Shown piece by piece: positions 1-43,438 of a stretch of 43,438 nucleotides of DNA. Each line of letters starts with the position of its first letter. Positions within the stretch are counted from its first letter, which is position 1. The stretch is from Patescibacteria group bacterium (GTDB lineage Bacteria; Patescibacteriota; Patescibacteriia; 2-12-FULL-57-11). Position numbers and translations under genes: made by a program. Below the pieces are notes generated by a model. The model was not told where the DNA came from. It ran no database searches and saw nothing but the letters and a program-made list of their open reading frames with translations. The DNA lies in the NCBI GenBank assembly GCA_004297205.1, contig SCUL01000002.1, forward strand, positions 143,156 to 186,593, read 5' to 3'.

Positions 1-73
1 GATTGCCCAAAAGACGAAGAAAGCAATGATCAGTGGCCGTGCGTACACCTGGTGATCTGACTGTCTAGACATA

Positions 74-2620
<2,547 letters not shown>

Positions 2621-2621
2621 G

Positions 2622-3569
2622 TCAATGCGTTATTTCCTTCCAGGCCTCCCAGGCAGGACTCGTCGTTTGCCCGGCGCCGAGCAAACCGGCCGAGCCGAAC
2701 GGACGGGGCGCGGCGGCCTGATCGTAGAGGAACGACCAGACGACAAAGCGCGGATCCGCGCCGCCGACGAGTTCCGGCAGACGCCGCACGTAGTCGGCGG
2801 CCTCCTTGGCATCGCTCTCCCAGCCGCCACCCGCACCCTGGCGGAACCAGCCGGTTTCCGTCACCGCGATGCGCTTGTTGGTGTGCGAACGGACCTGCGA
2901 AAAGTAATCGGCAGGAATGTCGGACGGTTCCTTGAAGGCCAGCGCCGGATAGAACGTGAAGGCAATCAGGTCGGCGTCCGGAAACAGCGCCAACAGCTCC
3001 CACTGCGCTTTGGAGGGATCGTCCTTGCCGCCATAGAGCCCGCCGCGCCGGCCGAGCAGCCACTCGTACTGGAATACCGGGAAGACCTGCGCGTCCGGTG
3101 CCGACTGCTTCACCGCAGCGCGCGTCTCCGTGAACAATTCCGCGAACGACCGCAGCGTCTTGTCGTCGTACTCGCGGTTGATCTCGTTGCCGAGTCCGAT
3201 GAAGTCCGGTTTCCGTTCCTTAGCGAACGCCACAACGGCATCGCGGAATGCCGCGCGCTGGACCGGATTGGCGATCTCAGCCGGCGTCGGCTGGGTGACG
3301 ATGGCGATGGCCAACCCCTGCCGTCGCCCCTCCTGCGCCACCACGTGCGGCGCGCCCGCGGGCTGCGTCAGGTCCTGCCAGCGTCCGCCCCAGGTCAGCA
3401 GGCCGCCCGCTTCTTTGGCTTTGGCAAAGAACGCCGGGAAGTCGGTGGCGGAGAAGCTCGCCGGTGACAGCGACACGCCCCACAGCGTCCCCTGCGGCAA
3501 CGACGAAGCCGGCGCGCATCCGGCGCCGAGCAGAAGCACTGCAAAGATTGTTGTGACGATGCCTTTCAT
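2622..3569 (-). CDS. Lipoprotein with putative clan GH-A glycoside hydrolase (TIM-barrel) domain
   Basis: Start taken at [18 protein letters not shown] (lipobox); GNEIN resembles the acid/base motif and VTETGW the nucleophile motif. Confidence 0.7.
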
Positions 3570-3576
3570 GCAAATT

Positions 3577-3603
3577 CTGTCATCCTGAGCGGAGCGAAGG
3601 ATC
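3577..3603 (+). repeat. REP-like unit, left inverted repeat of GIY-YIG element
   Basis: ctgtcatcctgagcggagcgaaggatc; inverted match at 3922-3948 and direct copy at 4342-4368. Confidence 0.85.
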
Positions 3604-3894
3604 ATTCCAGCGACCGCTCGGGTTTAAATCGTTCCATTGAGGGTTCACACCATCAATGAGCACGTTCTTACGTTTCCGTGTCCAACCCTTGAGCTGCTTT
3701 TCGCGCTCGACGGCCGATCGAATGTCGTTTGTTTCCTCGAAATGGATGAGTTTCGATAGATTGTACTTCGCCGTGAAGCCGGGCACGAGCTTCTGACGAT
3801 GCTCCTCGATTCGACGTGTCAGATCATTCGTAACGCCGATGTACAGCACCGAGTTCAAATCGTTCGTCAGGATGTAGACCCAGTATGTGCTCAT
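3580..3894 (-). CDS. Small GIY-YIG endonuclease
   Basis: YWVYIL...LYIGVTNDLTRRIEEH...A..REKQLKGWTRKRK; start taken at MSTYW; last codons (DPSLRSG*) are encoded by the repeat. Confidence 0.9.
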   Translation of the reverse strand: MSTYWVYILTNDLNSVLYIGVTNDLTRRIEEHRQKLVPGFTAKYNLSKLIHFEETNDIRSAVEREKQLKGWTRKRKNVLIDGVNPQWNDLNPSGRWNDPSLRSG

Positions 3895-3921
3895 GTCAAG
3901 ACCCGTGAACGGGGCTAGCAG

Positions 3922-3948
3922 GATTCTTCGCTTCACTCAGAATGACAG
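3922..3948 (-). repeat. REP-like unit, right inverted repeat of GIY-YIG element
   Basis: gattcttcgcttcactcagaatgacag; reverse complement ctgtcattctgagtgaagcgaagaatc closely matches 3577-3603. Confidence 0.85.
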
Positions 3949-4326
3949 TTACTCAATCTCGGGAGAAAAGTCTACTTGATGCTCGGGGATTCCGAGCGAC
4001 ATTCCGTACGCTTTCACCAGGTCGTACTCTTCCGGTTTCGATCGATTGATTCTGAATATCCTCCCCGGAAAGATGATGACGTGCGTCGTCGGATTCTTGA
4101 AGTCCGCGTACCAGCTCGATGGATCCGAAATGAGCGACGTAGACAGCTTCTGCACGACTTTTTCCGCCTTATCTTCTGCAATCTCAACCGTATGCAGGGT
4201 CCACTGTTTCAGCCAGGGTGTCTGGTGCGAATCCGTAACCTGTTCGATGTTCGTTTCCAAAATATCGACGTCATTCAAGACTGAAGGTTCGCGCAGACTT
4301 TCCTCGATGATAATTCCCTTGTACAT
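3949..4326 (-). CDS. Hypothetical protein (125 aa)
   Basis: Protein-like composition (WTLHTVE, WYADFKN, HVIIFPGRIF); fills the gap between repeats in the uvrB-uvrA strand direction. Confidence 0.75.
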   Translation of the reverse strand: MYKGIIIEESLREPSVLNDVDILETNIEQVTDSHQTPWLKQWTLHTVEIAEDKAEKVVQKLSTSLISDPSSWYADFKNPTTHVIIFPGRIFRINRSKPEEYDLVKAYGMSLGIPEHQVDFSPEIE

Positions 4327-4338
4327 AAACGTTGATCA

Positions 4339-4439
4339 TTACTGTCATCCTGAGCGGAGCGAAGGATCCTACCTGTTCTTGTCTGAGCTCCGACAAGAGC
4401 TGGCAGGATTCTTCGGTTGCCACCTCAGAATGACAGTAA
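4339..4439. repeat. REP doublet / MITE-like empty element
   Basis: ttactgtcatcctgagcggagcgaaggatcct ... aggattcttcggttgccacctcagaatgacagtaa in inverted orientation, enclosing the hairpin tcttgtc-N8-gacaaga. Confidence 0.85.
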
Positions 4440-4443
4440 CTAA

Positions 4444-6471
4444 TCATAATTTCTTCTTGTTCTTGTCCGGCACGGTCAGCTTCTTGCGCAGCGCCTTCAC
4501 TTCGTCGCGCAACACCGCGGCCAATTCGAACTGTAGCTCCTTGGCCGCCTCGCGCATCTGTTTTTCCTTTTCCTTGATGAGCTCCTCCGGTGACTTGGAC
4601 GAGGCCTGCGCTTCGAGCGCCAACGCCTTGGCGGCCAGGTCTTCTTCCTTCTTGCGGACAAAACCTTCCGTGATGTCCTTGATGCGCTTTTTGACGGTGT
4701 GCGGCGTGATGCCGTGTTCCTCGTTGTAGGCCGTCTGCAAAGCGCGGCGGCGGGTGATTTCATCGAGCGCGCGGCGCATCGAGCCGGTCACTTCGTCCGC
4801 ATACATCAGCACCACCCCGCTGACGTTGCGGGCGGCGCGTCCCGCGGTTTGCATGAGCGACGTTTCCGAACGCAGGAAGCCTTCCTTGTCGGCGTCGAGG
4901 ATGGCGACGAGCGTCACTTCCGGCAGGTCGAGCCCTTCGCGCAGCAGGTTCACGCCCACCAGCACGTCGAAGGTCCCCTTCCGGAAGTCGGTCAGAAGCG
5001 CAATGCGCTGCAAGGTGTCGACGTCACTGTGCAAGTACTTGGCTTTGACTTTCTCGCGTTCCGTGAGGTATTCGGTCAGGTCCTCCGCCATCTTCTTGGT
5101 CAGCGTCGTCACCATGACGCGCTCCTGTTTGTCGACGCGGGTGCGGATCTCGCCAATCAGGTCTTCGACCTGGCTCTTGGTCTTTCCCTTCACGCCCGTC
5201 ACCGGACGCACGTCGACCGCCGGATCGATCAAACCGGTCGGACGGATGATCTGCTCCACGATCTGCTCCGAGACTTTGCGTTCGTAGACGCCCGGCGTGG
5301 CCGACATGAAAATCACCTGTCCGACGCGCTGTTCGAATTCATCCGCCTTGAGCGGCCGGTTGTCGGCGGCCAGCGGCAGGCGGAAGCCGTACTCGATCAG
5401 GGTGCGCTTGCGGCTGGCATCGCCCTCGTACATGCCGCCGATCTGGGAGACCGTGACGTGCGATTCGTCGATGACCGTCAGGAAATCTTTCGGGAAGTAG
5501 GACAAGAGCGTGTCCGGCGGCTGGCCCGGCGCGCGTCCGTCAAAGGCGCGGCTGTAATTTTCGATGCCGTGGCAGAAACCGATGTTCTCGATCATCTCCA
5601 AATCGAACTTGGTGCGGCGTTCCAGCCGCTCGGCCTCGAGCAGTTTGCCTTCCTTCTCGAATTTCTTGAGCTGGCTGTCCAACTCGGTGCGGATCTCCTT
5701 GATGGCACGCTGCCGCTCCGGGCCGGTCGTCATGTAGTGCTTGGCCGGGAAGATCCAGACGTCCTCGATGCTGTCCTTGGTCTTGCGCGTCACCGGATCG
5801 ATCATCAAAATCTCCGTGACCTGGCCGGAGCGCGACATGATGCGGTAGACGATCTCTTCATTGGCGGGCATGACGTCGATCGTCTCCCCGACCGCGCGGA
5901 AGCTGCCGCGGACGAGGTCGGCCGTGGTGCGCGTGAATTGCATCTCGATCAGCCGGCGCAGCACGTCGCTGCGTCCGGCCTTGCCGCCGCGCACGATGTG
6001 CAGCGTGCTCCCCTCATAGTTCTGCGGACTGCCGAGACCGTAAATGCAGGAGACCGAGGCCACGATGATGACGTCGCGGCGCGTGAGAATCGCCTGCGTC
6101 GCGGCATGGCGCAGCCGGTCGATCTCTTCGTTGATCATGGCTTCCTTCTCGATGTAGGTGTCGGTGCGCGGCAAATACGCTTCCGGCTGGTAGTAGTCGT
6201 AGTACGACACGAAGTATTCCACGGCGTTCTTGGGGAAGAACTCGCGGAACTCGTTGCAGAGTTGCGCGGCCAGCGTTTTGTTGTGGGCGATCACCAAGGT
6301 CGGCCGCTTTACCTGGGCGATGACGTTGGCCATGGTGAAGGTTTTGCCGGAGCCGGTGACGCCCAAAAGCGTCTGGTAGCGGTGGCCCTTTTGGATGCTC
6401 TCAACCAACCCGGCAATGGCTTTGGGCTGGTCTCCTGCGGGTTTGTACTCGGTGGAAATCTTGAAATCCAT
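4444..6471 (-). CDS. uvrB: Excinuclease ABC subunit B
   Basis: [17 protein letters not shown], beta-hairpin [38 protein letters not shown]-terminal UVR coiled coil; start taken at MDFKIS. Confidence 0.97.
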
Positions 6472-6543
6472 ACCAAAAATCAGCCCGCGCGGGCGTCCTC
6501 CCTGGCCCACTGGGGATTTCTCCTACCCTAGCACAGCCCCTGA

Positions 6544-6576
6544 ATAAAAAGAACGGACAGCGCGATCAGCTGTCCG
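6544..6576 (-). terminator. Intrinsic terminator
   Basis: Stem cggacag/ctgtccg overlapping the stop codon, followed on the minus strand by ttctttttatt. Confidence 0.65.
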
Positions 6577-7012
6577 CGGGCGGGGGCGGATCGGTATCCG
6601 ATTCCCGCTCGACCGTCGTGACCTCGCCGTCCTCGACCTCCATGACGTCGTTCTCGTCGGCCAGCGGCTCGTCGTCGAGGCCGTCGTCCTCCTCGGGCGC
6701 CGATTCGTAGATCAGCTCGGGGCCCATCGAGACGCGCGCCGGACGCTCCGAAGCGCGGGTCAAACGGGTGACGATCTCCTGCATCCGTTCGGCGGTGAGC
6801 TCGCCGCGCCCGTTGGCGCGGGCCAGCCGGATGACCAGCTCGACCTTGATGAGGTCACCGTCCTCGTCCGTGGCCGGCAGATCCGGCAGCGGATCGTTGA
6901 ATCCGGCGCAGATCTCCCGGGCCGTCGCGTCGCTCAGCCGTTCGTTCATCCGGGCGCGGGCGATCTTGACGATGAAGTCCTCGAACTGCGTGTCGGCCGT
7001 GGATCCGGCCAT
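6566..7012 (-). CDS. Hypothetical protein with strongly acidic C-terminal tail
   Basis: GGAGG 4 nt before ATG at 7012; own terminator; tail EEDDGLDDEPLADENDVMEVEDGE. Confidence 0.75.
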   Translation of the reverse strand: MAGSTADTQFEDFIVKIARARMNERLSDATAREICAGFNDPLPDLPATDEDGDLIKVELVIRLARANGRGELTAERMQEIVTRLTRASERPARVSMGPELIYESAPEEDDGLDDEPLADENDVMEVEDGEVTTVERESDTDPPPPADS

Positions 7013-7047
7013 GATGCCTCCAGACAGGCGATGGTACGCCTGCTCCC

Positions 7048-7076
7048 TCGGTACCGCAAAAAGAGCCACGCGTCAA
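7048..7076 (-). promoter_or_regulatory. Candidate sigma70 promoter TTGACG-N17-TACCGA
   Basis: Exact 17-nt spacing, lying between the upstream terminator and the SD of the 7012 gene; the -10 match is weak. Confidence 0.4.
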
Positions 7077-7084
7077 GAGTTGGG

Positions 7085-7126
7085 ATAAAAAAGAGACCGC
7101 CTCTGTCCCGAGGGACGTCAGCGGTC
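7085..7126 (-). terminator. Intrinsic terminator
   Basis: Stem gaccgc/gcggtc with inner gtccc/gggac, then tctctttttta on the minus strand. Confidence 0.65.
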
Positions 7127-8488
7127 GAACTTCACCTCCCGCACGGGAAGCGGCTCGTCACCGGTACCGCGCTCGTGGGCGCGCACGAAGGTCTCGTGCT
7201 CGCCGAGAGCGATGCCGTGCTCCGCAGCGAGAGCAACCGCCCTTAGAGACGGATGATAGCTCTTTGGCAGCTGACGGACGAACCAGGTCACGCCGTGCCG
7301 CCGCACCGTGCGGAGCGGCTGCTCGATCGAACCAGCGTCGCTCGGAGGACGCTGGATCCGAGGCATCACGGTCGCCGCCAGACGCGCCGTGATTGCTTCG
7401 GGGATGCCCCCGCCGGCGGCCAGCTCCCGCTCAAGAGCGTCTACGGGCGGCAGAGCATCCGCAACGGACACCGGCACCACCAGGTCGTGCACGCGGGTGA
7501 GCAACAGCAGTCGCCAAAGAGGGTAGGCCTTATGGAGACCGTTCGCCTCACAGACCTCGCGGACTCCCACCTGGGAGAACCCCATGGAGAGATGGCCATC
7601 GAGACCCAGGTTCCACAGCGACCATGTCACGACGTCCTCTCCCCACGACCATACACGATCCGCGCAAACAGGCTGGCCGTGAAGCTCGAGCGAGTTCGCC
7701 GCGCGCGGCCGTGCATTTCGAGCCCGACGCATGTCGCAGGAGAAGATGAGACAGCAGGTTCGCTCGCCGAAGCGATCGTTCACCCACTCGTTCCCTCCGT
7801 CGTCCTGTTCCGCGAATGCGATGACGTCGTTGGGGGGCACGAGAAGGTCAGAGTGAGAGTAGCACGCCTTCACGCCGGTGCGGCGCTCCAGACGAATCTT
7901 CTCCCACATGGCGTCCCCCCACTGGTTCAGCTCGTCCATGTCCAGACGTTCGGCACGCGCCTCGACGACCTGTGCGAGCCTGATGGTCTCGAGCAGCCGA
8001 GACGGGATGCGGATCACCCCGTCAAGGAACCTCATGTCGACGCCGTCCAAACCTGCATTGAAGTGCGCGCCCAGCCCGGCATCTGTGGTGAGCATCACCT
8101 CACGGATGTTGAGATCCGGACCCGCAGGCAGACCAAGATCTCCGAACTGTCCGCGGAGAAAGCCCTCCAGCGCATCTGCGCGGAAGCGCATCATCGCGCG
8201 CGTCTCGACCTGCTCCATCAGGCGATCGACGTGATGATACTCCGGCTTGTACGGCGCCTGGAGATCAGCGAAGTCTCCGAACTTGCGCTGAACCCCCAAG
8301 TAGAGCTTCCACATCAGCGCAGCGGTCGCACGGGGTTCAGAGCGGACCACGAGCGGAAGAAGCGCGTTCGTGAGCTGGCGCTCGGCCACACTATCGTACT
8401 TTCCCTTGACCGAACGGTGGATCCTGGTGACCAGCGTGCTCGGCAAGGACATGATGAACTTGCTCGCCACGAGTCTTCGCATGGACAT
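7118..8488 (-). CDS. Hypothetical protein (456 aa), no family recognised with confidence
   Basis: Long ORF with GGAGGT 5 nt before ATG, own promoter and terminator; C-terminal motif HGVTWFVRQLP...ETFVRAHERG. Confidence 0.85.
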   Translation of the reverse strand: MSMRRLVASKFIMSLPSTLVTRIHRSVKGKYDSVAERQLTNALLPLVVRSEPRATAALMWKLYLGVQRKFGDFADLQAPYKPEYHHVDRLMEQVETRAMMRFRADALEGFLRGQFGDLGLPAGPDLNIREVMLTTDAGLGAHFNAGLDGVDMRFLDGVIRIPSRLLETIRLAQVVEARAERLDMDELNQWGDAMWEKIRLERRTGVKACYSHSDLLVPPNDVIAFAEQDDGGNEWVNDRFGERTCCLIFSCDMRRARNARPRAANSLELHGQPVCADRVWSWGEDVVTWSLWNLGLDGHLSMGFSQVGVREVCEANGLHKAYPLWRLLLLTRVHDLVVPVSVADALPPVDALERELAAGGGIPEAITARLAATVMPRIQRPPSDAGSIEQPLRTVRRHGVTWFVRQLPKSYHPSLRAVALAAEHGIALGEHETFVRAHERGTGDEPLPVREVKFDR

Positions 8489-8521
8489 TTTCCACCTCCA
8501 ATTTGTGGGTCCACGCGCGTA

Positions 8522-8594
8522 TGCCTAACATTTTTTCAGGTTCCTGTCAACCATCCCGTCAACCGTTGACAGGAAGCCTGTTTTCGGCTTTACT
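8522..8594. promoter_or_regulatory. Divergent promoter pair embedded in an 11-bp perfect inverted repeat
   Basis: ttcctgtcaac (8541-8551) N13 gttgacaggaa (8565-8575); each arm holds TTGACA; N17 gives TAGGCA (minus) and TTTACT (plus). Confidence 0.6.
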
Positions 8595-8642
8595 ACGCCC
8601 TCGTTCATTAACAACCGAGCGGAAGAAAGGATCGGAATCTCG

Positions 8643-11600
8643 ATGAACCAGGTCAAGGGAAAGCGACACATGCTGGCGCTCATCGCCGGCAGCCGTCTCT
8701 CCCCCGAGGAAAAGCGTTCGTTCATCAACGAGCTGCTCGTCTCGGGCGAGGTCACGGAACACGATGTCGCGGAGATCATGGCCGGCGACATCGAGAAGAA
8801 CCTGGACAGCTACGCCGAGGTGATCCGCAGCGACGAGGTCCTGCGGTTCCTGTGGGAACGGTTCCGCGACCGCCCCGCATACCTCGCCCGTGCGCTCGTC
8901 CAGGCGCGTCCGGAGATCTTCTACTGCTACGGCTTCGCCTTCCGCCTGTCGCTCAAGCTGCGGGCGGATCTCGGCATCGTTTGGGTGCCGCCGCGGCACC
9001 CGGGCGCAGGCGGGGGTGGAAGCGCACCCGATGCGCCCCTCGCCGGCCTGCCGCAGGCCGTGGAGCAAAATATCTTCGGTCTCGAAGTGGAGTGCCGCTT
9101 CCGCGAACACCTTTACTTCTTCAACCGGAGCTTCGACGAAGGGCTCTCGCTCCTCGACGAGGAAATCTCCCGCGCGCAGACCGGCCACGAGCGGCGCGTC
9201 CTGCGTGCCGCGCGGAAGCTGGCGGCGGATCTGATCAAGATGCCGCTGCCGGGGGTACGGACCGAGTTCAACGGTTCGCCGTTCCCCGGGCTCCACGTGC
9301 GCTGGTGGCTCGACGCCGCCCGCACGCGGCCGCGGCTGCTCAACATGGGCGACACCGGAAGCTACAAGACGTCCTTCGCGGCCATCGCGATGCGCGTCTT
9401 CGGCTGCAAGCGGACGCTCGTGCTGTGCGCCCCCCACGCGCGCGAGAACTGGCAGCGCGAGCTGCTGGGGTACTTCACGGCCGAGGACGAGCCGTCGGTG
9501 CGCGTCGTCGAGAACCGCAAGGATCTCGACCTCGACACCGGCGAAGAGTTCACGATCGTCGGCTACTCCGCGCTGGTCCACGAGGAGACCGTCACCTCGC
9601 TCTGTGCGGGCGGCTACGACGGACTCATCCAGGACGAGTGCCAGTACGGGAAGAGCATCGGCACCGGAGCGGCCAAGAGGGCCCTGGCGACGCTGCGGCT
9701 CACCCGGGAGCTGCCGCTGAAGCGCTTCACCGCGCTCTCGGCGACGCCCTGGGAAAACCGCCCGGAGGAGATCGCCGCGCTGGCCGTGGCGCTCCGTCCG
9801 GAGCTGTTCTCGACGCCGGAGAGCTTCCTGGCCAGCGGCGCGGCAAAGAACCCGCGTTTGCTGCGCGAGCTCTTCAGCGAGCAGATCCTGGAGATCGAGC
9901 TGCGCGAGGTCACCGACCTCCCGCCGATCACTCCAAGGCCCTGGGAAGACCTGTTCGGCGCCGTGCCGGTGCAGCCCTTCCCGCGCCACCGGGCCATCTA
10001 CGCCCGCGTCCATGACGACGAGAGCGAAAAGCTGCGTCCCGCCGAGAAGGCGCTGCGCCTTCTCCTGGCAGCGACGCATCCGCCGCTCCTCGCCGGACGG
10101 GTCACCTGGCCCACCCACGCGATGGAGCCGCTCAAGGACTGGCGGGTGTCCACCAAGCTGGACTGGCTGAAGCGCTTCATCACGGAGCGCATCGCCACCC
10201 AGAAGATCGTCATCGGCTCGGGGCTGTATGCCGAAGGCATCACCCGCATGAGCAGCGAGGACGATGAGACGCCGTGGGTCGCGCAGCAGCTCAGGACCTG
10301 GTTCGGCAAGGACCAGGTGCTGGTGCTCGACGGGACGGTCGGTCTGCACGGTAGTGCCGGCGAGGCGAGCCCCCGCGAGTTACTGATCCGGCGCTGGCGG
10401 ACGGATCCGGACGCCCGGATCCTCCTCGTCTCTATGCAGGCCTGTCCGGACTCGGTGAACCTCACCGTCGGGCGCCTGCCCGGCGTGGAGCGGCTCGCCA
10501 TCACCGCGCTGTCCTTCGGATGGAAGCCGTGGAAACAGTTCCTCGGCCGCTTCTGGAGGCAGGGGCAGGGCGTTCCGGTCGAGTACCGCGTGCCGGTGCT
10601 GGTCGGAACGATCGACGACGATCTGCTGCGGCTGAACCGCGCGAAGTGGCATGCCCAGCAGCTCTTCCGAGCGCTGGTGCCGGTCACGGACCGCGAGCTC
10701 GCCTACCTGCGGATCGACGCCGGCGACGCCATGCGGGAACTCCTGCGTGACGCCTTCGAGCACGTCAACATGATCGCCGCGATGCTCCGCGGTCGGGGCG
10801 AGGACGGATGCGACCGGGTCTACGGCGGTGCCTACGGCGCCACCTCGAGAGCCGAAGCGTTCGCCCGTCACTTCGTGGAGATCGAGGACTTCGCGACGTC
10901 CGGCCACGTCGCGCGGTTCCAGAAGACCGTGATTGACCGCATGACTGCAGTCGGCATGGTCGATCCGGACCGGATCCTCGACGGCGGCTGCGGTCCGCTG
11001 ACGCTCGAGCGCCGGCTGAACGCGCCGGTGCACGGGATCGACATGAACCCCCACATGATCGAACTCGGGAAGGCCTTGTCCCCGCATCAGGGGAAGAACG
11101 CCTCCGTCGGACGGCTCTCCGCGATGCCTAAGATGTGGAAGCATGCCTTCCACCTCGTGTGCGCGTCGCTCGTCCTCGACTTCTCCAGCATCGACGCTGG
11201 CGGGGCGGACGGTCCGGAGCGGCTGCGGATCCTGCGCGAACTCGTCCGCGTCGCCCATCCTCACGGGATGATCTGGCTGACCTGGAACGAGAGCACGCAC
11301 ACCGACCAGACGCTCGCCGCCTGGAGCGACGCGATTGCCCGCACGGGTATGTCGCTCGTCCCCGGGCTGTGCGGACTGGTGCGCGCCACCGACCATCGCG
11401 AACAGCCGTTCGCCTTCTGGTCGCTGGCGTTCTCACCGAACGGCCTCGAGCCGCGTTTCCCGCGCGTGGACGATTTCCGGTTCGCCTTCGAACTGGAGCG
11501 CGTCCGCAGGAAGCGCGGCGGAAACGGAAACGGAGGGACGCCGCCCAAGAAGCGGCGAATCCAGCACGAGCGCTTCGAGGTCCTCACCGCCGACGGCGCG

Positions 11601-11774
11601 GTGACGGATGCCGAAGCCTCGCGGCAGTCCATCCTGCGGGAGGTCAGCAGGTGGGCGGCGCAGGGCGTGCGCGACCGCCGTCTCGGCCGGGACGCCTCGA
11701 TACTCCTCGAGGAACTCGGCAGCGACTGGCGCGTCTTGCGCCGGCTCCACGAGCTTGGCATCATCCAGGTCTGA
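8643..11774 (+). CDS. SNF2-family SF2 ATPase/helicase fused to a C-terminal class I SAM-dependent methyltransferase
   Basis: Motif I GDTGSYKT, Ia LVLCAPHARENW, II DECQ, III SATPWEN, IV KLDWL...KIVIGS, VLDGT, V LVSMQACPDSVNL, VI WKP..QFLGRFWRQGQ...GTIDD; MTase ILDGGCG, GIDMN, FHLVCASLVLDF, LRELVRVAHPHG. Confidence 0.85.
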   Translation: MNQVKGKRHMLALIAGSRLSPEEKRSFINELLVSGEVTEHDVAEIMAGDIEKNLDSYAEVIRSDEVLRFLWERFRDRPAYLARALVQARPEIFYCYGFAFRLSLKLRADLGIVWVPPRHPGAGGGGSAPDAPLAGLPQAVEQNIFGLEVECRFREHLYFFNRSFDEGLSLLDEEISRAQTGHERRVLRAARKLAADLIKMPLPGVRTEFNGSPFPGLHVRWWLDAARTRPRLLNMGDTGSYKTSFAAIAMRVFGCKRTLVLCAPHARENWQRELLGYFTAEDEPSVRVVENRKDLDLDTGEEFTIVGYSALVHEETVTSLCAGGYDGLIQDECQYGKSIGTGAAKRALATLRLTRELPLKRFTALSATPWENRPEEIAALAVALRPELFSTPESFLASGAAKNPRLLRELFSEQILEIELREVTDLPPITPRPWEDLFGAVPVQPFPRHRAIYARVHDDESEKLRPAEKALRLLLAATHPPLLAGRVTWPTHAMEPLKDWRVSTKLDWLKRFITERIATQKIVIGSGLYAEGITRMSSEDDETPWVAQQLRTWFGKDQVLVLDGTVGLHGSAGEASPRELLIRRWRTDPDARILLVSMQACPDSVNLTVGRLPGVERLAITALSFGWKPWKQFLGRFWRQGQGVPVEYRVPVLVGTIDDDLLRLNRAKWHAQQLFRALVPVTDRELAYLRIDAGDAMRELLRDAFEHVNMIAAMLRGRGEDGCDRVYGGAYGATSRAEAFARHFVEIEDFATSGHVARFQKTVIDRMTAVGMVDPDRILDGGCGPLTLERRLNAPVHGIDMNPHMIELGKALSPHQGKNASVGRLSAMPKMWKHAFHLVCASLVLDFSSIDAGGADGPERLRILRELVRVAHPHGMIWLTWNESTHTDQTLAAWSDAIARTGMSLVPGLCGLVRATDHREQPFAFWSLAFSPNGLEPRFPRVDDFRFAFELERVRRKRGGNGNGGTPPKKRRIQHERFEVLTADGAVTDAEASRQSILREVSRWAAQGVRDRRLGRDASILLEELGSDWRVLRRLHELGIIQV

Positions 11775-11783
11775 ACGGCCTGG

Positions 11784-11810
11784 GACGGACTTCGGTCCGT
11801 CTCTTTTTTT
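11784..11810 (+). terminator. Intrinsic terminator with C(UUCG)G tetraloop
   Basis: gacggac-ttcg-gtccgtc followed by tcttttttt. Confidence 0.85.
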
Positions 11811-11814
11811 ATCA

Positions 11815-11843
11815 TTGACAGTTCGCTTCAAGTCCGGTAATGA
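11815..11843 (+). promoter_or_regulatory. Candidate promoter TTGACA-N17-TAATGA
   Basis: Perfect -35 directly after the terminator; GGAGGT SD at 11860-11865. Confidence 0.5.
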
Positions 11844-11869
11844 CGATTCGTCACAAAACGGAGGTGCAG

Positions 11870-12463
11870 GTGACGCTACTGGATATGAATCACAAGGAGC
11901 TGGCCCGCCAGCTCATGGGCGCACAGCTGATCGTCGGCGGCGTGGCCGCGACGATTCTGGAGGCGCAGGGGTACTCCCGCAAGGAGAACAGCGATCCGCT
12001 CTACCGGCCGCTGCTTGCGCTCCCCCCGGGCAGCGTCTACTGCCCGCGGCGTCGGAACGCGATCCTGACCCTGATCGCCTGCCGCGACGGCGGCGAACCG
12101 GGCGGCTGCATCCTGCTCCGGACGATCGAGGTGGATGGCGCGGTCGTGCAGGGGCCGGGCCGGGTCTCCGAGGCGCTCGGGATCACGACGCACGCCCAAC
12201 AGGGCACGCTCGTCCCGCACGGGGACGACGTCATCGAGCTGCAGCTCGGCGCAGGTACGAAGGCGCCGTCGGTGCCCATGCCGCCCCCGGGCGGCCGCGG
12301 CATCGGCGACGAGACGGTCAAGCGGCTGATGCCGCTGATCGTCAAGGCGTACATGAAGAGCGGCAAAGGCGTCTCGTTCCAGGCCTATCTGAACAAGACC
12401 CTCGCGGAGTGCCCAACGGAGCGCGATCTCCGCAGGCGCCTGCGCGAACAGACGCAGGGCTGA
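11870..12463 (+). CDS. Divergent 3-methyladenine DNA glycosylase (AAG/MPG family) homologue, probably catalytically altered, with C-terminal helical extension
   Basis: ELARQLMGAQL, ILEAQGY (cf. IVETEAY), PPGSVY, CILLRTIE, GPGRVSEALGIT; GTG start 4 nt after GGAGGT. Confidence 0.75.
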   Translation: MTLLDMNHKELARQLMGAQLIVGGVAATILEAQGYSRKENSDPLYRPLLALPPGSVYCPRRRNAILTLIACRDGGEPGGCILLRTIEVDGAVVQGPGRVSEALGITTHAQQGTLVPHGDDVIELQLGAGTKAPSVPMPPPGGRGIGDETVKRLMPLIVKAYMKSGKGVSFQAYLNKTLAECPTERDLRRRLREQTQG

Positions 12464-12495
12464 ACGCAGTCGGTCACGACTCGCGTTCTTTTTTT
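12462..12495 (+). terminator. Intrinsic terminator
   Basis: gaacgc-agtcg-gtca-cgact-c-gcgttc followed by a T7 tract. Confidence 0.7.
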
Positions 12496-13840
12496 AAATC
12501 TCGTACGTCTCCCCCGGCGCGGCGGGAGTGACCGGAAGCATCAGGTCCTGGGCCACGCGCTGGGAGAAGCTGTCGGCCACGGGACGGTCGGCGTGGGAGA
12601 CGTAGACGTGCTTGGGCATGCCGCCGCGCAACCATTCCAAAAGCTTGTCCTGGTCGGCGTGGGCGCTGTAGGCGCCGATGGCCACGACGCGGCAGCGGAC
12701 GCGGATCTTGTCGCCGTGGATGCGCACCACGCTCTCGCCGTCGTAGATGCGGCGCCCGAGCGTCCCCGCGGCCTGGTAGCCGATGACCAGCACCGACGAG
12801 TTCTTGTCCGGCAGGACGCGCTTCAAGTGGTGCAGGATGCGGCCGCCGTTCATCATGCCGCTGCCGGCGATGATGATCTTGGGTTGCGGCGCGTCATTGA
12901 CGCGCTTGGACTCCTCGCGGCTCGGCGTCATGGTCAGCCCCGGAAACTTGAAGAAGTCGTCGCCGCAATCCACGATGCAGGCCGCCTTGCGGTTGAAATA
13001 GGTCTCGTTGCGGCGGAAGACTTCCGTGGCTTTGATGGCCAGCGGCGAATCCAGAAAAACCGGAATCCGCGGGATGTGGTTGTGCTCGACCAGATGGTTC
13101 AGCTCGTAGAGCAGCTCCTGGGTGCGTTCGAGCGCAAAGGCCGGGATGAGCACCGTCCCGCCCAGCTTCACGGTTTCCAAAATGACGCGCTGCAGTTTCT
13201 CCGAGCGCTCGCGCGGATCTTCGTGCTTGCGGCCGCCGTAGGTCGCCTCGATGACCACCGCATCGGCCGCGGGCAGCCGCTCCGTGGGCCGCATGATCGG
13301 CACGTTGCGGTTGCCGAGGTCGCCGGAAAAGACGACCGACTTCCCGTCGGCCCAGATTTCGACGAAACTCGAGCCGAGAATATGTCCGGCGTCATGGAAC
13401 ACCGCGGTCACGCCCGGCGCGACTTTGGTTTCCTGGCCGTAGGGCACGGTGCGCACCAGGCGCTTGGCTTCCTGCATGGCGGCGCCGTCGTAGAGCGGCT
13501 CCCACTCTTTTTCCCGCTCCCAGTCTTCCTGCATGACGTGGAGCGTGTCTTCCCAGAGCAGCTCCATGAGTTGCGCCGTGGGCGGCGTGGCGTAGACCGG
13601 CGCGGTGCTGCCGAGGTGCGCCAGCACCGGAATGCGCCCCGTGTGGTCGGTGTGGGCGTGCGTCACGATCACGGCATCAAGACCGCGCACGTCGTACGGG
13701 AAGGCTTCGCGGTTGCGCTCGTTGGCGGTGCGCATCCCCTGGAACAGGCCGCAGTCAACCAGGACGCGCGCCTTGGCCGTCTCGATCAGCATCTGGGAGC
13801 CGGTGACCTCGCCGGCCGCGCCGAAGAACGTCAGTTTCAC
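12494..13840 (-). CDS. MBL-fold beta-CASP ribonuclease family protein
   Basis: KLTFFGAAGEVTGS, LVDCGLFQG, HAHTDH, AGHILGS, FSGDLG, SAHAD; GTG start overlaps the upstream TGA (GTGA). Confidence 0.92.
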   Translation of the reverse strand: MKLTFFGAAGEVTGSQMLIETAKARVLVDCGLFQGMRTANERNREAFPYDVRGLDAVIVTHAHTDHTGRIPVLAHLGSTAPVYATPPTAQLMELLWEDTLHVMQEDWEREKEWEPLYDGAAMQEAKRLVRTVPYGQETKVAPGVTAVFHDAGHILGSSFVEIWADGKSVVFSGDLGNRNVPIMRPTERLPAADAVVIEATYGGRKHEDPRERSEKLQRVILETVKLGGTVLIPAFALERTQELLYELNHLVEHNHIPRIPVFLDSPLAIKATEVFRRNETYFNRKAACIVDCGDDFFKFPGLTMTPSREESKRVNDAPQPKIIIAGSGMMNGGRILHHLKRVLPDKNSSVLVIGYQAAGTLGRRIYDGESVVRIHGDKIRVRCRVVAIGAYSAHADQDKLLEWLRGGMPKHVYVSHADRPVADSFSQRVAQDLMLPVTPAAPGETYEI

Positions 13841-14070
13841 ACCGCGCCCTTCTCGGCGCCGCGCTTGTAGTCGGCGTAACGGCTGCGCAGGTCGTCGCGC
13901 AGCTGGGAGATGTTGTCGTCGTCCTCCACTTCGGCCCAATCCACCTTCTCGTTCAGGACCACCTCGACCATGTCATCCCATTGTTCCTGCGAGGTGACGC
14001 CTTCGGCTTCGGCCCGCTCGCGGACCGCGCCGTACAACTCTTCGGGGCTGTATTCGAGATTCTCGACCAT
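13837..14070 (-). CDS. Small acidic hypothetical protein (77 aa)
   Basis: MVENLEYSPEELYGAVRERAEAEG...; translationally coupled to the beta-CASP gene. Confidence 0.7.
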   Translation of the reverse strand: MVENLEYSPEELYGAVRERAEAEGVTSQEQWDDMVEVVLNEKVDWAEVEDDDNISQLRDDLRSRYADYKRGAEKGAV

Positions 14071-14210
14071 AGGGGGTTTAGCGTGAATACGGTCCCATTG
14101 TGGCATGCCCGACGGTCTTGCGGAATCCACAGGCCTTCTTTAGGATGCCGGCGAGCCCCGCCGAACCCTCCAAGCAATGAGTGAGGGAACCGTCGGGGTA
14201 AGGAGGGATC

Positions 14211-14432
14211 GTGCTGCACGTACAGACGGAAAAACGGGGCATCGTGATTCTCAAGCACTTCGGAGCCACCCCCAAACACGTCCGGCTCCTGACCGAGATC
14301 GTCCAGGACGACACGATGAGGAACATGAGCCTGTCCTGCACGGACCACACGGGGCGGGAATTCAGCGTCCCGGCGTTCATGGTGAACGTCGATCCGAAGC
14401 TGATCCGACAGATGAACGTGGACCTGAAGTGA
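14211..14432 (+). CDS. Small hypothetical protein (73 aa)
   Basis: Perfect TAAGGAGG 4 nt before GTG; protein-like composition. Confidence 0.65.
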   Translation: MLHVQTEKRGIVILKHFGATPKHVRLLTEIVQDDTMRNMSLSCTDHTGREFSVPAFMVNVDPKLIRQMNVDLK

Positions 14433-14443
14433 CCGCGGCACCG

Positions 14444-14551
14444 ATGATCGCCGTGGCACGCCGCTTCCGGGCGCAGGCAGCGCTCATCCGTTTCCGCTCC
14501 CAGCGGTTGATCAACCGGCTGCGGATCCGCCACTTCTTCCGTCGCCGCTGA
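14444..14551 (+). CDS. Possible 35-aa Arg-rich peptide
   Basis: MIAVARRFRAQAALIRFRSQRLINRLRIRHFFRRR*, lying between the 73-aa gene and the terminator; no SD. Confidence 0.3.
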   Translation: MIAVARRFRAQAALIRFRSQRLINRLRIRHFFRRR

Positions 14552-14598
14552 GGCGACGGATAACGCAGAAGCCCCGCCGTTCGGGCGGGGCCGCGTGG

Positions 14599-14627
14599 GC
14601 GACACTCCGGTGTCGCTCTCTTTTTTT
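14599..14627 (+). terminator. Intrinsic terminator
   Basis: gcgacac-tccg-gtgtcgc then tctcttttttt; preceded by a second hairpin gccccgcc/ggcggggc. Confidence 0.75.
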
Positions 14628-15054
14628 ACATCATCGCCAAGATGACGCCCATCGCGCACAGCGAGACGAAGTAGTAGCCCGCTTCGATCACGAACAGCAT
14701 CCACGGCTTGCCGCCCCACAGCTGGTCGCCCATTTTGACCGGCGCGACGAAACCCAACCAGCTCCAGAAACCGACCATTAACCCGGCGGACACGCCGACC
14801 GTCTTGGTGTAGGCCGAAGCGAATACCAGGGAGTGCGCCAGCACGTAGGCCATGACGAGCGAACCGATGGACATGAGGAGGTAGCTCTTGACCATCCCCT
14901 TCTTCTTGGCGGCGTCCATCGAATCCTTGGTGAAGCCCATCATCTTCATCCAGGGCTTGCCGAAGATCGGGCCGTACCACAAAAAGCCGAGCACGATGCT
15001 GGCCACGGCAGCGGCCAAAACCGCCACATAATTGATCGGAACGACGACGTCCAT
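14626..15054 (-). CDS. DUF1761-like four-helix membrane protein
   Basis: INYVAVLAAAVASIVLGFLWYGPIFGKPWMKMMG...; four hydrophobic segments. Confidence 0.85.
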   Translation of the reverse strand: MDVVVPINYVAVLAAAVASIVLGFLWYGPIFGKPWMKMMGFTKDSMDAAKKKGMVKSYLLMSIGSLVMAYVLAHSLVFASAYTKTVGVSAGLMVGFWSWLGFVAPVKMGDQLWGGKPWMLFVIEAGYYFVSLCAMGVILAMM

Positions 15055-15079
15055 AGGGTGTGGATGAGTGAACGAGTCG

Positions 15080-15119
15080 AGTATACCACATTGACAAGGG
15101 CCGATTTTTCCGCTATGAC
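15080..15119. promoter_or_regulatory. Overlapping divergent promoters
   Basis: Plus: TTGACA(15091)-N17-TATGAC, 9 nt before ATG 15129. Minus: extended -10 TG-G-TATACT. Confidence 0.55.
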
Positions 15120-15128
15120 AAGAGCAGT

Positions 15129-15854
15129 ATGCGTCTTGCCATTGCCTTGACCACCACGCTGGTCGTCCTGTTTTCGATTGCAGGTGCCGGCATTGTCGGT
15201 GCGCGGCCGCTCTACGCGCCCGCCGCCATCATCACCGCCTTCACCGCGCCCGCTCCGGCCGCGGATGGTTTGCGCGTGGCGGCCGACGTTCCGGTCGTCC
15301 AGGCCGCGACGGCCTCGGTGGACCTGCCGATCGACGGATACGCCGTGCGTCGGACGCTCAAGACGTTCGGCACCTACGTGGACGACGACCGCTTTGTGGG
15401 CTACCACGCCGGCGAAGACGTGGAGTTCGTTTTGGAGAAGGCCGACGTGCCGGTGCACGCCATCGCCGACGGCACGGTGTTGTTCGTCGGCTGGGCTACG
15501 GGCTACGGCGGCCTGATCGTCGTGGCGCATGACGTGGACGGCGAGGACATTTCCGCCATCTACGGGCACGTCAACCTCGGCTCCTCGACGCTCACGGCCG
15601 GAGACCGCGTCGCACGCGGGCAGCTCCTGGCCAACCTGGGCCGGGGATTCAGCAAAGAAACCGACGGCCGCCGCAAGCATCTCCACTTCGGCCTCTATCC
15701 CGGACACGAGCTGCGCACGGCCGGCTATCTCAACGACTCCAAGGAGCTTTCGGACTGGATCGATCCGGCCGCGTTTTTCACGCGCCACGGCATCGCGGTG
15801 CCGGAGCTCGATCTCCCGGCAGTGGTCACGCAGTCCGAACAACCGACGCGTTGA
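15129..15854 (+). CDS. Secreted M23-family metallopeptidase
   Basis: Signal-like N-terminus; HAGED (HxxxD), VHAIADGTV, GYGG, YGH, HLHFG (HxH). Confidence 0.9.
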   Translation: MRLAIALTTTLVVLFSIAGAGIVGARPLYAPAAIITAFTAPAPAADGLRVAADVPVVQAATASVDLPIDGYAVRRTLKTFGTYVDDDRFVGYHAGEDVEFVLEKADVPVHAIADGTVLFVGWATGYGGLIVVAHDVDGEDISAIYGHVNLGSSTLTAGDRVARGQLLANLGRGFSKETDGRRKHLHFGLYPGHELRTAGYLNDSKELSDWIDPAAFFTRHGIAVPELDLPAVVTQSEQPTR

Positions 15855-16800
15855 TCCCCCACTTCGGCGGGAAGAAGAAGTGGATGGGTTCCGGCGCCGC
15901 AACAAAGCGGGCCTTTATTTTTTTGCGGGCGCTGGCCAGTTCCGGCACGGCCACGCGGCAATACTTATCCGTCTCGCAGAACAGGCCTTGCGCGTCGATG
16001 GCCTGGATCGGTCGTCCCCACAAGCCGTGAAACCCCAACCCGAGCCGTTCAAATTCCTGCTGTTGCCGTTCGACCATCCAAAGAATCGCCTCAGCCGGTG
16101 AATGGTCGCCGAGCGAGGTGAAAACTTTTTTCAGGCCGCGCAGCGCACCTGGGCCCGGCTTTGTAAAATCGTTTTCCGAAAAGTTGATGAGGTCCGAATA
16201 ATTCAGGTCGATGGCGATTTGATAGGCCATGAAGTCGCCGATCAGCGGGAAGCTGCGCAGCAGATGGAAGACGGCCGCGAGCGATGGCACCGCCAGCAGC
16301 CGCGCGCCTAAGTTCTGTTTGAGGAACATGTCTTGAAACAGGGCGACGTGGTTGCGGTGCTTCTCATCGAACCCGTAGGCCTTGTTGGCGCACAGGATGA
16401 AGGCGCCGGTGTAGAGGCCGCCGTTCTCACGCTTGGCCGCATCCAGCGCCTTCTCAAACGAGCCGTCGCGCAGGTCGCCGAGCGTCGGCGTGCGGCCGAG
16501 CGTTTTACGTACGCTGTTCCAGGTGTCGATGTCGCTGAAGGTGCGGAAGGCTGTGATCTGAAACAGCCGATCCTCCGGCGTACACGGCTCACCGTGATAG
16601 GCGACCTCGCGGATCAGATATTGCGAAACACGGTCAGCGGCGCGGAATACGTTGCAAAACTTGTAGGTCTGCAAAATCGGATCGTCGGTCCACGGTCCCG
16701 GCTCCCCTGCCACGCGCCGCTCAAAGATGCGCTGCCGCTCGGCAGCGAAGCGCCAGTAGATGTCGAAGACGTTTGGCCGAGGAACTGGCGGAGCCTTCAC
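15826..16800 (-). CDS. aGPT-Pplase1 / 5-hmdU DNA kinase helical domain family protein (putative amino acid:DNA transferase)
   Basis: YWRFAAERQRIFERR..G...PWTDDPIL..YKFCNVFRAADRVSQYLI, YTGAFIL, IGDFMAYQIAIDLNYS, PGPGALRG, AQGLFCETDKYCRV. Confidence 0.8.
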   Translation of the reverse strand: MKAPPVPRPNVFDIYWRFAAERQRIFERRVAGEPGPWTDDPILQTYKFCNVFRAADRVSQYLIREVAYHGEPCTPEDRLFQITAFRTFSDIDTWNSVRKTLGRTPTLGDLRDGSFEKALDAAKRENGGLYTGAFILCANKAYGFDEKHRNHVALFQDMFLKQNLGARLLAVPSLAAVFHLLRSFPLIGDFMAYQIAIDLNYSDLINFSENDFTKPGPGALRGLKKVFTSLGDHSPAEAILWMVERQQQEFERLGLGFHGLWGRPIQAIDAQGLFCETDKYCRVAVPELASARKKIKARFVAAPEPIHFFFPPKWGINASVVRTA

Positions 16801-17378
16801 AGCGTCTTAATGAGTCGCTCCAACGTTCTCAGGTACTCCCGCCGATGAATCTTATGTTCGGCACCCCGACTAACACGCAACGAACTTCTTGGGATACGAG
16901 CGCGTGCATCCTTCGCCCGAACCGCAACCGAAAAGTGCTCCTTGCTCCCGTACACCACATACGTTTTGACGCGAATCCTCGGCGCCATTGCGGCAAACGA
17001 GTAGTCGCTGTCCTTGAAGTGCTTTCGCCACCAACGGATCCACGACGGTTTTAGATTCTTCATGTCCTCCTCGAAGTACGGTGACAGCGAACAGAGGATC
17101 AGCGCCTTCGGCTTGATCTTTGTGGCGCTCAGGAAGGCGATGGTCGCGCCATACGAAAAGCCGAGCACGTACGTCTCCTGCCGTTTTCGTCCGTCATGGT
17201 GCTTCAGGAACTGCCGCACGAAGTCGGTGAACGTCCGGGGCGTCTTCCGGTGCCAGTCGATCAGGACATATCGCGGCGTGATCCCCTGCCGCTCGAAGAA
17301 TCCGCCGATGGCTTTATACCCGCGCTGCCGCAGCGGTGAATGGCCAAAGCCGGGAATGATGTAGGCGATCCTTTCCAT
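16797..17378 (-). CDS. Alpha/beta hydrolase
   Basis: IIPGFG oxyanion region, GFSYG nucleophile elbow, C-terminal GAEH; stop overlaps the next start (GTGA). Confidence 0.8.
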   Translation of the reverse strand: MERIAYIIPGFGHSPLRQRGYKAIGGFFERQGITPRYVLIDWHRKTPRTFTDFVRQFLKHHDGRKRQETYVLGFSYGATIAFLSATKIKPKALILCSLSPYFEEDMKNLKPSWIRWWRKHFKDSDYSFAAMAPRIRVKTYVVYGSKEHFSVAVRAKDARARIPRSSLRVSRGAEHKIHRREYLRTLERLIKTL

Positions 17379-17384
17379 GATCAG

Positions 17385-17421
17385 ATGGTAGCACATCAAA
17401 AGCGCCCGGCGATGCCGGGCG
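17385..17421 (-). promoter_or_regulatory. Terminator hairpin plus extended -10 promoter (near-leaderless start)
   Basis: cgcccggc-gat-gccgggcg followed by ctttt on the minus strand; then TG-C-TACCAT 6 nt before ATG 17378. Confidence 0.5.
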
Positions 17422-17434
17422 GACAGTCACTGAC

Positions 17435-18157
17435 TCAATAGATTCGTTTCCAACGCCTGAAACTTTTAATATCTGCAGTGCTCAAATCGAACCATTCGCC
17501 ATTCATGCGTTTTCCATCAAACCTTCTATGCCAGTATGCCTCAACCCCACTAGGGTCGTCGGTATTAATCGAGTGAATCAAATCGAGACGCTCGGGCAAT
17601 TGAATTCGAATTTCATTTCCGCGGCGTACTGTATCGAATGTCTTACCAATCTTGTAGTACCTGCCCGATTTGAACAAATACACGCTCCCTAGCCTCTCAT
17701 TCAGGTTGCCTTCCGTGGTATCGGCCCGCTTGTCATGTTTTTCAAGAATAGACTGACAAAGACCGATGATATCTTCGTTGCCACCTTCAGTTTTACAAAA
17801 TTTAACTACCCTCCTAACAAGCTCTTCTTTCGATCCAAAACGCATAAAGACTTTCGAACTTGGAAAACCTTCGTCGGTATTTTCTGCCACGCGAAACTCT
17901 TTGAATGTCGGAAACTTCCCCAACTTGGAGGTGAGCTCAATTGCTTTCTTAATCAAGAATTCGTCTGAGTAAGCGGTCTGAAGCCGGTTCGGTGTAAAAC
18001 CTGCCTCCGTTTGCGCCTGGCTAAAGCGGGCCCAATACTTCCCCCATTCATGAGGCTTGATTCCGGTTTCCTTTTCAAATCTGTTCATCCCCAAAGGATT
18101 ACCACCGTTCTGGGTGGCCGTGCGTTTGATTTCCTCCAATATTTCTTGTTTGTTCAT
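17435..18157 (-). CDS. MUG113/T5orf172-type GIY-YIG nuclease with N-terminal helical repeats
   Basis: GSVYLFKSGRYYKIGKT...EAYWHRRFDGKRMNGEWFDL; visibly AT-richer than flanks; start taken at MNKQEIL. Confidence 0.85.
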   Translation of the reverse strand: MNKQEILEEIKRTATQNGGNPLGMNRFEKETGIKPHEWGKYWARFSQAQTEAGFTPNRLQTAYSDEFLIKKAIELTSKLGKFPTFKEFRVAENTDEGFPSSKVFMRFGSKEELVRRVVKFCKTEGGNEDIIGLCQSILEKHDKRADTTEGNLNERLGSVYLFKSGRYYKIGKTFDTVRRGNEIRIQLPERLDLIHSINTDDPSGVEAYWHRRFDGKRMNGEWFDLSTADIKSFRRWKRIY

Positions 18158-18242
18158 ATAAACACGTAACGGCCGGGTCCCTGATCCGCAACTCAAACGA
18201 AGTACCTCTATCACGACTTACCGAGCCAATCCTAACACAAAC

Positions 18243-18271
18243 AAAAAGCCCCCGACAAAAGTCGGTGGCTT
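18243..18271 (-). terminator. Terminator downstream of tRNA-Gln
   Basis: aaagccaccgac-tttt-gtcgggggcttttt on the minus strand, abutting the CCA end. Confidence 0.7.
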
Positions 18272-18345
18272 TGGCTGGGAGACTAGGATTCGAACCTAGA
18301 TAAACAGGGCCAGAACCTGTTGTCCTACCATTAGACGATCTCCCA
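18272..18345 (-). tRNA. tRNA-Gln (anticodon CTG)
   Basis: tgggagatcgtctaatggtaggacaacaggttctggccctgtttatctaggttcgaatcctagtctcccagcca: acceptor tgggaga/tctccca, anticodon arm acagg-ttCTGgc-cctgt, TTCGAAT T-loop, encoded CCA. Confidence 0.97.
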
Positions 18346-18349
18346 ATAA

Positions 18350-18595
18350 TCACGTCATTTCAACGATCTTCCTAAACTCATTCCCACCTTTCAAACTCTT
18401 CAGGTAGTTTTCCCTTTTCCTCGCCTCCGTCCGTGTCGCAAACGATTCGCTCTTCACCAACTCAAGCGGGCGTCGTGATTTGGTTGACGGCACCCCGCCC
18501 TGATTATGAAGCAAGATTCGCGCTTCCAGATTCTCCGTCTGGCCAATGTAGTACCGGAGGTCTACTTGGCTCTTCAGGATATACACGGAATACAT
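18350..18595 (-). CDS. Small GIY-YIG endonuclease (81 aa)
   Basis: YSVYILKS...YYIGQTENLEARILLHNQG..STK.RRPLELV..E.F.TR.EA..RE.YLKS. Confidence 0.9.
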   Translation of the reverse strand: MYSVYILKSQVDLRYYIGQTENLEARILLHNQGGVPSTKSRRPLELVKSESFATRTEARKRENYLKSLKGGNEFRKIVEMT

Positions 18596-18600
18596 ATTGG

Positions 18601-18681
18601 TGTCCTATCCCGCCGCAGCGGGACCCCGCCGACTTTGAAAGTCTGAGAGGGGTGGCGGGGCCATTAGACGATCTCCCAATA
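18601..18681 (-). pseudogene. Duplicated 5' fragment of tRNA-Gln (nt 1-25) interrupted by a 53-nt palindromic insert
   Basis: 18661-18681 is identical to 18328-18348 (21 bp); after the insert (18608-18660) the next tRNA bases taggaca resume at 18607-18601. Confidence 0.85.
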
Positions 18682-18688
18682 CGGCACG

Positions 18689-18717
18689 AGGATAGCAAAG
18701 CCTGGCGAGGGAATCAA
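18689..18717 (-). promoter_or_regulatory. Promoter TTGATT-N17-(TG)cTATCCT upstream of the tRNA fragment
   Basis: Exact 17-nt spacing with extended -10, about 10 nt before the duplicated tRNA 5' end. Confidence 0.6.
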
Positions 18718-20333
18718 GAGACGACCCGCCCCCCGAAGGCATCGAGCACGTTCTTGATGACCGGATCCTCCATGGAGACGGAGACAACCTCGCTGGCCGG
18801 GTTCTGCAATCCTTCCACGACCAGGCCCTCGATGCAGACCTTGCAGCCGAAGATTTTCTCGCAGGCGTCCTCCACGGTGCGGCGGTTCTTGTGGTCATTC
18901 AGCCGGTCGCGGTGGAAGGCGAAGGGTACGCCGATGATCAGCTTCTCCGCCTCGATGGCTTCCGGCTTGCTGCCGTTCAGCACATAGGAAAGCGAGTGGC
19001 TGACTTCTCCAGCAGCGACGATCAACTGTTGCCACTTCTCGCGGAAGGCCTCGAGCGGGAGCGTGATGGCGGACGGGGACGACACCCCCTCTCCCGCCTG
19101 CGGCGGGACGAGTGGCTCGCCCTTCGCAAGGGGGAGAATGTTCTCGGGCGCGCCGAAGCTAGCCTCCGCGGGTGCTTTTTTTACGGGTGGCGGTGCAACC
19201 GGTTTCGGCGCAACCGGCGCCGGCATCGACACGGTCGGTGCAGCGGCAGGTGGCGGCGCCAGCAGCGTGGCCACGACGATTTCAAGCGGCAGCGGCGAAC
19301 CGTCGCCGCGCTTCACGCGCTCCTGCGCGGTCATGATCGTTTCAATGGCGGCGAGCAAACGCGGCGTGCCCCAGCCGGCAAGCGGACCGGAGACGAGCGC
19401 CGCGCCGGGTTCGTCGAGCTCGCTGAGGCCGGACGTCTCCCCCATCGCCGCGAGCAGACCGAGACGCAACAGCCGCTGCGTGTCTTCCAGGAAGCGCGCG
19501 AAGTCCACGCCGTCGGCAACGAGTTTGTCGATCAGCTGCAACGCATCGCCGCCCCGGCCGCGGTGGATGACGTCCAAAAACTGCCGCGCCAAGTCGAGAT
19601 CGGAATGCGGCAGCACCAGCGCGGCTTCGTCGCGCGTGACGCGCTTTTCCCCGAGCGCCAGGATCTGGCCGAGCATCGACTCGGCATCGCGCAAGGAACC
19701 GCCGGCAGCCCGGGCAATGTCCTTGAGCACCTCGGTGTCCACGTCGACTTCTTCTTTGGAGGCGAGCGTCGCCAGGCGCTTCACCAAATCGGGTACGCCG
19801 ATCTTCCGGAAGTCGAAACGCTGGCAGCGGGAGAGGATGGTGGCCGGGACTTTATGCGTCTCCGTGGTCGCCAGGATGAAAATGGCGTGGGCCGGCGGCT
19901 CCTCCAGCGTCTTCAAGAGCGCATTGAAGGCCGCCGTCGAAAGCATGTGGACTTCGTCGATGATGAACACCTTGTACTTCAGCCGGGCCGGGGTGAAGCG
20001 CACGCTCTCGATGATGTTCTCGCGCACCGCATCCACGCCGGTGTGGGAGGCGGCGTCGATCTCCAGGATGTCCACGGCCTTGTTGTCCTGGATCGACAAG
20101 CAGGCCTCGCAGGCCAGGCAGGGTTCGTTCCCTTTGCGGTCCGTGCAGTTGATGACCTTGGCGAAGATGCGGGCCGTGGTGGTCTTGCCGATCCCGCGGG
20201 GGCCGGCAAACAGGTAGGCATGGGCGATCTTGCCCGCGCCGATTTCGTTCTGGAGGGTGACGCGGACGTGGACCTGGTCCGTGAGGTCCCCGAAGGTCTG
20301 CGGCCGGTATTTGCGGTACAGCGCCAAGCCCAT
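18714..20333 (-). CDS. dnaX: DNA polymerase III subunit gamma/tau
   Basis: ALYRKYRPQTF, GPRGIGKTT, Zn motif C...PCLACEAC, EIDAAS, IIDEVHML, AFNALLKTLEEPP, SRC motif, GGSLRDA. Confidence 0.97.
   Translation of the reverse strand: MGLALYRKYRPQTFGDLTDQVHVRVTLQNEIGAGKIAHAYLFAGPRGIGKTTTARIFAKVINCTDRKGNEPCLACEACLSIQDNKAVDILEIDAASHTGVDAVRENIIESVRFTPARLKYKVFIIDEVHMLSTAAFNALLKTLEEPPAHAIFILATTETHKVPATILSRCQRFDFRKIGVPDLVKRLATLASKEEVDVDTEVLKDIARAAGGSLRDAESMLGQILALGEKRVTRDEAALVLPHSDLDLARQFLDVIHRGRGGDALQLIDKLVADGVDFARFLEDTQRLLRLGLLAAMGETSGLSELDEPGAALVSGPLAGWGTPRLLAAIETIMTAQERVKRGDGSPLPLEIVVATLLAPPPAAAPTVSMPAPVAPKPVAPPPVKKAPAEASFGAPENILPLAKGEPLVPPQAGEGVSSPSAITLPLEAFREKWQQLIVAAGEVSHSLSYVLNGSKPEAIEAEKLIIGVPFAFHRDRLNDHKNRRTVEDACEKIFGCKVCIEGLVVEGLQNPASEVVSVSMEDPVIKNVLDAFGGRVVS
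19084..19136. repeat. Nested palindromic repeat inserted in frame in the dnaX linker
   Basis: ctcgcccttcgcaagggggag hairpin plus tcccgcctgcggcggga hairpin; encodes LPLAKGEPLVPPQAGEGV. Confidence 0.65.
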
Positions 20334-20379
20334 AGCGCCCGGATTTTACGGCCCGGGATCAACGAGCGCAAGGGCCAAA

Positions 20380-20501
20380 TGACTGCAAATTTTTGATGCA
20401 GCGCAAGGCGCGGGGAAAGCGAGGCGCGAGCCGTACCGATCCCGTACGGTGAGCGACGAGCGGGGCCCCGCAACGCAGCGATGCGCGAAAATCTGCAGTC
20501 A
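20380..20501. repeat. 122-bp MITE/REPIN-like element with 14-bp terminal inverted repeats
   Basis: tgactgcaaatttt ... aaaatctgcagtca (13/14 match); internal hairpin ccgtac/gtacgg; upstream gene's TGA lies in the TIR. Confidence 0.75.
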
Positions 20502-21050
20502 GGCTTTGATCACATGGTCCACGGCCGCCCACTTGGAGGACGTGCCCTGCGGCACCACGATCATGACCTCGTCCCCGGCCTCGCCGCGGAAATAGGTGAT
20601 GCTGGCGGTGATGACGTTCCACTTGTGGTCGTTGGCCACGACCGCGAACAGCCGGCTGGTGGGGTCCTGGACCAGTTTGCCGACCAGGCGTTCGCGCGGC
20701 GCCGGGCCGATCTGCTTGAACAGGAACTGGCCGCTCGGCGAAATCGTGACCTTGAGCCGGTCCCCTTCTACGAGTTTCGACTTGGAAGCGTAGTTGGGCG
20801 GCACGTGGTACTGCTTGCCGTCGTCGCCGACCATGTGTTGGCCGTCGAAGACGCCTTCGACGACGCGTCCGCCGTTTTCCGCAGCCGGCACGGCCGCGCG
20901 CAGCTCGCTCATCAGCTGGTCGACCTGTTCCGGCTTCATCGGTTCGGATTCCTCGAGCAGCCGCAGCACGTTGCCGACCGCTTCGTGGACCGATTTCAGG
21001 ACTTTGCGGGCGACGGTGATTTTTTGGTTTTCGTTTTTTTCGGTATCCAT
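20499..21050 (-). CDS. Conserved hypothetical protein (183 aa)
   Basis: EGVFDGQHMVGDDGKQYHVPPNYASKSKLVEGD is recognisable as a recurrent CPR-type family; function unknown. Confidence 0.85.
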   Translation of the reverse strand: MDTEKNENQKITVARKVLKSVHEAVGNVLRLLEESEPMKPEQVDQLMSELRAAVPAAENGGRVVEGVFDGQHMVGDDGKQYHVPPNYASKSKLVEGDRLKVTISPSGQFLFKQIGPAPRERLVGKLVQDPTSRLFAVVANDHKWNVITASITYFRGEAGDEVMIVVPQGTSSKWAAVDHVIKA

Positions 21051-21056
21051 AGTTTT

Positions 21057-21584
21057 TTATGCACGCACGTTTTTGTATTCGTTGAACTCTTGGAGGAAGG
21101 CTTTCATTTCGTCGCGGATGGCTTGGGCGCGCTCGCGGCCGTGACGCTCCATCAGCGTGCGGCGCCGTTCGCTGCGGACGAAATCCATGCCGCGTACCTG
21201 CGCGGCGAGCCGGCGCGCGCAGGCGGCCAACGGATCGCCTTCCGCCCGCAGCTCCCCGACCGTCATGACCCGGCCCTGGTCGTTGCGCGGACCGTCCGTG
21301 TAGAGCGCGATGACGATGCCGGGACGCAGCGCGGGCAGGGATACCTCGAAGGCGTAGCGCGCCGGAAGCGCGTCGGCCCCGTTCGCGCGCACCAGTTCGG
21401 CCAGGCGGGGCACTTCGATGCGCCGCACCAGCTCCGCCGATTCGCGCGCCGCCTGCAGCATCTCGCGCTGCAGTTCGTCGCGCCGGTCGGGATCGGCGGT
21501 GTTCTTGTACTCGTCCTGGAACAGGCCGATGCGCGTGCGGACGTGCTCATGCTCGCCGCGGAGAAGGCGGGGGTCGAGTTCCAT
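21057..21584 (-). CDS. Hypothetical protein (175 aa)
   Basis: Tightly packed between neighbours in the same orientation (1-6 nt gaps). Confidence 0.7.
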   Translation of the reverse strand: MELDPRLLRGEHEHVRTRIGLFQDEYKNTADPDRRDELQREMLQAARESAELVRRIEVPRLAELVRANGADALPARYAFEVSLPALRPGIVIALYTDGPRNDQGRVMTVGELRAEGDPLAACARRLAAQVRGMDFVRSERRRTLMERHGRERAQAIRDEMKAFLQEFNEYKNVRA

Positions 21585-21585
21585 A

Positions 21586-24132
21586 TTACACGGAGCGTTC
21601 GCGGAGCGGCGGCGTCGGCGCCGACGCGCCGAGCTGGGTGCGTTCCAGGATGTCGGCCTCGACGCGGGCCCGGTCCTTGCCGTGCTTGAAGCGCGAGAGT
21701 TCCTTGATGGCCGCGGCCAGCTCCGGATTGCCTTTGCGCGGCGGCAGCGTCCCCATGTTGAACGGTTTGGAGGCGGTGTTGTCGATCAGGAGCTTCACAT
21801 AGGCCGTGTACTGCTCCACGTTGATCAGGTCGTAGGCGTTGAAGGTCGGCGCAAACTCCTTCTCCAGCATCTCGGCGTCCTCGATGCCGATGCGGAACAG
21901 CATCATCGTGCCGACGTTGCCGATCACGGCGTCACGGATCTTAGTGTCGTTGTTCTGCACCAGCTGGCCCATGTATTGGTGGGCGATGATGAGGTTGAGC
22001 CGGTACTTGCGGGCCTCGGACAGGATGGTGGCGATCGAGTCGGTGATGAAGTTCTGGAATTCGTCGATGTACAGGTAAAAGTCGTGCCGCTGGTCTTCCG
22101 GCAGGTCGGCGCGGGACAGCGCCGCCATCTGCAACTTGGAGACGATGATGAGGCCGAGCAGGTTGGCGTTGACCTCGCCGGTTTTGCCCTTGGATAGGTT
22201 CACGAGCAGCACCTTCTTCTTGTCCATGGCCTCGCGGATGCTGAAACCGGAGAGGCGCTGGCCGATGATGTTGCGCATCATGGTGTTTTCCACGAAGCGG
22301 CCGACTTTGGAAATCAGGTAGCCGAGCATTTCCGACTTGTGAAAGTCGGAGGTCTTGGCCATTTCCTTTTCCCAGAAGGCGCGGACCACCGGGTCCGTGA
22401 CCTTGGCAACCCATTGCTTCTGGAAATCCGCATCCGAGAACATGCGCGGGATCTCCGCGATGGTGCCGGACTCCTCGGCGTCGGCCATGAGGGTCAGCAT
22501 GACGTTGCGCATGTTGTGCTCGAACATCGGGCCGATCATCTCCGGCGGGAACAACTTGTAGAAGATGGCGATCATCTCCTGGACGGCGAAGTCCTTCTGC
22601 TCCTCGCTCTCGACTTCCAGCATGTTCAAACCGATCGGCCGGTCCAGGTCGGACGGGTCGAAGACGATGACGTCGTCGATGCGGTTCTCCGGCATCTGCT
22701 CGAGGATGTGCTCCACCAAGTCGCCGTGCGGGTCCACCACGCAGACGCCGTCGCCGTTGGCGATGTCCTGCAGCGCCATGTTTTCGATCAACACCGACTT
22801 ACCGGAGCCGGACTTACCGATGATGTACACGTGGCGGCGGCGGTCCGGCTTCTTGATGCGCACCAGCGTGTCCTCACCGCGGTAATTCACCGCGCCGAGC
22901 ACGATGCCCTCCGCGGGCATGTTGGAGGGCGGCGGCGCCTTCCTTGCCGTCAGCCAGCGGATGTTCGGCGTCTCCGTCGAGGGCAGCGGGAAGTGGTAGA
23001 GCGAGGCCATTTCGTGCGCGGCCAGCACGAAGGAGTGCTTCTCCCGGAAGCTGCGGAAGATGAAGTCGCGCAGGAAGGCGGCGCGGTTGCCCGGCGCGCC
23101 TTTCACGAAGCTGTTCCCGTACTCGTAGAGGTTGTACTGGCCGAAGGTGTCCGTGATGTTGGCGAGAATGCCCTGGGCCCGCACCGGATCCTTGGCCGAG
23201 GCCACGACGCGCACGATGACGTCCAGCCCGGCCTTGGAGCTCTTCTCCTGCACGGCCTTCTGCATCTCCTGCTCGAGCGGCGAGAGCGTCCGGTGCTCCG
23301 GCGTTTCCCCCGGTTTGGCCGTTTTCTTGGCGCCGGAACCGAACAAGGAACCCATCAGCGAGGTCGAAGCAACGGCCTCGCTCGCGGATTTGCCGCGGTT
23401 CATTTCATTGGCCACGCGCACCCCCTTGCGGCGCCATTCCCCGCGCGCCGAGCGCACCACGAACTGCACGGCCGCGCCTTCGCCCTTCACCACTTTGGAG
23501 AGCGCGTTGGTGATGGCATCGACCGGATCGGCTTCGATCTGACGGTAGGTTTTGAGCGGATAGAGATGGTGGCGCTTCAGCTTCAGGAAACCGCCGACCG
23601 TGGCGCCCTGCGGCACGAAGATGTTGTAGTCGTCGACGTCCTCGATCTGGGCGTTGGCATGCAGCGTCTGGATCTGCTGCACGAGGTACTGGGCGTAGCG
23701 CTTGGGCGTGGCCACGTAAAACTCCACCAGACCGTCGCGGGCAACGATCTCGAACGCGAAGTGGTCCTTGCGGCCGCGCAGCCAGGCCGTCAACCCGCGT
23801 TCGGCGCGCAAACCGCCAAGCGTCGAGAACAGCGTCTCGGCCACGGAAATGTCTTCCTGGATTTCCTGCAGCGACTTGGTGCGCTCCTGCTCCCCTTTCT
23901 TCTCCGCCGATTCCTTGGGCAACGTCACCAGCATCACCGCCATGTCGAACCCGTGGCGGGCGCGGAAGGAGCCGTGCAGCACGGCGCGCAGCACCGCAAA
24001 AAACAGGCCGAGCCCGAAGAGCGCGGCGACGCCCGCGACCACCGCGAGGATGATCGGATCATTCAAGAACCCGCCGGCGTCCACGACGACCGGGGCGGAC
24101 TCGGTGACGTCCAGGGTGAGCTGGAGCAGCAT
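21586..24132 (-). CDS. Membrane-anchored VirD4/TraD/HerA-like P-loop ATPase
   Basis: N-terminal TM helix; RRRHVYIIGKSGSGKS (Walker A), VVDPHGDL, LYIDEFQNF (Walker B), LSEARKYRLNLIIAHQY, GNVGT. Confidence 0.9.
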   Translation of the reverse strand: MLLQLTLDVTESAPVVVDAGGFLNDPIILAVVAGVAALFGLGLFFAVLRAVLHGSFRARHGFDMAVMLVTLPKESAEKKGEQERTKSLQEIQEDISVAETLFSTLGGLRAERGLTAWLRGRKDHFAFEIVARDGLVEFYVATPKRYAQYLVQQIQTLHANAQIEDVDDYNIFVPQGATVGGFLKLKRHHLYPLKTYRQIEADPVDAITNALSKVVKGEGAAVQFVVRSARGEWRRKGVRVANEMNRGKSASEAVASTSLMGSLFGSGAKKTAKPGETPEHRTLSPLEQEMQKAVQEKSSKAGLDVIVRVVASAKDPVRAQGILANITDTFGQYNLYEYGNSFVKGAPGNRAAFLRDFIFRSFREKHSFVLAAHEMASLYHFPLPSTETPNIRWLTARKAPPPSNMPAEGIVLGAVNYRGEDTLVRIKKPDRRRHVYIIGKSGSGKSVLIENMALQDIANGDGVCVVDPHGDLVEHILEQMPENRIDDVIVFDPSDLDRPIGLNMLEVESEEQKDFAVQEMIAIFYKLFPPEMIGPMFEHNMRNVMLTLMADAEESGTIAEIPRMFSDADFQKQWVAKVTDPVVRAFWEKEMAKTSDFHKSEMLGYLISKVGRFVENTMMRNIIGQRLSGFSIREAMDKKKVLLVNLSKGKTGEVNANLLGLIIVSKLQMAALSRADLPEDQRHDFYLYIDEFQNFITDSIATILSEARKYRLNLIIAHQYMGQLVQNNDTKIRDAVIGNVGTMMLFRIGIEDAEMLEKEFAPTFNAYDLINVEQYTAYVKLLIDNTASKPFNMGTLPPRKGNPELAAAIKELSRFKHGKDRARVEADILERTQLGASAPTPPLRERSV

Positions 24133-24134
24133 AC

Positions 24135-24635
24135 TTATTGGCGCTTTTGTTTTTCCGCGAGGCGGATAATGCGGTCGGTTTTGATCTTGGCTTCCTGTTC
24201 CACGAAGAAGCGGGAAACGCCGGGGATGACGCGCAGCCAGTCGCGCAGCAGCTTCCAGACGTCTTTGAGCTTGAGGTGCCCGCGGGAGAGCATCTGCCGG
24301 ATGCGGCCGGCGGCGATTTCACCCTTGGCGCGGAACTTCTGTTTGGCGGCCGGCGGCAGACCGGCGTAGGTCTCGGCCAGACCGGCCTCGAGGACGCGCT
24401 CCACGTCGGCCAGGACCGGATCCTTGCGCGGCGGCGCGGTCACGACCGGGGTCGGCGCGGCTTGGACGCGTTCCTGCTCGACGGTGGCGTTCTCGGCGGC
24501 CTGTTCGGCGATGTCGGCGCCCGTTTCCGGCGCTGCGGCGTGTTCCGGCGACGTTTCGGGCGCAGCAATCTCGCCGACGGTCTCAGGAACCGGCGGGCGC
24601 GTTTCCGGACGCATCGCTCCTCCCAGATCAGCCAT
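24135..24635 (-). CDS. Hypothetical protein (166 aa)
   Basis: Low-complexity N-terminus, conserved-looking C-terminus WLRVIPGVSRFFVEQEAKIKTD; first gene of the ATPase operon. Confidence 0.8.
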   Translation of the reverse strand: MADLGGAMRPETRPPVPETVGEIAAPETSPEHAAAPETGADIAEQAAENATVEQERVQAAPTPVVTAPPRKDPVLADVERVLEAGLAETYAGLPPAAKQKFRAKGEIAAGRIRQMLSRGHLKLKDVWKLLRDWLRVIPGVSRFFVEQEAKIKTDRIIRLAEKQKRQ

Positions 24636-24641
24636 GCGTCA

Positions 24642-24663
24642 AGTATACCACTCATGATATACT
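24642..24663. promoter_or_regulatory. Back-to-back extended -10 promoters (TGnTATACT on both strands)
   Basis: Minus TG-G-TATACT 6 nt before ATG 24635; plus TG-A-TATACT 9 nt before ATG 24673; no SD on either side. Confidence 0.65.
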
Positions 24664-24672
24664 CGTTCCATC

Positions 24673-25605
24673 ATGGCCAAGGAGGGACGTTCCATCACTG
24701 AAATCAGCCAGGGGCGCGCCGTCTGGATGCACCTGTCGGCCACGGGACCGAAGGAGCTCGACGTGCTGCGCCGGCGTTTTCGGTTTCCCGAGGCCGACCT
24801 GCGCGACATTCCCCCGCCGACCCAGCGCCCCAAGGCCGCCCTGCGGGATGCCTACACCTTCGTCATCCTGCTGTTCCCGACCTTCGACCGCGCCAAAAGG
24901 GAAATCCAGATCACCGAGGCCGACTTCTTCATCGGCAAGGATTACCTGGTGACGGTCAACCAAGGCAACCGCATCCGGGCGATGACGGAACTCGTGGGCC
25001 GCTGTTCCCGCGATGCCGGGGAACGCCGCGCCTGCATGTCCGGCTCGCCGGTGCAGCTCTTCACGCTCCTGCTGGATCAGATGCTCGGGAGCGTCTTCCC
25101 GATGCTCGTCCATATCGGCGAAGACATCGACAACCTGGAGGGCGACTTGTTCGACGCGCAGAACACGCGGCTCATCCACGACATCCTGCGCGTGAAGAGC
25201 AACGTCACCAACTGCCGCCGCGCCATGATGGCCTACAAGCACATCATCGAGCGCGTGCACCTGCACGGCTCGCCGGCCGGCAAAATCCCGGAACTGGAAT
25301 ACCACCGGCTCTTGGACATGACCAAGGAGGTCTGGAACCTGCTGGAAAGCCACAAAGAAACGCTCGACGCCCTGCAGGAGACCAACATCTCGCTCATCAG
25401 CATGCGCACCAACGAAATCATGCGCACGCTGACGGTCTTCTCCGTCATCCTGCTGCCGCTCTCCTTGATCGTCGGCGTCTTCGGCATGAACGTGGAGTAT
25501 CCGGGCGTCATCGGCGGGCCGTACGGTTTTTTCTTCATCGTTGCCACGATCGGCGCGATTGCCGTCGGACTCGTGGCGTTTTTCCGGAAGCAACGCTGGT
25601 TCTAG
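24673..25605 (+). CDS. corA: CorA-family Mg2+/Co2+ transporter
   Basis: NEIMRTLTVFS...PLSLIVGVFGMN signature and two C-terminal TM helices. Confidence 0.93.
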   Translation: MAKEGRSITEISQGRAVWMHLSATGPKELDVLRRRFRFPEADLRDIPPPTQRPKAALRDAYTFVILLFPTFDRAKREIQITEADFFIGKDYLVTVNQGNRIRAMTELVGRCSRDAGERRACMSGSPVQLFTLLLDQMLGSVFPMLVHIGEDIDNLEGDLFDAQNTRLIHDILRVKSNVTNCRRAMMAYKHIIERVHLHGSPAGKIPELEYHRLLDMTKEVWNLLESHKETLDALQETNISLISMRTNEIMRTLTVFSVILLPLSLIVGVFGMNVEYPGVIGGPYGFFFIVATIGAIAVGLVAFFRKQRWF

Positions 25606-25608
25606 GCG

Positions 25609-25767
25609 CTCGGCGGGTCGGCAGCGTCTCTCCGCGTTCTCCATAGGTGCTGCCGGGTCGCGTCCGGCTTCCGCTAGACACTGGGGGCGGACGCTCGACC
25701 GCATCGGCAGCCCCGCTCACGCGGGATGTTGAATGCGTCGATCGCGCTGCCACCCCGCCTCGCTACG
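25609..25767. repeat. Structured intergenic element (multi-hairpin)
   Basis: Stems cggcagc/gctgccg, cgtccg/cggacg, cccgc/gcggg; begins ctcggcgg and ends cgcctcgctacg, like 38320-38463. Confidence 0.45.
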
Positions 25768-25782
25768 TGTGATAAACAAAAG

Positions 25783-25802
25783 CGCCGCCCGAGAGGGCGG
25801 CG
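25783..25802 (-). terminator. Intrinsic terminator of the surface-protein gene
   Basis: cgccgccc-N4-gggcggcg followed by cttttgttt on the minus strand. Confidence 0.7.
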
Positions 25803-25814
25803 TTCGTCATTTCT

Positions 25815-28334
25815 TTACTGGAGGCAGAACAGCGTGTACGAGACGTTGAAACCGCCGCCGTACAACTGCACGTTGTTGTCGGGCGTGGGGTAGCCGGGCT
25901 CCCCTGGGGTCAGGGCCTTGCCTCGTGAGGTGCAGCCCGGATAGTTGCGGCCCGCATCCCAGTTGAAACAGGAGATGCCGGCGACGACGCTACCCACCGG
26001 ACACGCGGTCGGCGCGTTGTTCCAACCGGCGGCGATGGCGACGTTGGTACGGGTGACCTGCGTGATGGTCGGCCAGGCCGTCTTGAAGACGCCGCCCAGT
26101 TCGATGCCCGTTCCGGCGCGGATGCGGCCCGTGGTGTAGACGCCGTAGGTGCCGCCCCAGGCGATGTAGGTGTAGAGGCCGCTGCCGTTGCTGAAGTAGC
26201 CGGCAGCGCCGGCCGCGGCACTGTTTTGAACGACCAGGCTGATCCCGGAGCTGCTGCGGATGCGGGCGCCGCTGCCGGTTCCCGTGTTGTTCACGTCGAG
26301 CGACTGGAAACCGCTGGTGGAGTTCACCCCGAACTCGCCGATGATTTGGTCCGGTCCGGTGTTGTTCAGGTAGCGGCTGTCGGAGAACGACGTGTCGAGG
26401 GAAATCGTGCCGGCGCCCGTGATCGGGGCCGGCGTGGCCGTGAGACCGGAGCCGGCCGTGATCGAGGTCACGGTTCCGCTCCCGCCTGCGGGCCAGGCGC
26501 TGATGCAGGACGCGCCGATGCAGAACTGCGGCGCCTGGATGGGCTGGTTGGCGTCCACGCCCCGCGTTGCCGTTGCCAAAGAAACGGTCGTTGCCCCGCG
26601 GGTGAAGCTGCCGGCGGAAGTGTTGGCGGCGAGCGTGGCGGTCGTTCCCGCTCCCGAGGTGTTCCCAAAAGATCCGGCTGACGTGAATCCGGTCGCTCGG
26701 ATCGCCGTTCCCGAGAACGAATCCACGAACAAGCCCTGGCCTGATCCGGTGTTGTTGACTCTCAACACCGGGACTGGATCAGCGGTGCTCTTGCTGATCG
26801 CCAAAGAACCGGTTTTCGTCTCGTCGCCGTCATGATTGAGGTACAGCCCGTCGGCGTAGACCGTGTCCAGCGCCAGGGTTCCCGCGCCCGTGATGGGGCC
26901 GCCGGTGATTCCGACGCCGCTGCCGACGGAGGTGACGGTTCCGCCGCCGCCCGCGCCGCCGGCCGGCCAATCCGTGATGCAAGACGCGCCGATGCAGTAT
27001 TCCGGCGCCTGGATGCGGCCGTTGGACGTGACCCCTTCCGCCGAGGTCGCGATGCTGGTCGTGATGCCGCCGGCGCTGTTCAGGAAACGGCCGCCGATCG
27101 ACCCCTGGCCCAGCACGCCGTAGTTGCTGGTGCTCAACCCGCGGATGCCGATGCCGCTGGAAGAGGATCCGTACACCCCGGTGTTGCTGACGCTGCTCCC
27201 GAGCACGCCGACGCCGCCTTGGGCGTCGCCGCGCACGCCAGGCCCGGCGCCGCTGTTTCCGCCGCGGACCGCGTCGCTGGCGCTGTTGGCGACGACGTTC
27301 AGGGTGCCGGTATTGATCTGGTAGGAGCCGGCCATGGTGAGGTCGCCGGCGGCGTTCACGTAGCGGCCGTCGCCGTAGGCCTGGTCGAAGGCGATGGTGC
27401 CGGCGCCGGTAATCGGACTGGGCGTGGCGGTGATGCCGGTGCCGCTGCTGATGGACGTCACGGTGCCGGCGCCCCCGCCGCCGCCTGCCGGCCAGGAGGT
27501 GCGGCAGTCGCTGCCGATGCAGATTTCCGAGGTGCTGACTTTGTCGGAACCGGAGTAGGGTGCGCCGCTGCAGGCCGTGCCGCCGAACGTGCAGACGTTC
27601 GTGGCGCGCACGCCGGCCTGGGCCGTCAACATGCCGGCGGGGCCGGTCACGTTGAGCGGACCGCTGAAGGTGGAAACGGTGCCGGACCCGGTGGTCAGCC
27701 CCTGGGAAAAGAACGGTTGCGAGGAGAATTCAAGACGGCTGAAGGTCCCGCTCCAGAACAGGCGGCCGGCGCCGGTGCCGGAAAAATCGACGCTCGGAAT
27801 GGCCGCGCTCGTGTTCACCTGCAGCGTGTCCACCGTGGGCGTCGGTGAAAGGTCGAGAGAAACGTCACCGGTATCGCCGCCGCCGACCAGGTTCGGACCG
27901 GCGCTGATGCCGGTGATGTCGCCGCCGGCCGAAACGGGCCACGTGGTGCGCGTTTCGCCGCCCAAGGTCAGGCTTCCCGTCCCCGGATCAATCGCCAGAT
28001 CGCCGTAGACAACGGCGTCTCCGGCACCCAGGTTGGTGGCCCAAAGGGAGGGCGCGGTGATGGCGATGCCGGAGGCGTCGAGGCCGAAGCCGCCGGCCGC
28101 GAACTGGCCGAGGACGCCGCTGCCGGTGATGTTGAAACTGGCGTTCTGCGGCGTGAAGCCGGTCTCCTGTGCGTTCCAAATCAGTTCCGGCGTGTTGTTG
28201 AGCGGCGCCGGAGACGACGGGCCGGTCCAACCCGCGGCAAACGCCAAGCCGGAGCTGGCCAGGCCGGCGACCACAAGACCGGCGAGCGCCACGCGCGCCA
28301 GACGCACCGGGGTGATCACGGGAATCGCGGGCAT
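25815..28334 (-). CDS. Secreted Gly/Thr/Ser-rich repeat protein (fibre/adhesin-like)
   Basis: Signal peptide ending AFA; three approximately 55-aa repeats CIG.xC...WPAGG..GTVTS...G.G....PITGAGT...D..Y.D.RY.N; start taken at ATG 28334. Confidence 0.85.
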   Translation of the reverse strand: MPAIPVITPVRLARVALAGLVVAGLASSGLAFAAGWTGPSSPAPLNNTPELIWNAQETGFTPQNASFNITGSGVLGQFAAGGFGLDASGIAITAPSLWATNLGAGDAVVYGDLAIDPGTGSLTLGGETRTTWPVSAGGDITGISAGPNLVGGGDTGDVSLDLSPTPTVDTLQVNTSAAIPSVDFSGTGAGRLFWSGTFSRLEFSSQPFFSQGLTTGSGTVSTFSGPLNVTGPAGMLTAQAGVRATNVCTFGGTACSGAPYSGSDKVSTSEICIGSDCRTSWPAGGGGGAGTVTSISSGTGITATPSPITGAGTIAFDQAYGDGRYVNAAGDLTMAGSYQINTGTLNVVANSASDAVRGGNSGAGPGVRGDAQGGVGVLGSSVSNTGVYGSSSSGIGIRGLSTSNYGVLGQGSIGGRFLNSAGGITTSIATSAEGVTSNGRIQAPEYCIGASCITDWPAGGAGGGGTVTSVGSGVGITGGPITGAGTLALDTVYADGLYLNHDGDETKTGSLAISKSTADPVPVLRVNNTGSGQGLFVDSFSGTAIRATGFTSAGSFGNTSGAGTTATLAANTSAGSFTRGATTVSLATATRGVDANQPIQAPQFCIGASCISAWPAGGSGTVTSITAGSGLTATPAPITGAGTISLDTSFSDSRYLNNTGPDQIIGEFGVNSTSGFQSLDVNNTGTGSGARIRSSSGISLVVQNSAAAGAAGYFSNGSGLYTYIAWGGTYGVYTTGRIRAGTGIELGGVFKTAWPTITQVTRTNVAIAAGWNNAPTACPVGSVVAGISCFNWDAGRNYPGCTSRGKALTPGEPGYPTPDNNVQLYGGGFNVSYTLFCLQ

Positions 28335-28494
28335 ATCCTCAAACAACGTTTCCCTGAGCGAGCGAAGCGGCTCGAAGGGCTACCATAAATCACGGACAGT
28401 ATAGCACGCGCAGCCCTTCTCGGGGTTATCCACACGCGGCGGGCGCCGCGGGAAACGATGCGGCGCGGTATACTGCGGACGAACCACCCGTGGT

Positions 28495-29055
28495 ATGGCC
28501 CCGAACATCTTCCGACTGATGCGCGCAGGACTGTTGCTCATCGTTTTTGCCATCCTGCTGTCGACGGCCTATCTGGCCGGCCTTGGCAACGCGCAAAAGA
28601 TCGGCAAGGACGCCTACAACGCCGGCTACGAAGCCGCCCTCGAAGAGCGCGGTCTCACGCCCCCAGCGGACGTCCAAGAGGAAGAAGCGCCGGAACCGAT
28701 CACCGTCGTCGGCATCGTCCAGAGCGCCACGGCGGACACCCTGACGATCACCGAAGAACTTCCCGGCTCGAGCACGCCCGGTCCAACGCGCCTCGTAATC
28801 GTTGGCGACGGCGGCGTGGTGGTCGGCCTCGAAGCAAAAGACCCGGCCGTGCTGGAGCAGGAACTCGACGCCTACAACCGGGAGCGCCAGCGCGACCCGA
28901 ACAACACCGCTCCCCCGCCCGCGCCGGAGGAACAGCGCACCATCGCGCTCAGCGACCTGCGCTCCGGCGACCGCGTCACGCTCACGACGCTCGACCCGGA
29001 CTCGGACCCCATCGTCGCTGAACGCATCACGCGCACCGCAACCGCTTCCCAGTAA
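28495..29055 (+). CDS. Hypothetical membrane-anchored protein
   Basis: N-terminal hydrophobic helix then soluble beta-rich domain; hairpin after the stop. Confidence 0.75.
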   Translation: MAPNIFRLMRAGLLLIVFAILLSTAYLAGLGNAQKIGKDAYNAGYEAALEERGLTPPADVQEEEAPEPITVVGIVQSATADTLTITEELPGSSTPGPTRLVIVGDGGVVVGLEAKDPAVLEQELDAYNRERQRDPNNTAPPPAPEEQRTIALSDLRSGDRVTLTTLDPDSDPIVAERITRTATASQ

Positions 29056-29092
29056 ACACCAAGAGCCCCGCCACAGCGGGGCCCTTGTGTCG

Positions 29093-29170
29093 ACCACCCC
29101 ATCCCCTCCTTGACAAGGAGGGGAACTCTCGTGTGTATCCCTCCCTTGTCAAGGGAGGGTAGGGAGGGTT
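29093..29170. repeat. Inverted pair of REP-like palindromes
   Basis: cccctccttgacaaggagggg (29103-29123) and ccctcccttgtcaagggaggg (29139-29159), each with a G-rich tail, in opposite orientation between convergent genes. Confidence 0.8.
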
Positions 29171-29175
29171 CTGAA

Positions 29176-29895
29176 CTAGTACGCCGGCGTCCCGGTCGTG
29201 GCCAGCAGCCGCTCCAGAATCTGGGCGCGGCGCTCAAGACGTTCCTCGAGCACGGCGCGGCGTTCCGCTTCTTGGAGGGCCAGGGCGCGCTCGCGCATGC
29301 GGGCGACGTTGGCCTCCATGTGGCGGCGGATGAGCGCGGCATCGTCCGGCCGCTCCACCATCAACAGTTCGAAGGTGCGGGTGGCGTGTTGGTCGGCGCG
29401 GTGGATGCGGATCAGGATCTGCGGGCGCTGCGTCGGCGGCAGGCGGAACGCGGCGTCGCCGGCGCGCTCCAACGCGGCGTCCGCCGCTTCCATGGTCCGG
29501 ACCGGCGCGACGCGTTTGTCGAACAGCTGTTCCAGTTCGCGCATCCGCCGCTCGGCAAGCTGCGCCTCCATCCGGGCTTTCATGGCCGAGGTGGGCGCGG
29601 CGGCCACGGAGGCGCCTTCGACGGCGCGTTTCACGCCGTACAAGGGGTGCCCGTCGGTCACCGAATCGCTGGCGTAGGCGTAGCTGGTGGTGCCGCTGGC
29701 GGCCAACACCAGGACGATGATGAGCGGCACGGCCACGGTCTGCGGGCTCAACAACCAGAAGAAACGCGGCGGCGCGCCGTGCAGGAACCGCTCGGCTTCG
29801 AGGCGCAGCGCCAGGGCGTGACGAAACTCCGGCCGGGGCGCGGTGGCGCGGCGGAGCTTGGCGAGCGTCAGGCGGGTTTTGAGCGGCTGGTACAT
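29176..29895 (-). CDS. DUF5667-like membrane protein, putative anti-sigma factor
   Basis: One TM helix then GHPLYGVKRAVE...AERRMRELE; overlaps the ECF sigma 3' end. Confidence 0.75.
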   Translation of the reverse strand: MYQPLKTRLTLAKLRRATAPRPEFRHALALRLEAERFLHGAPPRFFWLLSPQTVAVPLIIVLVLAASGTTSYAYASDSVTDGHPLYGVKRAVEGASVAAAPTSAMKARMEAQLAERRMRELEQLFDKRVAPVRTMEAADAALERAGDAAFRLPPTQRPQILIRIHRADQHATRTFELLMVERPDDAALIRRHMEANVARMRERALALQEAERRAVLEERLERRAQILERLLATTGTPAY

Positions 29896-30371
29896 ATCTC
29901 GGTGAAACGTTTCATGGCGCGATGCGTGGCGACTTTGGTGGCGATGACGGTCTTTCCGGTGATGGCGGCGATCTCTTTGTGGGCGTAGCCGAGCAGGTGC
30001 TTCATCTCGATCAGCTGCCGCTGCTCCGGGTTCAGTTCGCCGAGCGCCTCGCGTATGAACCGCCGGTCCTCTTCCGCCGTCACGCCTTCCAAGAAATCGT
30101 CCGCGGCAATCGGCAGCTCGCTGATGTCGTCGTCCACGATGCGCCCGCTCGTCCGCCAGTGGTTCGCCAAATGGTTGCGGGCGATGGTGTATATCCAGGC
30201 CGATCCGGAAATCGCCGGGTCGTAGCGGTCGTAGGCCTCGAGCGCCTTGAGAAAGACCTCTGAAGTGAGGTCTTCGGCCAGCGGCCGGTTTCCCCCCACG
30301 CGCAGCAGGAGGAACCGATGGATCTTATCCACATGCCGCTCGTAGAACTGGCGGAAGTCGGGTTTGCTCAT
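29868..30371 (-). CDS. ECF (sigma70 group 4) RNA polymerase sigma factor
   Basis: Region 2 AEDLTSEVFLKAL...AWIYTIARNHLANHWR; region 4 LNPEQRQLI...KEIAAITG...HRA. Confidence 0.92.
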   Translation of the reverse strand: MSKPDFRQFYERHVDKIHRFLLLRVGGNRPLAEDLTSEVFLKALEAYDRYDPAISGSAWIYTIARNHLANHWRTSGRIVDDDISELPIAADDFLEGVTAEEDRRFIREALGELNPEQRQLIEMKHLLGYAHKEIAAITGKTVIATKVATHRAMKRFTEICTSRSKPA

Positions 30372-30433
30372 GCCAGCAATCAAAAATACCCGGAAAACCC
30401 AAAAAGGTTACCCCCGGGTACCCCTCCTGACAA

Positions 30434-31015
30434 TCACTCTTTTTCCTTCTTTCCGCGCAGAATCATCATGGCCACGATGGGCAGGACGATCCAAGTGAAC
30501 CGCCCTTCGGCGGACACGAAAATCAATCGGGTGGGTTCAAGCAGGCGGTCGGTGGCTTCCCGCGGCAGGTACGACAGCGTCATGGAAATCAGCAGCCCGA
30601 CCTGCAGGAAGCTGAACAGGAGCACATGCCACCAGCGGCCTTCGTCGCCGAGGGTGAGTGAACGCATCAGGGCGCTGCGCGAGAGGAAGAAGAACAGCAG
30701 CAGGAAGACGCCCAAGAAGGTCGTGATCTGGAAGGCGAACATGTTCCCCAGCTCGATCTTGGTCTGGAAACTGTGGAGCCAGGGCGCGTTGCCGATCACG
30801 GCCAGCGCCATGTACATGGAGACGATCAGGACGATGACGCGCTCGCGGCCCAGCGTGAAGCCGTACAGCAGCGCGCCGACCACGAAAAACAGCAAGATGA
30901 ACAGGTCCCAGGACGGATCGGACAAGTTGATGGCGCCGGCGGCGGATCCGGCCATGGATCCTGCACCGGAGAGCAACGCGCCAAAGTCGATGTCGGGCAT
31001 GGGGAAAGTATACAC
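30434..31015 (-). CDS. Multi-pass membrane protein (CvpA-like topology)
   Basis: Four to five hydrophobic segments; start uncertain (31015 or 31000). Confidence 0.8.
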   Translation of the reverse strand: MYTFPMPDIDFGALLSGAGSMAGSAAGAINLSDPSWDLFILLFFVVGALLYGFTLGRERVIVLIVSMYMALAVIGNAPWLHSFQTKIELGNMFAFQITTFLGVFLLLFFFLSRSALMRSLTLGDEGRWWHVLLFSFLQVGLLISMTLSYLPREATDRLLEPTRLIFVSAEGRFTWIVLPIVAMMILRGKKEKE

Positions 31016-31028
31016 CTGTCGCGTCCGG

Positions 31029-31064
31029 AATAAAAAAGAGAGCCGCCGACGTTTCCGTCAGCGG
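31029..31064 (-). terminator. Intrinsic terminator
   Basis: Stem ccgc-gacg/cgtc-gcgg overlapping the stop, then ctctcttttttatt on the minus strand. Confidence 0.65.
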
Positions 31065-32296
31065 ACTGCGAGAATCTCTTGGAGTCTCTCCACCAGCTGG
31101 AGAAGCTCCGTGTTCATTCTCAGGTTCGGAAAGATGACCAGCACCTTTCCCTCCGCACTGCAGCGGATGCCGCTGCGCAGGAGCTCGGCGACGACCGCCG
31201 CGCTCTCGTGTGCGTCTCGGAGCTCGATCCCCCACATCAACCCGACACCGCGAATGGCGCGAACGGCTTGGTACTGGCGCAGGCGACCGAGCAGCGCGCC
31301 GGTCATTTCGCCCAAAGTGGTGATCCAGGCCATCTTTTTGGCGTCGAGCTTCTTGAGCACGGCGAGGGCCGCCAGACAGCCCGTCGGGTGTCCGGCGAAC
31401 GTCGAGCCGAACAAATACTTTTCCGAAGGATCGTCCGACATGCCGTCGAGCTTCCGCCAGACCTCCTCGGTGATGAGGACGGCCGAGAGCGGGAACTCGC
31501 CGTTGGTCAGCGCCTTGCCCAGCAGGACGATGTCCGGCCGCGGCTCGAAGGTTTCCGACGCGAGGAATCGCCCGGTCCGCCCCACGCCCGTCGTGATCTC
31601 GTCAGCAACGATCAAGACGCCATGTTCCCGGCATCGCTCCGCAATGACGCGGTAGCAGTGCGGATTCACGGAACGGATACCGGCGACCCCCTGGATGGGT
31701 TCGAACAGGAAGCCGCCGACGTGCGGCCACAGACCCTCACGCTCGACCGCTTCTGCCGCCAACGCCTCGCGTGCCTGCTCCGTCGAACCGATCGCCGGAT
31801 CGGTGACCCAGGGACCAAGAATGCGGGTCTCGACCGGCGCGGGAAGAGTCTCCGCGCGGCGACGGAAACCGGAGGTGGTCAGCGTCGCCAGGGTCGTCCC
31901 ATGGAAGCCGTTCTTGAGCGTCACGAAGATGCTCTTGCCGTCCTTGCCGTATCCGGCCGTTCGCTGGCACTGGTAGACCATGCGGATCGCCGCGTCGGCC
32001 GCCTCCGACCCGGAGGTGCCGTAGCTCACCCGCGCGTAGCCGGTCCGGCTGCAGAGTTCCGCCGCCAGATCGAGCGCGGGCTGATGCAGGCCGCCGATCA
32101 GATCGGCCGAGAAGCCCCGCATCATGGCTTTGCGCACGTCGCGATCGCCGTGGCCAAGCATTGCGCTGCAGTAGGCACCGCAGAGAAAATCGAGAAACGA
32201 CCGCTGCGTCGTCTCGATCTCGCTGCCATGCCCTCGGACAAACACCGGTGTGTCCGCGTTGCACGATTCGTACGATGGGAGGAGATGATCGGACAT
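31058..32296 (-). CDS. Class III PLP-dependent aminotransferase
   Basis: FLDFLCG...LGHGD, SGSEAADAAIR, GFHGTT, FEPIQGVAG, VADEITTGVGRTG, PDIVLLGKALTNG (PLP Lys), GSTFAGHP; AAGGAG SD. Confidence 0.92.
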   Translation of the reverse strand: MSDHLLPSYESCNADTPVFVRGHGSEIETTQRSFLDFLCGAYCSAMLGHGDRDVRKAMMRGFSADLIGGLHQPALDLAAELCSRTGYARVSYGTSGSEAADAAIRMVYQCQRTAGYGKDGKSIFVTLKNGFHGTTLATLTTSGFRRRAETLPAPVETRILGPWVTDPAIGSTEQAREALAAEAVEREGLWPHVGGFLFEPIQGVAGIRSVNPHCYRVIAERCREHGVLIVADEITTGVGRTGRFLASETFEPRPDIVLLGKALTNGEFPLSAVLITEEVWRKLDGMSDDPSEKYLFGSTFAGHPTGCLAALAVLKKLDAKKMAWITTLGEMTGALLGRLRQYQAVRAIRGVGLMWGIELRDAHESAAVVAELLRSGIRCSAEGKVLVIFPNLRMNTELLQLVERLQEILAVR

Positions 32297-32348
32297 GGCG
32301 TCCGCTCCTTTCTGTTGTCAATGCGCCCGGCGGTCCGGACGACAGGGC

Positions 32349-32377
32349 ACCCTACTTAAAGATGACGGCGGTGTCAA
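32349..32377 (-). promoter_or_regulatory. Promoter TTGACA-N17-TAGGGT
   Basis: Exact spacing; the -35 sits in the hairpin ggcggt-tgac-accgcc right after the dnaJ stop. Confidence 0.65.
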
Positions 32378-32383
32378 CCGCCC

Positions 32384-33430
32384 CTACTTCAACCCCAAAT
32401 CCTCAAGCAGTTTCTTTTGTTCCTTGGAAAGCTTGTCCGGCGTTTTGACGACGACGAGCACGTACTGGTCCCCGATCTGGCCGGTGCGTGGGTCGGCAAT
32501 GCCTTTGCCGCGCAGCCGGATGACCGTGCCGCTCTGCGTGCCTGCCGGAATCTTCAGCTCGGCCTTGGACTCCAAGGTCGGCACGTCGACCGTTCCACCG
32601 AGCGCCGCCGTGGAAAAACCGATCTCCTGCGTGATGCGCAAATCGTTGCCGTCGCGCTCGAACTGCGTGTCGCGCTTCACGCTAACGCGCAGGTACAAAT
32701 CGCCCGGTTCGGTGCCGATGCCGCCGTACTCCCCTTCTCCACTCAGACGGATGAGCTCGCCGTGGTCGATGCCGGCCGGGAGCGTGACGCGCATCTTGCG
32801 CATGCCCTTGACCGCGCCGGAGCCGCGGCATTTGCCGCACGGCTTCTCCACGACGCTGCCGCGCCCATGGCAGGTGGTGCAGGGACGGCGCGTCTGGAAC
32901 GTGCCGAACACGGTGCGCTGGTTGGCGGTGATCTGTCTGGCGCCGCCGCAGGTGGCGCAGGTCCTCTTGCTGCTGCCCGGCTCGGCGCCATCCCCGGAGC
33001 AATGCTCGCAGCGCAGCGTCTTGTACAGCTCCAGATCGCGCTGCACGCCGAAAGCCGCCTCGCGAAAGGTCAGCGTCACGTCCACCTGGATGTCCTCGCC
33101 GCGGGAACGCCGCTGCCGCCCTCCCCCGCCGCCGAACATTTCGCCGAACAAATCGGACAAGTCCTCAAAGCCCGCGCCGGAAAATCCGCCGGGGAATCCG
33201 CCGCCGCCCATGCCGCCCTGCTCAAAGGCCGCGCTGCCGAACTGGTCGTAGCGCTGGCGCTTCTGCGGATCGCCAAGCACCTGGTAGGCCTCGTTCACTT
33301 CCTTGAATTTCTCCGGATCGCCGCCTTTGTCGGGGTGGTACTGATGCGCCAAAGACCGGAAGGCCTTTTTCAGCTCTTCCGGACTCGCGCCCTTCTCTGC
33401 GCCGAGGGTCTTGTAGTAGTCCTTGGACAT
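32384..33430 (-). CDS. dnaJ: Chaperone DnaJ
   Basis: J-domain HPD, G/F-rich region, four CxxCxGxG repeats. Confidence 0.97.
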   Translation of the reverse strand: MSKDYYKTLGAEKGASPEELKKAFRSLAHQYHPDKGGDPEKFKEVNEAYQVLGDPQKRQRYDQFGSAAFEQGGMGGGGFPGGFSGAGFEDLSDLFGEMFGGGGGRQRRSRGEDIQVDVTLTFREAAFGVQRDLELYKTLRCEHCSGDGAEPGSSKRTCATCGGARQITANQRTVFGTFQTRRPCTTCHGRGSVVEKPCGKCRGSGAVKGMRKMRVTLPAGIDHGELIRLSGEGEYGGIGTEPGDLYLRVSVKRDTQFERDGNDLRITQEIGFSTAALGGTVDVPTLESKAELKIPAGTQSGTVIRLRGKGIADPRTGQIGDQYVLVVVKTPDKLSKEQKKLLEDLGLK

Positions 33431-33432
33431 GA

Positions 33433-33942
33433 CTAGTCCAAACCGAGAATCGACCAGTCTTCTTTGTACTTCTCGATCCAGCCTTTCCCAAAACGTTTCT
33501 TCTGAGCATCGCTAAGTCGAAGTGTTTTCGAGTAATCAGGGAGCAGGCGTCGCATGACAGTTTCTTTGTGCTTCTGACCATTCTTTCCAGGTTGGTGAAG
33601 CCAAATACGATTTGTTTCTTTTAGTACTGTCGCAACGACGCGGCTTGGTAAAATATAAACATCAGGAGACTTGGTCGCCTCCTGCTTGAGGTCGACGAAG
33701 CAATAGAACATACGCTCACCGACAAGCTCCTCGTGCTTGTCTTTCATGTGCCAACCATCGTCGGAACCCAGAGGCCGTCGGGTCTTCACCTGGATCGCGG
33801 CCGCTTTGGTTCCTTTCACGTTCGTTGCGATGATGTCGGAGTTCGGAGCGTTCTCGGGCGCCAACCCCGCGACGTACTCGCGCTGAAGCAACCGATAAAG
33901 AACGTAGTGTTCGCCTGCTGGGCCAGTGAAAGGGGTTGGCAT
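33433..33942 (-). CDS. PD-(D/E)xK-superfamily nuclease-like protein
   Basis: G.AGEHYV (helix Glu), PNSDII (Asp), IQVKT (QxK), YCFVDL, YILPS; AT-rich. Confidence 0.75.
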   Translation of the reverse strand: MPTPFTGPAGEHYVLYRLLQREYVAGLAPENAPNSDIIATNVKGTKAAAIQVKTRRPLGSDDGWHMKDKHEELVGERMFYCFVDLKQEATKSPDVYILPSRVVATVLKETNRIWLHQPGKNGQKHKETVMRRLLPDYSKTLRLSDAQKKRFGKGWIEKYKEDWSILGLD

Positions 33943-33955
33943 AAGATGGCTAACT

Positions 33956-34783
33956 TCACGCGGCTTTCATTGTATTATCTGCATCACCTGACTTACCGAT
34001 TAAATCTAAAATTTCGTCAGCGGGCACCACAATCGAATAGCCAGAGTTTTCGACATTGTGATTTGTGTATTGATTCTGACGACTGTACATCTCTTCCACA
34101 AAAGGAACGTACTTTGTTACTACTCCAATAACACTAAATTTTCTCTGTCCTGGAGCGATCTCCTCAGCCTCAATGGCCAGGCCACCACTGTTTCCAAAAT
34201 ATACCGGGCAATCAAGAATAATGGTTCTATTCGAGACGTTCTTTCCAGCGACTGATCCGCGACGCAGCAGCGGCTTGTCGTATTCGAGTACTCCTGGATT
34301 CTTATTGCTTAGCGAGCTTGGGTAGCCAATCACCACAACCTCGTTTGAGACTAGTACGTCAGCGAACATTTTTAAAGTTTCCTCCGTCACAACAGTTAGC
34401 TTACCGAGTTTGGATACCACTGATACATAGGGCATGTATTTACAATTAGACATGCCAGCTCCCATTTCACTAAGAACACCTAGCTTAACAAGCACAATGT
34501 CTGCCTTTTCACTTTTCTGAATCTCTGCCTTTGTCAGGTCAACCTCAAGTACAGTCTTTTTTACCGAGAGCGTGTCATTTTCATCGTATGCAGTCAGCTT
34601 GACCTTCTCTGCTATCAACCCAAATACATTGTCGACTTGGTTTCGAACAAACAAAACGTGATGAGCGGTTACAAGGTACATGGCTTCTCCCTTCCAATTC
34701 AAGAAGAAACCGCTGCCAGTACCTCGGGGAAGCTCTATCAACACTGGGTAGTTGAGGTTGTTGTCCGGGAGGAACCTTCCCAT
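33956..34783 (-). CDS. Cytoplasmic trypsin-like serine protease
   Basis: GTGSGFF, LVTAHHV (His), ADIVLVK (Asp), GNSGG (Ser), IGYP; no signal peptide; AT-rich. Confidence 0.88.
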   Translation of the reverse strand: MGRFLPDNNLNYPVLIELPRGTGSGFFLNWKGEAMYLVTAHHVLFVRNQVDNVFGLIAEKVKLTAYDENDTLSVKKTVLEVDLTKAEIQKSEKADIVLVKLGVLSEMGAGMSNCKYMPYVSVVSKLGKLTVVTEETLKMFADVLVSNEVVVIGYPSSLSNKNPGVLEYDKPLLRRGSVAGKNVSNRTIILDCPVYFGNSGGLAIEAEEIAPGQRKFSVIGVVTKYVPFVEEMYSRQNQYTNHNVENSGYSIVVPADEILDLIGKSGDADNTMKAA

Positions 34784-34791
34784 GTTGGAGA

Positions 34792-36705
<1,914 letters not shown>

Positions 36706-36709
36706 AGGT

Positions 36710-37060
36710 TTATTTCTTGAGGTCCGCTTTCGGAATGGAGATGCGGAGGATCCCCTTCTCCACGCTCGTCTCGGCCTTGTCGCCGAGGACGTTCACCGGC
36801 AGCGCCACCGAGCGCGAGAAGCTGCCGTGGCGCACTTCCTTGCGGTAATAATTCTTCTCGTCGACTTCGGAGCTGCGTTCGTCTTCGCCGCGGATGGTGA
36901 GCACGCCGTCGGCGACGCTCACGCTGATCTTGTCGACCTCCACGCCCGGCACCGGCGACTCCACCACCACGGCCGTCTCCGTCTCATAGACGTCGACCGG
37001 CGGGATGAGCGCGCCCGGATCGGGCATCATCTCGAACGGAGAAAAGCGGATCAGGGACAT
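36710..37060 (-). CDS. Hsp20 small heat-shock protein
   Basis: PPVDVYET...VPGV...GVLTIRGE...[10 protein letters not shown]...GILRISIPK. Confidence 0.93.
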
Positions 37061-37062
37061 AG

Positions 37063-37551
37063 TTATTTCTTGAGGATCACTTTGGCCGGGCGGATGACGC
37101 GGCCGTCGAGTTCGTAGCCGGACTGCACTTCGCGCGCCACGGTGCCGGGCGGCACGTCGCCCGCGTCGTCTTCACCGGCGGCTTCGTGCCGCGTCGGATC
37201 GAACGGCTTGCCGACGGTTTCAAAAGCGCGCACGCCGTAGCCGTTCAAGACGCCTTCGAACTGTTTGACGATGAAACCGACGCCTTTGACCCATTCGCTC
37301 CCGGCGTGTTCGGCTGGGACGTGTGCCATCGCGGACTTCATGTTGTCCAAGACCGGGAGAAAACTCTGGATGGCGTCTTCGGTGGCATAGCCGGCCATGG
37401 CCTGCTTCTCGCGCGCCAACTCCTTCTCGCGGTTGGCGTAATCGGCCAGCGCGCGCTTCCAACCGGCAAGATACTCGTCGCGCTGCTTCAGGCAGGCCTC
37501 GAGATCAGCGGGCGTTTCTTCCGGCGTCTGGGGTTTCAGTTCGTCCGTCAT
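37063..37551 (-). CDS. grpE: Nucleotide exchange factor GrpE
   Basis: RALADYANR, FLPVLDN, GKPFDPTRHEA, GYELDGRVIRPAKV; ATGA overlap with hrcA. Confidence 0.95.
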   Translation of the reverse strand: MTDELKPQTPEETPADLEACLKQRDEYLAGWKRALADYANREKELAREKQAMAGYATEDAIQSFLPVLDNMKSAMAHVPAEHAGSEWVKGVGFIVKQFEGVLNGYGVRAFETVGKPFDPTRHEAAGEDDAGDVPPGTVAREVQSGYELDGRVIRPAKVILKK

Positions 37552-38234
37552 ACGCGTTCCAAAAGGTGTTGTGCGGCGCTGAGCAATTGCCAGTTCCGTT
37601 CGTAATCCATCCGGAGCGGACCGAGCAGGCCGATCACGCCGGCATGCTGTCCGCTGCCGTACCGCGTCACGACCGTGGCGCACAGGCCGCCGAACGGATT
37701 CTCGCGGCCCAACCAGACCGTGACCTTGCTGTCGACCTTGGGAAAAACGCGCTCCACCACTTCATCGAGCTTGTCGATGACCGCGGAGAAACTGGCGATG
37801 CGGCCGAGCTCCTGGAACTCCGGCTGGCTGAACAGCAGCGACAAGCCGGTGTAGTAGACGTGGCGCGGGCGGAAGCCGACGAAGACCGCGGTGCCCGTGC
37901 CTTCGGCGAGCTGCTTGGCAACAACTTTCACGGCCTGCTCCGCATCTTTAGGCAGCGTCACTTTCATTTTTGCCGCCGGCAGCGTCTCGCCTTTGGCGAG
38001 CATGCGCTCCACGAAGTGCCGGTAGCCGGCTTCCGTGGGGATGCGGCCGGCCGAGGTATGCGGCTGGGTGATGTAGCCCTGGTCCTCCAGCGCGCCGAGC
38101 TCGATGCGGATGGTGGCCGGGGAAACGTCAAAACCGTGCTTCTCCACGATGGTCGAGGATCCCACGGGCTCCGCCGAGCGGATGTGCTCGCGGATCAGGG
38201 CGAAGAGCAGGTTTTCCTGGCGCTCAGTGAGCAT
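37548..38234 (-). CDS. hrcA: Heat-inducible transcription repressor HrcA (short form)
   Basis: LTERQ..L...I..HI.SAEPVGS, SPATIR, QPHTSAGRIPTEAGYR, GLLGPLRMDY. Confidence 0.93.
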   Translation of the reverse strand: MLTERQENLLFALIREHIRSAEPVGSSTIVEKHGFDVSPATIRIELGALEDQGYITQPHTSAGRIPTEAGYRHFVERMLAKGETLPAAKMKVTLPKDAEQAVKVVAKQLAEGTGTAVFVGFRPRHVYYTGLSLLFSQPEFQELGRIASFSAVIDKLDEVVERVFPKVDSKVTVWLGRENPFGGLCATVVTRYGSGQHAGVIGLLGPLRMDYERNWQLLSAAQHLLERV

Positions 38235-38244
38235 GGTGTGCTGA

Positions 38245-38271
38245 TTAGCACTCTCGCCCATAGAGTGCCAA
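38245..38271. promoter_or_regulatory. CIRCE operator (HrcA binding site)
   Basis: TTAGCACTC-tcgcccata-GAGTGCCAA: N9 spacer, one mismatch to consensus, 10 nt upstream of the hrcA ATG; TTGACG at 38290-38285. Confidence 0.95.
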
Positions 38272-38319
38272 AACGAAAAAGGGCCGTCAAGGCCACTCCG
38301 CTCATCTACAGATGGACGA

Positions 38320-38463
38320 CTCGGCGGCCGCGGCGGTGCTCTTCGGTCCCTCGCCCTCGCGGATGTCGAGGTGAACTCGACCCGCCGGGTTCGGGCGCCC
38401 GCTGAAGCGGTCGCCTCATGCGCTCCGCGCGGCGCACCTCGCCGTCTCTGTCGCCTCGCTACG
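38320..38463. repeat. Structured intergenic element related to 25609-25767
   Basis: Shares termini ctcggcgg and cgcctcgctacg; internal stems gtcgag/ctcgac and gcggcg/cgccg. Confidence 0.45.
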
Positions 38464-39037
38464 AACGACGCTCTTCGTGCAGGCCCAGATCGGAGAGCAG
38501 CACGTTCTCCACGAAGATGCCGCGCGGGTAAAAAATCCGTTCCAGTTCCGATTTGGTTTCGTGTTCCACCGTGTCGCGCTGCGTGCCGAGCACGTCGTCG
38601 CTGTGGAACCGGCTGGCCACCATGCGCAGGCGGCTCTGGATCGTCGGCCGCACGATCTTGGCCACGAAGTCTTCGCCGATGGTCTGCCAGATGGTGGGGA
38701 TCTGGTTGACGTCGAGCCGCAGCAGGATCGTTCCTTCGATCATCAACTTCCGTCCGTCGGCGGTTTGCGTCAGGATCGGCTGGTCGCCGAGGCCGCGGAT
38801 GTTGGCGGCGTTGAAGGTTTTGGAAATGGAGTACTCCAGCGTCTGCGTGTTGAAGAGTTTGGCCTTCTGCCAGAACGGAATTTTCAGATGCAGCCCCGGC
38901 GTCATGACCTTGCGCAACACGCCGCGACCGAGGTCGTAGACGCAGGCCACATAGCCCGGCGGCACGTAGATGAAGAGTCCCTTGAGGACGTCCTCCATCA
39001 CGAACGTGTACATCAGTTTGTCGAGCGAATCGGCCAT
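38459..39037 (-). CDS. SPFH/prohibitin-domain protein (short)
   Basis: VPPG...G.GVL......PGLHLKIPF, T.T.DG, IVRPTIQS.LR......DVLGTQR, GI.V.NVLLSD. Confidence 0.85.
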   Translation of the reverse strand: MADSLDKLMYTFVMEDVLKGLFIYVPPGYVACVYDLGRGVLRKVMTPGLHLKIPFWQKAKLFNTQTLEYSISKTFNAANIRGLGDQPILTQTADGRKLMIEGTILLRLDVNQIPTIWQTIGEDFVAKIVRPTIQSRLRMVASRFHSDDVLGTQRDTVEHETKSELERIFYPRGIFVENVLLSDLGLHEERRS

Positions 39038-39052
39038 ATCACGGACGGTATC

Positions 39053-39757
39053 CTATGCCTTTGCGGGCGGTTTTGTCGAGGGTACCGGCCAGATCATGTG
39101 GCGCAGCAGGACGATCCCGAACGAAAACAGCATCGAGGTGTAGATGAACAGCGATTTGACCGCCGGCAGCCACCACAACACCAGGAAGGTGAAGAGTGGG
39201 AAGAACAGCGCGTACAGCACGTCGTTTCGCGTCAGCTGGCCGGGCGCGCGCTTCTGTTCGATCAGGATTTCCGCGAACAGCGTGATGCCGACGACCGCCG
39301 CCCACAGCGGGCTGCGCACGCCGATGTCCTGGCCGAGGAACACCGTGTTGACGTCGGTCGGCCGCGTCACCCAGGGATAGAGGTCGCCGAGGTGGAGGCG
39401 GATGCCGTCGACGAACACGCGATAGAGCACGACGAGCACCAACGCCTGGACGAGGATGCCCCAGACCTTGGCCCACGGATGCAGCCTCCGCTCCTTCAGG
39501 AGTTCGCGGATATGCTCCCGGCGTTGCACGGCGTCATGCATCGTCTCCTGGTTGATGCGTTCGATGTCCGGAGAGAGCTTGTCGAACTCGTAGCTGTCGC
39601 GCTCGGCGATGACCGAGAGCGGCAAAAGCACGAGGCGCAGCGCCACGGTCAGCAGCACCACGGCAAGCCCCAGGTTTTCCCCGGCCGCGGTGTTGTACAG
39701 CCACATCAGCGCGTTCAGGAGCGGGCCGTACAGGACGTTGTCCCACAACCAGGTCAT
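39053..39757 (-). CDS. yidC: YidC/Oxa1-family membrane insertase (short, no periplasmic domain)
   Basis: NLGLAVVLLTVALRLVLLPL, coiled region, FLGQDI, LPAVKSLFIYTSMLFS. Confidence 0.75.
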   Translation of the reverse strand: MTWLWDNVLYGPLLNALMWLYNTAAGENLGLAVVLLTVALRLVLLPLSVIAERDSYEFDKLSPDIERINQETMHDAVQRREHIRELLKERRLHPWAKVWGILVQALVLVVLYRVFVDGIRLHLGDLYPWVTRPTDVNTVFLGQDIGVRSPLWAAVVGITLFAEILIEQKRAPGQLTRNDVLYALFFPLFTFLVLWWLPAVKSLFIYTSMLFSFGIVLLRHMIWPVPSTKPPAKA

Positions 39758-39802
39758 ACGGACGGGTACGCTACTCCGGGCCTACTCGTACCGCAAGGCA
39801 TC

Positions 39803-40447
39803 TCACGGATGCCGGAACGTCTTCATCTTCGCACCACCCGACGGAGGGAGCTGACGAAGCGACGACTTCTGTTCCGACAGCAGCTTCGCCAACTGATGCA
39901 GGTTGTGCGCCATGGTGCCGACCATCATGTCCGTCGCCGTGTTCTTGCGGCGCTTTTCCGCGTCCTTATCCATCGGCGGTCCCGCCTCGCCGACCCAGTA
40001 CGCCGCGCACTCGGGCGGCAACGTAAAGCCGTACCAGATGAGCGCGTTCGCGAGCGTGCCGATGACGTGCTGGACGCCGTCCTCATGCCCGGTGACCACC
40101 ATGCCGCCGACCTTGCCGAAAAGTCTTGACGTTCCCGTCATCATGTATTCGTTGTCCAGCTGGTCCATGCGTTCGATGGCCTTCTGGATGAGCGACGACG
40201 GCTGGCCCCACCAGATCGGCGTCGCGAACACCACGATGTCCGCGTCGAGAATGTCGCCGTTCACGTCTTTCCAGTCGTCGTCCATGTCCGTCATCAAACC
40301 GTGTTTGATGTCACGGTCGACCAAACGAACCGTCTTCGTCTCGACCCCATACGCAGCCAGCCGCTCGAATACCCGCGAGACGAGTTCGTCGGTATTCGAC
40401 GCTTCAGGGCCGTGTTTCAACGTACCGACAAGGGCGAGAGCCTTCAT
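39803..40447 (-). CDS. Flavodoxin-like / NADPH-dependent FMN reductase family protein
   Basis: ALVGTLK...SNT, ADIVVFATPIWWG, KVGGMVVTGHEDG. Confidence 0.88.
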   Translation of the reverse strand: MKALALVGTLKHGPEASNTDELVSRVFERLAAYGVETKTVRLVDRDIKHGLMTDMDDDWKDVNGDILDADIVVFATPIWWGQPSSLIQKAIERMDQLDNEYMMTGTSRLFGKVGGMVVTGHEDGVQHVIGTLANALIWYGFTLPPECAAYWVGEAGPPMDKDAEKRRKNTATDMMVGTMAHNLHQLAKLLSEQKSSLRQLPPSGGAKMKTFRHP

Positions 40448-40641
40448 ATCCGCATTGTTAGTTCCAAAACGAATCCGACGACGATCAGCGTGATGCCGAC
40501 GGTGCCGATGTGCTTTTCGCGCCGCATTTCCTTCAGGACGACATCGTCGATGCGGCGTTCCTTCATGACACGGCCGTGAACGCGGGTGGCGAGATATCCG
40601 ATGCAGAGCTCGCCCAGCACCTCTAACGTTTTTCCCAGCAT
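40444..40641 (-). CDS. Small membrane protein (65 aa)
   Basis: C-terminal TM helix IGTVGITLIVVGFVL; ATGA overlap with the downstream gene. Confidence 0.6.
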   Translation of the reverse strand: MLGKTLEVLGELCIGYLATRVHGRVMKERRIDDVVLKEMRREKHIGTVGITLIVVGFVLELTMRI

Positions 40642-40645
40642 AGAT

Positions 40646-41059
40646 TCATCGTTCAGGTTTCTTCGTTGCGCACGCCCCGCCGGCGCAGGAGGGCCGTTCG
40701 CCGTATGACCGAAGTCGAGCAATGAGACAACCGGCGTCCGCACGGCAGGAGGCAATGTCGGCGGACGACGCCGCGAGACGGAGGCGGTCGCCGTTCCGTT
40801 CGAGGACGACGGGGAGGCGGAGGCCGTTTCTTTGAAGATACGCGGCCACGTCGACGGGCATGTCGTCCGCGTGATAGGTCTCCGGCATTTCCCGAAGCGA
40901 CGTTATGAACCGCTCCCACTCCGGCTTTTCACGGACGGGACCGTGCGTAATGTCGCATAACGTGCATGTGCTCTTCCCGCCGAACACCTTCGCGAGCGCG
41001 CCGGGAATGTTGCCGATGATTCCGGAATTCGCCCGATACACGAACAGGAACCTCCCCAC
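40646..41059 (-). CDS. Hypothetical CxxC protein (thioredoxin-like fold suspected)
   Basis: FVYRANSG...CTLCDITHG...EW..F...LPVVL; packed in operon. Confidence 0.7.
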   Translation of the reverse strand: MGRFLFVYRANSGIIGNIPGALAKVFGGKSTCTLCDITHGPVREKPEWERFITSLREMPETYHADDMPVDVAAYLQRNGLRLPVVLERNGDRLRLAASSADIASCRADAGCLIARLRSYGERPSCAGGACATKKPER

Positions 41060-41060
41060 A

Positions 41061-41405
41061 CTACCTCTTGATGATTTTCGCGAGCCGCACCGGCATCATG
41101 ACGAGGGCCATGAGGACGCCAAGAAGAAGGATGAATATGCCCGTCAGAATTTTGCCGATGCCGACGAGCTTCAAACGGAGCAGTTCCGACGGATAGTTCT
41201 GTATCCGAACGAGCTGCGCGTTCAGTTCGGATCCGGTGGCCGCGGCTTCGCGCTCCGCTTTGCTCAAGGTGAAATATCCGGCCTGAAGCGCATGGAATGA
41301 CGCTTCTTCCGTCGCGACCCGCTGGTGCATGACAATTCCTTGTCCGATGAATACGAACGCGGCCGCCACGAGTACGCCCATCAGGCCCATCATCATGTTT
41401 TTCAT
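41061..41405 (-). CDS. Hypothetical two-TM membrane protein
   Basis: Hydrophobic N- and C-terminal helices. Confidence 0.7.
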   Translation of the reverse strand: MKNMMMGLMGVLVAAAFVFIGQGIVMHQRVATEEASFHALQAGYFTLSKAEREAAATGSELNAQLVRIQNYPSELLRLKLVGIGKILTGIFILLLGVLMALVMMPVRLAKIIKR

Positions 41406-41438
41406 ACGTCAGTCATGCATGAATGAATCGTCCGTCCG

Positions 41439-41705
41439 TCACTTTCCCTCGGCCCACGCTCGGAGCTTCTCATACGATTCGGATCCGCAGATCCATTTCC
41501 CGCTCTCCGTATTGATGAAGAACGGCACGCCGCCGCAAAATCCCTTGTCGAACTTTTCCAACATGCGCGCGTTTTTCTCGTCGTGCCACGTTTCAAACTG
41601 TTCGATCGCGAACCCCTCCTTCTTCAACCTTTCGACCACGGGAGCCACCGTCTGACAATGCGGACACTCCGCGCCGTAGAATTCAAACAACGACATAACG
41701 GACAT
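41439..41705 (-). CDS. Small thioredoxin/glutaredoxin-like protein
   Basis: FYGAECPHC, GGVPFF (cis-Pro motif). Confidence 0.85.
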   Translation of the reverse strand: MSVMSLFEFYGAECPHCQTVAPVVERLKKEGFAIEQFETWHDEKNARMLEKFDKGFCGGVPFFINTESGKWICGSESYEKLRAWAEGK

Positions 41706-41722
41706 GGGTTATACATTTTTGA

Positions 41723-42427
41723 TTAGAATCGAGAACTCCACAGCGGAACGTACGGAACCGCCAGGTACTCGAACTTCCGCAAAACGCCCGTCGCCATGAG
41801 AATCGCCGTCAGTACGAGAACGGCGCCGAACGCCGCTTTGAGCCGACCGGAACGTTCCTGAACGAAGCGGCGTCCGGCAACGGCGTGCTTTCCCCCATAG
41901 GCGATGACCAGCATGGGAATCCCCGCGCCGACCGAGTACGTGAAGAGGAGCAGCCCCGCCCGCGCGGCGCTTCCGGTCGAAGACGCGAGCAGGATGATCG
42001 AACCGAGAATCGGTCCGGCACAGGGCGCCCACACGATGCCGAGGAGCGAGCCAAGAGCGAACGCTTCGCCCGGCTGACCGAGTGCATTCGCCTTCGGGCC
42101 GCGCGCGCCGAGCCACGAAGTGAGCGCGGAAGTTCCTCGTGAAAACAGGTCGCCGACGGGCTTGACGAGAAGCGCGACGCCCATCAGGCCGATGAGCCAC
42201 ATGGCGAGCTGGTTCAGAAAGATGCGGTCGACGGGCAGGTGGCTACCGAACGCGCCGAACAGGATTCCGAGCACGGTGAACGTCGTCGACATGCCCAGCA
42301 CGAGGTAGACGGGATACCACTTATGATCCTTGAGAACGGAGCCGAGGATGATCGGCAGGATGGGGATAATGCACGGCGACGTGACGGTCACGGCGCCGGC
42401 GGCGAGCGCCAGAAAGAACATCCCCAT
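41723..42427 (-). CDS. ccdA: CcdA / DsbD transmembrane-domain protein
   Basis: AGAVTVTSPCIIPILP and GIVWAPCAGPILG Cys motifs; six TM helices; start taken at MGMFF. Confidence 0.9.
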   Translation of the reverse strand: MGMFFLALAAGAVTVTSPCIIPILPIILGSVLKDHKWYPVYLVLGMSTTFTVLGILFGAFGSHLPVDRIFLNQLAMWLIGLMGVALLVKPVGDLFSRGTSALTSWLGARGPKANALGQPGEAFALGSLLGIVWAPCAGPILGSIILLASSTGSAARAGLLLFTYSVGAGIPMLVIAYGGKHAVAGRRFVQERSGRLKAAFGAVLVLTAILMATGVLRKFEYLAVPYVPLWSSRF

Positions 42428-42432
42428 ATCCG

Positions 42433-42885
42433 TCAGGATCGGATGAAGAAGGCGAGGCTTTCCGCGGTCACCGGACCCGGACCGAGCCGCTCCGGGATTT
42501 TTTCGACGGACGTTTTGATGATGGTCGACTGGCTTGTCACGTGGAACGTGCGTTTCAACGCGACTTCCGTGTCGTAATTGACCTTGAAGCCGACGAGATT
42601 TGCGTCCGTGTTCAATTCGAACGTCCTCCTGATGACCGGTTCGTTCGCCCGACAGGTCGGACACCAGTCGGCATGAAAGTCGAGGATCACGGTTTTTCCA
42701 TCGGCAAGCGCCCGGTCATAGGCGGCCCGCGAAAAATCCTGGTAGGCACCGGCGCGGTAGGACGCATCGTTCGCCGTTACGACGGCCGCGAGCGACGCGG
42801 ATCCGGCACCCTGCCCATGGATGACGGCGTATCCGAGACCGGAAAAGAGAACGACACCGACGACCGCAAAAAGAATGTTTTTCAT
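42433..42885 (-). CDS. Membrane-anchored exported thioredoxin
   Basis: N-terminal anchor; LDFHADWCPTC; QSTII. Confidence 0.88.
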   Translation of the reverse strand: MKNILFAVVGVVLFSGLGYAVIHGQGAGSASLAAVVTANDASYRAGAYQDFSRAAYDRALADGKTVILDFHADWCPTCRANEPVIRRTFELNTDANLVGFKVNYDTEVALKRTFHVTSQSTIIKTSVEKIPERLGPGPVTAESLAFFIRS

Positions 42886-42931
42886 ACGGTGCCACTGTAG
42901 CGGCACCGTAGGAACGCGTCGGTAACAAATG

Positions 42932-43438
42932 CTACGGCACGTTGTGGATAATGATTTTTCCGTCCTGATCCACGCCGACCTTCCCTTCCGTCTGCAAATC
43001 GCGGATCGCGCGCGACACCGTCACGCGGTTCAGTCCCGTCAGATGCGCGAGGCGTTCATGGGTCAGGCGGCGTTCCGCTGCGGCGCTCGAGAACCGTTCG
43101 AGGAATCTCGGCATGCGCTTCTTTTCGTAGCGCTGAATTTCATGGAGGATTTTTCCCTTCGCATCGACGAGCGTCTCGGAAAGCTTTTTCTCGTAGTCCT
43201 CGAGGCGGTTCCCGAGCGTCGAAAGCGCCCGCATCACGATGACAGGATACGCGGCGATGATGCGTTGAAAATCGTGCGACGAGAAGGCGCAGATACGCGT
43301 GCCCTCGACGGCCTCGGCAAAGTGCGAGAGCGGCGCGTCCTGAAAACCGACGTTCCCGAAAAGCGTGCCCGGCCCGATCACGTCGAATACGAAACGCTTT
43401 CCGTCGCGGGTATGGTACAGGGACACCTCGCCTTCCTT
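42932..43438 (-). CDS. Crp/Fnr-family transcriptional regulator (5' end outside the window)
   Basis: cNMP-binding region GPGTLFG; C-terminal HTH LTHERLAHLTGLNRVTVSRAIRDL. Confidence 0.9.
   Translation of the reverse strand, partial: KEGEVSLYHTRDGKRFVFDVIGPGTLFGNVGFQDAPLSHFAEAVEGTRICAFSSHDFQRIIAAYPVIVMRALSTLGNRLEDYEKKLSETLVDAKGKILHEIQRYEKKRMPRFLERFSSAAAERRLTHERLAHLTGLNRVTVSRAIRDLQTEGKVGVDQDGKIIIHNVP

Follow-up and report, generated by a model that had tools for sequence, protein, structure and literature searches.

What kind of system is encoded by the four-gene block beside uvrB (4444-6510, minus strand) in this Patescibacteria DNA, and do its genes form a single unit? All four open reading frames described in an earlier note were confirmed in the window (the whole 43,438-nucleotide stretch analysed): ACID (6566..7069, minus strand; 167 aa, with an acidic tail), BIG (7118..8488, minus strand; 456 aa), SNF2-MT (8643..11774, plus strand; 1043 aa) and an AAG-like protein (11840..12463, plus strand; 207 aa). 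The four-gene set as such is not conserved. What stands of the claim that the genes form one unit is a conserved core, SNF2-MT plus the AAG-like protein; BIG is linked to SNF2-MT in only 9 loci and ACID is present in only two, although a neighbourhood search for co-occurrence did find all four genes together in the closest relative, L004. The cluster is chromosomal and restricted to one Patescibacteria lineage. Since the AAG look-alike and neighbouring DNA-binding proteins share a small module, here called CTM, the cluster seems to encode a DNA-handling machine not yet catalogued. The earlier note took the system to be unnamed, and no PADLOC model and no literature match for the gene set were found.

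The cluster has SNF2-MT as its conserved hub. An N-terminal region of unknown kind is followed in this protein by a SNF2 ATPase core, a class I SAM methyltransferase domain and, at the C-terminus, a tail. Relatives of the protein comprise approximately 42 full-length homologue clusters, all from Patescibacteria where named. The ATPase core (9345..10712, plus strand; residues 235-690, approximately) falls below the Pfam SNF2-rel_dom threshold (19.9 versus 24.9 bits), but the family profile matches the solved Sulfolobus SNF2/Rad54-like enzyme 1z63 over residues 248-691 (E 3e-12), and the core matches PHROG 62, annotated "DNA helicase" (E 2e-22). Together with the Pfam methyltransferase domains described below, the 1z63 match bears out the proposed SNF2-methyltransferase fusion. 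In the family alignment, motifs II (DEC[QH]), III (SATPWEN) and VI (QFLGRFWRxGQ) show no variation or almost none. Motif I is atypical: it reads GDTG(S/T)YKT, and the Gly before Lys is replaced by Tyr, Gln, His or Phe in all 29 sequences. Because the Walker A motif is without its usual Gly, the sequence does not assure ATPase activity.

The methyltransferase domain (10935..11432, plus strand; residues 765-930, approximately) scores above threshold with Pfam Methyltransf_31 (28.9 bits) and Methyltransf_11 (26.1 bits) across residues 776-879. Its motif I is ILDGGCGP and its acidic post-I residue is D800. The nearest solved structures, 3sm3 and ToxA (8rdl/5je3), are class I enzymes of the small-molecule type. 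In the earlier proposal that this domain marks a target, DNA is a candidate target only: a regular-expression search for the DNA amino- and C5-methyltransferase motifs, (D/N/S)PP(Y/F/W) or conserved PCQ/ENV, found them in none of the 29 SNF2-MT sequences.

The AAG-like protein is composed of a minimal AAG/FMT_C-type fold, a disordered linker and the CTM. Pfam MPG scores it at 25.1 bits, just under the threshold of 27. Its suspected homology to AAG/MPG is upheld by a Foldseek search with the AlphaFold model (pLDDT 79), in which the top PDB matches are human AAG (3qi5, 3uby and 1f6o; E 2e-5), with ArnA/FMT C-terminal domains ranking next, and by hhalign of the family against human AAG (probability 94.5%, E 8e-8). 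By hhalign and the family alignment, the AAG-fold domain spans residues 12-136 (11873..12247, plus strand). Window residue Q43 aligns in hhalign with catalytic Glu125 of human AAG, and Y45, P69 and R72 pair with Tyr127, Tyr159 and the intercalating Tyr162, respectively. The description of this protein as a disabled glycosylase therefore suits the window, with its Q43, but not the family: 10 of 20 members, L004 among them, have Glu or Asp at the position equivalent to Glu125. Like the catalytic Glu, the AAG pocket residues are not conserved in the family.

Among 21 informative loci, spanning 38-81% identity, the AAG-like gene immediately follows SNF2-MT in 20 and lies less than 2 kb away in the remaining one, so that the two are within 2 kb in all 21. 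In other loci they are 0-130 nt apart or overlapping, and in three loci they overlap or are separated by 4 nt or less. Furthermore, the lineage represented by L021, L029 and L031 has lost the methyltransferase domain and, on examination of the locus DNA, is also without the AAG-like gene, a joint absence that fits functional coupling of the two.

What unifies the cluster, and what the earlier note could not see, is the CTM shared with partners that carry DNA-binding arrays. In the AAG-like protein the CTM occupies residues 147-204 (12278..12451, plus strand). It is a previously undescribed 55-residue module of three helices (157-174, 180-190 and 194-205 in the AlphaFold model, with pLDDT of about 82-88) and the consensus L.R.MP.I...Y...F..FL......C.TE..L., and it has no match in Pfam or the PDB. 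Matches to the CTM HMM (E 1e-10 to 1e-24) come only from genes contiguous with SNF2-MT, in approximately 43 sources. A neighbouring protein of about 125 aa also bears the module in 16 loci, and four unrelated kinds of DNA-binding array carry it near SNF2-MT: HNH_repeat, DUF4379 zinc-finger, INT_rpt and HTH. The HNH_repeat-CTM proteins occur as tandem paralogues. The presence of the CTM on such varied neighbours points to a hub whose DNA-reader subunits can be swapped.

The slot upstream of SNF2-MT is filled by three non-homologous large proteins, BIG and two others designated B and C. BIG remains of unknown kind, as first described: it has no match in Pfam, NCBIfam, PADLOC, PHROG or the PDB, and its AlphaFold model, with a pLDDT of 43, is too poor to be used. 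An iterated HMM unites it with proteins of 513-640 aa that adjoin SNF2-MT in 8 other loci, and in 6 of the 9 loci it shows translational coupling to the small CTM protein, the two genes overlapping or lying 2 nt apart. BIG occurs as tandem paralogues and is 35-37% identical between the window and its two L004 paralogues, whereas SNF2-MT is 81% identical between the same loci; it is a fast-evolving, lineage-specific accessory. Its C-terminal motif (residues 385-440; 7169..7336, minus strand; consensus R.vR.H.VvwHiRrLP.G.hASp.A..lA.e.Gi.L.enETFVR.H.RG.) has no match in Pfam, the PDB or viral sequences and is the sole part common to most of a large orphan family (at least 602 representatives at E≤1e-3). 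Members of this family lie mostly elsewhere, usually alone, and SNF2-MT is absent from three outside contexts sampled. Judging from the L004 orthologue, which is 34% identical, ACID probably begins at the ATG at 7012, giving 148 aa. It contains two SHOCT-like helical repeats, carries a DTDPPP motif that is conserved at the C-terminus, matches DUF1707 weakly (E 0.022) and is unrelated to the small CTM protein by hhalign.

We tentatively propose, at somewhat less than even chances, that the cluster has a conflict-type role, in which foreign or modified DNA is surveyed or discriminated, and does not serve a core pathway of repair. The CTM would serve for docking, by which DNA-reader subunits that can replace one another are joined to SNF2-MT as the hub. 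The subunit with the AAG fold, often non-catalytic, may flip and inspect bases with an Arg wedge in place of Tyr162, while the SNF2 double-stranded-DNA motor would translocate on or remodel the bound DNA. The methyltransferase may be coupled to the AAG-like subunit, because both are missing from the lineage described above, and its target could be non-canonical, either a partner protein or a flipped purine, at an endocyclic nitrogen. BIG and ACID, in the clade of the window, would serve as fast-evolving accessories in the variable slot. This proposal is consistent with the conserved SNF2-MT/AAG-like pair, with the joint absence of the methyltransferase domain and the AAG-like gene, with the confinement of the CTM to genes contiguous with SNF2-MT and its fusion to four unrelated kinds of array, and with an AAG fold in which only half of the members have an acidic residue at the catalytic site. 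Signs of conflict include the non-homologous proteins of the upstream slot, the low identity of BIG and ACID (34-37%) relative to SNF2-MT, and the tandem paralogues of BIG and the HNH_repeat-CTM proteins. Likewise, a DGQHR/DndB-like gene ends the cluster in five Uhrbacteria loci, and one locus, with metK directly upstream, adjoins a Cas12a CRISPR-Cas system and an integrase. Against the proposal, no nuclease or other obvious effector was detected in the cluster, the Walker A motif is unusual, and cluster relatives were found in none of PADLOC, IMG/VR, GenBank phages and plasmids, so that there is no positive tie to defence either.

The genomic setting also weighs against surveillance and speaks for a genome-maintenance module, which we consider unlikely though worth serious attention. 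The genes around the cluster are housekeeping ones (uvrA, uvrB, dnaX, dnaK, dnaJ, rplS, rpoD and trigger factor), mobility genes are missing in most loci, and the rate of evolution of the core pair equals that of its housekeeping neighbours (between the window and L004, beta-CASP is 83% and DUF1761 78% identical); the setting looks vertical and core-like. In such a module the AAG-fold protein would find alkylated or deaminated purines, being a catalyst where Glu/Asp is kept and otherwise a sensor of lesions, the SNF2 motor would clear bound proteins or stalled polymerases for excision repair in the manner of Mfd or ALC1, and the methyltransferase would regulate a protein partner. The AAG fold, the absence from phages and plasmids, the proximity of a beta-CASP gene and, in L004, of a UDG gene all agree with this. 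The uvr genes, of which the earlier note drew attention to uvrB, count on both sides: uvrA and uvrB are both no more than 8 kb away in the window, and L004, L002 and L001 have one or the other nearby, but these four loci belong to one clade, and the uvrB adjacency is clade-level synteny. Nor does maintenance explain the CTM-fused sequence-recognition arrays of homing-endonuclease type or the swapped, non-homologous and fast-evolving upstream proteins; the unconserved catalytic Glu and pocket residues and the presence of the family in only 19 of 185,579 GTDB species representatives also speak against it.

Could the CTM-bearing DNA binders instead recruit the SNF2 motor to particular loci, as a sequence-targeted remodeller of the nucleoid or of transcription like Mot1, RapA or ISWI, with the methyltransferase modifying a nucleoid or transcription protein? 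The best solved relatives of the SNF2 core are indeed remodellers (SsoRad54-like, INO80, Fft3, Mot1 and ISWI), HTH, zinc-finger and repeat arrays bear the CTM, and the methyltransferase resembles non-DNA class I enzymes. The control region is also suggestive. As previously described, the divergent intergenic region between BIG and SNF2-MT (8489..8642) is palindromic: an inverted repeat, TTCCTGTCAAC-N13-GTTGACAGGAA, spans 8541-8575 (arms 8541-8551 and 8565-8575), and this operator-like palindrome overlaps the -35 element of a promoter-like pair for SNF2-MT (TTGACA at 8566-8571, 17 nt, TTTACT at 8589-8594). L004 has the GTCAAC-N-GTTGAC core and the promoter-like elements unchanged; no similar inverted repeats were detected in more distant loci. 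A remodeller leaves unexplained the near-universal AAG-fold partner and its joint loss with the methyltransferase domain, and genes for RNA polymerase or nucleoid proteins are not consistently linked; we consider this alternative improbable but still a contender.

Coincidental accretion of four unrelated neighbours, each with its own terminator, is very unlikely, and for SNF2-MT and the AAG-like gene it is excluded by their adjacency and by the module shared with further neighbours. The bounding terminators are present: terminator-like hairpins mark all four gene ends, at 6553-6577 and 7093-7109 (minus strand), at 11782-11803 between SNF2-MT and the AAG-like gene (plus strand, with a T run) and at 12468-12481 (plus strand), and a scan of the region found 7 versus 3.3 ± 1.8 in shuffles. 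The promoter suggested for each gene was not recovered in a strict sigma-70 scan. Divergence from L004 is far greater on the left of the block than on the right, and this, the hairpins at every gene end, the rarity of ACID, the usually solitary BIG family and the synteny of uvrB suit accretion; BIG nonetheless adjoins SNF2-MT in 9 distinct loci and in six is coupled to a CTM protein. Finally, a divergent copy of DISARM, BREX, Dpd, MADS or Type I/III/ISP restriction-modification has next to no likelihood, since the pairing of SNF2 with a methyltransferase, as in DISARM class 1, and weak PADLOC matches of homologues (DpdE, E ~1e-3; mad2, E 1.6e-6) are set against four window proteins with no PADLOC match at E≤0.1, none for BIG, B, C or D, no DrmA/B/C, PglZ, BrxC or DpdA/B/C recognised among the neighbours by Pfam/PADLOC scan or precomputed Pfam, no DNA-methyltransferase catalytic motif or nuclease domain detected, and no case in the PADLOC and structure searches of two or more components assigned to one named system.

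How does the cluster compare with known systems? DISARM class 1 (DrmD SNF2 helicase and DrmMI methyltransferase, with DrmA, DrmB and DrmC) likewise combines a SNF2 ATPase and a SAM methyltransferase in a multi-gene, DNA-acting cluster. In SNF2-MT the two are fused, the methyltransferase is generic class I without the N6-adenine motif, and in place of equivalents of DrmA, DrmB and DrmC the cluster has a protein with the AAG fold and DNA binders that bear the CTM. Fungal DNMT5 does join a SNF2 ATPase to a methyltransferase in one polypeptide, a C5 cytosine enzyme (PCQ/ENV) that ties methylation of a flipped base to the hydrolysis of ATP. SNF2-MT is missing that canonical C5 domain, and DNMT5 is eukaryotic and has no AAG-like partner.

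The AAG-like protein shares its fold with human AAG/MPG and the bacterial 3-methyladenine DNA glycosylases (PF02245) and retains the motifs I(L/V)E..(G/A)Y, PG.(V/L)Y and G.CV(L)LR. It differs in a domain of only about 125 aa, in the replacement of Glu125 (Gln in the window, variable in the family), Tyr162 (Arg) and Tyr159 (Pro), and in a linker and CTM that take the place of the C-terminal third. Similarly, SsoRad54-like (1z63) and RapA are stand-alone prokaryotic SNF2 motors, and the 1z63 match spans both RecA lobes, but only SNF2-MT has the methyltransferase fusion and a 230-aa N-terminal region, and their canonical Walker A, GxGKT, is G(S/T)YKT in SNF2-MT. Type ISP enzymes of the LlaGI type also place an ATP-driven SF2 DNA translocase and a methyltransferase in a single chain, ordered nuclease-helicase-methyltransferase-TRD, with an Mrr-like nuclease and a gamma-class N6-adenine methyltransferase. 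Nuclease, gamma-class methyltransferase and target-recognition domain were not found in SNF2-MT; in its cluster, DNA recognition seems to be left to separate CTM subunits.

What is the conserved unit of this gene block? The earlier note proposed a candidate four-gene surveillance system next to uvrB, and all four ORFs are present as it described them: on the minus strand, ACID, a protein with an acidic tail (6566-7069), and BIG, a 456-aa protein (7118-8488); on the plus strand, SNF2-MT, a 1043-aa SNF2 ATPase-class I methyltransferase fusion (8643-11774), and the gene for the 207-aa AAG-like protein (11840-12463). We mapped these components with iterated HMMs on the six-frame ORFs of the window and 42 fetched loci, and what is conserved is the pair of SNF2-MT and the AAG-fold protein. 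Of the 21 distinct loci that encode an intact SNF2-MT and extend downstream of it, 20 have the AAG-like gene immediately after SNF2-MT; in L003 it lies 2 kb away. The two genes overlap by 4 nt at the closest and are 349 nt apart at the widest. In the window the gap is 65 nt, and the C-terminal module of the AAG-like protein, which we call CTM, is matched at E 2e-24; the window carries the proposed cluster, defined by an AAG-fold gene with CTM directly downstream of SNF2-MT. The linkage to uvrB, on the other hand, is not a functional one: only the window, its closest relative L004, L002 and L001 have uvr genes in the vicinity, and we regard this as clade-level synteny.

SNF2-MT is a genuine, conserved fusion. 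Its homologues fall into 42 clusters, nearly all of ~1040 aa, and every named cluster belongs to Uhrbacteria, Sungbacteria or Parcubacteria; the loci comprise 19 from GTDB species-representative genomes and 9 from metagenomes. Seven MAG records (L005, L007, L009, L014, L016, L019 and L023) are titled "uncultured Gammaproteobacteria" or "Saccharibacteria", titles that look like placeholders or mislabels on a Patescibacteria-type cluster. Over residues 248-691, a span that takes in both RecA-like lobes, the family profile aligns with the SNF2 enzyme of PDB entry 1z63 (E 3e-12), which places SNF2-MT in the SNF2 family, and the profile also matches INO80, Fft3, Mot1 and ISWI; the window protein alone scores 19.9 bits against Pfam SNF2-rel_dom, below the 24.9 threshold. 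Across 29 SNF2-MT sequences, motifs II (DEC(Q/H)), III (SATPWEN) and VI (QFLGRFWRxGQ) are invariant or nearly so, and residues D331, E332, A367, T368, Q632, R636 and R639 are invariant, matching the SNF2 motifs DExH, (S/T)(A/G)TPxxN and QxxGRxxRxGQ. The canonical Walker A motif GxGK(T/S) was sought in SNF2-MT and not found. The motif there is GDTG(S/T)-Y-KT, which reads GDTGSYKT in the window (residues 235-243, positions 9345-9371). K242 is invariant and T243 is present in 28 of the 29 sequences, and the residue before the lysine is Tyr (21 sequences), Gln (4), His (2) or Phe (2), never Gly. The P-loop lysine is normally preceded by glycine, and no SNF2 enzyme is known to share this replacement.

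The methyltransferase part of the window protein scores 28.9 bits against Methyltransf_31 (cutoff 27) and 26.1 bits against Methyltransf_11 (cutoff 21.2), in both cases just above threshold. Residues D780, G784 and D800 are invariant, and G782 is present in 28 of the 29 sequences, a pattern that supplies both motif I (D/ExGxGxG) and the post-I acidic residue of a class I SAM methyltransferase. The DNA-methyltransferase motif (D/N/S)PP(Y/F/W/H) occurs in none of the 29 sequences, while PCQ occurs in one and ENV in two, at non-conserved places; on these motifs SNF2-MT would be neither an N6A/N4C nor a C5 DNA base methyltransferase. The solved structures nearest to this part of the family profile are small-molecule-type class I enzymes.

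In the AlphaFold model of the AAG-like protein (pLDDT 79), a beta-rich domain spanning residues 12-136 is joined by a disordered linker to a C-terminal domain of three helices. A Foldseek search with this model ranks five human AAG structures first (E 1.8e-5 to 5.6e-4, with a TM score of 0.42 when both domains of the model are counted) and C-terminal domains of ArnA and FMT next; the predicted fold is AAG/FMT_C-like. At the level of sequence, the curated AAG/MPG (PF02245) thresholds are not reached (Pfam, 25.1 vs 27 bits; NCBIfam, 30.4 vs 182 bits), and the family profile matches no PDB chain; hhalign of the family against a hand-entered human AAG sequence gives a probability of 94.5%. In human AAG, Glu125 is the catalytic general base, and Tyr162 and Tyr159 are the intercalating and stacking tyrosines. 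The alignment pairs window Q43 with Glu125, Y45 with Tyr127, P69 with Tyr159 and R72 with Tyr162, such that neither the catalytic base nor either of the two tyrosines is found in the window protein. The position equivalent to Glu125 is Glu or Asp in 10 of 20 AAG-like members and Gln, Lys, Arg, Val or Ser in the other 10. Because only 10 members retain an acidic residue there, catalysis is not under uniform selection in this family.

CTM, which occupies the final ~55 residues of the AAG-like protein, is a three-helix module that recurs on DNA-binding proteins encoded beside SNF2-MT. CTM is also C-terminal on a ~125-aa protein in 16 loci and on one to three HNH_repeat proteins in L012, L013 and L015. 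It is N-terminal on DUF4379 zinc-finger arrays in L011, L021 and L031, and likewise on an INT_rpt array and an HTH array (L018). In the loci examined, all CTM matches fall within the gene run that contains SNF2-MT, and CTM has no match in Pfam or the PDB. A BLAST hint of CTM within the SNF2-MT N-terminus (E 0.013) was rejected, as the hhalign probability is at most 2.5% for every segment. Neither the window nor L004 encodes the small ~125-aa CTM protein; both have ACID at its position, and ACID is not a diverged version of it (hhalign probability at most 8.6%).

Upstream of SNF2-MT is a variable, fast-evolving accessory slot. An iterated HMM joins BIG to 513-640-aa proteins beside SNF2-MT in L001, L002, L004, L007, L008, L010, L019 and L032, with two copies each in L004 and L007, and in six of these loci the BIG gene overlaps the small CTM gene or directly adjoins it. 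Other clades have unrelated proteins at this position, belonging to cluster B (8 loci) or cluster C (6 loci); distant homology among BIG, B and C was rejected (probability at most 0.3%). Window BIG has no Pfam match, PDB sequence-profile searches with BIG, B, C and a further neighbour cluster, D, returned no match, and the BIG AlphaFold model, built from four sequences, has a pLDDT of 43. A library of 1.84 billion proteins contains 602 BIG relatives, many of which share mainly a ~55-aa C-terminal motif, R.H.VvwHiRrLP.G..ASp.A...A...Gi.L...ETFVR.H.RG (7169-7336, minus strand), with no Pfam, PDB or viral match. At least 602 representatives, taken at 50% identity, make up the orphan family that this motif delimits; most are 440-500 aa long, and the one named member is from Patescibacteria. 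Neither SNF2-MT nor CTM is present in three sampled BIG contexts outside the cluster. Many BIG relatives lie on contigs of 1.6-2.5 kb, short contigs being the norm in that collection, and the idea that BIG is a transposase or IS was rejected: it has no flanking terminal inverted repeats and no viral or plasmid relatives. ACID is found only in the window and L004, and its one Pfam match is faint and SHOCT-like.

Comparison of the window with L004 separates these parts of the block. Identity is 83% for the beta-CASP protein (12494-13939, minus strand), 78% for DUF1761, 81% for SNF2-MT, 72% for the AAG-like protein and 63% for uvrB (4444-6510, minus strand), and it is 35-37% for BIG and 34% for ACID. 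The core thus resembles its housekeeping neighbours, while the accessories to its left either evolve fast or have been replaced. We note that the left flank as a whole (window 4444-8488 vs L004 1-5388) is far more diverged than the right (81-83%), and that L004 has a gene for an inositol phosphatase and another BIG paralogue inserted; the two sides of the block seem to have different histories. Within the divergent intergenic region, an inverted repeat, TTCCTGTCAAC-N13-GTTGACAGGAA, has a GTCAAC-N-GTTGAC core that is invariant between the window and L004, as is a TTGACA-17-TTTACT pair. Every gene end of the block has a terminator-like hairpin, and the block GC (0.61-0.69) is the same as that of the rest of the window.

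The surroundings in the window are mostly housekeeping. Between uvrA (74-2620) and uvrB lie two genes without Pfam match, encoding 327 aa (2622-3605) and 125 aa (3949-4326), all on the minus strand. Apart from an 848-aa TraG/VirD4-like type IV coupling protein (21586-24132, minus strand), the wider neighbourhood includes dnaX, dnaK and dnaJ, and low GC at 34-35 kb coincides with the 5' part of dnaK and an adjoining trypsin-like peptidase gene. A 324-aa protein (15826-16800, minus strand) matches Pfam HMUDK_hel (E 1.6e-100), the helical domain of 5-hydroxymethyl-dU DNA kinases, making this a gene of the thymidine-hypermodification type on a CPR chromosome, at a distance of 3.4 kb from the block; it has no relative in any other locus examined, and a tie to the cluster was rejected. 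A 259-aa protein (17435-18214, minus strand) with HNH_repeat and MUG113/T5orf172 (GIY-YIG-like) domains adjoins a tRNA-Gln gene (18272-18345, minus strand). GC around these two genes dips to 0.50-0.54 vs ~0.64, and the region may be a homing-endonuclease-type insertion.

Other loci show variants of the cluster and further neighbouring genes. In L021 (8015-11520, the same as L029) and L031, a 707-aa SNF2 protein ends after the ATPase core, without the methyltransferase domain, and its gene is followed by one for a CTM-(DUF4379)x5 zinc-finger protein, with a TraG/VirD4-like gene nearby; no AAG-like gene was found in the locus DNA examined. Five Uhrbacteria loci (L009, L012, L013, L015 and L022) end with a DGQHR/DndB-like gene, which encodes 350-390 aa with an invariant DDGQHR motif (14365-15537 in L009) and is located after the small CTM gene and before trigger factor. 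In L040 from Sungbacteria (4913-17201), metK, encoding SAM synthetase, lies upstream of the cluster, and a Cas12a-like gene, Cas1, Cas2 and a tyrosine integrase lie downstream. Separately, L042 (169-3170) contains a 650-aa HATPase_c_3 (MORC-like) gene and a 350-aa partner 5 kb upstream of SNF2-MT.

We infer that CTM docks reader subunits onto the motor and that the methyltransferase and the AAG fold act jointly. As the role of such an assembly, we tentatively favor conflict-type DNA surveillance because of the variable accessories, the homing-endonuclease-type DNA-binding arrays and the relaxed active site. Since the context is housekeeping and no effector was identified, repair and targeted remodelling are kept as candidates alongside surveillance. 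Repair is less likely than surveillance; if the cluster served only lineage-specific repair, it would still offer a natural series of AAG-fold proteins keeping or losing the catalytic Glu. Targeted remodelling, retained on the same grounds, is the least probable of the three roles.

A bolder and rather unlikely reading is a bacterial counterpart of a modular chromatin-remodelling "writer-reader" machine with SNF2-MT as the hub. The hub would write a non-canonical methyl mark such as an endocyclic N-methylpurine; the readers, docked through CTM as a module not described before, would be interchangeable, comprising the AAG-fold base-flipper and zinc-finger, HNH-repeat, INT-repeat and HTH arrays; and the catalytically relaxed AAG fold would read the mark with no excision. 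If the hub-and-adaptor arrangement is correct, it would be a novel design for DNA surveillance or remodelling in prokaryotes, the AAG fold would gain a non-repair role as a reader subunit, and CTM would be a new protein-docking module. These novelties would all belong to CPR bacteria, which have tiny genomes with few non-essential genes and are poorly known biologically. The cluster offers concrete families for study: SNF2-MT, the AAG-like protein with CTM, the small CTM protein, and BIG with its widespread C-terminal motif.

Finally, the suggestion that the block is not a catalogued system holds in the 2023 version of PADLOC-DB, in which the four window proteins have no match at E<=0.1. Signature proteins of DISARM, BREX, Dpd and MADS were not found with the PADLOC models, matches of homologues being limited to DpdE (E ~1e-3) and mad2 (E 1.6e-6), and BIG, B, C and D returned nothing. 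SNF2-MT and the AAG-like protein have no match in IMG/VR, GenBank phages or PLSDB plasmids, and we found no description of this gene set in the literature. The defining features of DISARM, DNMT5 and Type ISP are absent from this cluster, and its likeness to them lies only in the pairing of an SF2/SNF2 motor with a methyltransferase.

What the first reader, a model, noticed from the sequence alone, without database searches (positions are those of the whole stretch)
11870..12463. AAG/MPG homologue with a natural E125Q-equivalent substitution and Arg in place of the intercalating Tyr
Seen: ILEAQGY aligns to human AAG IVETEAY, placing Gln (CAG, 11966-11968) at catalytic Glu125. YCPRRRN aligns to YVYIIYG, so Tyr159 becomes Pro and wedge Tyr162 becomes Arg; Arg182 (LLRT) and GPG are kept. 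A roughly 50-aa helical tail is added. Established: E125Q is the classic inactivating AAG mutation that preserves lesion binding. Inference: a pseudo-enzyme repurposed as a DNA-binding reader, lesion shield or partner of the adjacent helicase-MTase. The alignment was made by eye.
Basis: partly seen in the sequence, partly recalled or inferred. Interest (0 to 1): 0.72.

Follow-up and report, generated by a model that had tools for sequence, protein, structure and literature searches.

The report
AAG-like protein paired with Snf2-methyltransferase
This gene encodes a shortened relative of the DNA-repair enzyme AAG in which the catalytic residue is not conserved, and it sits beside a DNA-motor/methyltransferase gene in many candidate-phyla bacteria, so it is more likely a DNA- or base-binding partner of that motor than a classic repair glycosylase.

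Summary
ORF 11870..12463 (+) is a true, distant AAG/MPG homologue (profile-profile probability 99.4%; AlphaFold model best matches human AAG). Tool alignments reproduce the by-eye mapping: Gln (CAG 11966-11968) = Glu125, Pro = Tyr159, Arg = Tyr162, and Arg182 and GPG are kept. His136 and Asn169 are also lost, and the C-terminal third of AAG is replaced by a disordered linker plus a three-helix tail.

"Natural E125Q" is the wrong frame. The two nearest orthologues (71-73% identical) have Glu. Across 73 family representatives the site reads E27/Q20/K7/R7/D6, which is average variability, and no column is 90% or more acidic. The gene is under purifying selection (dN/dS about 0.2).

The family occurs mainly in MAGs named as candidate-phyla-radiation (CPR) bacteria. 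In 9 of 10 distinct loci it lies beside or within 2 kb of a 1,040-aa Snf2 translocase fused to a class I methyltransferase. A conserved unknown protein usually accompanies them, as does a small protein carrying the same C-terminal tail.

Best reading (about 0.45): a glycosylase-derived, probably non-catalytic DNA/base-binding subunit of this uncharacterised module. A Glu-independent glycosylase is not excluded. I rate it a new variant of a known kind, of moderate-to-high interest.

The parts
11870..12463 (+). AAG-like gene (A). Likely start is GTG 11870 (197 aa); the longest ORF starts at ATG 11840 (207 aa, the numbering used here).
   Evidence: ORF list and sequence. GGAGG at 11860-11864. Orthologue N-termini align to residue 11. 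GC3 0.89. dN/dS 0.20 against L001.
11870..12247 (+). AAG/MPG-like core domain (residues about 11-136), corresponding to human AAG residues about 86-240. It lacks the last third of the AAG fold.
   Evidence: hhalign 99.4%. AF2 pLDDT 80-91 in this stretch. Foldseek top hits are human AAG 3qi5/3uby/1f6o/7xfh.
11966..11968 (+). CAG = Gln43, aligned to catalytic Glu125 of human AAG.
   Evidence: The family column reads E27 Q20 K7 R7 D6 S2. Orthologues P0002 and P0003 have Glu.
12044..12055 (+). Pro69-Arg70-Arg71-Arg72. P69 = Tyr159 and R72 = intercalating Tyr162.
   Evidence: Conservation: P69 56/74, R70 40 (plus K 10), R71 18, R72 46/74.
12119..12121 (+). Arg94 = Arg182 of AAG (retained).
   Evidence: R 50 plus K 8 of 75.
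12248..12298 (+). Pro/Gly-rich disordered linker (residues about 137-153).
   Evidence: pLDDT <50 for residues 138-153. Length and sequence vary in the family alignment.
12299..12460 (+). C-terminal three-helix tail (GIGxxT..RLMPxI..Y..F..(F/Y)LN..L..C.TE..LRR.L). The same module also ends separate small proteins (T) in related loci.
   Evidence: Helices 157-174, 180-190 and 194-205, pLDDT about 80-88. The tail HMM hits T proteins in L003, L007, L008, L009, L010 and L011 at E 1e-14 to 1e-18.
8643..11774 (+). Snf2-type translocase fused to a class I SAM methyltransferase (S, 1043 aa). It is the conserved upstream neighbour.
   Evidence: Pfam SNF2-rel_dom and Methyltransf_11/31. PDB profile hit to 1z63, E 4e-13. 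AF2 plus Foldseek match ISWI/CHD4/CSB/RapA motors. Invariant K242 (Walker A), D331-E332, and D780/G784 (SAM motif I). Synteny.
7118..8488 (-). Unknown protein X (456 aa), transcribed divergently from S. Its C-terminal motif is shared with the 513-577-aa proteins upstream of S in L007, L008 and L009; the 566- and 660-aa proteins at that position in L010 and L011 align there only weakly.
   Evidence: tblastn and alignment. No Pfam, NCBIfam, PDB or PADLOC match.
11782..11810 (+). GC-rich hairpin plus T7 run directly after the S stop codon (terminator-like). TTGACA at 11815-11820 follows it.
   Evidence: Equivalent hairpins sit in the S-A gap of all 8 loci examined.
12468..12490 (+). Terminator-like hairpin and T-run after the A stop codon, between the convergent A and beta-CASP genes.

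Best explanation
The gene encodes a member of a previously undescribed family found mainly in MAGs named as CPR bacteria (Patescibacteria). The family descends from AAG/MPG DNA glycosylases.

It keeps the N-terminal two-thirds of the AAG fold, namely the beta-hairpin that enters the DNA minor groove, Tyr127, Tyr157, Arg182 and the GPG helix cap. It has lost the constraint on the catalytic Glu and has lost His136, Tyr159 and Asn169 of the base pocket. It has also lost the C-terminal third of the domain.

I propose that it no longer cuts the glycosidic bond by the AAG mechanism. Instead it would act as a DNA-binding, probably nucleotide-flipping, recognition subunit, with Arg72 as the plug and a remodelled, still conserved pocket (Y/F45, N50, Y55, Y/F67, P69, L78, C90). 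It would work with the neighbouring Snf2 translocase-methyltransferase.

Its C-terminal three-helix tail is shared with a second small protein of the same gene cluster. I propose the tail is the docking module that attaches either protein to the same hub (S and/or X).

Shown here: homology, fold, site mapping, site variability, purifying selection, gene linkage and tail sharing. Inferred: DNA or base binding, lack of glycosylase activity, and docking through the tail.
For: - Homology and fold: hhalign 99.4%, E 1.7e-21. AF2 core pLDDT about 88, and the Foldseek top five hits are all human AAG.
- Loss of catalytic constraint: the site aligned to Glu125 reads E27/Q20/K7/R7/D6/S2 of 73, entropy rank 63 of 123 core positions. 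No column is 90% or more acidic; the best are D83 at 81% and E49 at 64%.
- The flanking A42, G44 and Y/F45 are well conserved, so this column is reliably aligned.
- H136 becomes G/P, Y159 becomes P, N169 becomes L, and the AAG C-terminal strands are absent.
- The gene is not decaying: dN/dS is 0.20 (core 0.15) against a 72%-identical orthologue, and GC3 is 0.89.
- The strongest conservation falls on residues aligned to AAG pocket, wedge and DNA-contact positions.
- Linkage: S lies directly upstream on the same strand, with a 76-135 nt gap, in the window, L001, L002, L004/5, L007, L008, L009 and L011. It lies within 2 kb in L010. S identity across these loci falls as low as 32-45%.
- The tail module also ends small T proteins in six loci.
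- S is a genuine Snf2 dsDNA-translocase fold with intact ATPase and SAM motifs.
Against: - No biochemical data exist.
- 45% of members do have Glu or Asp at the Glu125 site, including the nearest orthologues. Some or all members may therefore be active.
- I could not inspect model coordinates, so another residue (for example D83, E49 or E97) could lie at the catalytic position.
- A hairpin plus T-run separates S from A in every locus. They are therefore probably not strictly co-transcribed, and adjacency alone does not prove physical interaction.
- The S methyltransferase is of the generic small-molecule/RNA type, with no DNA-MTase motifs recognised. The DNA-centred model therefore leaves its role unexplained.
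- The tail's docking function is pure inference.
Confidence: 0.45

Rival explanations
1. It is still a working DNA glycosylase: a minimised CPR version of MPG. Base excision would not depend on a carboxylate at position 43. This could apply to intrinsically labile cationic lesions such as 3mA or 7mG, or water could be activated by another residue.
For: The fold, Tyr127, Arg182 and GPG are retained. Purifying selection is strong. 33 of 73 members have E or D at the site. A sister subgroup with Arg at the wedge keeps Glu125 and Asn169, so Arg is compatible with an AAG-type site. uvrA and uvrB are nearby in the window, uvrB in L001 and uvrA in L009. From general knowledge, E. coli TAG and AlkD excise cationic purines without a canonical catalytic carboxylate.
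Against: Lys, Arg or Gln occupies the site in 34 of 73 members, and no alternative acidic column is invariant. Three of four base-pocket residues and the whole C-terminal third are gone. In human AAG, E125Q is used as the inactive, lesion-binding form for crystallography (1EWN; PMC4227769). From my own knowledge, the general base is also needed for 7mG excision by AAG.
Confidence: 0.22
2. It is an RNA- or tRNA-binding, or RNA-polymerase-associated, module. The AAG fold is shared with the C-terminal domain of formyltransferases. S would then act like RapA on transcription complexes, and its methyltransferase would modify RNA or protein.
For: Foldseek hits 6-10 are ArnA, whose formyltransferase C-terminal subdomain shares the AAG fold (E about 1e-2), and hits 21 and 39 are methionyl-tRNA formyltransferase (Fmt) itself at E 0.56-0.76. 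The S methyltransferase resembles generic class I small-molecule/RNA enzymes. RapA is among the structural matches of S.
Against: AAG hits are about 1000-fold better than ArnA/Fmt hits. Sequence-profile homology is specifically to MPG. The minor-groove hairpin and Arg182 are DNA-contact features. ISWI, CHD and CSB motors match S better than RapA does.
Confidence: 0.1
3. It is the sensor of a modification-dependent or modification-based defence system. In this reading the Snf2 ATPase, methyltransferase, unknown effector X and base reader would be analogous to DISARM/BREX, or to type IV restriction readers such as SRA/EVE domains.
For: Snf2 plus MTase combinations are typical of defence systems (general knowledge). 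X is unknown and could be an effector. A PHROG 'DNA helicase' family matches S at E 2e-22. A DndB-like gene is nearby in L011.
Against: None of the six genes tested gave a PADLOC hit. tblastn found no phage homologues. The module is single-copy, sits among housekeeping genes, and shows uniform length and 40-80% identity across MAGs named as Uhrbacteria, Sungbacteria, Parcubacteria and Saccharibacteria. That is a vertical, housekeeping-like pattern rather than a patchy island. No nuclease domain was recognised.
Confidence: 0.1
4. It is a decaying glycosylase gene in this genome only, that is, a recent inactivating E-to-Q mutation on the way to pseudogenisation.
For: The two closest orthologues have GAG/Glu where the window has CAG/Gln.
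Against: The frame is intact, GC3 is 0.89 and dN/dS is 0.20. Gln recurs in 20 of 73 family representatives, including distant ones. The Shine-Dalgarno sequence and terminator are intact.
Confidence: 0.03

Closest known systems
Human AAG/MPG and bacterial MPG (Pfam PF02245; PDB 1EWN, 1F4R, 3QI5)
   Same: Homologous fold over AAG residues about 86-240. The minor-groove beta-hairpin, Tyr127, Tyr157, Arg182, the GPG/GPS helix cap and the LGI helix are retained.
   Different: - Glu125 is not conserved (Gln here).
- His136 is replaced by Pro/Gly, Tyr159 by Pro, Tyr162 by Arg and Asn169 by Leu.
- The TPRN loop is deleted.
- The last third of the domain is missing.
- A linker and three-helix tail are added.
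- The Pfam score is below the gathering score.
Alkyltransferase-like proteins (ATL: Atl1, eATL/YbaZ, TTHA1564)
   Same: The resemblance is in mode of action only. ATLs are repair-enzyme homologues without the catalytic residue that still bind and flip the lesion and pass it to another repair machine (PMC10779285 abstract). From my own knowledge, ATLs use an Arg finger and couple to UvrA/NER. Here Arg occupies the plug position, and uvrA and/or uvrB lie nearby in three loci.
   Different: The fold is unrelated (AGT versus AAG). The partner here would be a Snf2 translocase-MTase, not UvrA. No lesion binding has been shown.
Formyltransferase C-terminal domain (Fmt, ArnA)
   Same: Same fold class, used as a non-catalytic nucleic-acid or substrate-binding module. 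These are secondary Foldseek hits.
   Different: Similarity is much weaker than to AAG, and sequence homology is specifically to MPG.
S. pombe Mag2 (glycosylase homologue without glycosylase activity; from my own knowledge)
   Same: A precedent for a DNA glycosylase paralogue that lost catalysis and binds DNA or abasic sites.
   Different: Mag2 belongs to the helix-hairpin-helix superfamily, not the AAG fold, and has no Snf2 partner.
Snf2 plus methyltransferase pairings (fungal DNMT5, DISARM DrmD/DrmMI, phage P1 DarB; from my own knowledge)
   Same: The partner protein S joins a Snf2 motor to a SAM methyltransferase in one polypeptide.
   Different: The S methyltransferase is a generic class I (Methyltransf_11/31) type without recognised DNA-MTase motifs. 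There is no PADLOC or phage match. None of those systems has an AAG-like subunit.

Membership tests
AAG/MPG DNA glycosylase (PF02245) | Pfam model match at or above the gathering score | tested here: not met
   25.1 bits against a cut-off of 27, E 1.2e-5. 26 of 48 family members match at E <= 0.01. NCBIfam equivalog scores are far below their cut-offs.
AAG/MPG DNA glycosylase (PF02245) | Homology by profile-profile comparison and shared fold | tested here: met
   hhalign 99.4%, E 1.7e-21. Foldseek top five hits are human AAG, probability 1.00, TM 0.42.
AAG/MPG DNA glycosylase (PF02245) | Catalytic general base Glu125 | tested here: not met
   Gln43 in the window. The family column reads E27 Q20 K7 R7 D6.
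AAG/MPG DNA glycosylase (PF02245) | Intercalating Tyr162 | tested here: not met
   Arg72 here; R in 46 of 74 members.
AAG/MPG DNA glycosylase (PF02245) | Base-binding pocket Tyr127 / His136 / Tyr159 / Asn169 | tested here: not met
   Only Tyr127 is kept (Y45). The others are P53, P69 and L78.
AAG/MPG DNA glycosylase (PF02245) | Arg182 and the GPG/GPS motif | tested here: met
   R94 and G105-P106-G107.
AAG/MPG DNA glycosylase (PF02245) | Complete domain including the C-terminal strands (human residues about 245-290) | tested here: not met
   The alignment ends at hAAG residue 240 (template position 158 of 216). It is followed by a disordered linker and helices. Pfam covers profile positions 5-140 of 181.
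AAG/MPG DNA glycosylase (PF02245) | N-glycosidic bond hydrolysis of alkylated or deaminated purines | not testable with these tools
   Needs enzyme assays.
Non-catalytic lesion sensor of the ATL type (functional class) | Repair-enzyme homologue lacking the catalytic residue but under purifying selection | tested here: met
Non-catalytic lesion sensor of the ATL type (functional class) | Binds or flips damaged bases and hands them to a partner machine | not testable with these tools
   Only gene linkage to S has been shown.
Known anti-phage defence systems (PADLOC-DB) | Match of any module protein to a defence model | tested here: not met
   No hits for A, S, X or the neighbours tested.

The most novel reading that the evidence does not exclude
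The X-T-S-A cluster is a CPR-wide DNA-transaction machine of a new kind, in which an ATP-driven Snf2 translocase carries a methyltransferase ('writer') and recruits an ex-glycosylase that flips out and reads a methylated or damaged purine without cutting it. That would be either a translocase-coupled, ATL-like lesion hand-off pathway or a writer-reader DNA-marking system.
Probability: 0.12. Interest if true: 0.85.

Novelty: new variant of a known kind. Interest (0 to 1): 0.58.

Why it matters
CPR bacteria have tiny genomes and poorly understood DNA maintenance. In this family the catalytic Glu of AAG is free to vary while the rest of the protein stays under selection. The gene is also tied to a highly conserved Snf2-methyltransferase across MAGs named as several CPR lineages. 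Together these point to an uncharacterised, probably ancestral, DNA-handling module.

If the protein binds lesions without excising them, it would be the AAG-fold counterpart of alkyltransferase-like proteins. It would also be a natural experiment on what the AAG scaffold does when stripped of chemistry.

For annotation, the result warns against labelling these genes '3-methyladenine DNA glycosylase', as one source already does for P0007.

Tried and rejected
- PDB sequence searches with the single protein and with the 7-sequence profile did not find AAG. The relationship appears only with Pfam, profile-profile or fold comparison.
A3 worked but found only 3 species genomes.
- tblastn of A and S against phages found nothing. 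PADLOC found nothing. PHROGs found nothing for A.
- X has no Pfam, NCBIfam or PDB match and only 2 database relatives, so I did not model it.
- The promoter scan found no consensus sigma-70 site in 8400-12700. The TTGACA at 11815 is only a direct reading of the sequence.
- Literature searches for AAG with CPR, for Pur_DNA_glyco, and for Snf2 + methyltransferase + Saccharibacteria found nothing describing this family.
- The antisense ORFs overlapping the gene (11876..12220 -, 12037..12366 -) were rejected as high-GC artefacts, because the + frame has GC3 0.89 and homologues.
- The beta-CASP nuclease downstream was considered as a partner. It is conserved only in the closest relative L001, so I left it out of the module.

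Full report

The window has an ORF at 11840..12463 (+), 207 aa. Orthologues begin at the residue matching GTG 11870. I use ATG numbering below; subtract 10 for GTG numbering.

Third-position GC is 0.89, like the other real genes of this 63% GC window. CAG at 11966-11968 is Gln43 in ILEAQGY, and YCPRRRN is at 12038-12058.

**2. Is it an AAG/MPG homologue?**

Yes, but a remote one.
- Pfam PF02245 matches residues 16-126 at 25.1 bits, E 1.2e-5, just under the gathering score of 27.
- phmmer and a 7-sequence profile against PDB sequences miss AAG entirely.
- I built a 76-sequence family alignment from an exhaustive search of 1.84 billion representatives (137 hits, 72 below 1e-10). With it, hhalign against human AAG plus eight canonical bacterial MPGs gives probability 99.4%, E 1.7e-21, over residues 9-129. 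My recalled human AAG sequence was verified as identical to PDB 1f4r over all 216 residues searched.
- An AlphaFold2 model (mean pLDDT 79, core blocks 80-91) finds human AAG as its top five PDB matches (E 2e-5 to 6e-4, TM 0.42). Hits 6-10 are ArnA, whose formyltransferase C-terminal subdomain shares the AAG fold; Fmt itself appears only at ranks 21 and 39 with E 0.56-0.76.

**3. Site mapping**

hhalign and an independent MAFFT alignment of 136 sequences that includes human AAG agree on the mapping in the table.

| Human AAG residue | Window residue (ATG numbering) | Status |
|---|---|---|
| E123 | E41 | kept |
| E125 | Q43 | changed |
| Y127 | Y45 | kept |
| D132 | N50 | changed |
| H136 | P53 | lost |
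| Y157 | Y67 | kept |
| Y159 | P69 | lost |
| Y162 | R72 | changed |
| N169 | L78 | lost |
| L180 | L92 | kept |
| R182 | R94 | kept |
| GPS | GPG 105-107 | kept |

Two further changes were not noted.
- The TPRN loop (AAG residues 140-146) is deleted.
- The alignment stops at AAG residue 240, so the last third of the AAG domain is absent.

That missing third is replaced by a disordered Pro/Gly-rich linker (138-153, pLDDT <50) and three helices at 157-174, 180-190 and 194-205.

**4. Is Gln special?**

No. The two closest orthologues (73% and 71% identity) have Glu, and more distant relatives have Lys, Asp or Gln.

Over 73 family representatives the column reads E27, Q20, K7, R7, D6, S2. Its entropy is 2.47 bits, rank 63 of 123 core positions. 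The flanking A42, G44 and Y/F45 are well conserved, so the column is well aligned.

No core column is 90% or more acidic. The best are D83 at 81% and E49 at 64%.

The most conserved positions are Y55, G122, C90, G105, P106, L78, N50, G88 and G64, followed by Y/F45, P69, D83 and R47. Several of these align to AAG pocket or DNA-contact positions. R70 and R72 are mostly Arg or Lys, while R71 is variable, so the conserved motif is PRxR rather than RRR.

A sister subgroup (for example P0092, P0107, P0110) has Arg at the wedge position yet keeps Glu125 and Asn169. Arg for Tyr162 is therefore not a mark of inactivity in itself. In the literature, Y162 acts as a plug that stabilises the flipped state 140-fold, and E125Q is the inactive form crystallised with ethenoA DNA (PMC4227769).

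**5. Is it decaying?**

No. Against the L001 orthologue, dN/dS is 0.20 (core 0.15, tail 0.27), with dS about 1 and therefore near saturation. The frame, Shine-Dalgarno sequence and terminator are intact.

**6. Context**

Directly upstream at 8643..11774 (+) is a 1043-aa protein, S, with two recognisable parts.
- Snf2 motor. The PDB profile hits Sulfolobus Snf2 1z63 at E 4e-13. An AF2 model (pLDDT 79.6) matches ISWI, CHD4, DDM1, CSB, Mot1 and RapA. Walker A K242 and D331-E332 are invariant.
- Class I SAM methyltransferase (Methyltransf_11/31). D780 and G784 are invariant. It resembles generic small-molecule/RNA-type enzymes, with no DNA-MTase motif recognised.

S has 42 close homologues, all 1030-1070 aa apart from two shorter or partial entries (763 and 876 aa). 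The few that carry an organism name are named Uhrbacteria, Sungbacteria or Parcubacteria.

The AAG-like gene, A, follows S on the same strand with a 76-135 nt gap in the window, L001, L002, L004/L005, L007 (record named Saccharibacteria), L008 (record named Parcubacteria), L009 and L011. It lies 2 kb away in L010. S identity across these loci goes down to 32-45%. Only the 2.7-kb contig L003 lacks S within its span.

Two further genes recur in these loci.
- X is a 450-660-aa protein upstream of S (divergent from S in the window, 7118..8488 -). Apart from the L010 and L011 copies, which align only weakly there, the X proteins share the C-terminal motif RRLPxGYxPS...ETFVRAHERG.
- T is a 106-129-aa protein whose C-terminal half is the same three-helix tail as in A. 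The tail HMM scores E 1e-14 to 1e-18 on T proteins. T is absent from the window and from L001.

None of A, S or X matches PADLOC models, and neither A nor S has a tblastn match in phage genomes. Flanking genes are housekeeping and differ between lineages.

A GC-rich hairpin, in most loci followed by a T-run, sits right after the S stop codon in all eight loci examined. A probably has its own promoter or is expressed by read-through.

**7. Mechanism**

The best-supported reading is that A is a glycosylase-derived recognition subunit. Its scaffold still looks built to engage duplex DNA through the hairpin (Arg plug) and a remodelled, conserved pocket. It lacks a conserved catalytic carboxylate and works with the Snf2-MTase module. 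The shared tail would be a docking element used by both A and T.

The steps shown are homology, fold, loss of constraint, selection, linkage and tail sharing. DNA or base binding, catalytic inertness and docking are inferred. I put this at about 0.45.

The main rival (about 0.22) is a streamlined but active glycosylase whose chemistry tolerates E, Q or K at this site. Lesser rivals are an RNA/RNAP-associated role (0.10), a defence sensor (0.10) and lineage-specific decay (0.03).

**8. Comparison with what is known**

By descent it belongs to the AAG/MPG superfamily. However, it fails most defining features of the enzyme family: gathering score, Glu125, Tyr162, three of four pocket residues, and a complete domain. 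I therefore do not file it as an MPG glycosylase.

In mode of action it most resembles alkyltransferase-like proteins, which are catalytically dead repair homologues that flip lesions and pass them on (PMC10779285). It also resembles Mag2 (my own knowledge). I found no paper describing this family or the S-A pairing.

**9. Verdict**

The interesting object is not a single E-to-Q change. It is a conserved AAG-derived family with an unconstrained catalytic site, a novel shared tail, and tight linkage to an uncharacterised Snf2-methyltransferase. Named records so far place it in CPR bacteria.

I rate it a new variant of a known kind, with interest about 0.58.

Noticed in passing
window 15826..18345: Low-GC patch (52-55% against 63-67% around it) next to tRNA-Gln(CTG) at 18272..18345 (-). 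It carries a 5-hmdU DNA kinase (PF18723, E 1.6e-100; 15826..16800 -), an alpha/beta hydrolase (16797..17399 -) and a T5orf172/MUG113 GIY-YIG-like plus HNH-repeat protein (17435..18214 -). The orthologous locus L001 has UDG and bestrophin genes there instead. It looks like an inserted island with a thymidine-hypermodification-type kinase.
   Followed up: partly
window 74..2620 (-), 4444..6510 (-), 18714..20333 (-): UvrA, UvrB and DnaX flank the module. UvrB is also upstream in L001 and UvrA in L009, but not in L007, L008, L010 or L011. Proximity to NER genes is therefore lineage-specific.
   Followed up: partly
window 7118..8488 (-); L001 2609..3928 and 4036..5388: Protein X has two tandem paralogues in L001 and only three database relatives in this lineage. 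Its C-terminal motif RRHxVxxHxRRLPxGYxPS..A..LA.E.GI.L...ETFVRAHERG is shared with the longer X proteins of L007, L008 and L009 (the L010 and L011 copies align there only weakly). It has no match in Pfam, NCBIfam, PDB or PADLOC.
   Followed up: partly
S-A intergenic gaps: window 11775..11869; L001 8663..8755; L007 5879..5970; L008 5889..5964; L009 9148..9243; L011 9187..9274; L002 2535..2669; L004 2977..3111: Every gap starts with a strong GC-rich hairpin, mostly followed by a T-run. A TTGACA-like hexamer follows in several loci. This suggests a conserved terminator or attenuator between S and A.
   Followed up: partly
L001/L006 (CAZYLV010000016.1): The closest relative's record is titled 'uncultured Gammaproteobacteria bacterium'. 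All other named relatives of S and A are Uhrbacteria, Sungbacteria, Parcubacteria or Saccharibacteria. The label is probably a mis-assignment. The window's own taxon was not determined directly.
   Followed up: no
proteins P0092, P0098, P0107, P0108, P0110, P0131, P0133 (not in the window): A separate AAG-like subgroup has Met at the Tyr159 position and Arg at Tyr162, but retains Glu125 and Asn169. Some members carry 100-160-aa N-terminal extensions. P0077 (2371 aa) also scored against the family profile, with no clear domain.
   Followed up: partly
window 21586..24132 (-): VirD4/TraG-like type IV secretion coupling protein (PF10412/PF02534), flanked by small unknown ORFs.
   Followed up: no
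window 33000..35000: A second low-GC patch (52-54%) with strongly negative GC skew. It was not examined.
   Followed up: no
window 12494..13939 (-): Beta-CASP metallo-beta-lactamase nuclease, convergent with A. Its NCBIfam hits to the Cas14 (type VII) and aCPSF1 models are far below their cut-offs. It is conserved only in L001.
   Followed up: partly
protein P0007 (JGI): One short-form family member is already annotated by its source as '3-methyladenine DNA glycosylase Mpg', although it has Gln at the Glu125 position. This is probably over-annotation.
   Followed up: no

Follow-up and report, generated by a model that had tools for sequence, protein, structure and literature searches.

The locus lies in a window of 43,438 nucleotides (the whole stretch of DNA analysed here, from a contig of a Patescibacteria group bacterium), and all of its parts are read from the minus strand. 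In that direction the stop codon of dnaX is followed by an extended -10 motif, a stub of a tRNA gene, a double hairpin, the heptamer TAGGACA, a short GIY-YIG ORF, a tRNA-Gln(CTG) gene, which is the sole tRNA called by ARAGORN in the window, and a terminator (Table 1). These ordered parts and their coordinates, as laid out in a preliminary description, are borne out base for base, and an independent assembly agrees: a Logan contig from run X1 (22,935 nt, depth 48.5) has 0 differences across 17400-19400, hence the arrangement is not an artefact of one assembly pipeline. This run could be compared at the level of contigs, not of single reads, and none of the contigs shows the joint of an empty allele. 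Also confirmed is the exact 21-bp direct repeat (18328-18348 and 18661-18681); by our own arithmetic, about 2e-4 chance repeats of 21-mers are expected in 43 kb.

Table 1. Features of the tRNA-Gln locus, in minus-strand order.
Feature	Position in window	Strand	Basis or remark
dnaX stop codon TGA	18716-18714	-	
Putative extended -10 promoter element TGCTATCCT of the tRNA-Gln gene	18697-18689	-	inferred from sequence
Native stub: TAT leader (3 nt) and tRNA-Gln nt 1-18	18681-18661	-	upstream repeat copy; exact repeat
53-nt insert: hairpins 1 and 2	18660-18608	-	
Hairpin 1, stem CCCCGCC/GGCGGGG, 23-nt loop with inner stem GACTTT..AAAGTC	18660-18624	-	folding
Hairpin 2, TCCCGC-TGCG-GCGGGA	18623-18608	-	folding
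TAGGACA (equal to tRNA nt 19-25; 18607-18601), then CCAAT	18607-18596	-	
GIY-YIG ORF, 81 aa, catalytic domain only	18595-18350	-	Pfam PF01541, E=8e-15
TTAT between ORF and tRNA (4 nt)	18349-18346	-	
3' end of the unit: TTAT and element-side copy of tRNA nt 1-18	18349-18328	-	downstream repeat copy = 18328-18348
Complete regenerated tRNA-Gln(CTG), CCA encoded	18345-18272	-	ARAGORN; Rfam tRNA, 62.5 bits
Intrinsic terminator-like hairpin CCGAC-TTTT-GTCGG, then GGGCTTTTTG (T-run)	18265-18242	-	

An analogous hairpin with a T-run is found 3' of the tRNA in three related loci (L081, L085 and L086). Rfam, searched at E-values up to 1 on 17000-20000, returned the tRNA only and neither a group I intron nor a known leader family; at the gathering threshold, seven related loci gave tRNAs only, again without an intron or a known leader family. 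The functional tRNA-Gln is uninterrupted, and what defines a group I intron, i.e. a ribozyme fold that splices out of the tRNA, is not met. The absence of an integrase, also claimed beforehand, holds for the ORFs scanned between 13.8 and 21.7 kb, none of which has a recombinase or integrase domain; for the whole window it is not established.

Concerning the promoter, a sigma-70 consensus scan called none at the locus, so that the claim of a unit lying under the tRNA promoter rests on a conserved TGnTAnnCT motif, which filled (window and L085) and empty (L081 and L082) alleles share at a distance of 10-12 nt ahead of tRNA position 1. We take this extended -10 motif to be the putative tRNA-Gln promoter, which would now drive stub, ORF and tRNA. 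A promoter supplied by the element itself was considered and rejected, since just 38 nt separate the dnaX stop from the stub and these are orthologous to the spacer of the empty allele.

The leader that follows is strongly conserved. The stems of hairpins 1 and 2 are invariant in all 26 Group-1 leaders compared, while the loop of hairpin 1 is variable and that of hairpin 2 occurs in five variants of the form T-NN-G; between the window and L085 hairpin 1 is 100% identical. With its occurrence at 26/26 Group-1 loci, the double hairpin belongs to the conserved make-up of the element and is not a separate later insertion. TAGGACA stands after hairpin 2 in 18 of these leaders, with the ATG 2-9 nt past it (AGGA lies 8 nt ahead of the ATG in the window), and probably serves as the Shine-Dalgarno sequence, a role that is inferred. 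Compared with L085, stub, hairpins and Shine-Dalgarno region show no difference in 86 positions and the tRNA none in 78, versus 56/246 for the ORF and 12/61 for the flanking non-coding DNA. The corresponding dN/dS of about 0.11 indicates that the ORF is under purifying selection. The one RNA run listed holds 4% of the words and is hence not from this organism; co-transcription and processing are only inferred, because there are no transcript data for it.

Relatives of the organism show the same site unoccupied. L081, L083 and L084 (DnaX 84%, 69% and 66% identical, respectively) have one intact tRNA-Gln without ORF or hairpins, and in L082 a single intact tRNA-Gln marks an empty site as far as the contig extends. 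The spacing from dnaX to tRNA-Gln in L081 and L083 is that of the window, whose stub lies, measured from dnaX, where L081 has its intact tRNA. Alignment of the window with the empty allele leaves a 333-bp difference with exact boundaries; given the single tRNA at the empty site of the relatives, the window thus carries a 333-bp insertion, which the alignment places between nt 18 and 19, in the D-loop, of tRNA-Gln(CUG). A closer relative, L085, with a DnaX C-terminus 89% identical, is a filled orthologue. Hence, the criterion set for free-standing homing endonuclease genes, or for the mobile endonuclease ORFs (mORFs) discussed below, i.e. presence/absence polymorphism with a precise empty site among close relatives, is met.

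The same data bear on the reading that there is no element at all, only an assembly artefact or a decayed tandem tRNA duplication around an unrelated small ORF. A long upstream pseudo-copy, up to about nt 60, in L055, L079 and L022 does superficially resemble a decaying tandem, but the long-form pseudo-copies stop at the T-loop, with ORF and hairpin accompanying them as a rule at dozens of independent loci, and pseudo-copies in configuration A never include the acceptor 3' strand. With an independent contig identical over 2 kb and a single tRNA in the empty alleles, this reading is already contradicted and hardly credible. Both outcomes that the preliminary description had named as refuting it were looked for, and neither was met: the Logan contig is identical, and the relatives, among which the empty alleles it called for were found (L081, L083, L084 and, as far as its contig goes, L082), show no decayed tandem tRNA.

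The extent of the unit can be read from copies that stand in tandem or are internally deleted (L087, L147 and L161), where 11-16 nt that match the 3' end of the ORF exactly stand just ahead of the upstream stub. Judged by these copies, the unit comprises hairpins, Shine-Dalgarno sequence and ORF, and ends with a copied 5' end of the tRNA. In the window, the sequence accordingly resolves into two GC hairpins, a tRNA-derived spacer, the ORF, a 4-nt leader and the copy of tRNA nt 1-18. As the unit carries this last copy, a complete tRNA gene is rebuilt at its 3' edge, and the native 5' 18 nt persist behind the native promoter, now only a dead stub. The earlier proposal of a roughly 330-bp unit in the D-arm, with the tRNA restored downstream, is therefore upheld, with 333 bp inserted at 18|19.

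The length of the exact repeat varies among loci (18, 19, 20 or 21 bp, and 29-34 bp where units stand in tandem), and at older loci the repeats have diverged. A target-site duplication of fixed length was considered and may or may not underlie them; a staggered cut and gene conversion at a later stage both remain admissible. Acceptor sequence specific to the locus, with 3 nt of leader, is present in each of the two repeat copies of the window, and likewise in L085 and L086; simple copying from a foreign donor does not predict this, which needs either a duplication of the staggered-cut type or subsequent gene conversion between the repeats. L086 is a sister element with the same long-loop hairpin 1, placed in a tRNA-Gln(TTG) gene with ftsX and a glycosyltransferase gene as neighbours, and has again a 21-bp repeat built of locus-specific sequence. 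Since CTAATGG|TAGGAC, the junction in the D-loop, persists in the rebuilt tRNA, an enzyme guided by sequence alone would cut the gene that hosts it as well; such self-cutting may have left its trace in the tandem units. Several loci are in decay: L127 is a scar without ORF, L104 and L161 have internally deleted ORFs, and in L204 and L007 hairpin-only dead tRNA copies adjoin the live one.

To place the locus within its family, we surveyed 81 loci that encode relatives of the nuclease. At 53 of them the ORF abuts or overlaps a co-oriented tRNA gene, which starts between -45 and +70 nt of the ORF stop at 42 loci and ends no more than 70 nt ahead of the ORF at the other 11. A partial copy of the tRNA (score of at least 20, the maximum in control windows being 18) lies on the far side of the ORF in 36/42 and 10/11 of these cases, i.e. 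46/53, mostly interrupted by a perfect GC-rich hairpin. A survey of small GIY-YIG genes for flanking tRNA fragments had been suggested beforehand, and the arrangement turns out to be the rule for this protein clade. The replacement-copy criterion, i.e. a carried gene end together with a native pseudo-copy, is met by the 21-bp repeat, by these 46 loci and by L087, L147 and L161. In mirror-image members the duplicated part is the 3' part of the tRNA. In L021 one pseudo-tRNA is called as tRNA-Thr, and some ORF calls are extended through the hairpin.

Gln, Arg, Asp, Glu, Met, Leu, Pro, Ser, Asn and Lys are among the tRNA identities involved, and the hosts belong to Patescibacteria, Bacteroidota, Ignavibacteriota and other groups; the nearest-neighbour protein goes with a tRNA of the same amino-acid identity in 43 of 52 cases. 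Of 120 matches in a DNA-pattern scan of metagenomes, about 21 were true elements, and about 100 were 16-mers that occur by chance in GC-rich genomes of no relation. Neither the phage records nor an IMG/VR scan gave evidence of a phage vector: the latter found no copies in viral contigs, and the distant phage homologues of the nuclease (about 40% identity) are not adjacent to tRNAs. Near-identical copies in clearly unrelated genomes were not found, hence recent horizontal jumps are not demonstrated. The arrangement is described nowhere in the full-text literature that we found, and the family is apparently undescribed. The same design beside many tRNA genes in several phyla points to a widespread family of tRNA-gene parasites.

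The encoded protein is a bare catalytic domain. Pfam PF01541 covers residues 1-70 of 81, with other domains absent, and 24 aligned sequences show no variation at Y5, Y16-I17-G18, R26, H30 and E62. The AlphaFold2 model (pLDDT 95.7) has the element order E-E-H-H-E-H-H; profile searches match 1ywl (E=3e-12) and 1zg2 (E=1e-11), and the best Foldseek matches are 1zg2, 7wme and 6sei, with I-TevI ranked behind Slx1/HIGLE. In motifs, catalytic residues and alpha/beta fold with a three-stranded sheet the protein thus meets the criteria of the GIY-YIG superfamily, in its UPF0213/Slx1-like branch, and the predicted fold is closest to UPF0213 and to the structure-specific nucleases Slx1/HIGLE. A long-target DNA-binding module, as in I-TevI and Seg, is not met in it. 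Small size is common in the family, most members having 80-130 aa, as is the catalytic-domain-only build among the UPF0213/YhbQ (1ywl, 1zg2) and Slx1/HIGLE proteins that are its best sequence and fold matches. We know of no established function of UPF0213 proteins, nor of any link of UPF0213 or Slx1/HIGLE to insertion in tRNA genes; Slx1 requires Slx4 and a RING domain. The protein family comprises 4,663 clusters at 50% identity (E up to 1e-10) and is abundant in Patescibacteria and Bacteroidota. PADLOC, PHROGs and NCBIfam do not name the ORF, with no match in a defence-system library. Its base composition is foreign, with a GC content of 50% against 62.7% for the window and a GC3 of 0.65 against 0.85 for dnaX.

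The reading we favour, with a probability of roughly 0.6, is that the locus is a 333-bp selfish insertion and a member of a large, tRNA-nested GIY-YIG family. In this proposal the tRNA promoter would yield one transcript that ends at the terminator and comprises stub, hairpins, ORF and tRNA, from which RNase P would release the tRNA by a cut at its 5' end, so that it is separated from the mRNA. AGGA (tRNA nt 20-23) would act as ribosome-binding site, and the 5' hairpins may stabilise or regulate the mRNA. The nuclease is hypothesised to break tRNA genes that share the identity of its host gene and are still empty, or structured DNA at such genes, and the break to be repaired from an occupied copy with the near-invariant tRNA sequence as homology arms, much as fungal mitochondrial mORFs bring along a new gene end; the element would later decay through internal deletion. 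Co-transcription and nuclease-driven spread are inferences, and for the latter there are neither cleavage nor mobility data. It should be noted that the lack of a DNA-binding domain, unlike in characterised GIY-YIG homing enzymes, and a fold nearer to structure-specific nucleases than to I-TevI count against this reading, as do the junction kept in the rebuilt tRNA, the locus-specific repeat copies, and the failure to find near-identical copies in clearly unrelated genomes or any copies in viral contigs.

The hairpins themselves could instead be the mobilised module, as in REP/RAYT, IS200-type ends and mitochondrial GC clusters, with the GIY-YIG protein as a structure-specific nickase acting on hairpins or on extruded stem-loops of tRNA genes, ORF units being autonomous and hairpin-only ones non-autonomous. 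Clean hairpin insertions occur in the D-, anticodon- and T-loops of pseudo-tRNAs, with no target bases lost or duplicated; L079 has an extra hairpin that is absent from its relative L055, a T-loop hairpin occurs in L027 and L024, and the pseudo-tRNAs of L204 and L007 are hairpin-only. An identical 20-nt hairpin, CCTGCCTGCCGGCAGGCAGG, is shared by Bacteroidota and Moranbacteria, the stems are invariant while the loops vary, and the fold is closest to the Slx1/HIGLE nucleases of branched DNA. However, the motif is not dispersed through the window: CCCGC..GCGGG occurs 10 times in it against 9.9 expected by chance, and clusters at elements in the related loci. Moreover, deletion between TAGGACA repeats can yield hairpin-only pseudo-tRNAs, and to our knowledge a GIY-YIG enzyme working as hairpin transposase has no biochemical precedent. 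We consider this alternative rather unlikely. No Y1 transposase was seen in the 43 kb of genome examined. Spread of palindromes by the nuclease through this segment of the genome, also considered, finds no support in a motif count at chance level.

A different possibility is a host-linked or addiction module, in which the nuclease acts on tRNA or tRNA genes (quality control, toxin, or resolution of R-loops or cruciforms) and the hairpin leader is a regulatory or antidote RNA, with a logic like that of type III toxin-antitoxin systems. Purifying selection on the ORF, a leader conserved as much as the tRNA, an ORF that in all phyla strictly shares the orientation of the tRNA and is tightly packed against it or overlaps it, and tandem pseudo-tRNA repeats before or after the ORFs of L011, L040 and L021 would all suit it, as would a reported fusion protein in which a TrmH-type tRNA G18 methyltransferase is joined to a small GIY-YIG domain resembling Slx1, and for which a role in RNA metabolism was suggested (PMC1564403). 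Such a module is at odds with presence/absence that varies at the same site among close relatives, occupied tRNA identities that differ between lineages, frequent decayed and internally deleted copies, the foreign base composition and the lack of a match in the defence-system library, and we regard it as quite improbable.

Considered as a selfish insertion, the element has its closest known analogue, judged by comparison of the arrangements, in the mORFs of fungal mitochondria with duplicated gene ends. With these ORFs a new terminus for the gene arrives, and the native terminus persists only as a pseudo-copy, with examples in Allomyces macrogynus atp6 and in Glomus atp6, atp9, cox2 and nad3; in Allomyces the endonuclease was shown biochemically to drive mobility, as stated in PMC3630166. 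Both systems have a free-standing endonuclease gene (GIY-YIG in Glomus atp9) inside an essential gene, a replacement end that keeps the function while the native end becomes a pseudo-copy, co-transcription with the host gene (only inferred for the element in the window) and presence that varies between close relatives; configuration B (tRNA, ORF, 3' pseudo-copy) even has the mORF order. In contrast to mORFs, the host in the window is a bacterial tRNA gene, the duplicated end is the 5' one (a mirror image), the nuclease has 81 aa without DNA-binding module, GC hairpins are integral, and the repeat copies are locus-specific and not visibly foreign.

Other systems share fewer traits. Phage Seg enzymes and I-TevI, such as T4 SegB, a free-standing GIY-YIG homing endonuclease in the phage tRNA gene cluster (PMC2330249), have in common with it the GIY-YIG chemistry, a site among or next to tRNA genes and the logic of selfish inheritance, but they have 200-250 aa, separate DNA-binding domains and a location between genes that they do not duplicate. 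Integrase islands and prophages also insert in tRNA genes and rebuild them from a carried partial copy; they use a tyrosine or serine recombinase, duplicate the 3' part of the tRNA as att and are kilobases long, whereas the unit in the window is 333 bp, duplicates the 5' part and has no recombinase in the ORFs at 13.8-21.7 kb, so their criteria are not met. Mitochondrial GC clusters and double-hairpin elements are short GC-rich hairpins tied to mobile DNA (PMC2800124) and, like REP/RAYT, resemble the leader in their short, perfect, GC-rich hairpins, clean insertions and occasional pairing; those in the window differ in being tied to one ORF and to tRNA-derived sequence, and in not being dispersed through the 43 kb of the window, where no Y1 transposase was seen either.

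A bolder form of the hypothesis, which is unlikely although it remains a serious possibility, is a cross-phylum class of mobile elements unrecognised until now, in which a Slx1-like GIY-YIG nuclease with no more than its catalytic domain and a conserved 16-20-nt GC hairpin would read the shape of the tRNA gene (extruded D-, anticodon- or T-loops) and not a long sequence, insert and rebuild the tRNA, by a mechanism distinct from homing, transposition and site-specific recombination.

The family offers a testable system for target choice by a minimal nuclease without DNA-binding domain, and since members are present in cultured Bacteroidota, e.g. at tRNA-Arg(TCT) in Terrimonas sp. NS-102 (L055), ordinary genetics and biochemistry are possible. 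If the favoured reading is true, the very common small "GIY-YIG nuclease family protein" would be a parasite of tRNA genes and a bacterial counterpart of the fungal mitochondrial mORFs, and its 333 bp would make the smallest protein-coding mobile unit of such type known to us. It would also account for the recurrent tRNA 5' and 3' fragments and the hairpin-bearing pseudo-tRNAs that confuse tRNA and gene callers.

The minus strand between 17900 and 19100 was read with ARAGORN, ORF listing, a repeat finder, Pfam, Rfam and a promoter/terminator scan, which recovered, at the same positions, all the parts that the preliminary description had assigned to the tRNA-Gln/GIY-YIG locus. Its tRNA-Gln(CTG) is the sole tRNA found in the window. 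The exact 21-bp direct repeat claimed there is also returned by the repeat finder (18328-18348 and 18661-18681), with a chance expectation in 43 kb that we calculate as ~2e-4. An assembly artefact is countered by an independent assembly, a Logan contig from groundwater metagenome run X1 (22,935 nt, depth 48.5), which shows 0 differences over 17400-19400.

Features of the tRNA-Gln locus and of the stretch downstream of it (window positions)
Feature	Position	Strand	Evidence or remark
dnaX (DNA polymerase III gamma/tau)	18714-20333, end at 18714	-	Pfam DNA_pol3_delta2, E=1e-42
Stub, TAT + tRNA-Gln nt 1-18	18681-18661	-	starts 38 nt past dnaX end
53-nt insert, two hairpins	18660-18624 and 18623-18608	-	computed fold
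TAGGACA (tRNA nt 19-25), then CCAAT	TAGGACA 18607-18601	-	
GIY-YIG ORF, 81 codons, then TTAT	18595-18350	-	PF01541, E=8e-15
Complete tRNA-Gln(CTG)	18345-18272	-	Rfam, 62.5 bits
Hairpin + T-run closing the region	18265-18242	-	promoter/terminator scan
259-aa HNH_repeat + MUG113/T5orf172 protein	17435-18214	-	GC 45.5% vs window 62.7%
Protein with 5-hmdU DNA kinase helical domain	15826-16800	-	PF18723, E=1.6e-100; phrog_2396
Alpha/beta hydrolase	within the ~4-kb stretch		
M23 peptidase	within the ~4-kb stretch		

Empty and filled alleles were compared on contigs of the closest relatives, chosen by DnaX search, and the empty alleles that the preliminary description had suggested looking for were found, with a single intact tRNA-Gln in L081, L083 and L084. 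In L081 (DnaX 84% identical) the dnaX stop is followed by 40 nt of spacer that include the gctttgcta... motif seen in the window, the tRNA-Gln(CTG) and a terminator, with neither ORF nor hairpins at the locus. L083 (69%) has the same arrangement, L084 (66%) has one gene intervening after dnaX, and in L082 (82%) the tRNA 5' end, at the contig edge, is uninterrupted. Aligned with L081, the window differs by a clean 333-nt block, matching the proposed unit of roughly 330 bp and made up of the hairpins (53 nt), TAGGACA (7), CCAAT (5), the ORF (246), TTAT (4) and tRNA nt 1-18 (18). The orthologous locus is filled in L085, whose nuclease is the closest to that of the window (82% aa) and whose host is by DnaX a nearer relative than that of L081 (C-terminus 89% aa, 85% nt). 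The same type of element, including the unusual long-loop hairpin 1, occupies a different site in L086 (nuclease 75% aa), a tRNA-Gln(TTG) gene that has a glycosyltransferase gene on one side and ftsX on the other, where the exact repeat is again 21 bp long and takes its leader (TAC) and acceptor bases from that locus itself. The window, L081, L082 and L085, filled and empty alleles alike, share a TGnTAnnCT motif 10-12 nt before tRNA position 1; therefore the stub occupies the native tRNA start. From its sequence we infer that it sits under an apparent extended -10 promoter; the consensus scan called no promoter at the locus.

Concerning the wider family, a 90%-clustered protein collection holds 51 close relatives of the nuclease, mostly from Patescibacteria, and a profile search of 1.84 billion representatives matched 20,362 clusters when E values up to 1e-3 were accepted and 4,663 with the limit at 1e-10; proteins of 80-130 aa predominate among the matches listed. 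We analyzed by script 80 loci from reference genomes, 81 counting the window. A co-oriented tRNA starts -45 to +70 nt from the ORF stop in 42 of the 81 (configuration A), ends at most 70 nt before the ORF in 11 (configuration B), and in 5 more lies 110-190 nt off, behind tandem pseudo-tRNA repeats. The survey of small GIY-YIG genes for tRNA 5' fragments proposed earlier was productive: a partial copy of the same tRNA (ungapped score of at least 20; control windows 1 kb off never exceeded 18) lies on the far side of the ORF in 36/42 A loci (5' part) and 10/11 B loci (3' part). The closest nuclease relatives all accompany tRNA-Gln, and the Gln clade extends over Patescibacteria, Ignavibacteriota, one Bacteroidota MAG and one Micavibrio MAG; more distant clades accompany tRNAs for Arg (Bacteroidota), Asp, Glu, Met, Leu, Pro, Ser, Asn and Lys. 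Nearest-neighbour proteins go with tRNAs for the same amino acid in 43/52 comparisons, and the true agreement is probably higher, because some labels took a neighbouring tRNA. In many loci the ORF runs into the tRNA, its stop codon falling within the D-arm (...KKIIKHCGIV* at the TAA of CGTCTAATGG, the TAG in GGATAGAGC or that in GTAGCTC) or, at tRNA-Met loci, being the TAA of the anticodon loop.

It should be noted that two annotation traps occur: at L021 525-601 ARAGORN labels as tRNA-Thr(TGT) a tRNA-Gln-derived pseudo-tRNA whose anticodon arm has become a hairpin, and in the proteins P0022 and P0005 gene callers run the GIY-YIG ORF through hairpin 2, giving the peptide GPAAAG. In L003, L007, L008, L012 and L087 the live tRNA-Gln lies between 6-16-bp inverted repeats (TCATTGCGTCCTCACC / GGTGAGGACGCAAT in L007), absent around the tRNA-Gln of the window, that would lengthen the acceptor stem of the precursor and may be a processing stem parting mRNA from tRNA.

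The composition proposed for the unit is matched by tandem and deleted copies. In L087, L147 and L161 the upstream stub is preceded not by a native leader but by sequence identical to the ORF end (16, 11 and 14 nt, respectively), and L087 has an additional stub upstream with a different, native leader. They represent tandem copies with stretches lost from inside, in which the order hairpins, spacer, ORF, short leader, tRNA nt 1-18 recurs. Elements in decay occur often: in L127, stub and hairpins remain ~50 nt before the tRNA, the ORFs of L104 and L161 are internally deleted, and L204 and the downstream part of L007, each adjoining a live tRNA-Gln, hold full-length ORF-less tRNA-Gln-like copies with hairpins in the D-loop, which could come from deletion between two TAGGACA copies. 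Tandem ORF-less pseudo-tRNA repeats, each with a hairpin, also lie between ORF and live tRNA or after the live tRNA (L011 3250-3410, L040, L076 and L080, downstream of ORF or tRNA). Stub and live 5' end differ at 2-4 positions in the older loci L003, L006, L007, L010 and L012, and the exact repeat varies from 18-21 nt in simple loci to 29-34 nt in tandem ones. Whether the duplication arose through staggered breaks at insertion or is kept up by gene conversion between copies cannot be told.

We regard the insertion, its parts, the regeneration of the tRNA, the recurring design, gain and loss among relatives and the decay products as demonstrated. The working of the element is inferred from this layout and from what is generally known of tRNA processing: the tRNA promoter would drive its transcription, RNase P would release the tRNA, and the AGGA of tRNA nt 20-23 would act as ribosome-binding site. 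Hypothetically, the nuclease would break unoccupied tRNA genes and the occupied copy would template the repair, with homology supplied by the highly conserved D-arm (GATCGTCTAATGG followed by TAGGACA) and the remaining tRNA. We give this selfish, homing-type reading a probability of about 0.6.

Every Group-1 locus (tRNA-Gln with D-loop CTAATGG-TAGGAC, as in the window) has the stub and then the same two hairpins. Among the 26 loci meeting the strict pattern, of which a metagenome DNA-pattern scan contributed 14, neither stem varies (CCCCGC(C)/(G)GCGGGG and TCCCGC/GCGGGA), with 12 kinds of loop in hairpin 1 (C-NN-A) and 5 in hairpin 2 (T-NN-G, i.e. C-NN-A on the opposite strand); therefore the 53-nt insert of the window, whose enlarged hairpin 1 loop is common to L085 and L086, is the standard module, and the hairpins are, on this comparative evidence, part of the element. 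TAGGACA follows them in 18/26, with an ATG 2-9 nt further on, and the acceptor part of the stub shows at least 10 variants, tracking the host tRNA. A second group, at tRNA-Gln of GCCAAGTGGTAAGGCA type, has a single hairpin, (C/T)CCCGCC-NN-GGCGGG(G/A), in place of the anticodon arm of a pseudo-copy that breaks off in the T-loop, near nt 60. Other clades have other perfect hairpins at this point: CCTGCCTGCCGGCAGGCAGG at Bacteroidota tRNA-Arg loci, TCCCGAC-NNN-GTCGGGA at tRNA-Asp and TCCGCC-NNNN-GGCGGA at tRNA-Glu, the arms staying perfectly complementary despite sequence changes between families. CCTGCCTGCCGGCAGGCAGG, a 20-nt perfect hairpin, recurs across phyla as a clean insertion in the D-, anticodon- or T-loop of pseudo-tRNAs that adjoin GIY-YIG ORFs (L042, L048, L055, L076 and L079 of Bacteroidota, L024 and L027 of Moranbacteria/Parcubacteria, and L080), and L079 has a second copy absent from its relative L055. 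In the window the motif is at chance level (10 matches vs 9.9 expected), not dispersed; the likeness to element hairpins of TCCCGCCTGCGGCGGGA, inside dnaX, and GCCCCGCCACAGCGGGGC, directly past a stop codon (19092-19108 and 29066-29081), may be coincidence because that count equals chance, and GCCCCGCCACAGCGGGGC looks like a terminator stem.

The nuclease gene is demonstrably intact and constrained, and the leader is constrained as well. Y5, Y16-I17-G18, R26, H30 and E62 are invariant in a 24-sequence alignment, and dN/dS against L085 is ~0.11. Between these two loci 56/246 nt differ in the ORF and 12/61 in adjacent non-coding DNA, with 0/86 in stub, hairpins and Shine-Dalgarno region and 0/78 in leader and tRNA; the two stay identical for at most 121 nt in a row (18574-18694). 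Such identity suggests a leader either constrained like the tRNA or undergoing homogenisation. The serious rivals to the homing-type reading are a mechanism centred on the hairpins and a retained or addiction-type function; against the classical form of homing there stand three main points: no DNA-binding module, a fold that is Slx1-like and not Tev-like, and a D-loop junction reconstituted in the rebuilt tRNA. No second domain is present in the 81 aa. The AlphaFold2 model is confident (pLDDT 95.7); compared by fold, it comes nearest to BH0048, to HIGLE (a plant Slx1-like nuclease) and to Slx1, with I-TevI and UvrC behind. In sequence, the closest PDB entries are EF2693 and BH0048, both UPF0213 proteins, followed by Slx1. 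The nuclease goes unnamed by defence-system, phage-family and NCBIfam models. The ORF has 50% GC and GC3 0.65 (window GC 62.7%; dnaX GC3 0.85).

Downstream of the tRNA, ~4 kb are absent from L081, where the genes for a 77-aa and a beta-CASP protein, with window counterparts at 12935-14070, lie 1 kb from the tRNA; thus, with the element on its other side, the tRNA-Gln lies between two tracts of variable DNA of foreign composition. Directly past the terminator, and not at this place in L081, L083 or L084, the gene of the 259-aa protein, which combines a homing-endonuclease-associated repeat (HNH_repeat) with a GIY-YIG-like domain (MUG113/T5orf172), has the look of another selfish-nuclease-like gene at this tRNA. 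The variable stretch (~14.1-18.2 kb), an islet missing in L081, also includes the 5-hmdU DNA kinase helical domain, a phage-type component of thymidine hypermodification. No integrase was found in this ~4-kb stretch, in line with the absence noted before.

The break-and-repair logic proposed here is that of the mobile endonuclease ORFs of fungal mitochondria, which come with a substitute for the end of the gene and leave the native end behind (PMC3630166). T4 SegB, a GIY-YIG homing enzyme inside a tRNA cluster, is larger than the window nuclease and duplicates no gene (PMC2330249). Superfamily phylogenomics of 2006 placed such small bacterial proteins near Slx1 and described a fusion to a TrmH-type tRNA methyltransferase (PMC1564403). 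Full-text literature searches, hairpin sequences included, brought up no account of small GIY-YIG genes in such a nested position at tRNA genes of bacteria; coverage is incomplete, and this is absence of evidence only. We place the element with a known kind, free-standing endonuclease ORFs that repair the gene they interrupt; what is new about it is that it targets a bacterial tRNA, duplicates a 5' end, has an obligatory hairpin module and relies on a minimal nuclease.
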